A stretch of DNA of 64,000 nucleotides. Source: Cetorhinus maximus (taxonomy: Eukaryota). The notes beneath the pieces are model-generated. The model searched no databases. It was not told the origin of the DNA and saw nothing but the letters and a program-made list of their open reading frames with translations. Of the stretch, positions 1-64,000 are shown one piece after another (the first letter of the stretch is position 1; each line of letters starts with the position of its first letter). Location: positions 119,350,001-119,414,000 of the forward strand of contig NC_135891.1 of NCBI RefSeq assembly GCF_964194155.1. The letters are read 5' to 3'. Both the position numbers and the translations under genes were made by a program.

Positions 1-739
1 GGATCAATCCTTTGAACTGTATCAGGGTCCCATGGGAATTCCATCTGCAGCCTGTAGATACAGTGTTGGATATTTTGGACAGGTGCCCATTCTTTGTCCC
101 AGTACAGCCTTAACCTTCTCAAGAATCATTGACCAATACAGCCCAATGGAAGGGATACAGATTGGCTTCATAGGAACAGGAGATGACCATTCAGCCCCTC
201 GAGCCTGTTCCACCATTCAGTTAGACCATGACTAACTTGTGCCTTCATACCATCTGTCCACCTTGGTTCTGTAACCCTTAGACTTTTGTTGGGTACGAGT
301 ACTATCAGCCTCAGATTTGGCATTTTCAATCAACTCCCAGCCTCAATTGCTTTTTGGGGGGGGGGAGAGTTGCAGGTTTCCACTCCCCTTTGCGTGAACA
401 AGCGTTCCCTGTCGTAACTTCTGAATAGGATTGGCTACCCTCCAGGATCAGTCTGGAGTCTTTAGGAATTAAAGATTATTCTGCTGAATACTGCTGCAAG
501 TAACCCTGGACGAATATCATAGAAGTACTCAAAACACTATGTGTGTGAGTGTGTGTTTTAGATGTTCTTTCAACACATTCGCTAATTAGTTATTGAAGTA
601 TTGGAGATGGGAAACAAAGGTTGTTTGACCAAGTCGGGCAGTGCATTTGGAGAACTTTTGAAGATTCCTCCAGGAATGTGCACACATCGAGCTGATATCC
701 TACCCCTGAATGGCCTCACTTAAGTTTTAAGGTTTTCCC

Positions 740-1060
740 CACAAACAATGTGGTAATGATTAAATAATCTGTTTTAGTGATATCAATTGAGGGGTAAATA
801 TTGGCCAGAATGCTGAATATAACTCCTTTATTCTTCTTCAAAACACCCACCATGGGATTTTTTACATCCACCTGAGAGGGCACTCAGGGCCTTGGTTTAA
901 GGTCTCATCCAAAGGTGGCACTGCTGACAGTGCAGCATTCCCTCAGAACTGCACTGAAGGATCAGCCTAGTTTATGTGCTCAAGTGTCTGGATTGAGGTT
1001 TGGAACCACAACCTTTTGGCTCAGAGGTGAGGGCGCTATCCACTCGACTATGGTTGACAC
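740..1060 (-). mobile_element. tRNA-derived SINE (shark HE1-like) downstream of the TM6SF2 stop; related copies at ~16480-16730, ~40010-40390, ~60730-61135, ~63720-64000
   Basis: Recurrent motifs gggatttttacatccacctgagaggg and ggccttggtttaaggtctcatccaaagg; family name from recall. Confidence 0.6.
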
Positions 1061-1142
1061 CTCATTTAACATCATTTCAATTATTTTAACAGCAGCAACA
1101 GTTGCGATCACCCTCAGCTTTTGCTCCACTTGGCCTGGGCTC

Positions 1143-19615
<18,473 letters not shown>

Positions 19616-19777
19616 CCTGGCGGCGGCCGAGAGGCGGCTCCGGTCCCGGGGCTGGAGCTCGGGCTGTTCCGGCTCTGGCTGCAGCCGCTGTTGTTTGGAT
19701 AGAGACTCTGACTGAGCGGAGGCAAAGGTCGCCAATCAAACACATCGAGAGAGGGAAAGAGAGAGAAGCATAGCAAC

Positions 19778-21092
19778 CAGGAACACCCCCTCCCGGGAAC
19801 ACCCCCTCCCAGGAACACAGCACCCGCCCCATCCCGGGAACACCCCCTCCCGGGAACACCCCCTCCCAGGAACACCCCCTCCCGGGAACACCCCCTCCCG
19901 GGAACACAGCACCCGCCCCCTCCCGGGAACACCCCCTCCCGGGAACACAGCACCCGCCCCCTCCCGGGAACACAGCACCCGCCCCATCCCGGGAACACAG
20001 CACCCACCCCCTCCCGGGAACACCCCCTCCCGGGAACACCCCCTCCCGGGAACACAGCACCCGCCCCCTCCCGGGAACACAGCGCCCACCCCCTCCCGGG
20101 AACACAGCACCCACCCCCTCCCGGGAACACAGCACCCACCCCCTCCCGGGAACACAGCACCCACCCCCTCCCGGGAACACAGCACCCGCCCCCTCCCGGG
20201 AACACAGCACCCGCCCCCTCCCGGGAACACAGCACCCGCCCCATCCCGGGAACACAGCACCCGCCCCCTCCCGGGAACACAGCACCCGCCCCCTCCCGGG
20301 AACACAGCACCCGCCCCCTCCCGGGAACACAGCACCCGCCCCCTCCCGGGAACACAGCACCCGCCCCCTCCCGGGAACACAGCACCCACCCCCTCCCGGG
20401 AACACAGCACCCGCCCCATCCTGGGAACACAGCACCCACCCCCTCCCGGGAACACAGCACCCGCTCCCGGGAACACAGCACCCGCCTCTTCCCGGGAACA
20501 CAGTACCCACCCCCTCCCGGTAACACAGCACCCACCCCCTCCCGGGAACACAACACCCACCCCCTCCCGGGAACACAACACCCACCCGCTCCCGGGAACA
20601 CAGCACCCGCCTCTTCCCGGGAACGCAGCACCCACCCCCTCCCGAGGACACAGCACCCGCTCCCGGGAACACAGCACCCGCCTCTTCCCGGGAACACAGT
20701 ACCCACCCCCTCCCGGTAACACAGCACCCACCCCCTCCCGGGAACACAACACCCACCCCCTCCCGGGAACACAACACCCACCCGCTCCCGGGAACACAGC
20801 ACCCGCCTCTTCCCGGGAACACAGCACCCACCCGCTCCCGGGAACACAGCACCCACCCCTTCCCGGGAACGCAGCACCCACCCCCTCTCGAGGACACAGC
20901 ATGCACCCACTCCCAGGGACATAACACTCACTCACAGCACCTACTCCCTCCCCGGGGACACAGCACCCGCTCCTGGGGACACAGCACCCACCCACCCCTT
21001 CCCCGGGGACACAGCACCCACCCACCCCTTCCCCGGGGACACAGCACCCACCCACCCTTCCCTGGGGACACAGCACCCACCCACCCACCCAC
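19778..21092 (+). repeat. GC-rich 25-bp/15-bp VNTR immediately upstream of TM6SF2
   Basis: Units gggaacacagcacccgccccctccc and gggaacaccccctccc, with a ~200-bp higher-order duplication in the distal half. Confidence 0.93.
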
Positions 21093-21329
21093 TCACGATC
21101 CCGCACACACACACTTCCTCCCAAACCTGCAAAGGAACACAACCAAAATCCGCAGGAACACAAAATCCAACCACACCTCCACCAGGAACATAACACTCAA
21201 CCCCAGAAACAGCCAGCCCCTCACCCCTCCCACCCACCCTCAACTGCATCACATCCCCAATACCCAAAAAGAACATTTGATCCCCATGTGCATCAGGGCA
21301 CTGTTGAGTGTTGATGGGATTGTTCTATT

Positions 21330-21778
21330 GGAAAGGGAGTGCAGAGGAGAGATTGGGCTGACTAGGCCCGTATTCACTGGAGTTTAGAAGAATGAGAACA
21401 GGGTCTCATTAAAATGTATAAATTCTAACAGGGCTGGACAGACTGGATGCAGCGATGATGTTTCTTCTGGCTGGGGGGGGCATCTAGAACAAGGAGTCAC
21501 AGTCTCAGGATACAGGGTATACAATCTAGGACTGAGATGAGCAGAAACTTCTTCACTCAGAGGGCGGTGAACCTGTGGAATTCTCTACCACAGAAGGCTG
21601 TGGAGGCCAAGTCACTGAATATACTTAGAAGGAAATAGATAGATTTCTGGACTCTAAAGGAATCAAGGGGTATGGGGAGAGAGCGGGAGCATGATGTTGA
21701 GATAGACAATCAGCCATGATCATATTGATTGGCAGAGCAGGCTCAAATTGCCGACTCCTGCTCCTATTTTTCTATGTC
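21330..21778 (+). mobile_element. CR1 LINE 3' fragment
   Basis: agaaacttcttcactcagagggcggtgaacctgtggaattc and CR1 3' UTR. Confidence 0.75.
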
Positions 21779-23218
21779 ACCAACTCCTTCCCCCTCCCTG
21801 ATAAGCATCACAAAGACTGCCCATTTCTATCTTTCTAACATGTCCATCTGATGCTGATGCCCACCTACAACTTGTTTACCTCCAACCTTGGCTATTCCAA
21901 CACACTCCGGGCTAGCTTCCCACATTCTACTTTCAGTTAATCTAAAACTCTACTGCCCATTTCTTGCCTCGCGTCTAGTCCCATTCACAGACGTGCTTCC
22001 AATCTGGTAACACTTCCATTTTGAAATTCATATCCTTGCTTTCATATCCCTTTTCGGCCAGGCTCCTTCCCATCTCTAATCTCCTCCAGCTCCACAACCC
22101 TCAGTGAGGGTCTCTTATTTCTCTCAGGGAATTGAGGGATATGGGCCAAAATCCTGGAATTCCCTTCCCAACAGCATTGTGGCTGCGCCTACACCACATG
22201 GACTGTAGGCGTTCAAGAAAGCAGCTCACCACCACCTTTCTCAAGGGCAATTAGGGATGGGCAACAAATGCCAGCCTAGCCAGTGACACCCATATTCTGT
22301 GAAAAAAAGATATCTGCACTCGTCCAATTCTGGCATCTTGAACATTGCCCTATTTTGAGCACTCCACTATTGGTGACCATGCCTTCAGCTGCCTAGACTT
22401 TAAGCTCTGGAACTTCCTCCCTAAACCTCTCCATCTTCCCCTTTAAAAGCATTCCTTAAAACTTATCTCTGACCAAGCCTTTGGCCACTTACCAGATCAT
22501 CTCCCTACATGCTTCAGAGTCAAAATTTTGACACTGCACCTCTGTGCAGTGTCCTGGGATGATTTACTACATTTGTAAGGTAGCGTTATTGTAAGTTATT
22601 GCTATTGTCGAGCAGAGGACAGTCAGGGCTCCTGCCCCAACTCACTGAAAAGTGAGCTAGTGTATTTGGGTGGACAATGGGTGATCTTTTTCGCACTCGA
22701 GCATTATGGAATCTTTGGAATTCTCTACTTCAAAGGGCTGTAGATGCTCCATTGTTGAGTATATGCAAAGCTGAGATAGATGGATTTTTGGTCTCAGGGA
22801 ATTAAGGGATATAGGGAGAAGGCAGGAAAGTGGAATAGAGGTAGAAAATTAGCCACGATCGTATTGAATGGCAGAGTAACCTTGATGGGCCATAGGGTCT
22901 ACTCCGGCACCTATTTCCTCTGATCTTGTGACAGGATTTGTCTCTGTGTTGTCCCACATAGTCCAATAACCTGTGAACAGTTTACTGTCCTGTCGGGATA
23001 AATCAGTTCCAGACATTGGTTGGGCCATATTTAGAATCGGGTATCTAATTGCCCAGTCTCTCTGCTGCTCCCTCAGAAATCAGCTCGCCCAACATGATCC
23101 AGGAATCAAACCTGGGTCTTTCTCACCTGCGAGATGCAGTTACATAATGTCCAATGTAAAAACTGGCTTCCTTAAAAAAATAAAAATCAAGACTCACGTG
23201 ATGTTTAGAATGATAAAA

Positions 23219-23224
23219 TTTATT
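23219..23224 (-). other. Probable SUGP1 polyadenylation signal (AATAAA)
   Basis: AATAAA on the - strand ~690 nt after the stop, followed by a T-rich tract (23172-23190). Confidence 0.55.
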
Positions 23225-23908
23225 TAAGCACAAACATGCAGCAGTTCCTACATTTTGCAAGAAAATATTTGAATGACATTCTTCTAGAGATTAAAAGGTT
23301 ACTGAGCGACTACCAGAGATGTCCAAAACGGTTGAGATTTCTCCTGCCGGATGTCAGGGCCTCAGTAACATATCCTCAGGTTTCTCTCCAAGTGTTTAAA
23401 ACAGCTACACAGGGAAGGCAAAGAATTCCTCTCCCTCAGCCACAGGCCCAAGACACACACAGCAGAGTGAGACACACTGCTGTCTCCTCTTGCACTGGAA
23501 TCTCCAGAGTGGCCATATGAGGAAGGAGGAGAGGGTTGGACTGTGCTCCCCAATCTACCAAGACTCTCCATTGTTATAATCTTTTCTGCTTACTGTCAGA
23601 TTCAGCAGGAATTGAACAAGACATTCAAAAAACTCTTCATTTTGGGATCTCCTTTTCTCTGCACGGTCCTCATCGCTGTGTGGTGAAGGAAAGGGCTCCT
23701 TTGAGTCCAGAAAGGTAATTGGGAGGAATGTGGCCCAATAGCAGTGGTACAGAAAGTTCCGGCATTGTTTTTCAGGGAAATCCAACTCGAGTTCATCCCT
23801 CGCAAGCACGGTCATCTGATCACTGCACCATTGAAGAACCAAACTAAACATCACAGCCAAGGATTGAATGGTAAAGTCTCCTTGTATCTGTGTGTGCAGG
23901 TGTAGGAG

Positions 23909-23935
23909 TCAGTAATAAGGCCTCCTCGGGTTGTT
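23909..23935 (-). CDS. SUGP1: SUGP1 exon 14 (last coding exon)
   Basis: tttcag|AAC AAC CCG AGG AGG CCT TAT TAC TGA = NNPRRPYY*. Confidence 0.93.
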   Translation of the reverse strand, partial: NNPRRPYY

Positions 23936-26900
23936 CTGAAACAAAGGAAGGTCCAGTGTTACTTCATACAAGGAATGTCAGGCAGCAAAAAGAACAAATG
24001 GCCCAGTAAACCTGGCTGACACACCAGGATGGTTGGAGCATGACCAGCTCTGCCTATCCCTCCACATCACATTCCCTCTAGAGTCATATAATCTCCTAGG
24101 AAAAGGCAAAATAAACGGGAGAAAAACCCAGAGATAATAAGGGGAAATAATAATCTGGAAAATGTTCAAGTCAGCAGCTTCATGGGAAACTCTCAAACCT
24201 TAGACAAGTACAGCCACTATAACAGAGCAAGGCAGGACAGAGCATTCCGCTTGATTGCCCTGTGGACTCGATATCCTCCATCACCCTTGCACAGTGGCTA
24301 GAGTCTGAACAAACTGTGGGATTCACTGCAGCAACTCGCCACAGTCACTGCAACAGTACTGCTTCCCGTGCCCTCCCACTGAGGATAAGGGCAGCAATGC
24401 AGTAGGAGCACCATCACCTCCCAGTCTCTCTCAGAATCAAAGAATAATATAGGACAAGGAGGCCAATTGTCCCAATGTCTTATCCAATTAGGAACATAGG
24501 AACAGGAGGCCAATCAGTCCCTCAAGTCTCTGCTATCATTCAATCAGGCCATTCAGCCCCTCAAGTCTGTTACATCAACCAAAAGGAAAGCAGCATCTTT
24601 TATTTTCAAATTTAAGATTCCAAATCCAGAGATCATGGTCTTTACAGAGAGTAGGTGGTTCTCAGGTGATCTGAATAAATTCATAAAATTGGAACGTTGA
24701 ATTCAGTGCGCCCAGCATTGACAGTGGCGAGAGTTCTTGGCCCTTCCTCCGCCTCATGTGCATGTTGTGATCACCTACCAGCGGGTTGGGCCTGAACCTG
24801 TAGGCCAGCATCATCCGCTTGCGGAATGCCTCATACTCGTCATCGTCTTTATTCAGCTCTGCTGGTCGATCGATACCAAACCCGGCTCCGTCAACTGCCG
24901 TGGTGCCTCTGCAGGCAAAAAAAAGAGAGGGAAGTGGAGAGGCTAGAGAAGCTGGCATTTATCTCCTTAAAGCAGAGATAGGTAGAAAGATTTAAAATCA
25001 AAATTACTGGGGGTTTTGAGAGAGTAAATGTGGAGAGGCAGTTTCCAGTCATAAGAAGGTTGGAAAGGGGAGAGGAGAAGAATTTTTTTTTTTTTGCATG
25101 AGCTGTTCCATTCTGGAATTAGATTGCGATTAAAAAGCATTGGATTCCGGAGGATTGACATGTGTGAGGGAGATTCCCTCCAGCTAACCCTGCAAGGAAT
25201 AACTTTGGCTGTGTTGAGAATATAACTCAGGCAGTGGCCTGATGCTGCTCGATTTCCTGCTCGAGTCTGTTGGCCATCTCGTTGTTCACACTAGCTTCAG
25301 ATGGGCATCCGAATTGGAAAATTAAAATGAGGATGGGGGATTAAAATCAGCCTCTTTGCGGGATTGGGTGGTTAAAATAACCACTCACATCCCTCCCCTT
25401 TAAACATACATTACTGGCACTTCTAAAACATGTACAACGATACTGAGGAATGCTGGTTGCAGAATGGTGTGCAGACATCTAAAAGCTCCCTCCCTTTCCC
25501 CCAGTTTAGGCAACAGAATATGGGATTATTTCATATATCAGAGCCTAGTTGGCCTACTACTATTTCAGTACCTGGGAACGGGAGCTTTGATGCCTTGTCC
25601 CTCTGAGCCCAATCCATCGCCCTCCTTCCAGCCCATTTTCATCAGCATCTGGTAACCAATGTTCTCCACAGTAATTTTGAAATCCTTGTAGTCGGAGTAA
25701 TCAGGCTCTCTCCCTTCCTGTGAAAGACAGACAAGAAAGTGTTGAAGTATTCAGACGCACGGAATAATGGCAGGGGAAGTGTGTGTGCACGCACTTCACC
25801 CCTGCGCTCACTAACCTACATCGGCACCTGGTTCAGCAACCCCTCGCTTTTAAAATTCTTATCCTAGATTTTCAAAACTCTCCACTGCCTCCCCCATTAC
25901 TATCTCTGTAATCTTCAGCCCAACAACCTTCCCAAGGTCTCTGCGCTCCTTCAATTCATATGCAATGATTTTCTTCACTCCACAACTGGCAGCAATGTGC
26001 CTTTATAAATTTTTTCTGTAGTGGGTGACTATTTGTTTACATGCATCGGCCCTTGAATTTTTATGCTCAGCCACATGTGCAGTCACTTAGAGAGGCCAAA
26101 TTGTGCGCAGCCTACGTGGGGACCTTTGGGTTGCTACACGATCATGCAGCGTGGAGGAAACATTGATTGGCAGCCAATCCTCAACAATCTAGTCCCGAAC
26201 CACTGGAATTCCCTCCATTAGCTTGTCAATCTCCCTCTCTTCTTTCCTCCAAGATATTCTTCAACATTAAAATCTTTGACCAAGCTTTCAGTTCAACTGT
26301 CCTATTTTCGCCTTAGGTGGATCATCATCAGCTATTATCTGATGATGCATCTTGGGATGTTTTTATTATGTTAAAGGCACTACATAAATGCAAGTCCATA
26401 CATTAGTGGTATGTTACATGGAATATCATAGGTGTACAGCCTGTACCTTTCTGATGTGCACTAGCTACAATCAAGGTACTGTTAGCTGTGCAGGGCCTTG
26501 CAAAAGTCACTTTTTTACTACATGCGCAAGTCCAATCCATATCAACATACTTCATCAATAGAAAAGCCTGGCTCCCCGATTAAGGCTAGCTTGAATGAAC
26601 TGAAATGGAATTGGAAAAACACAAGCGATGAACCTTTCCCCTGTCTACTGACTGTGGAGTATAGCATGAAATGAGTTGGGCAAGTCTCAATCCAGTTCCT
26701 ATTAGATATAAGCACACAGCATAGAACAGCTCCTAATATGGCCCTAAATCTCACTGTCAGAACACCAAGGCGGCTGGTGTGGAAAAGAAAATGTCACACC
26801 AATGCAGTGGGGCCCTCTTTGGAATTTGACCTGAAGCACATTTGTTGGGTCAATGTAGAGGGGGCTTTAATCTGTATCTAGCCCCATGCTGTACCTGCCC

Positions 26901-29900
26901 TGGTAAAGATAGGAAAGAGTTATTCAAAGTAGCAATAGCCATTTTCCACTTAGTATTATTTCTGGATAAGCTAACGTACCTTTAGAGCTTTGAACGTCTC
27001 CATGAATTTGTCCAGTTCATCAGGGGGTAGGAAGTCTCCAATGAAGTGCTTCCCGCGACCCATCTCGGTCAGTTGTTCTGCCCATTCTATCAAGAACAGA
27101 ACAAACCATGATGCAATATAGGCAACTAGCTGTGTGAAACACTACTAATGCTGTGCTCTTCCAAAGGCCAGATGACTTCAAGAAGTAGAAATGGGGATAG
27201 GCCAATCGGCCCCTCGAGCCTGCTCTACTATTCAATAAGATCATGGCTGATCTTCTACCCTAACTCCACCTTCCCTGACACTATATCCCTTGATAGTATC
27301 CAAAAACCTATCTCTGCCTTGAATATACTCAACAACTGAGCATCCACAGCCCTCCAGTATAGAGAATTCCAAAGATAGTGAAAAAATTTCTCATCTTAGT
27401 CCTAAATATGGCTGACCCCCATTATGAGACAGTGATCCCTCTTTCTAGACTCACCAGATAGGGGAAACAGACTCTCAGCATGTACTGTGTCAATCCCCTT
27501 AAGACAACAGAGAACATGACCAGAGGTTTTCAAACAAGGAAGAACATATAGGAATAAGAACATAAGAAATAGGAACAGGAGTGGACCATTTGGCCCTTCG
27601 AGCCTGCTTCGCCATTCACTAAGACCATGGCTGAGCTTCTTGTGTTTCGATTTCCACGTTCCCATCTACCCCGATAACCTTTTGATTCCCTTGCCTAACA
27701 AGAATCTACCTACGTCTGCCTTAAAAATATTCAATGACCCTGCTTCCACCACCGTCTGAGGCAGAGAATTCCAAAGTCGCACAACCCTCAGAAAATTTCT
27801 CCTCATCTCTGTTCTAAAAGGGCGACTCCTAATTTTAAAACAGTGCCCCCTAGTTCTGGACTCACCCACAAGAGGAAACATCCTTTCTACGTCCACCTTG
27901 TCAAGGCCATTCAGGATCTTATATACTTAAATCAGATCATCCCTCACTCTTCTAAACTCCAGTGGAAACAAGCCCAGCCTGTCCAGCCTTTCCTCATAAG
28001 ACAACCCACTCATTCCACGTATCAATCTAGTAAACCTCCTTTGAACCGCCTCCAATGCATTTACATCCTTCCTTAAATAAGGGGACCAAAACTGTACACA
28101 GTATTCGAGGTGCAGTCTCACCAATGCCCTGTATAGCCGAAGCATAACATCCTTACTTTTATGTTCAATCCCTCGCTTAATAAAGGATAGCATTCCATTA
28201 GCCTTCTTAATTACTTATTGTACCTGCATACTAACTTTTTGTGACTCATGTACTAGAACACCTAGATCTCTCTGCATCTCAGAATTATGCAGCTGTTCTC
28301 CATTTAAGAAATACTCTGCTTTTTTTGAATTCAATCCCAATTCGGTCTGTAACCGTTTTCCCCGATGTAGTATTGTCAGAGCCCTTGAAGGCAATTACAC
28401 TAAGTAGAAAGGAAGAGAAAACCTGCACTGATGACCCCAGGATGTCCCAAAGTGCTTCACAGCCAATGAAGTATGTTTGAAGCGTTGTCTTTTGGATAAG
28501 CTCAGATCACCAGAAGACTCAGCACATCTAGGCATCACCCGTGGTGATGCCACCCCGCTGGTTAAATCCTTTACAATCTGCTTAAACCTGAACCACTGCA
28601 GACTGCCATGTCCCTATGTTTATCTCTGACCTCTATAGACTGTTGTGATCTCATGTTTACCTCTGGTCTTCTCCATCTCCATATGCCGCAGACGATGTTC
28701 CCAGGTGCCAGCATCACCGTCGATTTCCTCGTCGCTGTCATACTCGTGTCTGTGATCTTGAATGGCTTTCTCCCACATCATCTGCATCTCCTGCATGGCT
28801 TGCTTGTGCTTCATGATCATGTCGTACATTTGCTGCATCTGTAAACCACCCAGAATTCACTTCAGCCATCCTGCCAAATGTCCACAGGTTGCTTCAGTTC
28901 CCTCATGTACAACCTGTCCAATATTTCTCTCCTTAAATGGTAATCTCTTTCCCTATCGCCCTGCCTGGTTCCTCTGTTAGTGCCCCTGTATAGCTCTCCC
29001 ATGCTCTCTGTAAACACCCCTACCTAATTCCTCTCCAGCTCTCTCTAACTCTGCTGGGCTGCTTCCCTATTCTGGTGATATTGCTGCACAATCCCTCTGC
29101 CTCTCTCTGTAAGTGACCCTGCCTGGTTTCTGCCCCTTTGTAAATAACACTGCCTGGTTCTCCTCTCTCTCCCTCCGTAGCTACCATTTTTCAGTGTCAG
29201 TTTCTCTCTTTCTCTGTGTCTCCCCTTCCCCATCAGCATCTGTGCCTGTCTCCTTTCTTTAGGTGATTATCACTAATATCTGTGTCCTGTATTTCTCTCT
29301 GTTGGCCTAGTGATCCTCTCTTTCTCTGGAAATGCAACCGTACACCCTCTCCTCTCTCCAAGCATCGCAGCCCACAATCCCCAGTGCAGTTCATTTCTCT
29401 AATCTTACATTAAATCAGTAGCTTCTCAAGGACAATTAGGGGATGGACAATAAATGCCGATCTTGCCAGTGACACTCATGATCCATAACTGAATTTTTAA
29501 AAAAGCTTTACTTTTAGGTCAGTTTTGGAGAGGTTGCCACGAAACGGGCGCATTTTGAAAAGCAGAAGAGGCTTCATTTCTTCAAAGCGCTAATCAGGAA
29601 GGAGTGAGCAAAGTGAGGAAAGTCAGCAACCTAGTACCAGAGTGTTTAATCAAAGGTGACTGCCTTCAGCTGACAACGCTGTAGGTCAGAATCAAAACAG
29701 GACAGAGTAATAGTGCCTAGAAACAGGCAGCCTCCAACCCCTGCTGCTGCCGCAGAAATGGTGGTGTCCTGCATGACTGCAGGGCTGCGCTCCCCTTGGC
29801 CACACCCTGCCATTAAAGATCATCTCACTGGAATTTACCTCCTGCTGTTCCTTCAACTGTTTCTTCTGTGCATCACTGAGCTCGTTGACTCCCACCAATC

Positions 29901-32900
29901 CGACCGGCTTACCTTTCTGATAGCCAAGCCCCTTCAAATCCTGAGCTGCAATCACACACACATACACACAAGAGGCATTACTTCAGCATGAGTTAATAGT
30001 TTGGCACTTAAAACAAAATTCTGGAGCCCACGTATCCCTTCACAATGGTTCGACATGACTCTGGGCCTCCACTCCCCCAGCATATAGCCCAGGCTGGAAT
30101 TTCCCATCACTTCCCTCTCCCTACAGAAAAGGAAGACAACGGGAATGTTGCTCAGAAGCAAGGCAATCGCAGCTTTCACACAGTGTCTGAAAGAACTGCA
30201 GAATCATACAGCACGGATAGAAGCCAATTCAGCCCTTTGTGTCTGTGCCAGCTCTTTAAAGGGTTAATTTCCCTCTTCCTGCTCTTTGCCCATAGCCCTG
30301 CAAATTTTTCCCTTTCAAATATTCACTGCAGTTTTCTGGTGTCTTTGCTTCCACACTTTGCTGTGTGAGAAGCATTGAGCATGAACCCAGGAACTTGCAA
30401 TCGACAGCTCACTGTGTGGAGCATTATTTGGGTGAGGTCAATCCCCCAGTGTTGCTCAGTGTTCAAAGTACCGCTAACTTTGAGCCCCGCTTCGGACCAT
30501 GTCCTCTGATGCAAAGGTTAGTGACACTCCAATTTAACCATCAATCATACAGTGATAATCCACTAATACAGAGTGCAAGAAAATGTACTCGGTACAAACC
30601 GATTGGCATAGGGAAATTGGGGTGCCAGGGTTCAGGAAGACACATGTTCAGGCTCCAACAACTGTAGCTTTAAAAAGGATGAAGGCCCTGCAATCGGAGG
30701 AGCATAGCTACCGATCAGCACAGAAGGCCACGTTCCTTTTGTACCTGAGCACCAATGTAGAGCTGACAGGGATTGTATCCCCACTACAAGAGTCAAAGAA
30801 TTTTTAACAATAGGAAAAGACCATTTGGTGCAACAAGCCCATCCCTTTCCTCACACAATGACTCCACCTATCCACTTTCTCCCCATATCTCTCAAACCAA
30901 CCTTCTTTCTCTAGAAACGTATCCACTTTCCCCTTGCACCCGTTTATACTATCCACCCTCCTTGGCACTACTGCGCCACTCTAGGTTGCACCTCAGCCTG
31001 GTCTTACCCCTGACTTTGTGCCATGGGACTGACGAGACCATTTCCTTCTTCACAGAACTTACTTGTTAAGCCAGGCACTTGCATCGATAATGCCAATTCA
31101 GGAGGAGGAAGCTCAATCTTGTCATCCTCTGGGCCCCATCGGCTCTTCTTTTTCTTTTTAAGCGAAGAGGAGGAGGAGGAAGATGAAGGTGCTGGTACGG
31201 GTGCAGGCTCGGAGGGTGAGCCACCGGAAACAGGCTCAGGAGAACTCTTCCGCTTTTGAGTGGCGGGAGAGGATATTGCCATCAAGCTGGCTTGGACGGC
31301 CTTCTGCGCAATGGTCTTGACTTTACAGAAGACTTCAACTGTGTCCCTGTAGTATCGATATGCATCGGTATTCTGCTCATACAGAAACCTACAGTGACAA
31401 AAAGAGTGTCTGGTGCTTCAGTGCTAGAGAACTGCATGCTCAGAATCACAAAGATTAACATTACAGAAGGAAAAAGGTCACTCAGCCCATCTGCTACTAC
31501 CTGTTCTCTGACGGAGTTATCCATCGAGACCCCTGTCCTCTTCCACATCCTTTAAAATTCCTCTTTTCCAAAAATTTCTCTACATCCTTTTGAAGGCGGC
31601 TCTTCGGCCCATCGTTCCTGTGTGGAAAGCTATTAGATTCTACTTCCACCACTACTGCTGATGGGGCCTCTCATATCCCAACAACCCTCTGCGCAAAAGA
31701 AAAATAATTCTCCTAAAGTCTCTGCTATCCTTGGGTGACAATATAGACTACACACCCTCTGATTTACTAACCGGTGGAAATAGTTTGGCATTTTATCTTA
31801 TCAAAACCACTCATACTTTGAGCGCCTCTATCAAGTCTCTGTTCCATGGGGCAGAATTTTATGACAGCAGGATTTTACGTTCCCGCTGTCGCCAATGGGA
31901 TTTATAACGGCCCGCCGCATTTTACAGCCCCGTCCCCGCCGAAACGGGTCGTATAATTCTGCCCATAGTCTCTCACCATAACTAAATATCTCCCCTTTGG
32001 CACCCTAAAAAAACTCAACACCCTCACCTTCACATCATTCCTAAAGTAAGGCTCCGAGACTGGCCAGAACAACAGCTTGCACTTATATAGCATCTTTGAT
32101 ATAGTAAAGCATTCCAATGAGCTTTCCAGGAATGACTATCAAACAAATTTGATATAGAGCACAAAAGGAGATATTAGAACAGGTACCCAAAGTTTGGTTA
32201 ATGAGATAGGATTTAAGGCGCATCTTGAAGGAGAGAGGTGGAGAGGTTTTGGGGGTGGTTGGGGGGGTTTAGCAGGGGATGGAATTCCAAAGCTTAGGGC
32301 TCAGCAGCTGACAGCACGGCCACCAATGGTGGAGTGATTAAAATCAGAAATGCTCAGGACATACTTAAGGGCAACAATTGGTGGCAGGGCCTTCCCACGA
32401 CGGACTTAATCAAGGCAGAGGTGGGAAGGTGGCATGATTTCCCCCCAACCCCTTACCAAGCTTCCCACAGCAGGGGCAAGGGCATTAAATTCTGCCCCAG
32501 GTGTCTTAAAGACTCATCCACAGAAAAAGTGATGAATCTATCCTTAAACTGTCTGGTCATTTATCCCAATCCTGTTTGTGGGACCTTGCCATGCACAAAT
32601 TGGCTGACACCTTTCTTACATCGAGTGAAATGGGCCTATATTCTGTGGAGTTTAGAAAAATTAGAAATCTCATTGATACCTAAGAATTAAATCTCATTGG
32701 TATATATAAAATTCTTAAGGAGCTTGACAGGGTAGATGCTGAGAAGCTGTTTTCCCCTGGCTGGACAACCTAGAACTATGGGGGTCATAGTCTCAGAATA
32801 AGGGGTCGGAAACTTAGGACCAAGAGGAGGAAACATCTTCACTTGGAGGGTCATGTATCTTTGGAATGCTCTATCCCAATGATGATGCTCTATGGATGCT

Positions 32901-35900
32901 CTGTGAATGAGTACATTCAAGACTGAGATTGATAACTTTTTCGGAAATAAGGGAACCAAGGGATATGGGATAGGGCAGGAAAGTGGAATTGAGGTAGAAG
33001 ATCAGCCATGATATTGAATGATGCAACATACTGAAGGTGACAAATGGCCTACCTAGCTCTTATTTTTTAAGTCTCTTATGTTCTAATTCCAACAGTGGCT
33101 ACAATTCAGAAGTACTTCATTGGCTGTGAAGTATTTTGGGATGCTCCAAAGGCATGAGGGGTGCTATTTAATTACAAGCTTATCTTTTCTTAAACAGCTA
33201 CAAGCCTTACAAACCAGGCAGCATGATAAAATGGTGCTTACCAGAAGGCTGGATTGTCTCGATTGTCCCGAACAGCCATCTCTTCCACGTCTGGACCCCC
33301 GTCAGCGACAAACTTCGCCAGCTTCTCAATCACACTTCGGATCTCCGGGTCCTCTGGGGGTGAAACTTTAAGCAGGCTATCAGTACTTGAGTTCAACTCA
33401 CACACCCAACAGTCAACAGCCAAACAAGGTCTACAAGATTGGATGGGTAAGAGTAGGATACAGGGAGAGCAATGGTTAAATCACACTCAAGTGGTTTAAT
33501 GGAGACAGTGTCCCACACAACTGCACTTAGCTCTCAAACCTCTGGGTGTTAACTGGTTGTTCTTTAGAGTGTTCCAAAAAATTTACGTCACTGAGACAGT
33601 GTAGAGGGAGCTTTGCTCTGTATCTAACCCCGTGCTGTATCTGTCCTGGGAGTGTTTGATGGAAACAGTGTAGTGAGAGCTGTACTCTGCATCTAACCCA
33701 ATGCTGTACCTGCCCTGGGAGTGTTTGAAGAGGACAGTGTAGTGGGAGCTTTACTCTGTATCTAACCCCATGCTGTACCTGTCCACTCTATCTAAGACTA
33801 CATATTAATTCCTCCCCTCCAATACTAATTTTTCCCTCCAACAAAACAATGCGAGGGGCAAGAGTCACTAATAAATCCAGTAAGGAATTCAGCAGAAATC
33901 TCTTTACCAAGAGAGTGAAATTTGCTACCTCAAGAAGTGGTCGAGGCAAATAGCATAGGTGCATTTAAGGGGAAAATAGGAAACTCCTTGTGGGAGAAGG
34001 GATTAGGATATGCTGACATGGTGAGGTGAAGAGGAATGAGAGAAGGGTGAGGAGCATAAACACTTGCACAGACCTCTTGGGCTTACTGGCTTATTTTCAT
34101 TCACAAATTCTAAAACAGGAGAAAATAGTAAAAAGGAGAGTACTAAGAAGAATTCGCAACCTCCTCCCATCGATGGACCATCTGTCCTGCGTCCCTTCCA
34201 TTCTCCACCCATGACCCCCACAAACTCTAAACTGTGAATCACTGTTAGTGTCACATCTTCAAACCTCATTAGCCTGTAGCTGAAAGCTAATCAGATCACT
34301 TATTAGCAAACTGGAAAAAACTTTTGTTTAATTTGTAATTACAAATGCAATCAGGTCAAAATAAAGAACTACTGTCTTAACCAGTGACACTGATCACCAG
34401 TAAGTCAACTGGTTTTCTCTTTTTGTGGACAAACGTGATTTGTGTTCCCTTAATTTAGATAGTTGAGAGGGTGATCTATTTGAGGTTTTCAAAATAATAA
34501 AGGGATTTGAGACGATAGATGTAGATAAACCATTTCCCATGGTGGGGGATTCCAGAACAAGGGGGCATAGTCTTAAAATTGGAGCTCAGCATTTCAGAAG
34601 TGAAATCAGGAAGCATTTTTTCACACAGAGAAATCTAGGACTGTCACCGCTAAAAGGTTGAGAGTCAGCTGAAATAGGAGACTGAGATGAGTAGATTTTT
34701 GTTGGGTCAGTGGTATCAATGGATATGAATTAAAGGTGGGTAAATGGAGTTAAGATGTAGATCAGCAATGATCTAATTGAATGAAGTAACAGGCTCAAGG
34801 GGCTGAATGGACTCCTGTTCCAATTAAAAGTGGGATTTCTCTGGCTGTATCTTGGTACCAACAGGTCAGAAACCTTAGTGAAAAAACTAAGAAAGAGTAG
34901 CGTCTTTGAAGGTGACAGGACAAGAAAGCTGTACAAAAAACATATGAGATCATTGCTTTTATAAATAGATGCACAGAGAATTGATGGACCTTCTGTGTTG
35001 TGCTAGTCTTTGACTCTACAGAACAGAAAAGCAAGGAAGTTATGTTAAGCTTTTGTAATAACGGGTTATGCCTCAAATGGAAGATTGTATCCAATCCTGG
35101 GCACCACACTCTAGTCAAGGCCTTGGAGAGGGTGCAGAGAAGATCTACTAGAATGTTTCCAGAGATGAGTGACTTCAGTTAAGTAGAGGGGCTGGAGGAG
35201 CTGGAGTTTTTCTCTAGAGAAAGTTAAGAGGAGATTTACTAGAGATGTTCAAAATTATGAGGGGTTTTGATCAGAATGAACAGGAGAAACTGTTTTCATT
35301 GGCAGAAGCCAGAGCACCGTAGATTCATGATTAACGGAAGAACCAGAGGTAACATGAGGAAACTTTTTAAAATGCTGTTATGATCTGGAACACAGCCTGT
35401 AAGGGTGTTGGAAGTAGATTCAATGACATCCAAAATAGATTTGGATAAATACTTGCAGGGAAATATTTACAGTGCTATGAGGAAAGAGCAGAGAGAGTGG
35501 GATTAATTGGATAGCTCTTTCAAAGGGTTAACACAGAGATGACGGGCTGAATAGCCCCCTTCTGTACAATTAAATGTTTCCAGCAAAGATTAAAGGCAAA
35601 AAGATGCACTGAACTGATTTTGCCAACATGGTTTCCCCTGTTCCAGAGGGAAGTTAATGCAACTATTAAAGTAACAAACTTGGCTTCAGTGCACAAATAA
35701 AGAGGCACAGTGTATGCATGTTCGTGGGGGAGGGGGTGTGGTTAGAGTTTCATATGGGAGGGGCTATGAGTTTGCATGCATGGGGGCGGGTGTGGATATA
35801 CTCTTTCATAGTTCAATAAACGTAAAAATTTATGCAGGATTACACCGTTCTGAAATCAACATCAGCCCTCCAGACAGAGATAGAACATGGATGCTCTACA

Positions 35901-38900
35901 GAGCTCCAACATTACCCTGAGAATGGTCTTCCACTGTGGATTCAATCTCAGAAGACATGCGTTGGTCAGTGTGCATACTGCAACTAGCTGAGGCAAAGGC
36001 TTTTTTTTAAAAAAAACAACCATCATCCAATTAAGAAAAAAAACTACTAGCTGTATTGGCTGAATTTCAATCCATTTCTGAGAGGTGAAAGGTCAATAGA
36101 ACAACCCGCTTTGGAATGCTCGGCATCATCACTGCCCTCTGAACTTTGTGCAGTTTTAAACCTTTATGCATGGGATAAGTCTTAGACAGAGATTGTCCCC
36201 TTCCGATTCCCCTACCTTTTGGCACTGATGAAGTGGTGGTGGAGGTTGGCACAGGTGGCCTGGACACCGACACCCCAGACAGTTTTTCTCGTTTGATTTC
36301 AGCCACCTTTTTCTTGTAATAAAGAAAAGCTCGGCTATTGCGATCATACAAAAACCTGCAACAAAGGTGGAAATTACGTTTAGCACCTTTCTCTTGACAA
36401 AGAAATCCCAGCTTGTGATCCCCGCAGCGTTATATAGAACGCATACTGCAAGCTTCTTACAGAGGATTTATCCACCCACATTCTTATATGCCCCATGGCC
36501 ATCAGACCAGATAAATCAGCTCCATCAGTCTGCATTTCCCTGACTGTACTACCATCAAGCAGCTCTGGAGAGCATTCAAGGGACCGGATCAGTAAACACT
36601 GGAACCGACACCAAGAGGAGCTGTAAGTACTGGCATCGATGCAGATCCTGCTCCTGTTTTATTTGAGCTGCATTATTGGCTGATGGAGGAGAGAGACGAT
36701 ACTCACGAGAAGGCGGGGTTATCCCTGTTGTTCTGAATGGCGAGCTTTTCGACTTCATGGCCCCCATCTGCTACGTACTTCGCCAACTTCTCAGCGACGC
36801 TCCGAACCTCCGGCTCCTCTGGGGGTGAAACTTTAAGCAGGCTATCAGTACTTGAGTTCAACTCACACACCCAACAGTCAACAGCAAACAAGGTCTACAA
36901 GCATGGTTGGGGGCAAGAGCAGGATACAGGAAAAGGACGGATTTAATGAAATATGAAGCCAATATTGAGAACATTTACAATGTAAAACACTCCATGCTGG
37001 CACTGAATTTGTTAATTAGAGGAGAAGATAAAGTATTCTCCTCCAACCCTTCCAATACACACAAAGGATTGCTTCCCCAATGGCTTAGCGTAGATAAAGT
37101 CAATGCTTGTTCCGTAGTAGGAACATGCAGATTCGAGCTTTCAGGTTCGATTTGCAGGCTATGTGGTTAGCTGCTCTTAACCAGGGTAGCTGAGGTGGTA
37201 GAAATGGCCTCAGAACGTCTAGGCTGGGAAAAAGAAATGTTTCCTCTCTTGATCGCTAATGGCAACCAATGTAGGGAAGAGTAAACGTGCAAAACAAGGA
37301 GAGGATCACGCTCGTCTGTGATGCTCCTAATGGCTCAATGCCTTGCAGGTACTCTATCCAGCACATACATGTCACATGACTGAGATATCAGGGAATGTCT
37401 GTGGGACTGAGCCCTCAGCAAGAGTCAGGAACATCAGGAAAGTGGGCATGAAGGCAAAAGCGGAGAAACATAATGAAACCTACTTGCTCCTAATTTTTGG
37501 GGAATGTTTTGCCAGCACATAGAGGTAGTTGTCTCCTTTCACTACAGAGCTGTTCCTTTGCTATTAGCTCCACTGGCAATTTGCTGGAGAAGTGTACTTT
37601 CCTGACCTAGCCATTGATCAGGGGCATCCAACCCAAAAAAATTCTACATTGGATTTCCATTGGCACAAAACCCATACTGAAACTTTCCCAACTTCCCTTT
37701 GGCACTACATTTATATAGCATCTTTTACGACTTCAGGATATCCCAAAATACTTCCAGGCCAACTGAAGAATTCTGAAGTGTAGCAACTGTGTAATGTAGG
37801 AAATGTGGTAGCCAATTTGGACACAGCAAGCTCCCACAAACAGCAATACAAGGGTGGGATCAGCTGTTTTACTGATGTTGATTGAGGCACGAAAGTTCCA
37901 GGACACTGAGGAGAACTCCTCTCCTCTTCTATGAATAGGTAAATTCTAACCTGTAGGAAGGATTCTTAGTCTTAATCCTTTCTTTCTGAACCTGCGGGAA
38001 TTTGCCATATATGGTCCCTGTAGGGGAGTCCATGTTTAATAATTAGTTTTAGTTTAGCTATGTGCGATTGATTTCCATGATAAAGTGTATTAATCAATTA
38101 ACTCAAAATGCAAGGCACTAGTATCACACTACATGAACCTATCTTTAGGTGCATCCGTCCTTAACAAGTGAAATGTGCCATATAGGCTTAGGCCAAAGTA
38201 AGGTTGCGTCTTATGGTTTTATTACAGGACAAGTGTTGGAGAAAACCCACTAGTACATTTTATGGCTTGATTACAGGGCAAATGTGACGTCACTTGTAGT
38301 CCAATTGTCAAAGCAAAGGCTCTGGGAAGTGGTTAACACTTATGCTGTATTCTTCTCAAAAGCCTATTGTGTGAAGTAAAACAGTTTTAGGTCTCAAGCT
38401 ACAGTTCTAAATTAAATCATTTTAGCTTTCTAACTTAAAGTGCCTTAAAGAGAAACAGTCACTTTCCTTCAAAGTATACAAAGACCTATGCCTTACTGTG
38501 GCTTTAAATGTACTGTAGTAATTTTGTAATTGCTGTATTAGTTTAAGATTGTGTACCTCTTGGACTCTAGTTTTTTTTTATAAGTAACTTGCTTCAGGCA
38601 TCAGCAGTCAATAGGAAGTCACATATAGGAGTCTGAACTTTCCAGAACACCCAAGATGTATCAATTAGGCATTTTAGGGCAATAAGCCTGAAGCATCAAT
38701 CATTAGGAAGTGACACCCTTGTAAATAAGCAGACATACAAATGACCTTGTGGTGCCTCGTTATCTTAATGGAAAGCTATAAACTTAATAAAATAACAGGG
38801 AAAATCTGCAATGAGCAGGATGCTCAGTGACCATCACCCTTAAGAGGTCAATCAGGCACTAATTAGACATCACCTAACCAATAAGGCACTGATCATGCGT

Positions 38901-41900
38901 TGCTTGGATATTGAGAACTCAGAGATACTACTGACCATGCATAGAGGTAGTGAATTAGCAAGAGTTAATAAACAGCAATTTTCAGCAGCTAAGTGCACAG
39001 CAAAAGGAAGAGGAGATAGAAGTTAGACTTCGGTCAACAGAACATTTCAAGACACAATGCTACAGTGGGCCGGAAGTCATGAGCCAGTGTTCCAGAGCAC
39101 ACTGACTGTTCCACTGCCTTTGCTAAGTATTGCATTTTGTACTTACTTCAATTAACTTAATAAATTCTGTGAAATTTGTGACAACATACTCATACACAGA
39201 GTGGTCTGTAGTTAGTCGGAGCTGCAGGTTTCTTTTAGATCAGCTCTCCCAACTCATTTTAACAATTGTAATCAAGGCGTTGTCGAAGCTTTTGTCTTGC
39301 ACTCATCAGGACAATTCGCAGGAATACCAAATGTAAAAGGAACAACAATTTATACTTCATGAGAAGAGAGTGCCAATTGGTTGGCAAGTGGACTCTGATT
39401 GGTAGAGGTGTTGCTGCGGAGAATGCACCAGTTAACTGATGACTGACAGTTAACTGTCAAGCTTTGTTTCAATTCAAACCAGGCAGGTTGACTCTGATTG
39501 GTCAAGGCATTGCCCTGGGGAATGAACCACAGAATGGCTGTCGCCAATTTTGTTAAGTTGAAACAGGCGCAATGTGTGCACGTTCATTTTGTCTGCAAAG
39601 AACAGGGTCCTGTGTATTAATATATGTTCTTCTAGCACTCCTAAGTGTATCACACTTCAAGCCCGACTGATAATCTTAAATTGGTTGTCGTCAGCACACC
39701 AGAGCGAATCTGCCTGGTTTGAAATGAAACAAAGCTTGGCAGTTAACTGTCAGTCATCAGTTCACTGGTGCATTCTCCATGGTAACACCTCTATCAATCA
39801 GAGTCCACTTACCAACCAATCAGCACTCTCAAAGTATAAATTGTTGTTTCCTTTACATTGGGTATTCTTGCGAATTGTCCTGATGTATGCAAGAAAAGCT
39901 CCACATGTGTCTTTTTTCAGCAATACTCAAGTTCTGTACTACCAAATGACAATGTAATTAACTTTAATTGTAAAACTTAAAAGTTGGAATGAACCCCAGG
40001 TCTTACAAAGGTTATAGGTTTGAGCCCCACTCCAGAGACTCAAGCACATAATCAAACTGACATTTCCAGTGTCACACTGATGGAGTGCTGTACTAGTGGA
40101 GGCACCTGCTTCTTGATGAGACATTAAACTGAGGCTTTCTCTGTCCTCTCAGGTGGCGTAAAAGATCCAGAGAAGAGAACAGGAGCTCCCTTGATGACCT
40201 GGCCATTATTTATCACTCAACCAATACCCTAAAACAGATGATTGGTTACCACATTGCTGTTTGTGGGAATGTGGCATGCACAAATTAGCAGCCATGTTAT
40301 CTACATTATAACAGCGACTGTACTTAAAAAAGCCATTAGCTGTAAAGCACTTTGGAAGATAGTGAAAGACACTACATAAACGCAAATCCTTTCCATTTAC
40401 CGACGGCAGTTTTTGCATTCACTCAGGGGAATCTTGTCTGATTTTCTATAGAACATGGTTACTGGCACAGAAACAGCACCAATAACAAATAATCTAATCA
40501 CTGATTAGCTATAATAATAGCCTGCCCTTCCTCCCCAGCTCCCTCTTCTTCTGTAAGTTTTTCTTAGGCTATAATGGAACTGTAGTATGCAAGTCCCCAC
40601 TGTCTTTCCCAGGTGACTGATTTACAGCCAATGAAATCCTCTTGAAGTGCAGTTGGTATATTAATGTAGAAAATGCAGCAGCCAATTTGCATACGATAGG
40701 GTACCAATGTGGAAAAAACATAAGCAATGGAAAGTCTTTGGCACTCTCTTCCTCAAAAGGTGGTGGAAGCAGTCTTTGAATATTTTTGGGGCAGAGCTAG
40801 ACAGATTCTTGATTAACAAGGGGGTGGAAGATTATCGGAGATAGGCAAGAATGTGTGGCTGAGATTATATTCAGATCAGCCATAATCTTATTGAATGGTG
40901 GAGCAGCGTGGAGGGGCCGAGTGGCCTACTCCTGTTCCTAATTCGTATGTTCATAAAACAAGACTGGATAGCAATCAGGTAGGATCCCAGCTGATTCTTT
41001 TTTCTTCTACCGCAGGGAGCCAAGGGACTGGATTCCAGGGCGAGACAGCACCTTCAGACGAAATGGGGGTAAAAGAAATACCCTCTCAGCAAACCTCTCA
41101 GTACAGCAGCAACGGCTAATCACGAAGGCACAGTATCACAGTTTAAGTAATGCTAGTTACCTTTCACTTCTGCCCACTGCTCAAGGTCCTCATCCTCCTC
41201 CTCTTCATCATCTGGTGACTGGAAGACACTGGGGCGGGCTGCGATTGGCGTCTGCTTGGCATGGGTGTAGTTCTTCATCTGACCTAACGTGCTTCCCAAA
41301 GATGCCACTCCCAGGCCAGGGCGTTTCCCGATCAGAATCTGCCTCTTCTGTGCCTGGGTCCCTGAGGGGCTGGAGTTACTGCTGTTGCTTGGTGGCACCC
41401 CTTCAGGGGGAAAAAATAAATCGACGATCAGTGCGTCGAACATTGCAATCAAAGGTGAACTTCCTTAAATCAAAAGCATAAATCAGGAAGTTACGCTGAA
41501 ATGCCAAACATAGGACCCACTGTACCCCTGTCCAAGTTAAGTATCAAAGTGATTAACTTATCAGAATTCCAGGATTAAAATTTTTGGGCCCCACCCACAT
41601 TCTGAAATGGTTGAATACATAGTTAATGGAACATGTTCTAATACTATAGGATATTACAATAACTAATGCATCCTTAATTGATCATCCGTGGCTTTTGACA
41701 CTGCCAGTAAGGAGCAAGTGCAGTTTTCACATTAAGCATAGAGGGTGCAGACAATTGGACCAGACACACAGGCCTTTCTGTCCTTATTTTCATATTTCCA
41801 TTAGAAATTTCTATATTCACATTTATAATCTAAGCTTATCAGATTCTAATTATACCCTTCTGCCAGCAGTAATACTGCAATGCTTCTATATAGGAACAGG

Positions 41901-44900
41901 ATGAGGCCATTCAACCCCTCAAGCCTTTCCCAACATTCGATTAGAACTACTTGGATCTACTTCCTAATCCGTCTATCTGCCTTTGTTCCATAAACCTCAA
42001 TAGCCTTGTCTAACAAAAAATAATCAATCTCAGTTTTGGAGGTCTTGTGGCTCAGTGGGTGGCAGCCTGTGAGCCAGAAGTTCCAGGTTCAAGTCCCAGT
42101 CCAAGACTTGTCGGCCATGGAAGGAGCGTTCATGACAGTTCAACAGGCTGATAATCAATCTGCTAATCCTTCCAACACTTCCCCATTATCCTCAAAGCGA
42201 CAGAAAGAGTGTGTAAAGATATGAAACAAACAATCTCAGTTTTTTAATTTTCAATTGAGCCCCCAGTCTCAACATCCTTTTGGGGAGGGGTTGTGTGGTA
42301 GAGTTCCAGATTTACATTACACTTTGTGTGACGGCGTCTTCTTGGCATCACCCTTGAGCATCCTGGCTCTAAGTTTAAGGTTATACCCCCTTATTCTGGA
42401 CTCCCACCCCCAGAGGAAATAATTTCTCTCTATCAACCATATCAACTCCTCCAATCATAAATACTTCAGTTAGATCACCCCTTAATCTTCTATCTGAAAG
42501 GGAATAAAAGGCAACTGGCAGAACATCATAATTACAAAGCATGGTATCATAGGCAGATTCAATTATATCTGGGGACATGGGAATTTTAATCTGAATACAA
42601 ACTGAAGACTTCTAATATATATATATATTTATATATGGGCTAAAAGGCCTACTCCTGTTCCTATGCTTTTACATTCCCAGCTTTCTGCCTAACTCACCTG
42701 ATGGCACTGAATCAGAGTGCAGCACAGTTTCTGAGAAATCTGCTGCCTTCCAGTATCTCATTCAAGTGGGCATTCATTGTATACGAGACCAGGTCAATGT
42801 ATGAAAAGACTTATTAACCACAAGTTTATAAGTAGGGCATGGGGTAAGAAACTGCAGTGGAGGCCAAACCTGCACATATATTCAGCAGACAGGAGCGGAA
42901 AAAGCCTGTTTGATCCTGATCAAGGGCATTGAGATGAACGGGAATACCCCAGCTACTGGTCCTCCTGAGATCTTCTCTGTACAGCTGACGTCTCTACAGC
43001 AAGTTAAGCCCATCTGGCCTCCACACACTCCTCACCTGTACTTGCTTTCTCCTTCTGCATCTTCAGGAACTGCTGCAGGAAACTCCCATCATTGGCAAAC
43101 TTGTTGGACGTGTTCCTTTGGTCGTTATCTCTATAGAATAATTAGAATGACGGTGAATTCCAGACAAACCAGCAAAAGCAAAGCCAGGCTGAATACCAGT
43201 CACAGAATTCAATAAGACAGCTCTGAAAATATACTTCACACACAACAAATAAAATGTCTGTTCAAAATCAATTCAACCTAACTAGAAAAATCATTAGGAA
43301 TTATGCCCATATTCCCAAATGGAGGATACAATGGGGTAACTGGCTTGTGCAGTGGGTTAAACACAGGCATTGGGTTCAAACTCAAGCTAGTCAATGAGCT
43401 GAACATCTTCTCCCCATGTACCTCAAGGGTTCTTTGTGCAATTAGTTTGGACAGCCTCAGCCTAGTTGTAGTGGAGAAGGGACAATAGAAACAAATAACA
43501 CACCTAATTCAACACTCAGGAGGCTGCCTGATAGGCAGTGTGGGACAGTAGAAAATTTTAAACTTGGTGCAGTGCGAAGCACTTGTGAAGCATGACTGAA
43601 GTGCATTAATGGGACTGTGTAGAGGGAGCTTTACTCTGTATCTAACGCACGCTGTACCTGATGTGGTATCAACTGATGCAGGCACTTGGAACCTGAAATG
43701 AAATCTGTTCCATCTGTACTACTAGCATTCCTCAGCTTAATAAGCTCAAGTTAAAATTGAAGTGAACGGCATACTTGTGAGAAGTAATAATCACCACATA
43801 CTGAGCAGGCGTCACTTGCAGCTTTGTGAAGCTGTCCTTTTTAGCTCTCTCCATTTTGGCTTCGATTTCCTTTTTCTTCTGTGCTATCAGCTCCTCTTGT
43901 TTCATTAGATTCACGTACAATTTATTGGGTCTGTTGGAGGAGCCCAGACGCTCCAGGCTGAAGGATCGCTCACTGCTGGACTTTGTGGCCCCACCAGCCT
44001 TACCTACAATATAAAAAAAATGAAAACACACAAATGGATCAATCCAAGAAACATTTATAAAAGGGAAATGGTAAAGCTAATCCTGCTTGTCAATTAGTTT
44101 TGTACAAAAAATTGTAAATGTATCGCGCATTGAAACAACTGGACACACAGAGTAGTGAAGGTGTAAAGGAACATTTTCTATAAGCATTTTAAAAGTTTCA
44201 ATGAGATCATCTCTCATTCCTTTAAATTCCAGTGATTACTGGACTTAATCTCTACTTTTGGGATAACCCTTTCATCCCAGAGATCAATCTGGTAAACCTT
44301 CATTGCTTCTCCCAACATGGCAAGTCCAGGGACTGTGGATGCTCAGTTAATCAGCATATTCAAGACAGATTGATAAGATTTTTGGGCACTAACAGAATCA
44401 AAGGGTTTGGGGATAGGGAAGGAAAAAGGAGCTGATATAGGAGATAAGCCCTGATCTCACTGAATGGCAGAGTAGGCTCAATGAGCTGTATGGCCTACTC
44501 CTGCTCCTATTTTTATTACTGACACTGGCGATGGTTTATTAAGCAACATTCAGGGTCACTTCATAGATGTGTCTATGTATCAGGTCAATCAGGGACTGTA
44601 AAGGGGGATAAGTTGAAGCAGAGGGCACATGCTTGCAACTGAAGCATTGCTCACCTCAGGAGCAAATGGTGGTTATTCACTTGGGGGGAGACACAGCTCT
44701 GGATGAATACAGGGGTTGGCTGAGGCTGTAGCAGGAATTGAATGAGATGGAGAGAGCGCATAATTAATCAATTTCTCACTCGAGAATGTGGTTTCAGCAC
44801 TCAATGGGCTAAATGCAATCCATCAACGGGTTTGCTGTCCAAATTGAATGTTGTGACCCTTTTATGTGGACAATGATACATCACAGTTTACCAGTGAACT

Positions 44901-47900
44901 CCGTGGGGGTGCAATACAGTACTCTCAAAGGACGTGAGTCCACACACAATGACATCCATACTCAGCTTTTCATTGGCTTCTGAGTACTACACGCAAGTGA
45001 TAGGTTCCTTGGCGGTGAATACTTTGCACTATTGGGGCCCTCAGTAGTACATTGTTAAAAGAAAGGGAAGGCCAAGCCCTTGGATACTGCTCCACAAACA
45101 TAAAAACATCCACACAGATATTTCATGGATGTTCATAGGCATTACCAAGTGTGTCTGAGCCTCAGGAACCAGGAACTGGCCAGGTCAAGATTGCCCTTCT
45201 CCCACATGTTCACTACTCAGAAAACACCCTGATCCTTGCCACTGCATTGGGAGACACCAAAATAAAGTCAAAAAGGGCTGAAGCTACACAACAGACTAGT
45301 CAGTAGCTACAAAGAGTGAAGACAGGATACTGACATTTCAGGCATGTAACTCTTCATCAGAACACTACATCAATAGAATCAATGTATCATTCTGTGCTGC
45401 AGTAAATGCCATAAGCAGAATGTATAACCCTGGCCAACATGTAAACAATAATAAAATTATGCAAATAAAATATGACATGCACCTCTGACATCCAAATTTG
45501 TGTACAATGGGGTGGGGGAATGGTAAAATCTTCAAGGTGCACAAGACAGACAGTGGTTGCATTTAGAAACGCTAAAGCACAGAGTGCTTATGCACTGAAG
45601 GTGACATTTTCTTAAGATGACAACTCCTGAAGTCTAGATAAGAGCAAAATGAATGTCACATTAACCAAGAATTGAAACTCTGGTTAACCAATGACAGGTT
45701 TAAAAATTCAAACAGGTGATAAGTGTCTACACAAGCAATAATTAGTTCCCCATCAGTGACTTGGGACATAGTAAGAAGAAGGGTGAGTAAACACTTCAGA
45801 TAAGTGGGAAGAGGACAGTCGATGATGGAAAATTAAAGAAGATTCCCCACCTTAGGCCTCCAAACAGTCAGAGAGAAATAGAAGAGCAGATATTTAGACA
45901 AATTACAGAGAAGTGTAAAAATAATAGGATAGTAATAATGGGGGATTTCAACTTCCCCAACATTAACTGGGTTAGTCATAGTGTGATAGGTTTAGAGGGA
46001 GCGGAATTCTTAAAATGCATCCAGGAGAGCTTTTTAAGTCAGTACATAGAAGGTCCTACAAGAGAGGGGGCGGTCCTGGACTTAATTTTAGGGAATGAAG
46101 CCGGGCAAGTGGTAGAGGTATCAGTGGGGGAGCATTTTGCAGATAGTGATCATAAATCCCTTAGATTCAAAGTTGTTATGGTAAAGGACAAGGATGGGCC
46201 AGAAATCAGAGTTCTAAATTGGGGGAAGGCCGATTTTAATAAGATCAGATATGATTTGGCCAGAGTGGACTGGGACCAGCTACTTTTAGGTAAATCTGCG
46301 TCAGAGCAGTGGGACTCATTCAAGAAGGGAATAGGGAGAGTACAGGGCCAACATATTCCAGTAAATACAAAGGGTGGGACCAACAAATCCAGGGGACCCT
46401 GGATGTCAAGGGATATACAGGATTGGATAAAGAGAAAAAGGGAGGCTTATGGCAGATACCAAGGGTTCAAAATGGTGGAAGTCCTAGAGGAGTATAGAAT
46501 GTGTAGGGGGGGAACTTAAAAAGGAAATTAGGAGAGCACAAAGGGGGCATGAAAAAACATTGGCAGGTAAAATAAAAGGAAAATCCAAAGTTATTTTACA
46601 AGTACATTAAGAGTAAGAGGATAACTAGGGAAAGAGTAGGACTCATTAAGGACTATAGTGGTAATTTGTGTGTGGAGCCGGAAGATGTAGGTAGGGTTCT
46701 AAATGAATACTTTGTGTCAGTGTTCACAAGTGAGAGGGATGACGTGGGTATGGAAATCAGCAGAAGGACTGTGATACAATTAAAGAAATGAGCACAGAAA
46801 GGGAGAGGTTCTAAGTGGTTTGGCAGGCTTAAAAGTAGATAAATCTCCAGGCCTGCATGAAACGTATCCCAGGCTGTCGAGTGAGGCAAGGGAGGAGATA
46901 GCAGGGGCGCTGGCAATAATTTTCAAAAACTTGCTGGCCACAGGACTGGAGGACAGCCAATGTGGTACCATTATTTAAGAAGGGAGGAAGGGATAAACCA
47001 GAGAACTACAGGCCAGTCAGTCTAACCTCAGTGGTGGGACAACTATTGGAAGCAATTCTGAGGGACAGAATTAATCTACACTTGGAGAGGCAGGGATTAA
47101 TCAAGGACAGTCAGCATGTTTTTGCTAACGGGAGGTCATGTCTGACCAATTTGATTAAATTTTTCAGAGGTGACCAGCTGTGCAGATGAGGGCAATGCAT
47201 TTGATGTAGTCTACTTGGACTTCAGCAAGGCTTTTGATAAGGTCCCGCATGGGAGACTGATAACGAAGGTAAGAGCCCATGGGATCCAAGGCAATTTGGA
47301 TCCAGAATTGGCTGAGTAGTAGGAGGCAGAGGGTGATGATCGTGGGGTGTTTTTGTGACTGGATGCGTGTGTCCAGTGGGGTTCCATGGGGATCAGTGTT
47401 AGGTCCCTTGCGGTTTGTGGTATATATAAACAATTTAGACATGAATGTTGGAGGGTAGATCAGTAAGTTCGCGGATGACATGAAAATTGGTAGGATGGTA
47501 AATAGTGAGGAGGATAGCCTTAGATTACAGGAGGATATAGACGGGCTGATCAGGGGCAAAAAGAATTTAATCCGGATAAATGTGAGGTGATGCACTTGGG
47601 CAGGACAAACAAGGCACGAGAATACACGATGAATGGTAGGACCCTGGGAAGTACCGAGGATCAGAGGGACCTTGGTGTGCATATCCACTGGTCTCTTAAG
47701 GTAGCAGGACACGTAGATAAGGTGACTAAGAAGGCATATGGAATATTTGCCTTTATTAGCTGAGGCATAGAATATAACAGCAGGGAGGCTATGCTGGAAC
47801 TGTGTAAAACACTGGTTAGGCCACAGCTAGAGTATTGCATGTAGTTCTGGAATCCTCATTATAGGAAGAATGTGATTGCACTAAAGAGAGTGCAGAGGAG

Positions 47901-48595
47901 ATTTACCAAGATGTTGCCTGGGCTGGGGAGTTTTAGTTACAAGGAGAGATTGAATAGACTGGGGTTATTTTCCCTGGAGCAGAGGAGATTGAGGGGGGGA
48001 CATGATTGAGGTGTATAAAATTATAAGGGGCATAGATAGGGTAGACAGGAAGGCACTTTTCCCCTTGGTGGAGGGATCAATACCAGGGGGGCAGAGATTT
48101 AAGGTAAGGGGCAGGAGGTTTAGAGGGGATGAGAGGAAGAATTTTTTCACCCAGAGGGTGGTGGGAATCTGGAGCTCACTGCCTGAAAGGGCGGTAGAGG
48201 CAGAAACCCTCATAACATTTGAGTAGTATTTGGATGTGCACTTGCAATGGCATACAAGGCTATGGGCCTAGTACTGGAAAATGGGACTAGAATAGTTAGG
48301 TACTTGTTTGACTGGTGCAGGGTCGATGGACTGACGGGCCTTTTTCTGTGCTGTAGACCGCTATGGCTCTAACTGGGGTTAATCTGAATTCTCAGCCCTC
48401 TTGGTGGGGGCACTAACCCCTGGATGGGACTAATCCCTCTCCTTCCTTCGCTATTTAAAGTTTAGTCCAAAGATAAAAAGTGCCTTTAGTTCATGGAAGC
48501 TTTTTCCTCAATTCTAACGGCTATTGCCCCTTATCGAGCCCTTTCCTCACCCGTAATATATCGCAACACCAACCTGCATCTCCCTCCATAGCCAT
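23909..48595 (-). CDS. SUGP1: SURP and G-patch domain-containing protein 1, complete spliced CDS (14 coding exons, 1968 nt, 655 aa)
   Basis: All exons join in frame. Contains the NKFANDGSF motif, two SURP domains, ULM-like KKKKKSRW, a G-patch ([19 protein letters not shown]) and the C-terminus [15 protein letters not shown] as in vertebrate SUGP1. Confidence 0.96.
24779..24908 (-). CDS. SUGP1: SUGP1 exon 13
   Basis: [43 protein letters not shown]|gtaggt, 130 nt. Confidence 0.96.
25572..25717 (-). CDS. SUGP1: SUGP1 exon 12 (G-patch)
   Basis: [48 protein letters not shown]|gtactg, 146 nt. Confidence 0.96.
26980..27086 (-). CDS. SUGP1: SUGP1 exon 11
   Basis: (E)[35 protein letters not shown]|gtacgt, 107 nt. 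Confidence 0.96.
27180..28325 (-). mobile_element. Adjacent CR1 LINE 3' fragments
   Basis: [33 protein letters not shown] (ORF 27927-28193); cataagaaatagg 3' tails. Confidence 0.85.
28661..28838 (-). CDS. SUGP1: SUGP1 exon 10
   Basis: [12 protein letters not shown]...YDSDEE...[16 protein letters not shown]|gtaaac, 178 nt. Confidence 0.96.
29839..29945 (-). CDS. SUGP1: SUGP1 exon 9
   Basis: [35 protein letters not shown]|gtaaat, 107 nt. Confidence 0.96.
31063..31388 (-). CDS. SUGP1: SUGP1 exon 8 (second half of SURP2, poly-Ser, ULM-like motif)
   Basis: [14 protein letters not shown]...KRKSSPE...[23 protein letters not shown]...GLT|gtaagt, 326 nt. Confidence 0.93.
31849..31964. mobile_element. 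Harbinger-type MITE (116 bp)
   Basis: TIRs gggcagaattttatgac / gtcgtataattctgccc (15 of 17 match), same terminus as the 5815 element. Confidence 0.75.
32625..33087 (+). mobile_element. CR1 LINE 3' fragment
   Basis: CR1 ORF2 end and 3' UTR, ending tcttatgttct. Confidence 0.7.
33242..33365 (-). CDS. SUGP1: SUGP1 exon 7 (first half of SURP2)
   Basis: ttaaag|(V)[40 protein letters not shown](W)|gtaagc, 124 nt. Confidence 0.95.
33366..33470 (-). promoter_or_regulatory. Conserved intronic 3' splice-site element before SUGP1 exon 7 (candidate poison alternative acceptor)
   Basis: 71 of 72 nt identical to 36831-36901; upstream Py tract plus AG at 33431-33432. Confidence 0.75.
34460..35570 (+). mobile_element. 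Two decayed CR1 LINE 3' fragments
   Basis: [15 protein letters not shown]; gagagggtgatctatttgaggttttcaaaat; CR1 3' UTR. Confidence 0.7.
36216..36355 (-). CDS. SUGP1: SUGP1 exon 6 (second half of SURP1)
   Basis: tgcag|[24 protein letters not shown]...SVPK|gtaggg, 140 nt. Confidence 0.94.
36707..36830 (-). CDS. SUGP1: SUGP1 exon 5 (first half of SURP1)
   Basis: ttaaag|(V)[40 protein letters not shown](S)|gtgagt, 124 nt. Confidence 0.95.
36831..36940 (-). promoter_or_regulatory. Conserved intronic 3' splice-site element before SUGP1 exon 5 (candidate poison alternative acceptor)
   Basis: Near-identical to 33366-33437; upstream Py tract plus AG at 36895-36896. Confidence 0.75.
39280..39950. 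mobile_element. Non-autonomous Penelope-like element with ~200-bp inverted arms
   Basis: 39285-39487 is the reverse complement of 39709-39900 at high identity; related copy at ~11650-11970. Confidence 0.6.
41161..41400 (-). CDS. SUGP1: SUGP1 exon 4
   Basis: GVPPSNSS...[38 protein letters not shown]|gtaact, 240 nt. Confidence 0.93.
43036..43130 (-). CDS. SUGP1: SUGP1 exon 3
   Basis: [31 protein letters not shown]|gtgagg, 95 nt. Confidence 0.94.
43802..44003 (-). CDS. SUGP1: SUGP1 exon 2
   Basis: tgtag|(G)KAGGATKS...[21 protein letters not shown]...|gtatgt, 202 nt. Confidence 0.92.
45853..48372 (+). mobile_element. CR1 LINE ORF2, ~2.5 kb, 5'-truncated and decayed, in SUGP1 intron 1
   Basis: [10 protein letters not shown] (APE end), [37 protein letters not shown]; CR1-type 3' end. 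Confidence 0.92.
48574..48595 (-). CDS. SUGP1: SUGP1 exon 1 (coding part, MAMEGDA-G)
   Basis: Strong Kozak gccATGG; 22 nt, phase 1 matching exon 2; donor CAG|gttggt; lies in the CpG/ETS promoter. Confidence 0.8.
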
Positions 48596-48927
48596 GGCTT
48601 CATATCCTAGTGCCGTCACTTCCGGCTAGCCGGATCATAACCGTCACACGACCGGAAGTTTATCATCCCTCCGCGGGGCGCTCTGGGAGTTGCAGTTTTC
48701 TGTCCTGTTGATGTCAATGGCAGAAGCCGGAAAAAACTACAAATTTGTGTATCATCTAGAAAATACAAGAAATTAATTTATCCTTCCAAATTTATGTATT
48801 TATTTATACATAATGGTACGCGAGATATATATATATATATATTTAAATAAGGAATTTGAAGGACAGTTTTTTATTCAGAAGGTGGGGATTACTTCCGGTG
48901 GGGAAGGGAAGTGACGCGACGGCAGCA
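48596..48927. promoter_or_regulatory. Bidirectional promoter shared by SUGP1 and SUGP2
   Basis: ETS/GABPA motifs CCGGAAGT at 48618-48625(-), 48652-48659(+), 48891-48898(-). ETS-CRE-like GGAAGTGACG before each ATG. ZNF143/THAP11-like AACTGCAACTCCCAG at 48683-48697(-) and ACTACAAAT near 48736. Local CpG enrichment. Confidence 0.8.
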
Positions 48928-48949
48928 ATGGAGGAGAGGTTTTGTCCAG
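48928..48949 (+). CDS. SUGP2: Putative SUGP2 first coding exon (MEERFCP-E)
   Basis: gcaATGG Kozak; 22 nt, phase 1 fits the acceptor at 54900; donor CAG|gtttgt. No homolog of the human N-terminal MAARRITQETFD exon was found. Confidence 0.5.
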
Positions 48950-51900
48950 GTTTGTGGGGCTGAGGTGGGGAAGGAGAGGAGATGGGGGAGAGATCGGGGA
49001 TCACACCTGGGTCTGGGGACACGGCCAGAGGTTTAAAGAGGGTGGGGGCTTGGAAACTCCCGCTCACCTGCGGCTCGGAGTGAAGCGGGCTCAGTGGCCG
49101 AGGCTGGGCCTGTAAGCGGTAACCAGGGGCAACCGAGCCCGGGGTTCAGGGGGAGAGATAAGGCCTGAGCCCCACTTTAGGACAACAAGGCCTTGTTTTG
49201 GAGAAAGATCTGACACCCCCGTCATCCCGGGAATGGCTGGATGTATTCCTGGAGGTTTCATCATGTGGCCTCCCGCCTCAGTCTCCTCCATTTCTTTAAC
49301 TACAAAAATTTTCAAGAAATATGAACAAAAATATCATTTTTTAAATACCCCTGTGATTTTTATCCTGGGGCGCCCACAGCAGACTCCAGGAATTTAAACT
49401 TTATTTTCTGGAGACTCCAGGTTAATCCTAGAGCACCGGCAACACTAATCTTAGGGCATTTGGTCCCTGCTGTGGGAGAGGAACTAATGTCCCACCTGGG
49501 CTAGCTGGAAGCAACAAGGCCCAATATGGGGAAAGGGGTTGATAACTGCACCCCAGGGTAACGATGCAGTTTTCGTGACAAGTCTGATACTTTGTCCCCC
49601 AACCCCTCGTACCCTGTATGAGGAGGGGACTCATACTCCTACCTCATAATGAAGTGGGAGTATGCTTGGTAAATGGGTAAAGGATCTGACACCTCCATCT
49701 GCCTTCCCAAAGCAACAGCCTTCTGACATTGAATGAGATCCCAGCTCTTAATCAGATTTAAAGAATCACTGCAAATGGTGGAGATCTAAAATAAATGCAA
49801 AAACCCCTGGGAACTCACAACTATCAGCATCTGACTGATTAACTTTATGGCACTTGTTTTCTCATGCTGACAAATCTGTTGTGCCTATAGAAAATGTTTT
49901 GTCATTATTTCTTGATAAAATTCTTTGTGCATATGTGTGTGGTAGACGTTTGTTCTCTTTAAGTTTGAACCTTCCTCCCTGTGGCTCAGTTCAACAAACA
50001 TCTTATTGATGCAATCTTATTGACTTCTATTAAGACATAGGTTGAGTTATATTAAATGTAAATAAAATTCCACTATGGTCTCTGTTGTCAAACTGCATGT
50101 TCACTACTGCAGTGAAAGGTTCCTTCTGCTAAAATAGTTGCTATCATCCATTGCTGTTAATAATATCCAGCCCATATAGTTATTTTTCAAATTGGTAAAC
50201 CATATTGTCCACAGGTTTATTTCTTTTGGAACCATTGTATGACATGAATTAATTGTCTTAATCTCTTTAAATTATACCCAACGCCCAGTGATCATCTTCC
50301 ATGGACAGACTTGGATGTGCAGAAATTTCCCATGTTTAAATGTACTGTATTAATTGTAAGCCTTTGGAACACTGATAGAAACAGCAGACTTGCAGGTGTT
50401 GCTGATGCTGCTGATCTGTTCTTCATTGTGTGTTTATACAGCTGTAAATTGCTTCTCCAGGCACAACACAAGTTTGGAAGGTCAGAACCAATAACTATTG
50501 CTGCTGAATAACTATTACAGTTCAAATGGACAGAGCTTGACAATTTAGACTGACTTACATTCGCTATCACAAAGAGCAGTTGAGCAGACAGTCTTGTTGC
50601 ATTTAAGGGGAAGCTGGATAAACACACGTGAGAGAAAAGAATAGAAGGGTATGGTGAATAGGGTGAGATGAAGAGGGGTGAGTGGAGGCTTGTGTGGAGC
50701 ATGAACTGGCATGGACCACTTAGGCTGAACGACTTGTTTGTGTGCTGTACTTGCTATGCAGCTTATTAAAAAAAAGCTGTGTCACTAAACAAGCAGCTGT
50801 TCTCGTTTGTACCTGTAGAACATCCTGCTAGGTCAGTGACCCTGGCTGGTTTCTTCTGATTGTAACTGGTAACAGTAGCAGAGTAGGACATGACCTCCTG
50901 TGCTTTTGATTAATACTGATTAAAAAGTGGGGAAATAGAATTATATATATCACATTGGTTGGATTTAGAAATGGAATCTCTATAATTAGTGCTTTAACTT
51001 CAATAAATTAAATCTATCGGAAGCCCACGGATATTTTGATTGCAGTGGATGTAGTAATATGGGGAAGTACGGTGGCTGTTTTTTGTTGGGTTTATATGCA
51101 TTCAGATGGAGAGTCATCTACCCGAAATCTCAGATTAATGAAATTGTTGATGCCTGTCATTCATTTTTACCTTAGAAAGCAGTTTTTTAAAATATTCTTT
51201 CATGGGTTTTGGGCATCACTGGCAAGACCAGAATTTGTTGCCCATCTGCTGCAAGACTTTGTGCACAATGATGTAGCTGAAAGGAAAAAAATAGACTCAT
51301 ATCTGCTGATTCCACTTTAAAATAAATTCAGGAAAATTATCCTTTTTTTAGATCAAACCTTCCCTTGAACAGGTGCCTACCTCATGTGGTTTTCGCCTCA
51401 TTATTAGCTTGCTCTGTGTATCCAATACCATTTCAGTGTAAAGTAGCTCCAGATCAACTTTCAAACTAGTCCAGCATGATCATCCCCCCCAACTACACCA
51501 AGCACTTTAATGTTGATGACCTCAGGGAACAGTCTAGAAGCAAGGAGACTACATGATCTGGTGGGCTATCTGTAGAGTTAAAAATTCCAATTTCTTCAAA
51601 AAAAGCAAGGATAGTTTTTCTTAGAATAGATTTTTTTGACTACATATAATGGGAGTGCTTTAAATGGAAAGCAACCTTAAGATTTCTCTTCTCCCTCTTT
51701 ATATCTAACGGAAGAAGTGATTGAGGTTTTGGGCAAAGTTAGGGTACTTCTCCTTAGATCAGCAAAGGTTAAGAGGAGATTTGATAGAGGTGTTTGAAAT
51801 CATGAATGGTTTAGTCGAGGAAATATGGAGTGTCTTTCCAATGGTTGAAGGGTTGATAACCAGAGGGCACAGGCTTGAAGGTAATTGGCAAAAGAGCCAG

Positions 51901-54900
51901 AGGTTTCAGGAGGAAAATCATTTTTATGCAACTAGTGCTTCAGGGTGGTGAAAACAGATTCAATAATAACAGGATTACTCTTTGAAGGAGCTGACACAGA
52001 CTCGATATTCTGAATGGTCTCCTTCCGTGTTGTACTATTCTGTGATATATGGTTAACCACTACTTGCAGTTCCCGATCACTAAAAGAAGATATGTACTGA
52101 ATGATCTTCCAAAAATTCATACTCTATTACTAGGGAAAATGTGAAGTTTTGTGTCTTGAATGCTGTTCTTCCTTCCCTTTCCCATTCCTATTCCTAGTTT
52201 AAGATCGTTCCAGGCTGTTGAACGGTATCTATAGTATGGTTTGTTCTTACTAAATCTTGAGTAGAAAGTGATAATAGTATTTGCCTTGAAAGCAAAATGC
52301 AAATACTCACTGCTGCTCGTGTTTTCTGGTGCATCCTTTCACCACAGAACCTGACTAACTGCTCTTTGATCTTATCAGGTGAGTAAGTATAAAGTGGGGC
52401 AGTGAAGTGTGGGGAGGTGCTGGGGAGGAGAACCTCACTGACTCTCTGTTTGACATCAGGAGGCCAAACCCATACTTGGGACATCCTGTTCTGATACCCT
52501 TAACAAGGGTTTTTGTGAGAAGGGATGTTGGATTGGAGCCCACTCTCAATGAACAGCAGAGATGCACCACGTCTGAAGTGATCCTGATGCTTTTAAATAC
52601 CTTGCATGTTAAGATGCTTATTTTGAATTCACAGAACTTCCTCTTCACTTTCAGTCCTGATACTGTAATGTCCCCTTCCACCTTAGCCAAGGGGGAGTGG
52701 TTTTAACCAGAGCATCCTTTCCTTTTCTTCAGCTGTGGAGGGTGGTCCTGTGGCAGCCTCATCTGTTTTTATTTCACATGGATTTCCTTACACATTCTTA
52801 CGTCCCCCCTATTTTCCTTCTATTTCTTATGCTTCTCAGACATCTTTACAGATGCAGCAAGGGGCAGTGGTTTTCAGTCAGTCATCTCTGCATAGTAGTA
52901 CATTTTCCTTCATGATAAAGGGGTCTGACCTCTTCCTGACTTGCAATATTACTATTGCTGCTGAACAATGTGATCTTAGTAATTCCTAAATTTGATTTTG
53001 TTTTTCAGTTCTGATTCAAACAAATTACATTTAAGAGTTGGACTGAATGTGGGTAATTCATTCTTCCTTTGTCCTTGAGGACAACGATGTTTGCCAAATG
53101 GTCACAGCTTCTCCTTTGTGATACCATATTTTAATACCTTTGAGGTATCATTCCTCTGTATTGTTTTCCTGCTCCTACACCATACACTATGTTTCAGGCC
53201 TCTGCTTTTCTTCCATTGGGAGGCTGAACTTAGCTGTTCTCATTCTGGTGCATCCAATTATTCCATATCTAGGAAGGTTGACCATCTGCTGTAGCAAGAG
53301 AACTGGCAGCTTCCAAGTTAGCAACATCCTGTAAAGCTGGTGGGATTACAAGGGGTCACCCTAGAAATGTTTTAAGTCATATGCACATGACTTCCTCGGA
53401 AAAATACCAAAGAACATTTTGTAATTGTGAGAGCAACGATTGGGATTGCACACAAATGGGAGTGGCAAACTGCTGTTACAAAAGAAGCCTCCATCTAGAT
53501 ACACTCACGATATCATGGATGTCTATGTGTACCGTTGATACTGTACACAAATTGACTGCCACATTACCCACATTACAATGACTGCTCATCAAAAATGCTT
53601 CATTGGCTGCAAAATGCAATGGGATGTCCTGAAGTTATAATAGGTGCTATAGAAATGAATCTTTCTTTAATTATCAGCAATATATGCAAAACACAACTGG
53701 TCTCATAGTCATCTCTGAGCAGAATAAATTCACTTCTCCACGTATTCTCACTGAATGTTCTACCTGCACACCACCAGTGTAATTTTACGAAGGGCTACAT
53801 TGAAGATTATTATCTGCACAGACTCACCTACATTCATTTGAGCTGCCATTTTGAAAATGTGATTTACAAATGGCAAAAAGTTAGATTCACATTTTTGTCT
53901 TGGTGCCAATCAGAATGTGTTACTGAAGTGGTGAAAGGTGTCAAAGAAGTGCACCTTTTTTCCAACATTGGTGCCAGTCCACATAGGATATTTCCTACTG
54001 GAATTTTATGTTTTGAACTTGTCTTGCATATGCATAATGCAAGTGTTGCTTATATTTCCATGTCCCCTTGAAAGCCTTATCTGACTTTCCTGCTTAGTCA
54101 GCAGAGACTTCTTGAAGACCGGAAACATCATTGGGGACAAAAGGCTTTGGAGTATTTTGCAAGATCATGAACCATTCAAAAATTCTTATCCTTCGTTTGT
54201 CTGTAAGGGCTGGTTTGGATGGTGGCTCTTTAGTCAGCTACATCTTCAGCTTTTAGCCAAAAGATAAATTAAGCCACATCAATGTGTTGGACATGAAGCC
54301 ACATGAACTTGCAGCTCCTCATATAAACCTTCACAATGCTGCCTTTTGTGAGTCATAAAGGAGAAAATAATTAGCTATGGAATCTGCGCTGCTGAATTTG
54401 GTTCTAGGTGAGTGGATTACAAATGGCCAGTGTATCTTGGCTAGTATGATCCAAAATACCTATGTCTAAAATTGGCTTTTTTCAAGCTGTTTTCCTCTAC
54501 TTGAGCAAATGGGTTCATGTCAGGGCATTTCATACCTCCATTCACCATACATCCTCAAGCCCAGTGGACAAAAGATGTGAGGCGCTCTCATTGTTTAGTA
54601 TCTTGAGGAGGACACTGCACATCTCCCTTGATAGGACAAATGGTTCCTGTTTTTCTTACTTGCATCTCTTGGATTATGTTGGATTTCCCAAAAGCAGTTA
54701 GTCAGGTGCATTTTGTGGTTTAAAAAACCATCATGTCTTTCTGATCTTTGTGGCGTTATCAGCATGCCCAAGTGATCTCTAATACATTAGCTTTTACATG
54801 AAATATAGATTACAACTTTTTTAAAACATTGTTTCAATTTTAATAAAAGAAAAGCTAAACACTTTTTTTCTTCCTTTCTTCCCCCCTCTGCCATTGAAGA

Positions 54901-57900
54901 AATGCTCAACTATGCACCCAGGCGATATCCCAGGGAATCTTATGAAGAAAATACACAATACGATGGCCTTCCCTATGGTGACTATGAATCTCCATCTCAC
55001 AGATCGGAGAGATGGAGGAATATATCCAGTCAGGCAGAAATGCCTTCCGAAGATAATAGAAGATATTACGATGATGCTTCCTATTCTGCTTCAGGAAGAG
55101 AGAATTACTTGGAGCACCATGAGAGAGATGATCACCATTCACAGTATAACGAATTAAGGAGCCCCATTGAACCCAGTGGGAATCCAGGGTTGTTTGGAAG
55201 ACAAGCAAATTCCAATGACAGTCCTACCAGGAGAGGATCCAGCATCTACAGAAGATCAGTGAGCCCTATTGAGTCTAGAGATCGGTCAGGATCATACAGA
55301 AGGCAAACAAGCCCAAATAATTGGCAGTCTCGGAGTCCAATTAATGACTCAAGAGATTATCAATTCTATAGGAGATCCCAAAGTCCCAATGGCAGAGATG
55401 GTCAAAGTTTATACAATAGATCCCAAAACCCTGTTGATAAAACAGGACACTCAGAATCTCACAGGAGATCCTGGAGCCCTGGTCATGAGTCCAGGGATCA
55501 AGGATCTAACCCTAGATCTAGGAGTCCTGTTAAGGCACCTGATGCAGAGTTATACAAGTTATTAAGTAATGTTATTGATAATGCTCGGCGTATGGCGGCT
55601 AGTAAGAATGATCCCTCTCACACATCCTGGAGAGACCCATCCAGGGACTGCTCTCAAATGGATTCTTCCATTTACCAGACCACTACACCTACAGATGGGT
55701 TCCATGTAGCAGAGGATTATAACCCTCGCTTGAACCAGCACAGTTCTATTCATAAAAACACAGAAGTTTCCAGAAGGGGTCATTCTTTTTCTAAAGTGCC
55801 TCCTAAAAATACAAGAGGGCCTTTGCTTAAGCGTCCAAAGGTTCAAGGGCGACAAGGCCTTCTAGGCAGAGCCCCTGGCCTTCTCGGGGCAGCCCCTGGC
55901 CTTCTCGGGACAGCCCCTGGCCTTCTCGGGACAGCCCCTGGCCTTCTCGGGACAGCCCCTGGTCTTCTAGGAACAGCCCCTGGTCTCCTAGGGACAGCCC
56001 CTGCTGGTTTAGTGGGGCCTTCTGTGTCCAGCATGCCAGTGACCACCTACAAAAATGTTTCCACAGACTCTTCTGCTCATTTGCATCCATTGGGGAATAT
56101 ATCTGCTCTAGGTAGTCAAATGGAACTGGGACAGCAAATAATAAAATGGGCTGGTTTTCATAGTGTTGCTGTTGACCGTTCCATAAATAAATTTGACCCC
56201 AACACAGATACCTATTCTAAGGTAGCAACGGCCTTCCAGTGCTTGATGGCAAAGCAACATCAGGATATCTGTGATTCAACATTAGTGGCACATTTAGGCC
56301 TCACGTACCCTGTGATAGATAACTCTTTTGTGTCTCTGTTGATAAGGAAGAAAGTCATTGCAAGTAGGTTAGAGTTGGATGATATTATGCAGAAAGAAGA
56401 ATCTCTTTTACAAGAGATACAGAGCAAGCTGCTGGAATGCATAGGTCCACTTCTTGTAGCAAGCAGTAACCATGAGTTAAGCTCTAAGCCGCAAAGCTCA
56501 CAGACCCCTGACAACGTTGCCAGTGAGCTAGAGCAGGCGATCATAGCTTGCCGCCAATCAATGGTGTTCATTGGGCAAATCTTTGCTTTTGTCAGCGAAG
56601 AAAGAAGGAAAAATCTGTTGGAGAAGACCGGGCTGATCTCAGTGGCTCCAAAGTACGATTATTTTATGAATCTGGAAAGCAATCAGCTGTTTGGGAACAA
56701 ATACACAAATGAGCTGAAGAACCGAGTGGAGCAAATCTACCTCCCCCCATTATATAGCCAGGTTTCTTGTTCCAGTAAGTTCATGACAAAAGCGGAGGAA
56801 CAATCAAAGAATGATGCAGCAATCAAGCCCTCAAAAAGTAAGTACTCAAATCAGTCTCTGAGTTTATAATGATGCATAGCTTGAATTAAATTTGAGATTA
56901 CATTATATTCTAGCTATTATTAAAAGTTTCTATTGGTGATATTTTGAATGTGCCATAATTGAAAGGTTAAATATGATTTTATTAAAATATATTGATGTCA
57001 ATGAATTGAAGTTTCATCCCTTCTTTGCCCAGTTGCTGGCCTGGCTGGGACCTAGTGCCTCCAGCAGTTGGCTACATTGACACTTTTTCAGTGGTCTGGG
57101 AGTGGGTCTCGCGCCTGCATTCTTGGTAGCAGAAGCCCGAATGCCTTGCCGAGGAGCAAGGTTGTTGTTTCAATTTAGCTCCAAACACAAGGAAAGTTGG
57201 AACATTTCCTTTCCAATTTCCACTGTCTTGGCTTTGCTGTTTTGAGATTCCAATGTAACCTCCCGTTAGCTCACCTCCTTCCACAGAGATGGCTTGAACT
57301 GTTGTGTTTTTTTAAGTTTCCTCTTTGGCAGATGCCAAAGCAAGCAAGCAGACTGAGAAAGGTTCTTTAGCACTCACTGATGACAGTGGCATGTGCATGG
57401 CAGAGAAAGATACACCATCAGCAGCTGGTGAGAGCATCCACCCCCCAGAAGACACACAGGTCAAGACCATTATTGATAAACTGGCTATGTTTGTAGCAGA
57501 GAAGGGCGAAGCAGCAGAGAAAGTAGTCGTCCAGTACAAGAAAGAGGACTCCAAATATCGGTAAGGACAACTACAGAACGTAAGACAAAAGCAAAATACC
57601 ACAGATGTTGGAAATCTGAAACAAAAACAAAAAATGCTGAAAATACTCAGCAGGCGAAACACCACATGTGGAGAGAAAAACAGAATTAACATTTCAGGTT
57701 GTGACCTTTCATCAGAACAGTTCTAATGTTAACTGTTAAAAGGGAGGTGGTGGCATAGTGGTGTTGTCACTGGACAAGTAATCCAGAGACCAAGGATAAT
57801 GCTCTGGCGACCTGGGTTCGAATCCCACCACGGCAGATGGTGAAATTTGAATTCAATAAAAATCTGGAATAGAAAGCCTGATGACCACAAAACCATTGCT

Positions 57901-59803
57901 GATTGTCAGAAAAACCCATCTGGTTCATCAATGCCCTTTAGGGAAAGAAACCTGCTGTTCTTACCTGGTCTGGCCTACATGTGCTTCCAGCCCCACAGCA
58001 ATGTGGTTGACTCTTAAAAGCCCCCTGAACAAGGACAATTAGGGATAGGCAATAAATGCCCATGTCCAATGAAATTAAATAAAAGTTAACTGTTTTTCTC
58101 TCCTCACAGGTGCCTCACTTGCTGGGTTTTTCTAGTATTTTGTGTTTTGATTGTAGAACATAAGATCAACAGCAGGAGTAAGCCCCTTGAGTCTGCTTCG
58201 GCCATTCCGTAAGAATGGCTGAACTTTGACATCAACTCCACTTTCCTGTCCTTTCCCCACATGTATTGATTCCCTTAGTGCCCAAAATATGCTCAACTAA
58301 GCATCCATAGACCCCTCGGGTAGAGAACTCCAAAGGTTCAAAACCCTCTAAGACAAGAGAATCACATAAAGGAAAACAAAAAATGCTGGAAAAACCCAGC
58401 AGGTCTGTCAGCATCTGTGGAGAGAGAGACAGAGATAACGTTTCGTGTCTATATGACCCTTCTACAGACCTAAAGGGAGGTAGAGATGTGATGAAATATA
58501 TACTGATTAAGAGGGGTGGAACCAGTAAAGCTGGATAGAAAGCCAGTGATAGGTGGAGGCAAAGGAGAGATGGCAAAAGGTGTCATGAACAAAAGGTCAA
58601 AGAGTTGTTAATGGTGGTGGTTCTGGCTAAATGAGGTGCTAATGGTGACATTAAGAAAGCAAAATGTGATAATGGCTGGACCAAGGTAAGCACTCTGGAA
58701 AGTGACAGATGGCCCTAGTGGGGGTGGGGTGGGGGGAGGGGACGGGGGTAGGAAGAAAGATTGAAAATAGGCTAAAAGCTGGAGATAAAACAATGAATGG
58801 AAATGGAAATAAATTTTAAAAATAATACTGAAAATGAGTGGAAAAATAAAAAAATTAATAAAAATTTTAAAATATATATATGGAAAAAAGGGGGGTGAAA
58901 ACGATGGGTGGGGATGGAGGAGAGAGTTCATGGCCTGAAGTTGTTGAACTCAGTGTTAAGTCCGGAAGGCTGTAAAGTGCCTAATCGGAAGATGAGGTGC
59001 TGTTCCTCCAGCTTGCGTTGAGCTTCACTGGAACATTGCAGCAGGCCAAGGACGGACATGTGGGCATGAGAGCAGGATGGGGTGTTGAAATGGCAAGCAA
59101 CAGGAAGATGTGGTGAAATACACACTGATTAAGGGGAAGGTCTAGGTTATGCTTACAGACAGACTGAAGATATGATATCCCTACATCATATCAACAATTT
59201 CCAGTACCCTGGCCCTAACCGCCGCCTCTTCACCATAGACGACCAATCCTGCTGCACCTCCATCCCCCACCAGGATGGTCTGAGGGCTCTCCGCTTCTTC
59301 CTTGAACAGAGGCCCGAACAATCCCCATCCACCAACACTCTCCTCCGTCTGGCTGAACTTGTTCTCTCACTGAACAATTTTTCCGTAAACTTGTCTCACT
59401 TCCTCCAAATAAAAGGTGTGGCTATGGGTACCCGCATGGGTCCCAGTTATGCCGGTCTCTTTTAGCCTATTTTCGATCTTTCTTCCCACCCCTGTCCCCT
59501 CCCCCCACCCCACCCCCACTAGGGCCATCTGTCACTTTCCAGAGCACTCACCTTAGTCCGGCCATTATCACATTTTACTTTCTTAATGTCACCATTAGCA
59601 CTTCATTTAGCCAGTACCACCACCATCAACAACTCTTTGACCTTTTGTTCATGACATCTTTTGCCATCTCTCCTTTGCCTCTACCTATTGCTGGCCTTCT
59701 ATCCAGCTTTACCGGTTCCAACCCCCTTAATCAGTATATATTTCACCACATCTCTACTTCCCTATAGATCGGTAGGAGGGCCATACGGACTCGAAACGTT
59801 ATC

Positions 59804-59865
<62 letters not shown>

Positions 59866-62800
59866 CAGATGCTGTCAGACCTGAGTTTTTCCAGCATTTT
59901 TTGTTTTCGTTTCAGATTTCCAGCATCTGCAGTATTTTGCCTTTATTTTAGAATCACATAAAGGGTCTGACAAGACTAGATAGGCTAATTTATCTAATAA
60001 TTGCCCCCTTTTAATATGAAAAAATAATAATCCTCTTAAAATAAATTTTCTTGCCAGTTCAGGGGTCTCTCGGAGCCAAGCTACTCTGCACCATCAAATA
60101 GAGATCGTATATTGAAAATACCGGATCACCATTTGAGTCAGTCTGATAGCCCATCTTCATGGTCGAATAGCTTAATAACATTTACATTTGTATACGAACA
60201 CTGTAACAGCCACTTGGGTAAAGTACAAGGCCTGTAGGTACCACAGCAAGAATTATTAGCAGCTTCAGAAGGGGAGGATTAAATTAATGATGTTAGCTAT
60301 GCCCTGGGTACCAGCATTGGCTGATAGATGTCCGCCCCCTCGACTGTAGTTAATGCCTGGCCCAGGGGATAGTAAGGAAGATAGAAAAGGGAGACTTATC
60401 TACTAATTTTTTAAATAAATCTTTATTTTAAAGGTTTTTGCTTGACACAAAAAGCAATGAATACAGGTATTACAAGCATAAAGTGGCACAGTTCTCTAGA
60501 GAAAACGCCTGCCAGTCAAGCAAACCTGGTGCTGCTGAGAACAAAGGATCAGGGTACAAAGCATCCATGGACAACACAGCAAGTGCACTCCAAAAAGAGT
60601 TCCTGATGAAAGTTGAGAATTCAAAAACATGTCCAACTACAGAAAAAGGTAGGGACAACATAACTGCTAATATAACTGTTGCAAGGAAAGGGTTAATCAG
60701 ACTGTCATGAAAGTCTATGAAAGAAAAAAAGACTTGCATTTATTTAGCACCTTTCAGAACATTCCAAAGCACCTACAGGCAATGAAATATTTTTGAAGGA
60801 CAGTCAATGTTGTAATGTGGGAAACATAGCAGTCAATTTGTGCAGAGTAAGTTCCCACAAACTGCGACTTGATAATGACCAGATAATCTGTTTTTTAGTG
60901 ATCTTAATTGAAGGATGAATACCGCTAGGACACCCACAGGGAACTCCCTACTCTTCTTCAGAGTAGTACCGTGGGATCTTTTACATCCACCTGAGAGGAG
61001 ACAGGGCCTCGATTTAATGTCTCATTTCTCTCACTATTGAACTGAAGTATAAGCCTAGAATTTTGTGCTCTTGACCTTTTGAACCCACGACCTGACTCAG
61101 AAGCGAGAGTGCTACCACTAAGCCATGGCTGACAACATTATGTTCTCCTACTATTGATTTATCCTTATATTGTAGTAATGTTTGATGATAGATATTTTGA
61201 AGGGCCTTGGGATGCTTTACTATGTTGAAGGCATTATATAAATGCAGGTTATTGTTGTTGGCCATTAGTTTTTGCCTGTTCAGGGAATTTTAAGTCCGTT
61301 TCAAATCAGGACTGACCTGCAGCATGGGTCAGCTTAGTCACCTAATTAAAAGGCCTGTTGTTGCATACTGATTCATCTTTTTCATTAGTTGATCACAATT
61401 GCAGGAAGAACAAGGGAGAACAAGTTCTGCAAGTGAGAACATTGGATGTAATCATCTTTAATTAAGGCTTCTGTAGAGGCAGGATATTGACTTCGTACTG
61501 AATCAAAAACAATTATAATGAATGCACGATGGGAGTGAAGTTATCTACTAAGATAACAAAATACAGAAGTTGTACTTGTTTTTTATTCGTTCATGGGATG
61601 GGGGCATTACTGGCTAGGCCAGCATTTATTGCCCATCCTTAATTGCCCTTGCGAATTGAATGGCTTGCTAGGCCACTTCAGAGGGCATTTAAGAGTCAGC
61701 CGCGTTGCTGTGGGTCTGGAGTCACATGTAGGCCAGACCAGGTAAGGATGACAGGTTTCCTTCCCTAAGGGACAGGTTTCGTGACCATCATTAGACTTTT
61801 TTTAAATTCCAGATTTTTTTTTTCATTGAATTCAAATTCCACCATCTGGAATGGTAGGAATTGAACTCGCGTACCCAGAGTATTACCCTGGGTCTCTGGA
61901 TTACTAGCCCAGTGACCAAACCGCTATACCACCCCCTCCCACTGCTTAAGTAAAAATAGCTCATTAAGGAAAACCAAAGTTGTTGATCAGGAATAAGTCA
62001 ATTCAGTTTTCATTATATGAGGTTGTATTTTAACAATTATAAACATGATGTAATACAGAATTGTGTTACAGAATTGTGTTTATTGTCACATAGAGGGAGT
62101 AAGAGAATTGCTGGTTTGTAATAGTATTTGGATTTGTAAATTTCTAAAATACTGAGCTCAAAATTGTGACACCTTTTGAGTCCCTCAACTTAATTAGCAA
62201 GGTGATGTCACAAGTACTGTCTGTTAAATATAGGCTTAAGCACTGCTACGTATGCTATATGCTTAATAAATCTTTAATATCCATGCTTAGAATCATCTTG
62301 ATTTGAGGAATAAATTATAAATAAGAACCCTGTCCTCTAATGTTGACATGACAGAACTGTAAGCTACAAGACTTTGTTGTCACAGTTGCCTACTCTCTCC
62401 AGAAGATGCTCAGTGTCCTTGGGGTATGGTTCCTCAAAAGCTATATGACCTCTGTGATCTTGCCATGTGGCCACTCTTCACATATTAGCCTACACCAGTG
62501 GTGGGCAACCTGCAGCTCGTGGGCCACATGCAGCCCATCAGGGTTCTGAGTGCAGCCCATCAGGGTTCTGAGTGCAGCCCATCAGACATTTTGTTGACTT
62601 GCCCACACGCAGGGTTGCCAGATTCCACTGGTTTCCATCCACGTAGTTTTCTTCCTGTGGTATTACTAAAGTGATACGCACGCAAAGCAAGGGCACATAA
62701 AGTGAGGTGCATGCTGATTGCAGACAACATTGACTGTGAGAGCCATGTGCTCCCTCTGCGTCCAATCAAAGTGCTGCTACAGTTCAATCAGCACGCCCCA

Positions 62801-63283
62801 CAAATTCTTATTCATGGGATCATAGTTAGTGCACATGCCCGATTTCAATCTTGTGGCCCACTGAGCTGAAGGAGGGCCACTCATGCGGCCCACTCACTAG
62901 CTAGGCTACCTGTCAGTGGCTTGGACAGTGAGTGCCAACAGGGTACATTAAGGTTCCAGAACCGCATTGTGGGCTTGCCCATTTCTGATTTGGGGTGAAG
63001 TCAGCCAAGGCCTGGGAGCTGGTTGGCCCGCCTTAGTGCAAGTGTAGTGTGCAAGAGGGTCCATGATGAATTAGGTGAGGCGGTGTAGTGAGAATCAACA
63101 GCAAGTTGCTGTCTTTCAGCAATTTGTGATTTCTGAAACTTAACATGTTTTTCTTGCAGATGATCCTCTCGGTGACACGAAGACAAGAACTACTGCGGAG
63201 AAGCTGGCCAAGTTTGTGGCTGAATGTGGCCCAGAGCTGGAAGAGATTGCCTTTGAAAACAATCGGGATAATCCAACCTTCTG
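48928..63283 (+). CDS. SUGP2: SURP and G-patch domain-containing protein 2, 5'-partial; continues beyond the window. Exons 48928-48949 (putative), 54900-56837, 57332-57560, 60434-60648, 63160-63283
   Basis: Large exon with GQQIIKWAGFH (human GIEIIKWAGFH) and LFGNKY (human LFGREY), followed by SURP exons in consistent phases. Confidence 0.88.
54900..56837 (+). CDS. SUGP2: SUGP2 large exon (RS/SP-rich N-terminus, GLLGxxP x7, central helical domain)
   Basis: 655-aa ORF 54902-56869; long pyrimidine tract plus gaag| acceptor; donor A|gtaagt at 56838. Confidence 0.92.
55856..56002 (+). repeat. Coding 21-bp tandem repeat, 7 copies (GLLG[R/A/T]AP), in SUGP2
   Basis: ggccttctcgggacagcccct x7 with synonymous variation. 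Confidence 0.95.
57332..57560 (+). CDS. SUGP2: SUGP2 exon (first half of SURP1); alternative in-frame acceptor at 57317
   Basis: ...HPPEDTQVKTIIDKLAMFVAEKGEAAEKVVVQYKKEDSKY(R)|gtaagg. Confidence 0.85.
58373..59949. mobile_element. Penelope-like retroelement, internally deleted, with inverted terminal repeats and a 15-bp TSD
   Basis: GIY-YIG end (HLPVACHFN...LEEQHLIFRLGTLQPSGLN) at 58928-59125(-); RT piece (QIKGVAMGTRMGPSYA) at 59172-59465(+); inverted arms ~58373-58778 and ~59459-59915; TSD agaatcacataaagg at 58358-58372 and 59950-59964. Confidence 0.85.
59807..59862 (+). repeat. (CT)n microsatellite; a shorter one at 2229-2258
   Basis: Direct inspection. Confidence 0.9.
60434..60648 (+). 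CDS. SUGP2: SUGP2 exon (second half of SURP1 and linker)
   Basis: taaag|FLLDTKSNEYRYYKHKVAQF...PTTEK|gtaggg, 215 nt. Confidence 0.88.
62496..62920. mobile_element. Possible hAT/Charlie-type non-autonomous element containing a 22-bp tandem duplication
   Basis: Starts cagtggtgggcaacctgc; (tgcagcccatcagggttctgag) x2.5 at ~62529-62585; right end degenerate. Confidence 0.4.
63160..63283 (+). CDS. SUGP2: SUGP2 exon (first half of SURP2)
   Basis: tgcag|(D)[40 protein letters not shown](W)|gtaaga, 124 nt. Confidence 0.93.
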
Positions 63284-64000
63284 GTAAGAGTACAGACACT
63301 GGCTGCTTGCTGGCATATCAGGGATATATGGGTATGGGACAGGGTTATTTTCCACCAGTAAGGGATACCCTTGCACTGCCCAGCTCAAGAGTGCTTTAGA
63401 TCAGTTAATCCCAAAGGTAATGTTTACTGTTTTTCAGGTCGGATACACTTCCCAGGAGGGGGAGGGTGGTGGCCAGGGCCACTACATTTTGTATGCTTTT
63501 TGTGTGCTCTTATCATCTGGCAGATGGAACAGTGGGCCACTTAATTCCTCACAGCTGGTTTGCTCTCTGTTTTTATTTGGAATTCCTTGAATCTCTTTGG
63601 GACATCCTGAAGTTGTGAAAAATGGTTTATAAATGCTAAATTCTTTTTGGATTAGGGTCAGAGTGTATGATTTTAATGTGACTCCCCAAAACTGATCATG
63701 AGAGGTAACTGTGTTTTAAAAAAATATATAAAATTCACAACCTCGGGACATTCCAAAGCACTTTCCAGCAGCAAAGTTTTCTTGAAGTGTAGTCACTGTT
63801 GTAATGTAGGAAATGAAGTGGTCGCTATTGACACAGCAAGATCCCAAAAACAGCAATGTGATAAATGATCAATTTTTAAGCTGTTGTTTGAGGGAGTGCT
63901 GCTCCACTGTAGATGCTATCTTTCAGATGAAGCATTAAACCAAGGTCCCTTTTGTCCTCAAGTGGCTATTAAAGATCCCATGGACAATATTTAGAAGAAA

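Follow-up and report, generated by a model that had tools for sequence, protein, structure and literature searches.

Conserved, duplicated acceptor elements with a probable role in unproductive splicing at introns 4 and 6 of SUGP1 in Cetorhinus maximus

AS-NMD is well known in splicing-factor genes, for example at the poison exons of SR-protein and hnRNP genes, where highly conserved non-coding sequence surrounds the event that makes the premature termination codon (PTC). In SUGP1 the closest described event is a human 'cryptic' 3' site in intron 6 that inserts 58 nt and leads to a PTC; according to Xing et al. 2025 (PMC12434867), the product was stabilised by emetine, hence NMD-sensitive, and was induced by AQR knockdown but not by SF3B1 mutation. 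SUGP1 protein fell by 50–60% upon AQR knockdown. Table S7 of that paper contains two SUGP1 rows among the 2,407 cryptic 3' sites obtained, thus the response to AQR knockdown is not specific to this gene. One row is the 58-nt upstream acceptor, with a PSI rising from 0.017 to 0.158, and the other an acceptor 65 nt upstream, marked 'annotated', with a larger shift from 0.084 to 0.368. The coordinates put 501 nt between the 65-nt acceptor and the intron-6 donor downstream of it, leaving space for exons 5 and 6, and on this basis we assigned the acceptor to intron 4. On hg19 chr19 the junctions are 19413256/19413198–19414156 for the 58-nt event and 19414722/19414657–19416657 for the 65-nt event. 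A word search of the paper's main text found no 'intron 4', 'exon 5' or 'conserved', and the 65-nt event is undiscussed there. Among 15 supplementary files searched the human acceptor coordinates appeared in Table S7 alone, and they were absent from three supplementary files of PMC9894173 (two of the four coordinates converted with an assumed offset). The cryptic 3' sites of SF3B1 mutation or SUGP1 loss lie 10–30 nt upstream of the canonical site (PMC12434867). According to two preprints, DHX15 represses weak and alternative 3' sites in overlap with SUGP1 (Feng et al., bioRxiv 2022.11.14.516533), and SUGP1 is proposed as the trigger of discard at kinetic blocks (Beusch et al., bioRxiv 2022.11.13.516350). 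Our literature search, outside which lay most subscription papers and several relevant supplements, found no description of a conserved or duplicated acceptor element or of SUGP1 autoregulation. The poison acceptor of exon 7 was already known in human as missplicing; new here are its conservation, its twin and the joint response of the two.

The window analysed is the whole stretch of 64,000 nt from Cetorhinus maximus (contig NC_135891.1, positions 119,350,001 to 119,414,000), and all positions below refer to it. The gene on the minus strand is SUGP1, as the 40-aa translation of exon 36830–36707 matched shark and ray SUGP1 with identities of up to 100%, and coding exons 2–14 could be placed by tblastn and boundary fitting (Table 1). 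Joined through the coding acceptor at 33365, they gave a protein of 648 aa identical to the shark SUGP1 record P0028, so that the position proposed for this acceptor in an earlier note on this DNA, with its AAG ending at 33366, was correct. The SURP domains begin in exons 5 and 7, of 124 nt each (Pfam PF01805 on homologues); in a Pfam Surp search of the genome this split domain was not among the matches listed. The shorter shark SUGP1 isoforms differed at the N-terminus and not at the site studied here. Exons 5 and 6 (36216–36830, minus strand) total 264 nt and the acceptors of exons 5 and 7 are identical, so exon 4 could be spliced to exon 7 in frame; this joining would lose one SURP domain and was absent among the isoforms examined. 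On the opposite (plus) strand a second gene at about 57400–63290, presumably the paralogue SUGP2, has SURP-like exons matching 57412–57558, 60381–60536 and 63165–63284. Copies of a 69-bp-unit repeat were found at 33593–33784, 13089–13735 and 14100–14241, one array lying ~110 nt upstream of the intron-6 element, and two long tandem-repeat arrays at 18775–19397 and 19777–21094.

Table 1. Features of SUGP1 and of its two acceptor elements in the window
Feature	Position	Strand	Basis or remark
SUGP1 coding exons 2–14	23907..44003	-	tblastn, boundary fitting, translation
Exon 4, phase-1 donor at 41161	41161..41400	-	boundary fitting
Exon 5, 124 nt, first half of SURP domain 1	36707..36830	-	homologue match
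Exon 6, 140 nt, phase-1 donor at 36216	36216..36355	-	boundary fitting
Exon 7, 124 nt, first half of SURP domain 2	33242..33365	-	homologue match
Intron 6, pyrimidine tract and TAG of upstream (poison) acceptor	33431..33480	-	15/20 pyrimidines, preceding AG 55 nt upstream
Intron 6, predicted branch-like yTnAy in poison-acceptor tract	A at 33448 (-18), 33476 (-46)	-	motif only
65-nt conserved extension of exon 7 upon upstream acceptor use, first half UG-rich	33366..33430	-	
Premature TGA, poison frame, after about 285 codons	33393..33395	-	7 exon junctions upstream of end
GTGAGT donor-like site in extension, both copies	33396..33401	-	36 nt from coding acceptor; motif scan
Weak coding acceptor AAG, longest pyrimidine run 3, second AG 11 nt upstream	33366..33383	-	
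Third acceptor CAG, 12 nt inside exon 7, in frame, drops VSPP	33354..33356	-	first base 33353
Twin element, end of intron 4: upstream acceptor (first base 36894), 64-nt extension and stop, weak coding acceptor	36831..36934	-	

At the end of intron 6 we found, as the earlier note had proposed, a canonical acceptor that precedes the coding one of exon 7 by 65 nt; it ends in TAG with its AG at 33432–33431 and has 33430 as its first exonic base. Joining the phase-1 exon 6 (36216) to 33430 produced the expected premature TGA at 33395–33393. This stop sits in the extended exon 7 of 14, well ahead of the last exon junction, as AS-NMD requires. The stop alone is unremarkable, as six of the eight AGs scanned around the exon 7 acceptor yield one. 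The internal GTGAGT begins 29 nt into the extension, and a 29-nt microexon from 33430 to this site was considered and set aside: it also ends in a stop, thus the outcome would be unchanged.

The coding acceptor of exon 7 had 10 of 20 pyrimidines in our motif counts, and the AG 11 nt upstream of it represents the shortest such spacing among the 13 coding acceptors. Those of exons 9 and 10 are equally pyrimidine-poor by this way of counting, but end in CAG. A branch candidate, CTGAT with its A at 33380 (-15 from the coding AG), was predicted in both copies by motif scan. The TTAAC put forward earlier as the branch candidate at intron 6 had no counterpart in the intron-4 copy by the same scan. 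The third acceptor (33353) had been overlooked earlier; with it, each copy, at intron 4 and at intron 6, has three acceptors (upstream poison, coding and downstream CAG, the last with 36818 as its first base in the intron-4 copy). Lying 12 nt above the CAG at 33354 and with a longest pyrimidine run of 3, the exon 7 coding acceptor fits the layout of SF3B1-mutant-type sites. VSPP stood at the start of exon 7 in 160 of 164 parsable proteins, and K[VI][SL]PP at exon 5 in 162 of the same 164 (drawn from 179 proteins of >300 aa, mostly birds, out of 120 of 541 matches plus cluster members), and judged from these protein letters the weak coding acceptor is the one that annotated proteins keep. VSPP was missing at the exon 7 start from the gene models P0011, P0060 and P0063. 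It was also missing from P0017, a frog record, where an altered element or a different choice of AG in the model may be the cause.

In the twin that closes intron 4 the upstream acceptor, again a TAG, is offset by 64 nt; 14 of its 20 tract positions are pyrimidines, and the AG-free zone extends over 95 nt (55 nt for intron 6). The poison reading of this copy is D-L-V-C-C followed by a stop (about four codons), so the earlier statement that the 1-nt indel between the copies (offsets 65 and 64) still gives a PTC was right; both poison frames stop. The two extensions were identical at 64 of 65 aligned bases, whereas in the same-residue codons of exons 5 and 7 just 11 of 25 third positions agreed (Fisher p 6e-9). 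Directly upstream of the extensions the copies agreed at 31 of 42 positions, farther out at 49 of 104 and on the donor side at 31 of 66, against a background of 0.445 ± 0.032 between unrelated introns. Thus the identity of the twins exceeds chance and drops to background beyond the upstream flank. A DNA search of the genome returned these two copies of the element only, and the acceptor of the SURP-like exon at about 63161 (plus strand) is ordinary. An upstream YAG with pyrimidines at 14 or more of 20 positions and no AG for 30 nt or more, situated 20–120 nt above the coding acceptor, precedes three of the 13 exons, namely 5, 7 and 13. An intronic structured RNA (snoRNA or similar) was rejected, with 0 Rfam matches in the window and folding z values of 0.29 and 0.08. 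Both copies have a GTATCCT, resembling the core of a U12-type donor, in the upstream pyrimidine tract (33455–33461 and 36921–36927, minus strand). In the U11-binding enhancers of SNRNP48 and RNPC3, U12-type donor motifs stand in tandem on the downstream side of the acceptor that they activate; here just one GTATCCT is present per copy, upstream of the acceptor (-31 and -33), and an enhancer of this type was rejected.

The shark peptides of exons 5 and 7 were alike at 30.6 of 40 positions, compared with 22.2 of 40 in bony vertebrates, an unusual likeness which means that gene conversion may inflate the identity of the twins. The exon 5 peptide of cartilaginous fish was also nearer to exon 7 of bony vertebrates (27.0 of 40) than to their exon 5 (22.9 of 40). 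An old gene conversion between the SUGP1 repeats in cartilaginous fish is possible, on a weak signal from these 40 protein columns.

Comparison with other vertebrates was made through protein letters for the intron-4 copy, the intron-6 copy being tied to human by its offset only. In 13 of the 14 members of a bird-type cluster resembling chicken SUGP1, the reading runs through the last part of intron 4. P0185, the one member compared in full, matched the shark intron-4 reading at 13 of 16 residues, and its Arg 21 codons above the junction corresponds to the position of the shark intron-6 acceptor AG; this position, as far as protein letters can place it, fits an offset of 65 nt. Together with the 64 of 65 bases shared by the shark copies, the 13 of 16 residues indicate non-coding sequence conserved past neutral expectation, as is characteristic of AS-NMD. 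The offsets, 64 and 65 in shark and 65 and 58 in human (the human copies differing by 7 nt), include no multiple of 3. The shark model P0030 was rejected as proof of poison-acceptor use, since the sole solution entering the element depends on a weak donor together with a microexon of 3 nt.

The choice between a poison and a productive acceptor proposed in the earlier note thus held up: human cells use both the 58-nt site (intron 6) and the 65-nt site (intron 4 by its coordinates), and use of both rises on AQR knockdown. The conservation of the twins and the shift of both under one perturbation speak against noise: these are sites of unproductive splicing, present in two copies and conserved. 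We consider it highly probable that they form an unproductive-splicing valve, and since human cells use matching sites the valve is likely to be ancient.

For the working of the valve we lean towards the following account. The coding acceptor, an AAG with no tract of its own, a predicted branch at -15 and a canonical-looking AG 12 nt downstream, would assemble or activate slowly; stalled complexes would be discarded by DHX15 with SUGP1 as its activator, and the intron would then be spliced at the upstream site, diverting SUGP1 mRNA to decay. Such a discard at a weak site implies that SUGP1 would throttle, and thereby limit, its own mRNA. The element would have been copied along with the duplication of the SURP exon pair, so that each transcript passes it twice, with intron 4 as the larger valve of the two. 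Under this discard model, blocking activation, for instance through loss of AQR, would shift both valves towards poison, as was observed. Against the account stands a baseline use of the human intron-6 site of just 1.7%.

If the two choices are independent, the productive share is the product p4 × p6. The further claim that output scales with about the square of weak-site use did not find support, as a square requires equal sites and human use differs five-fold (8.4% versus 1.7%). In series, a second site at most adds its log-gain to that of the first and creates no cooperativity. The logit shifts upon AQR knockdown were similar (1.85 and 2.4). In a toy calculation with independent choices and an assumed NMD factor, intron 6 alone left 0.86 of the productive share, reaching 0.41 only with a ten-fold NMD depletion, and both sites left 0.59 without NMD correction and 0.41 with a two-fold depletion. 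The latter value is near the reported loss of protein, thus two sites fit more easily than one.

That SUGP1 feeds back on itself through both copies, with SUGP1–DHX15 discard rejecting SUGP1's own poor acceptor twice per transcript, is a tentative proposal which we regard as doubtful. If true, SUGP1 would be under a kinetic-proofreading thermostat conserved between sharks and humans, which would also lower SUGP1 whenever activation of the spliceosome stalls; this would account for the resemblance of AQR loss to the SF3B1 mutations of cancers. Upon AQR knockdown, poison use was up though SUGP1 was down, so any loop fails to compensate there. In Zhang et al. 2023 (PMC10760632), endogenous SUGP1 was essentially unchanged when splicing-interfering SUGP1 mutants were expressed, and a proofreading role for SUGP1 was rejected, as it was in a review (PMC11874996).

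These observations bear on whether SUGP1 is the operator of the valve. The valve could be real with the choice set by the AQR intron-binding complex, by UG-binding proteins on the extension or by U1 snRNP, whose binding at the internal GTGAGT would promote use of the upstream acceptor and sterically hamper the coding one. We judge this unlikely, even though AQR loss is the only proven input to both events and SF3B1 mutation did not induce the intron-6 event (PMC12434867), endogenous SUGP1 did not respond to the interfering mutants (PMC10760632), and both copies carry a UG run and GTGAGT. The anatomy of the coding acceptor resembles that of sites reportedly repressed by SUGP1–DHX15. The SF3B1 result does not discriminate, as feedback predicts a fall of poison use on SUGP1 loss which would be hardly visible from 1.7%.

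A different reading, which we find improbable, is that the conserved bases enforce the weak coding AG, and with it VSPP, over the AG 12 nt downstream, with the upstream acceptor as a by-product of broken splicing and the identity of the shark copies due to gene conversion. It draws on VSPP or its variant being kept in nearly all of the proteins parsed (160 and 162 of 164), on the low baseline use of the intron-6 site and on a tree of 40 columns, lacking starred support, in which chondrichthyan exon 5 groups with exon 7 of bony vertebrates. However, conservation reaches up to and past the upstream AG and then ends, all four known offsets break the frame, and the human intron-4 site is annotated, with 8% steady-state use (Table S7 of PMC12434867). 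Moreover, the synonymous sites of the adjacent exons are far diverged, so any conversion tract would have to stop at the element.

In five of the 14 bird-type ORFs the reading continued from the intron-4 element through spliced downstream exons, and P0185 and P0191 start above the inferred acceptor, which suggests, at the level of ORFs, RNA retaining intron 4. Retention or detention of the intron at a difficult 3' end as the main regulated product, with the upstream acceptor as a minor exit, is nevertheless very improbable, as these ORFs come from assembled contigs rather than single molecules and may be processing intermediates, and upstream-site use was measured at junction level in human cells (PMC12434867).

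The unproductive-splicing valve matters because the level of SUGP1 decides whether the SF3B1-mutant splicing pattern of many cancers is present. If the human 'cryptic' site belongs to a conserved pair of valves, SUGP1 might be raised by a block of the upstream acceptors, a candidate approach for which intron 4, not intron 6, would be the larger target. The element also offers a ready-made reporter for the dispute over whether SUGP1–DHX15 discards slow spliceosomes or takes part in an early branch-site hand-over, and would serve as a clean example of splice regulation copied along with a protein domain, both copies being kept.

Compared with known systems, the shark element shares with the human intron-6 site the gene, the intron, the upstream acceptor, the frameshift and the premature stop, NMD being shown in human; it differs in offset (65 nt versus 58 nt), and in PMC12434867 the human site is treated as missplicing with its twin merely a table row. 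Like the SF3B1-mutant cryptic sites, the SUGP1 coding acceptor has no tract of its own and is followed 12 nt downstream by a CAG of canonical appearance, but here the acceptor is the normal, productive site. The skipping of SUGP1 exon 8 that Kim et al. in 2016 reportedly linked to rs10401969, and which is said to affect the SUGP1 level, concerns another intron and a human variant and is separate from the twin element; common to both is a splicing change affecting the level of SUGP1. The shark gene resembles the poison-exon genes for SR proteins and hnRNPs in that it encodes a splicing factor and that highly conserved non-coding sequence flanks the event producing the PTC, although this event is an alternative 3' site rather than a cassette exon and is present twice in series, once per SURP repeat.

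Follow-up and report, generated by a model that had tools for sequence, protein, structure and literature searches.

The minus strand of the analysed window, a 64,000-nt stretch of contig NC_135891.1 of Cetorhinus maximus, carries a gene that encodes two Surp modules and then a G-patch according to Pfam, which is the domain order of SUGP1. All coordinates given here are positions in this window, and all features lie on the minus strand. The compact 14-exon layout and the known human SUGP1 protein suggest a SUGP1-type gene and not its longer paralogue SUGP2; the G-patch in exon 12 (25577–25717; PF01585, E 2.5e-14) also supports the assignment to the SUGP1 type. Exon numbers were deduced on a map that lacks exon 1 and holds 12 mapped acceptors, and the exon order and a frame-shifting exon 8 agree with the numbering of human SUGP1. 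Exon 4 (41161–41400) ends in phase 1, with 41161 as the first base of a split codon, and is followed by the donor GTAACT. The first SURP module is divided between exon 5 (36707–36830, 124 nt; Surp PF01805, E 1.2e-6), which encodes its first half and has the donor GTGAGT directly after 36707, and exon 6 (36216–36355), which encodes its second half and, like exon 4, ends in phase 1. Exon 7 (33242–33365), also 124 nt long, encodes the first half of SURP module 2. A 43-aa piece of exon 13 and a 45-aa open reading frame at 17008–16874 matched no Pfam family.

The region before exon 5, here called copy A, contains two candidate 3′ splice sites. The upstream, candidate unproductive acceptor consists of a pyrimidine (Py) tract at 36896–36945 with a TAG at 36897–36895. 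An extended exon would begin at 36894, 64 nt before the productive start at 36830, as the first-pass annotation had read it, and the 64-nt segment from the upstream TAG to the productive AAG (36831–36894) would then be exonic. The same annotation called the upstream site strong; the description holds in the sense of a Py fraction of 0.67 at −20 to −3 and of 0.78 across 40 nt, the 50 nt above being free of AG, and its meaning is limited to these values. The premature stop that had been predicted is present. With one base carried over from exon 4, the extension is read from its third base as LVCC and then TGA (36880–36878), in frame after a 41161-to-36894 junction. This stop lies well upstream of the junctions of the later exons, which are mapped, and the sequence supports the view that use of the upstream AG would bring a stop far ahead of them. 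The interval between the two acceptors holds three further AGs, again as first described. The segment also contains GTGAGT (36861–36866), a donor-like hexamer identical to the real exon 5 donor; it begins 28 nt downstream of the upstream acceptor and stops 30 nt short of the first exon base. A 36-nt mini-intron from this hexamer to the productive AG was rejected, such an intron being too short for the vertebrate spliceosome, and recursive splicing was rejected because the extension junction recreates no GT.

The productive acceptor ends in AAG. Above it, a branch-like heptamer at 36844–36850 matches the yeast branch consensus at five of seven positions and is the best of the six candidates scored against that consensus in 37010–36815. 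Its A (36845) lies at −15 from the first exon base, where the first-pass annotation had placed it, or about 13–14 nt above the productive AG. At 3′ splice sites branch-proximal AGs are preferred, and the usual branch-to-AG distance is 15–35 nt; the 14-nt distance here is close to the lower limit of this range, a point against a functional module. Just inside exon 5, a 10-nt Py-rich run is followed by CAG (36819–36830), the G of which is 26 nt from the branch A. This CAG constitutes an in-frame alternative acceptor 12 nt downstream, and its use would drop four residues. The earlier statement that the productive acceptor has no Py tract is too strong: its Py fraction at −20 to −3 is 0.56, and two of the 12 mapped acceptors, those of exons 9 and 10 (0.50), are lower. 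What survives of the statement is that its longest pure Py run (3 nt) is the shortest among the 12. For the exon 7 acceptor the last 100 nt equal copy A, and the exon 5 values apply to it as well. The productive AAG is not without support, as it has a near-consensus branch site 14 nt above, an exonic Py run and an in-frame CAG.

The arrangement is doubled in front of the second SURP exon. Copy B, in intron 6, has a Py tract at 33432–33464, a TAG at 33433–33431 and a 65-nt segment (33366–33430) that leads to the exon start at 33365; if its upstream AG (33431) were used, the extension would read 11 residues and then a stop. Local alignment of 36930–36702 with 33464–33237 contains an identical core, 36901–36814 against 33437–33349 (88/89 nt), in which the sole difference is one extra G in copy B. 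The core takes in the upstream TAG and the whole segment and reaches 16 nt into the exon, so that the exonic Py-rich run and CAG are included. Beyond the core, 74 of 105 exon bases are the same between the copies, with 19 synonymous differences over 23.8 synonymous sites (pS 0.80; pN 0.15), and the portion of exon 7 below the core is recognised by Pfam as Surp (E 1.2e-7). At this identity of 70.5%, 81 consecutive matches are expected with a probability of 5e-13. The first five exon codons carry no synonymous difference between the copies, and on the intron side 22 of the 29 columns above the core match. The sequence, the two stops and the identity of the twins set against saturated synonymous sites are direct observations, and the presence of the module before both SURP-opening exons is a new one. 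An identical core beside saturated exonic synonymous sites implies either strong constraint or a short, recent gene conversion. A recent conversion of about 90 nt would look like constraint in one genome, which speaks against the module. No third copy was found within the window at ≤10 mismatches to the 42-nt part searched.

The twins align with a score of 250, against a maximum of 25 and a mean of 18.6 for 60 random intron pairs, and the other paralogous exon pair and other intron ends give scores of 16–31. As judged by alignment score, the near-identical twin is beyond chance, unlike a lone decoy. Decoy-grade AGs that are not acceptors occur seven times in the 16,272 intron bases of the gene, under thresholds chosen post hoc as the upstream site's own values, and chance can thus account for a single decoy beside an exon. 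One such AG lies at 25007, 99 nt above exon 13. It shows no sign of conservation, and a decoy-grade AG at such a place is a further point against a functional module.

A related site is known from human SUGP1. According to the accessible part of a 2025 report in Cell Rep (PMC12434867), human intron 6 contains a 3′ splice site whose use extends the mRNA by 58 nt and introduces a stop codon, and its product increases with emetine, indicating sensitivity to nonsense-mediated decay (NMD). Knockdown of AQR induces the site and lowers SUGP1 protein by 50–60%, SF3B1 K700E does not induce it, and the authors label it novel and cryptic (PMC12434867). By exon count, and not by alignment, it plausibly occupies the position of copy B. 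Together with the doubling of the module, this site lends indirect support to the unproductive-splicing part of the first-pass reading. The human site may be near-silent in normal cells, as far as the available part of the report allows this to be judged, and if so there would be little room for regulation.

The explanation that we favour, tentatively and with confidence a little short of even, is a composite 3′ splice-site module present in two copies, one per SURP-opening exon, and whose unproductive upstream acceptor would set mRNA output. The module would have four parts. The first is a long Py tract ending in TAG, the use of which would add 64 or 65 nt and an in-frame stop and is predicted to lead to NMD. 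The second is a GU-rich segment in which a perfect donor-like GTGAGT is followed by a near-consensus branch site. The third is the productive AAG 14 nt below that putative branch site, and the fourth is the Py run and CAG just inside the exon. Productive splicing would proceed through the near branch site, with assembly of U2AF and U2 aided by the exonic Py run and CAG. The proximal AAG would then be chosen at the second step, it is proposed, because no earlier AG has a workable spacing from the branch. A competing, unproductive acceptor would be provided by the upstream TAG, and the fraction of transcripts that use it would determine the amount of productive SUGP1 mRNA. We infer the use of the sites, the branch point, NMD and the action of any regulator from the DNA sequence, and an unproductive-splicing module is plausible.

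A second explanation holds that the upstream AG is a decoy with essentially no use, that the identity of the twins stems from a short, recent gene conversion between the paralogous exon starts, and that no regulation is involved. The edges of the identity are sharp and conversion-like, with 100% over ~88 nt giving way to 70% on the exon side and 22/29 on the intron side. The chance supply of decoy-grade AGs (7 in 16,272 nt) would suffice for such a site, and the human site is called cryptic by its authors in the accessible text. However, alignment remains possible over the 29 columns above the core despite the synonymous saturation of the exon bodies, and this requires either an older conversion event or constraint. 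The human 58-nt site at the same relative place also points to long persistence of the layout. Moreover, the identical tract stops at a functional boundary, exactly past the exonic Py run and CAG. We regard this explanation as a serious contender that is on balance unlikely.

It is considerably less likely that both SURP exons carry an ancient, near-frozen dual-acceptor switch that reads branch-site proofreading (SUGP1–DHX15, AQR) and sets the level of productive SUGP1 mRNA accordingly. The feedback proposed in the first-pass annotation would make SUGP1 its own sensor: through DHX15, SUGP1 would reject the weak productive acceptor, high SUGP1 would divert splicing to the upstream AG and NMD, and low SUGP1 would permit productive splicing. 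That annotation likened the productive AAG to the cryptic acceptors (AG′) of SF3B1-mutant or SUGP1-deficient cells. As far as the source texts extend, AG′ sites lie 10–30 nt upstream of the canonical AG (PMC4743009; PMC12434867) and have a short, weak, A-interrupted Py tract, a branch A 11–14 nt above and a next base other than G (PMC4743009). The likeness is sound for the Py tract, for the branch A (about 13–14 nt above, in a heptamer matching at 5/7 positions) and for the next base, which is T. It fails for the geometry, as the AAG follows the upstream TAG, its supposed competitor, at a distance of 64 nt; only when measured against the exonic CAG, to which that annotation does not refer, does it fall within the 10–30 nt range (12 nt upstream).

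Feedback would accord with these features of the productive site (short A-interrupted tract, branch A 13–14 nt above the AG, no following G), with the repression of weak sites by DHX15 and SUGP1 described in the literature, and with the presence of the module at both SURP exons. The geometry is nevertheless inverted, since sensitive sites precede a canonical AG by 10–30 nt and the weak site here follows its competitor by 64 nt. In the available part of that report SF3B1 K700E does not induce the human intron 6 site, and depletion of DHX15 tends to raise the use of proximal alternative 3′ sites, from which the opposite sign would be predicted. Furthermore, tumours that lose one SUGP1 copy show reduced expression and an aggravated splicing phenotype, which argues against tight compensation. 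A literature search judged by titles and abstract openings found no report of SUGP1 autoregulation. On our analysis self-sensing by SUGP1 appears weakly disfavoured, and the complete circuit, with its DHX15-mediated rejection and negative sign, is improbable.

An equally low probability attaches to a SUGP1/SF3B1-dependent choice of the AAG or of the in-frame CAG that follows 12 nt into the exon; such a choice would lengthen or shorten each SURP start by four residues and would entail no NMD switch. The AAG lies 12 nt upstream of the CAG, is followed by T and has a branch A 13–14 nt above it in the best branch match scanned, and the Py run and CAG belong to the frozen core. Against such a choice, the branch scan gave no second candidate suitably spaced from the CAG, the sole other one being 7 nt away, which makes a layout of one branch and two AGs more likely; the four residues are also present in both SURP exons. 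It is very improbable that the conserved segment encodes a structured RNA or belongs to a small RNA gene with both introns as hosts: two introns of the same host gene carry the segment, but it directly adjoins the exon, both copies fold no better than their shuffles in narrow and wide versions (z −0.11, +0.66, −0.97 and +0.90; 300 shuffles each), and the parts scanned contained no Rfam family at gathering score, the lone lncRNA match being at chance level (E 0.5) and far from the element.

Missplicing by SF3B1 hotspot mutants has been reported to be driven by the loss of SUGP1, and controls on SUGP1 dosage matter for this reason. Should the twins of the composite module prove to be conserved and in use, what was called a "novel cryptic site" in human intron 6 would be no accident but one of the two copies of an old control element, and intron 4 would be a second place to look in existing data sets. 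If the dual-acceptor switch were true, a splicing-fidelity factor that is lost in cancers would have a built-in dosage sensor. The layout, with a productive proximal AAG and a Py run inside the exon, offers a natural test case for 3′ splice-site choice.

The composite module can be compared with several known systems. The human intron 6 site resembles copy B in its distance of about 60 nt above the canonical acceptor (58 against 65 nt), in adding a premature stop and, by exon count, in preceding the second SURP exon. It differs in that the available part of the report presents it only as missplicing after AQR knockdown and in intron 6 only, with no mention there of a twin in intron 4 or of conservation (PMC12434867). 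Skipping of SUGP1 exon 8, which leads to NMD and is driven in humans by a SNP and HNRNPA1, likewise reduces the protein through unproductive splicing, in the portion of the report available (PMC5181593), but it is an exon skip, whereas the modules described here offer an alternative acceptor. The AG′ sites, as far as the sources describe them, share with the productive AAG a short, weak, A-interrupted tract and an AG placed inside the Py tract of another AG, 12 nt downstream in the present case. They are cryptic, whereas the productive AAG is the protein-coding choice, and their competitor lies 10–30 nt downstream, whereas the competitor named by the first-pass annotation lies 64 nt upstream.

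Splicing-factor genes reportedly contain NMD-coupled poison exons and splice sites, often ultraconserved and autoregulated, which Lareau and Ni are said to have described in 2007. The SUGP1 modules share with these the setting in a splicing-factor gene, a choice that introduces a stop and an unusual identity in non-coding flanks. The identity of poison exons and sites is between species, whereas here it is between two paralogous sites of one genome, and autoregulation, a property of the former, is for the SUGP1 modules a candidate only. In exon 3 of Drosophila Sex-lethal, the proximal AG is used at the second step, a distal Py tract and AG are needed at the first, and the choice depends on SPF45. 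As in the SUGP1 modules, two AGs there flank a Py run and the branch-proximal AG forms the coding junction, although spacing and organism differ; this acceptor is also mentioned in the accessible part of PMC9984181.

Twelve exons, numbered 2 to 13, are recognised in the window from minus-strand open frames and exon edges, with exon 1 and the last exon outside the mapping. Two of the gene's exons encode Surp modules and one a G-patch. We take the gene to be SUGP1, not SUGP2, from its compact layout and the known human protein. Its introns contain open frames at 27669-28214 and 42384-42611 (-), which presumably resemble a retrotransposon reverse transcriptase in its C-terminal region. Exon 8 measures 326 nt by eye, so its skipping would shift the frame; the available text of PMC5181593 describes skipping of human SUGP1 exon 8 as likewise frame-shifting.

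Downstream of SUGP1, a hydrophobic open frame at 16736-17008 (-) may be an exon of a gene for a membrane protein; a 45-aa piece of it matched no Pfam family. GC-rich tandem repeats occupy 19500-21300 and 18700-19400 (-), where all three frames are open for up to 486 codons, and positions 20001-22000 have a GC content of 0.605 with strong skew. Runs of N are found at 5111-5515 and 9953-10087. In the sequencing-run listing, nine sets of contigs, presumed to derive from RNA, hold 5-23% of the words.

The first SURP exon, exon 5, extends from 36830 to 36707 (-), is followed by GTGAGT, and yields a Surp module in its productive reading frame. The element preceding it (copy A) begins with a TAG, ending at 36895 (-), that closes a pyrimidine-rich tract, and continues as a 64-nt segment (36894 to 36831, -) up to the exon. 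The letters and positions quoted for copy A in the first-pass annotation match the minus strand exactly. If this upstream acceptor is joined to the end of the preceding exon at 41161, which carries one base of a split codon, the extension reads from its third base LVCC and then a stop, placing a premature TGA in frame at 36880-36878 (-), as annotated. The three further AGs between the two acceptors and the branch-like heptamer, with its A at 36845, are also present; with 5/7 matches, the heptamer fits best among the six candidates that the final 190 nt contain. The observation on copy A is thus confirmed, with two changes of wording. The productive site had been described as having no pyrimidine tract: its longest pure pyrimidine run is only 3, the shortest of the 12 mapped acceptors (the exon 7 row being offset by 5 nt), but its pyrimidine fraction at -20 to -3 is 0.56, and exons 9 and 10 are lower (0.50). 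"Strong" should be softened for the upstream site, which has 0.67 pyrimidine over the same positions and 0.78 over 40 nt, without an AG in the 50 nt above.

By thresholds set after the fact, seven non-acceptor AGs of the same grade as the upstream site occur in 16,272 intron bases. One of the seven, a pyrimidine-rich AG at 25007 (-) that sits 99 nt above the real exon 13 acceptor, is of chance grade and shows no hint of conservation. A lone decoy of this kind is therefore not beyond chance.

The element is, beyond what had been annotated, real and doubled. Its twin (copy B) was first seen in the open-frame list as the same "translated intron" ahead of the second SURP exon, exon 7, and a local self-alignment of the window pairs 36930-36702 with 33464-33237 (-). 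The core of the match, 36901-36814 (88 nt) against 33437-33349 (89 nt; both -), is identical save one extra G in copy B, and spans the very end of the upstream acceptor, the whole segment and the first 16 nt of the exon. Use of copy B's upstream AG would likewise lead to a stop. Above the core 22/29 columns match, and farther upstream identity falls to 30%, the random level. In the exon past the core 74/105 bases match, and 23.8 synonymous sites carry 19 differences (pS 0.80, saturated; pN 0.15). The first five codons show 0 synonymous differences. The alignment scores 250, compared with a maximum of 25 in 60 random intron pairs and 16-31 for the other paralogous exon pair (exons 6 and 8) and other intron ends; at 70.5% identity, 81 consecutive matches have a probability of 5e-13. 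No third copy was found within the window. The non-coding part of the element is far better preserved than the coding part, which in this comparison within one genome points to strong constraint or else to a conversion tract that is short and recent.

Several features are absent from the first-pass annotation. Just within exon 5, a 10-nt pyrimidine-rich run leads into an in-frame CAG, which is 12 nt downstream from the productive AAG. Such a CAG behind a pyrimidine run is found 12 nt inside each SURP exon (36819-36830 and 33354-33365, -); use of the CAG would remove four residues from the start of each SURP domain. The identical core stops right after this run and CAG. The branch A lies 14 nt from the productive AAG; its distance to the CAG is 26 nt. 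A perfect donor-like GTGAGT begins in the segment 28 nt below the upstream acceptor.

The best reading of the element, which we hold tentatively, is a decoy acceptor coupled to NMD. U2AF and U2 would assemble on the near branch site, aided by the exonic run and CAG, and the proximal AAG would be chosen at the second step; branch-proximal AGs are favoured, at a usual branch-to-AG distance of 15-35 nt, according to the accessible part of PMC9984181. As a conjecture, U1 might bind at the internal GTGAGT and so obstruct the upstream acceptor sterically. A serious rival, somewhat unlikely in our judgement, is an unused decoy whose copies are alike through gene conversion, as a short recent tract would leave them. 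The folding energy of the element was no better than that of shuffles, and an Rfam scan of the sequence beside part of the copy A stretch and its identical twin gave no match at the gathering score. Feedback, in which SUGP1 senses its own level by rejecting the weak productive site, is possible but unsupported and quite improbable, the four indirect points that lean against it being that the human intron 6 site is unresponsive to K700E (PMC12434867, in part), that proximal alternative 3' sites increase on DHX15 depletion (a preprint, in part), that loss of heterozygosity lowers SUGP1 expression and makes the splicing phenotype stronger, and that endogenous levels are normal in cells with mutant SUGP1, a weak test because those mutants are inactive. 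No paper on SUGP1 autoregulation or a SUGP1 poison exon was found in the literature, judged by titles and abstract starts.

Mutant SF3B1 promotes acceptors that cluster 12-24 nt ahead of the canonical AG, rarely have G next, and possess a branch site that pairs better with U2, its A being 11-14 nt above (PMC4743009, available sections); such sensitive sites have short, weak, A-interrupted pyrimidine tracts (PMC12434867, available sections). The likeness of the productive acceptor to these sites, proposed in the first pass, holds for every listed feature relative to the exonic CAG, but fails relative to the competitor originally named, 64 nt upstream. In human SUGP1 intron 6, the available sections of PMC12434867 describe a cryptic 3' splice site that inserts 58 nt and a stop, whose product increases with emetine. 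That site is the top hit after AQR knockdown, with SUGP1 protein down 50-60%, and is not induced by SF3B1 mutation (PMC12434867, same sections). It occupies the same position as copy B, before the second SURP exon, by exon count rather than alignment.

Follow-up and report, generated by a model that had tools for sequence, protein, structure and literature searches.

The window, by which we mean the whole 64-kb stretch of Cetorhinus maximus DNA analysed here, carries coding exons of a SURP/G-patch gene, and one large exon among them holds a tandem repeat beside a helical domain (Table 1). Protein matches identify the gene as SUGP2. A search with the region after the array returned 12 proteins among 678 candidates, all named SUGP2-like and all from sharks or rays; the best match was a Carcharodon SUGP2-like protein (P0001), 99% identical across the searched region. 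A wider search returned 20 proteins among 7990 candidates, adding Callorhinchus and seven bird and mammal SUGP2 sequences. P0001 has two SURP modules and a C-terminal G-patch, and the window exons match it at 93-99%. The SUGP2-specific central domain is common to the window gene and to bird and mammal SUGP2. The remainder of the gene, including the G-patch exon, lies outside the window, past its end.

Table 1. Exons and features of SUGP2 in the window
Feature	Position	Strand	Remarks
First coding exon part, MEERFCP, then GT	48928..48949	+	tblastn of P0001
Large SUGP2 coding exon: RS-rich N-terminal region, array and central domain	54900..56837	+	AG before, GTAAGT after
Basic segment upstream of the array, with PLLKRPK	55820..55855	+	Invariant in 13/13 elasmobranch rows
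Tandem array, seven 21-nt units encoding GLLGxAP	55856..56002	+	Each unit fits the refined PRI consensus
Decayed eighth unit GLVGPS, after a one-residue offset	56006..56023	+	G-L-x-G retained in most orthologues
Central helical domain, homologous by profile to ORF1 (Gag-like) of tyrosine-recombinase retrotransposons	56117..56746	+	
Next exon, SURP module 1 first half	57317..57562	+	Joined to 56837 in three runs
Exon, SURP module 1 second half	60432..60647	+	tblastn, ends approximate
Exon, SURP module 2 first half	63159..63283	+	tblastn, start approximate

Contigs from three runs of related organisms join position 56837 to 57317 across GT..AG, a joint that is missing in a fourth, DNA-like run, and exon contigs of the three runs span the array with seven units. 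These three related-shark runs are RNA by guess, none being recorded as RNA, and the joint is read as a sign of splicing in related sharks. Because of this joint, and because the exon contigs cross the array, the repeat appears to lie within a spliced coding exon. An alternative donor within the exon, near 56776, was rejected in favour of the joint observed. The frame of the large exon stays open for 10 codons beyond the donor, to a stop (56838-56869), and the RNA-guess runs hold contigs that read through the intron up to 57316; a truncated SUGP2 isoform lacking SURP and G-patch is possible. A second SURP/G-patch gene, which we take to be SUGP1, has exons at 24791-36834 on the minus strand, head-to-head with SUGP2, and the pair suggests a local inverted duplication. 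Two long minisatellites, non-coding in look, with long open frames on both strands, occupy 19500-21400 and 13097-13783.

The array reads GLLGRAP GLLGAAP (GLLGTAP)x5 in the frame of a 686-codon open stretch (54809-56869). TRF gives it a period of 21, 7.0 copies, 92% matches and zero indels, and with the in-frame translation this bears out the claim of the first-pass annotation that seven PRI-type units stand here. All seven match [S/G][I/L]LGxxP, the PRI pattern, and they are its only matches in all six frames of the window. Compared with the majority unit, the window units show seven distinct base changes, five synonymous (codons 1-4) and two non-synonymous (both at codon 5), so that the synonymous variation with G-L-L-G-x-A-P kept, as originally described, is confirmed; three of the units are identical at the DNA level. 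Across the 3.99-Gb genome a degenerate DNA pattern for GLLGxAP-GLLG has six matches, all six within the SUGP2 array (the reversed pattern, run as a control, has one), and the array is the sole tandem of its kind in this genome. It is rich in Gly and Pro and is flanked by the RS-rich region on one side and the helical domain on the other, in an exon without a Pfam domain. The basic PLLKRPK segment just upstream may be a nuclear localisation signal.

Distribution and origin of the array

How widely is the array shared? The survey of repeat number across vertebrates that the first-pass annotation had proposed gives 6-11 units in each of 13 elasmobranch proteins (the window gene and 12 others) and no array in any of 46 other SUGP2-like proteins, chimaera included (8 from the wider search and 38 from a profile search). 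Four of these 46 non-elasmobranch rows begin too near the domain to inform on the array. Of the 46, 22 were looked up and 21 named, covering a mammal, reptiles, amphibians, lungfish and coelacanth; ray-finned fish and human SUGP2 lie outside this set. One of the 46 has a single PRI match, inside a folded domain. Where sharks read RGLLGRAP, the chimaera reads RGFQGRGN and then continues without repeats. Judged by these proteins, the array is a shark-and-ray innovation and not an ancestral feature lost in mammals. Because of the chimaera sequence, parsimony would place its origin on the elasmobranch stem, a 21-nt segment having probably been duplicated locally there.

The suggestion that human SUGP2 retains a degenerate remnant is accordingly weakened, since the array is already missing in the chimaera and in all lobe-finned vertebrates examined, and the motif that amniotes do have lies elsewhere and lacks Pro. 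This motif, [IVL]L[GS]D[FV], occurs in 11 amniote rows of the 58 scanned (P0014 169-177, P0143 169-177 and nine others), in the N-terminal region, further upstream than the array. Its [IVL]LGD[FV] form was considered as an array remnant and rejected for lack of positional homology; it may be a leucine-pair docking motif in its own right. Salamanders possess several diverged SUGP2-like copies, some sharing one chromosome (P0157, P0158, P0160, P0165, P0170, P0176, P0178).

The adjoining central domain

The central domain that follows the array is 32% identical to the armadillo and bird SUGP2 domains, with 45 invariant columns in 8 rows and a tblastn E of 7e-34. A profile of these 8 rows retrieved 57 proteins. 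They comprise SUGP2-like proteins, RRM proteins of sharks that resemble Matrin3/ZNF638 and have this domain at their end, and ORF1-like proteins. Among the last, P0187 (E 4.9e-13) is named Tyrosine recombinase and has a weak integrase match at its end (E 0.004). Profile-profile comparison of the domain with ORF1 gave 98.6% at E 7.6e-16, with template rows that were drawn from the profile-search hits and so are not independent. On the strength of these profile matches, the SUGP2 central domain is homologous to ORF1 of DIRS-type (tyrosine-recombinase) retrotransposons.

The domain matches no Pfam family and has no meaningful solved relative by sequence, and its Atlas cluster contains 25% PF11560 members at 0.91. 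Its structural model is weak (pLDDT 59.5), and Foldseek returned nothing at E 0.001, with 2v0x at E 4.1 only. In a tree of 30 domain rows the branching order of the SUGP2, Matrin3/ZNF638-like and transposon branches is not settled. An ORF1-like domain also stands as an intact open frame at the end of shark ZNF638-like and Matrin3-like RRM genes (L018, G000:C1:245565421-245565741; L019, G000:C10:79977029-79977364), and these may be further domestications. A known parallel is the LAP2alpha domain of TMPO/ZNF451 (PF11560; PMC4495291), which is likewise helical, encoded in one large exon and homologous to DIRS-like ORF1. The SUGP2 domain differs from it in being internal, constitutive as far as seen, common to sharks and mammals, and without a PF11560 score in the Pfam copy used. 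No paper joining SUGP2 with DIRS or LAP2alpha was found in the literature searched.

Constraint on the units and candidate partners

Why would a repeat of this kind be kept? The refined PRI consensus is [S/G][I/L]LGx[AVP]P. The groove between the helices of RRM2 takes up Leu2-Leu3, and residues 3-7 lie packed against Tyr247 and Tyr193; Gly1 is allowed and found in the high-affinity PRI1 (core GLLGAPP), position 5 is free, and changing Pro6 to Ala lowers binding very slightly, while a polar residue 6 costs 7-fold (PMC3420021). The window units match the published consensus, including this refined form (PMC3420021), and the identification of PRI-type motifs by the first-pass annotation holds at this level. 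Shark units meet every PRI sequence rule, and the position at which they vary is the wildcard. The proven strong motifs have Pro6, which no array unit does, all seven window units having Ala6. A consensus match does not ensure binding, and context can weaken a perfect core, which argues against PTB docking: the GLLGAPP core bound about 10-fold less in the PRI4 context, and two of the four Raver1 PRIs are weak (PMC3420021). The same source counts 36 human proteins that match the consensus, Raver1 and Raver2 with two sites each.

Near-matches to the unit arise freely in the C. maximus genome. Unrelated 21-bp minisatellites encode GLLHTAP (150 copies) and HLLGTAP (24 copies), each one residue off the unit, and no strict PRI match was found in the three minisatellite loci examined. 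They lie at G000:C8:62.82-62.83 Mb (L022-L025) and G000:C6:0.72 Mb (L021), give these heptads in one frame and have open stretches of several hundred codons. A composition-based chance figure of 4e-6 to 7e-6 per heptad repeat was dropped as too optimistic given these near-matching loci.

We consider it somewhat probable that the SUGP2 repeat is a selected, low-valency, predicted PTB-docking array of PRI-consensus motifs, specific to sharks and rays. In eight sharks, all 61 units fit [S/G][IL]LGx[AVP]P with Ala6, and the sole variable position, the wildcard 5, takes six residues (T 35, A 12, R 11, and V, N and I once each). None of the seven distinct changes among the window units hits a core residue, against 57% expected by chance (36 of 63 possible; P about 0.003). 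Within the array, the related runs show at least eight differences, six synonymous and two at codon 5; when the window units are pooled with the related-run differences listed, 0 of 9 distinct changes hit the core (P 0.0005). This test is post hoc and counts few events, its related-run part covering the listed differences (at least eight), and its direction is clear: selection appears to hold six positions of the unit and free the fifth.

The five batoids have 40 units, of which 30 fit the consensus. Decay of units 6 and 7, with loss of the leucine pair, is common to all five and probably goes back to a single event on the batoid stem; these decayed units retain Pro7 in 10/10 and Gly4 in 9/10, and constraint on the array is thus partly on Gly/Pro spacing. 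Drift of the orthologous repeats away from LLGxxP, named in the first-pass annotation as counting against docking, was looked for, and 91 of the 101 units in the 13 proteins keep the consensus.

Could the array be a low-complexity segment without a partner, its Gly/Pro-spaced hydrophobic repeat serving as a flexible linker or as a sticker for self-association, and its PRI match being incidental? Batoid units overall, which hold Pro7 in 40/40 and Gly4 in 39/40 even where the leucines are lost, would suit such a segment, as would the lack of inter-unit linkers and the varying copy number. A sticker, however, should tolerate replacement of L by I/V/M/F and of A by G/S, and neither is seen among the shark units (61), whose position 5 does change between charged, polar and apolar residues. 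We regard this explanation as unlikely.

A docking array requires a receptor, and a TIGR01649 profile search of the C. maximus genome found three PTBP-like genes, where a Pfam PF11835 search found no PTBP exon. The RRM2 exons of the three paralogues keep LFYP/MYYP and LDGQNIY. That of the first gene shows no difference from shark PTBP1 proteins and can be aligned with human RRM2 structures, 3ZZY among them; the PTBP1 RRM2 contacts Tyr193, Leu241, Gln244 and Tyr247 correspond to Y196, L244, Q247 and Y250 in shark PTBP1 P0027. The Matrin3-like gene of the same genome keeps GILGPPP. By the criterion of these conserved residues, the PRI system is intact in Cetorhinus maximus. Complex prediction for shark PTBP1 RRM2 (P0027 181-290) with a 35-residue four-unit peptide gave ipSAE values of 0.34, 0.07 and 0.12, the median below the mark, and counts neither way, peptide queries being unproven for the tool and the runs having no folded controls.

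Human SUGP2 co-precipitates PTBP1, MATR3 and hnRNPM and binds long introns (10.64898/2026.06.30.735655), and SUGP2 is enriched on LINEs with MATR3 and PTBP1 (10.1101/297853). Because of this co-precipitation and these shared LINE-rich introns, PTB would be the natural candidate partner of the array. The Matrin3 PRI is proven by mutation (PMC4365034) and lets PTB and Matrin3 share one RNA (10.1101/297853). The main text of PMC4365034 does not name SUGP2 among the proteins pulled down with RRM2. It also speaks against PTB docking that chimaera and lobe-finned SUGP2 work without such a motif.

Selection might instead maintain docking on a different RRM within the PTB/hnRNP L/Matrin3 group, or on some other nuclear protein, with the leucine pair in a similar groove. 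The RRM2 domains of hnRNP L/LL bind the SETD2 leucine pair at nearly the same surface (10.1101/2021.05.22.445248), the Matrin3 PRI is needed for an event that is PTB-independent (PMC4365034), and sharks have extra Matrin3/ZNF638-like RRM proteins. Nevertheless, the grooves discriminate, since LLPTP, the peptide that hnRNP L prefers, is not bound by PTB RRM2 (10.1101/2021.05.22.445248), and the array units agree with the PTB consensus at each of its six fixed positions; a different partner is, in our estimate, quite unlikely. Very unlikely is a neutral coding minisatellite whose apparent conservation reflects homogenisation by unequal crossing-over, a reading that similar 21-bp minisatellites outside genes, the three DNA-identical window units, two decayed batoid units and a faster turnover than elsewhere in the exon (of the 23 differences listed in the run X5 exon contig, 7 fall in the 147-nt array) would favour, but homogenisation is blind to codon position, the persisting changes are synonymous or at codon 5 only, and the first unit, GLLGRAP, is fixed in all 13 shark and ray proteins.

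As a PTB-docking array, the repeat would likely bind the helical back face of RRM2 of PTB-family proteins. In each unit Leu2-Leu3 would fill the groove between the two RRM2 helices and Ala6-Pro7 would lie on Tyr247/Tyr193, leaving the RNA face free. How many PTB molecules could be held at once? Because the units follow each other without linkers and the S-shaped seven-residue core wraps the whole domain, two or three RRM2 domains would probably fit, a figure reasoned and not computed, and not seven; a seven-fold valency loses ground on the same two counts. PMC3420021 does not decide whether a single scaffold can bind more than one PTB molecule. Surplus units would raise apparent affinity through rebinding, so that a motif weak by itself would serve as a stable tether. 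The array would likely keep PTB and SUGP2 together on long LINE-rich introns and help silence cryptic splice sites, as Matrin3 does by means of its single PRI. A link to helicase activation is also weakened, human SUGP2 being reported to repress splicing and intron excision largely without DHX15 (10.64898/2026.06.30.735655). Both seven simultaneous PTBs and the helicase link are doubtful.

A more tentative extension, which we hold to be possible but on balance not probable, is that SUGP2 of sharks and rays acquired a multivalent array dedicated to PTB capture, hard-wiring a contact seen in humans as LINE-rich-intron co-occupancy only. Beside the retrotransposon-derived domain, one exon would then join a tamed transposon protein to a scaffold that silences transposon-derived splice sites. 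If PTB docking is true, minisatellite duplication gave rise to a short linear motif that became fixed in a single vertebrate lineage, and the poorly studied SUGP2 is tied directly, at the molecular level, to the network by which PTB and Matrin3 silence introns. How far this reaches is limited, the array being confined to sharks and rays and the docking predicted. The array is also a ready series for avidity and stoichiometry, since it comes in 6-11 copies, takes seven different residues at position 5 and includes decayed units.

Comparison with known leucine-pair motifs

The literature searched, mostly without subscription papers, yielded no description of PRIs in SUGP2 or of PRIs arranged in tandem. 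In known PRI proteins the motifs number one to four and stand apart from each other; the SUGP2 array is a natural tandem, the densest PRI run that we found described (6-11 tandem units against four dispersed ones in Raver1). The PRIs of Raver1/Raver2 (PMC3420021; PDB 3ZZY, 3ZZZ) resemble the array in their seven-residue consensus and in their variation at position 5. The Raver motifs share a single disordered stretch of a nuclear protein that processes RNA, and the SUGP2 array may lie in a comparable setting. In Raver1, however, the four motifs are dispersed and the two strong ones lie about 135 residues apart, whereas the putative docking array sets its units without linkers, has Ala6, belongs to a SURP/G-patch protein and is restricted to one lineage.

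The Matrin3 PRI, GILGPPP (PMC4365034; 10.1101/297853), offers a likeness of purpose, in that the array too would tie PTB to a co-repressor on LINE-rich introns, which human SUGP2 also binds. The Matrin3 motif is single, invariant across vertebrates and mutation-proven; that of SUGP2 is repeated, lineage-limited and predicted only. GLLGDAP of CSTF2/CSTF2T, a predicted PRI (PMC3420021), is identical to the array units at the six fixed positions, but it occurs as one copy in a 3'-end processing factor and is itself a prediction. The SETD2 SHI motif shares the principle of a leucine pair docking on the back of an RRM2, in that case of hnRNP L/LL; its sequence, LLPTP, has no Gly4 and does not bind PTB RRM2 (10.1101/2021.05.22.445248), whereas the array units do have Gly4.
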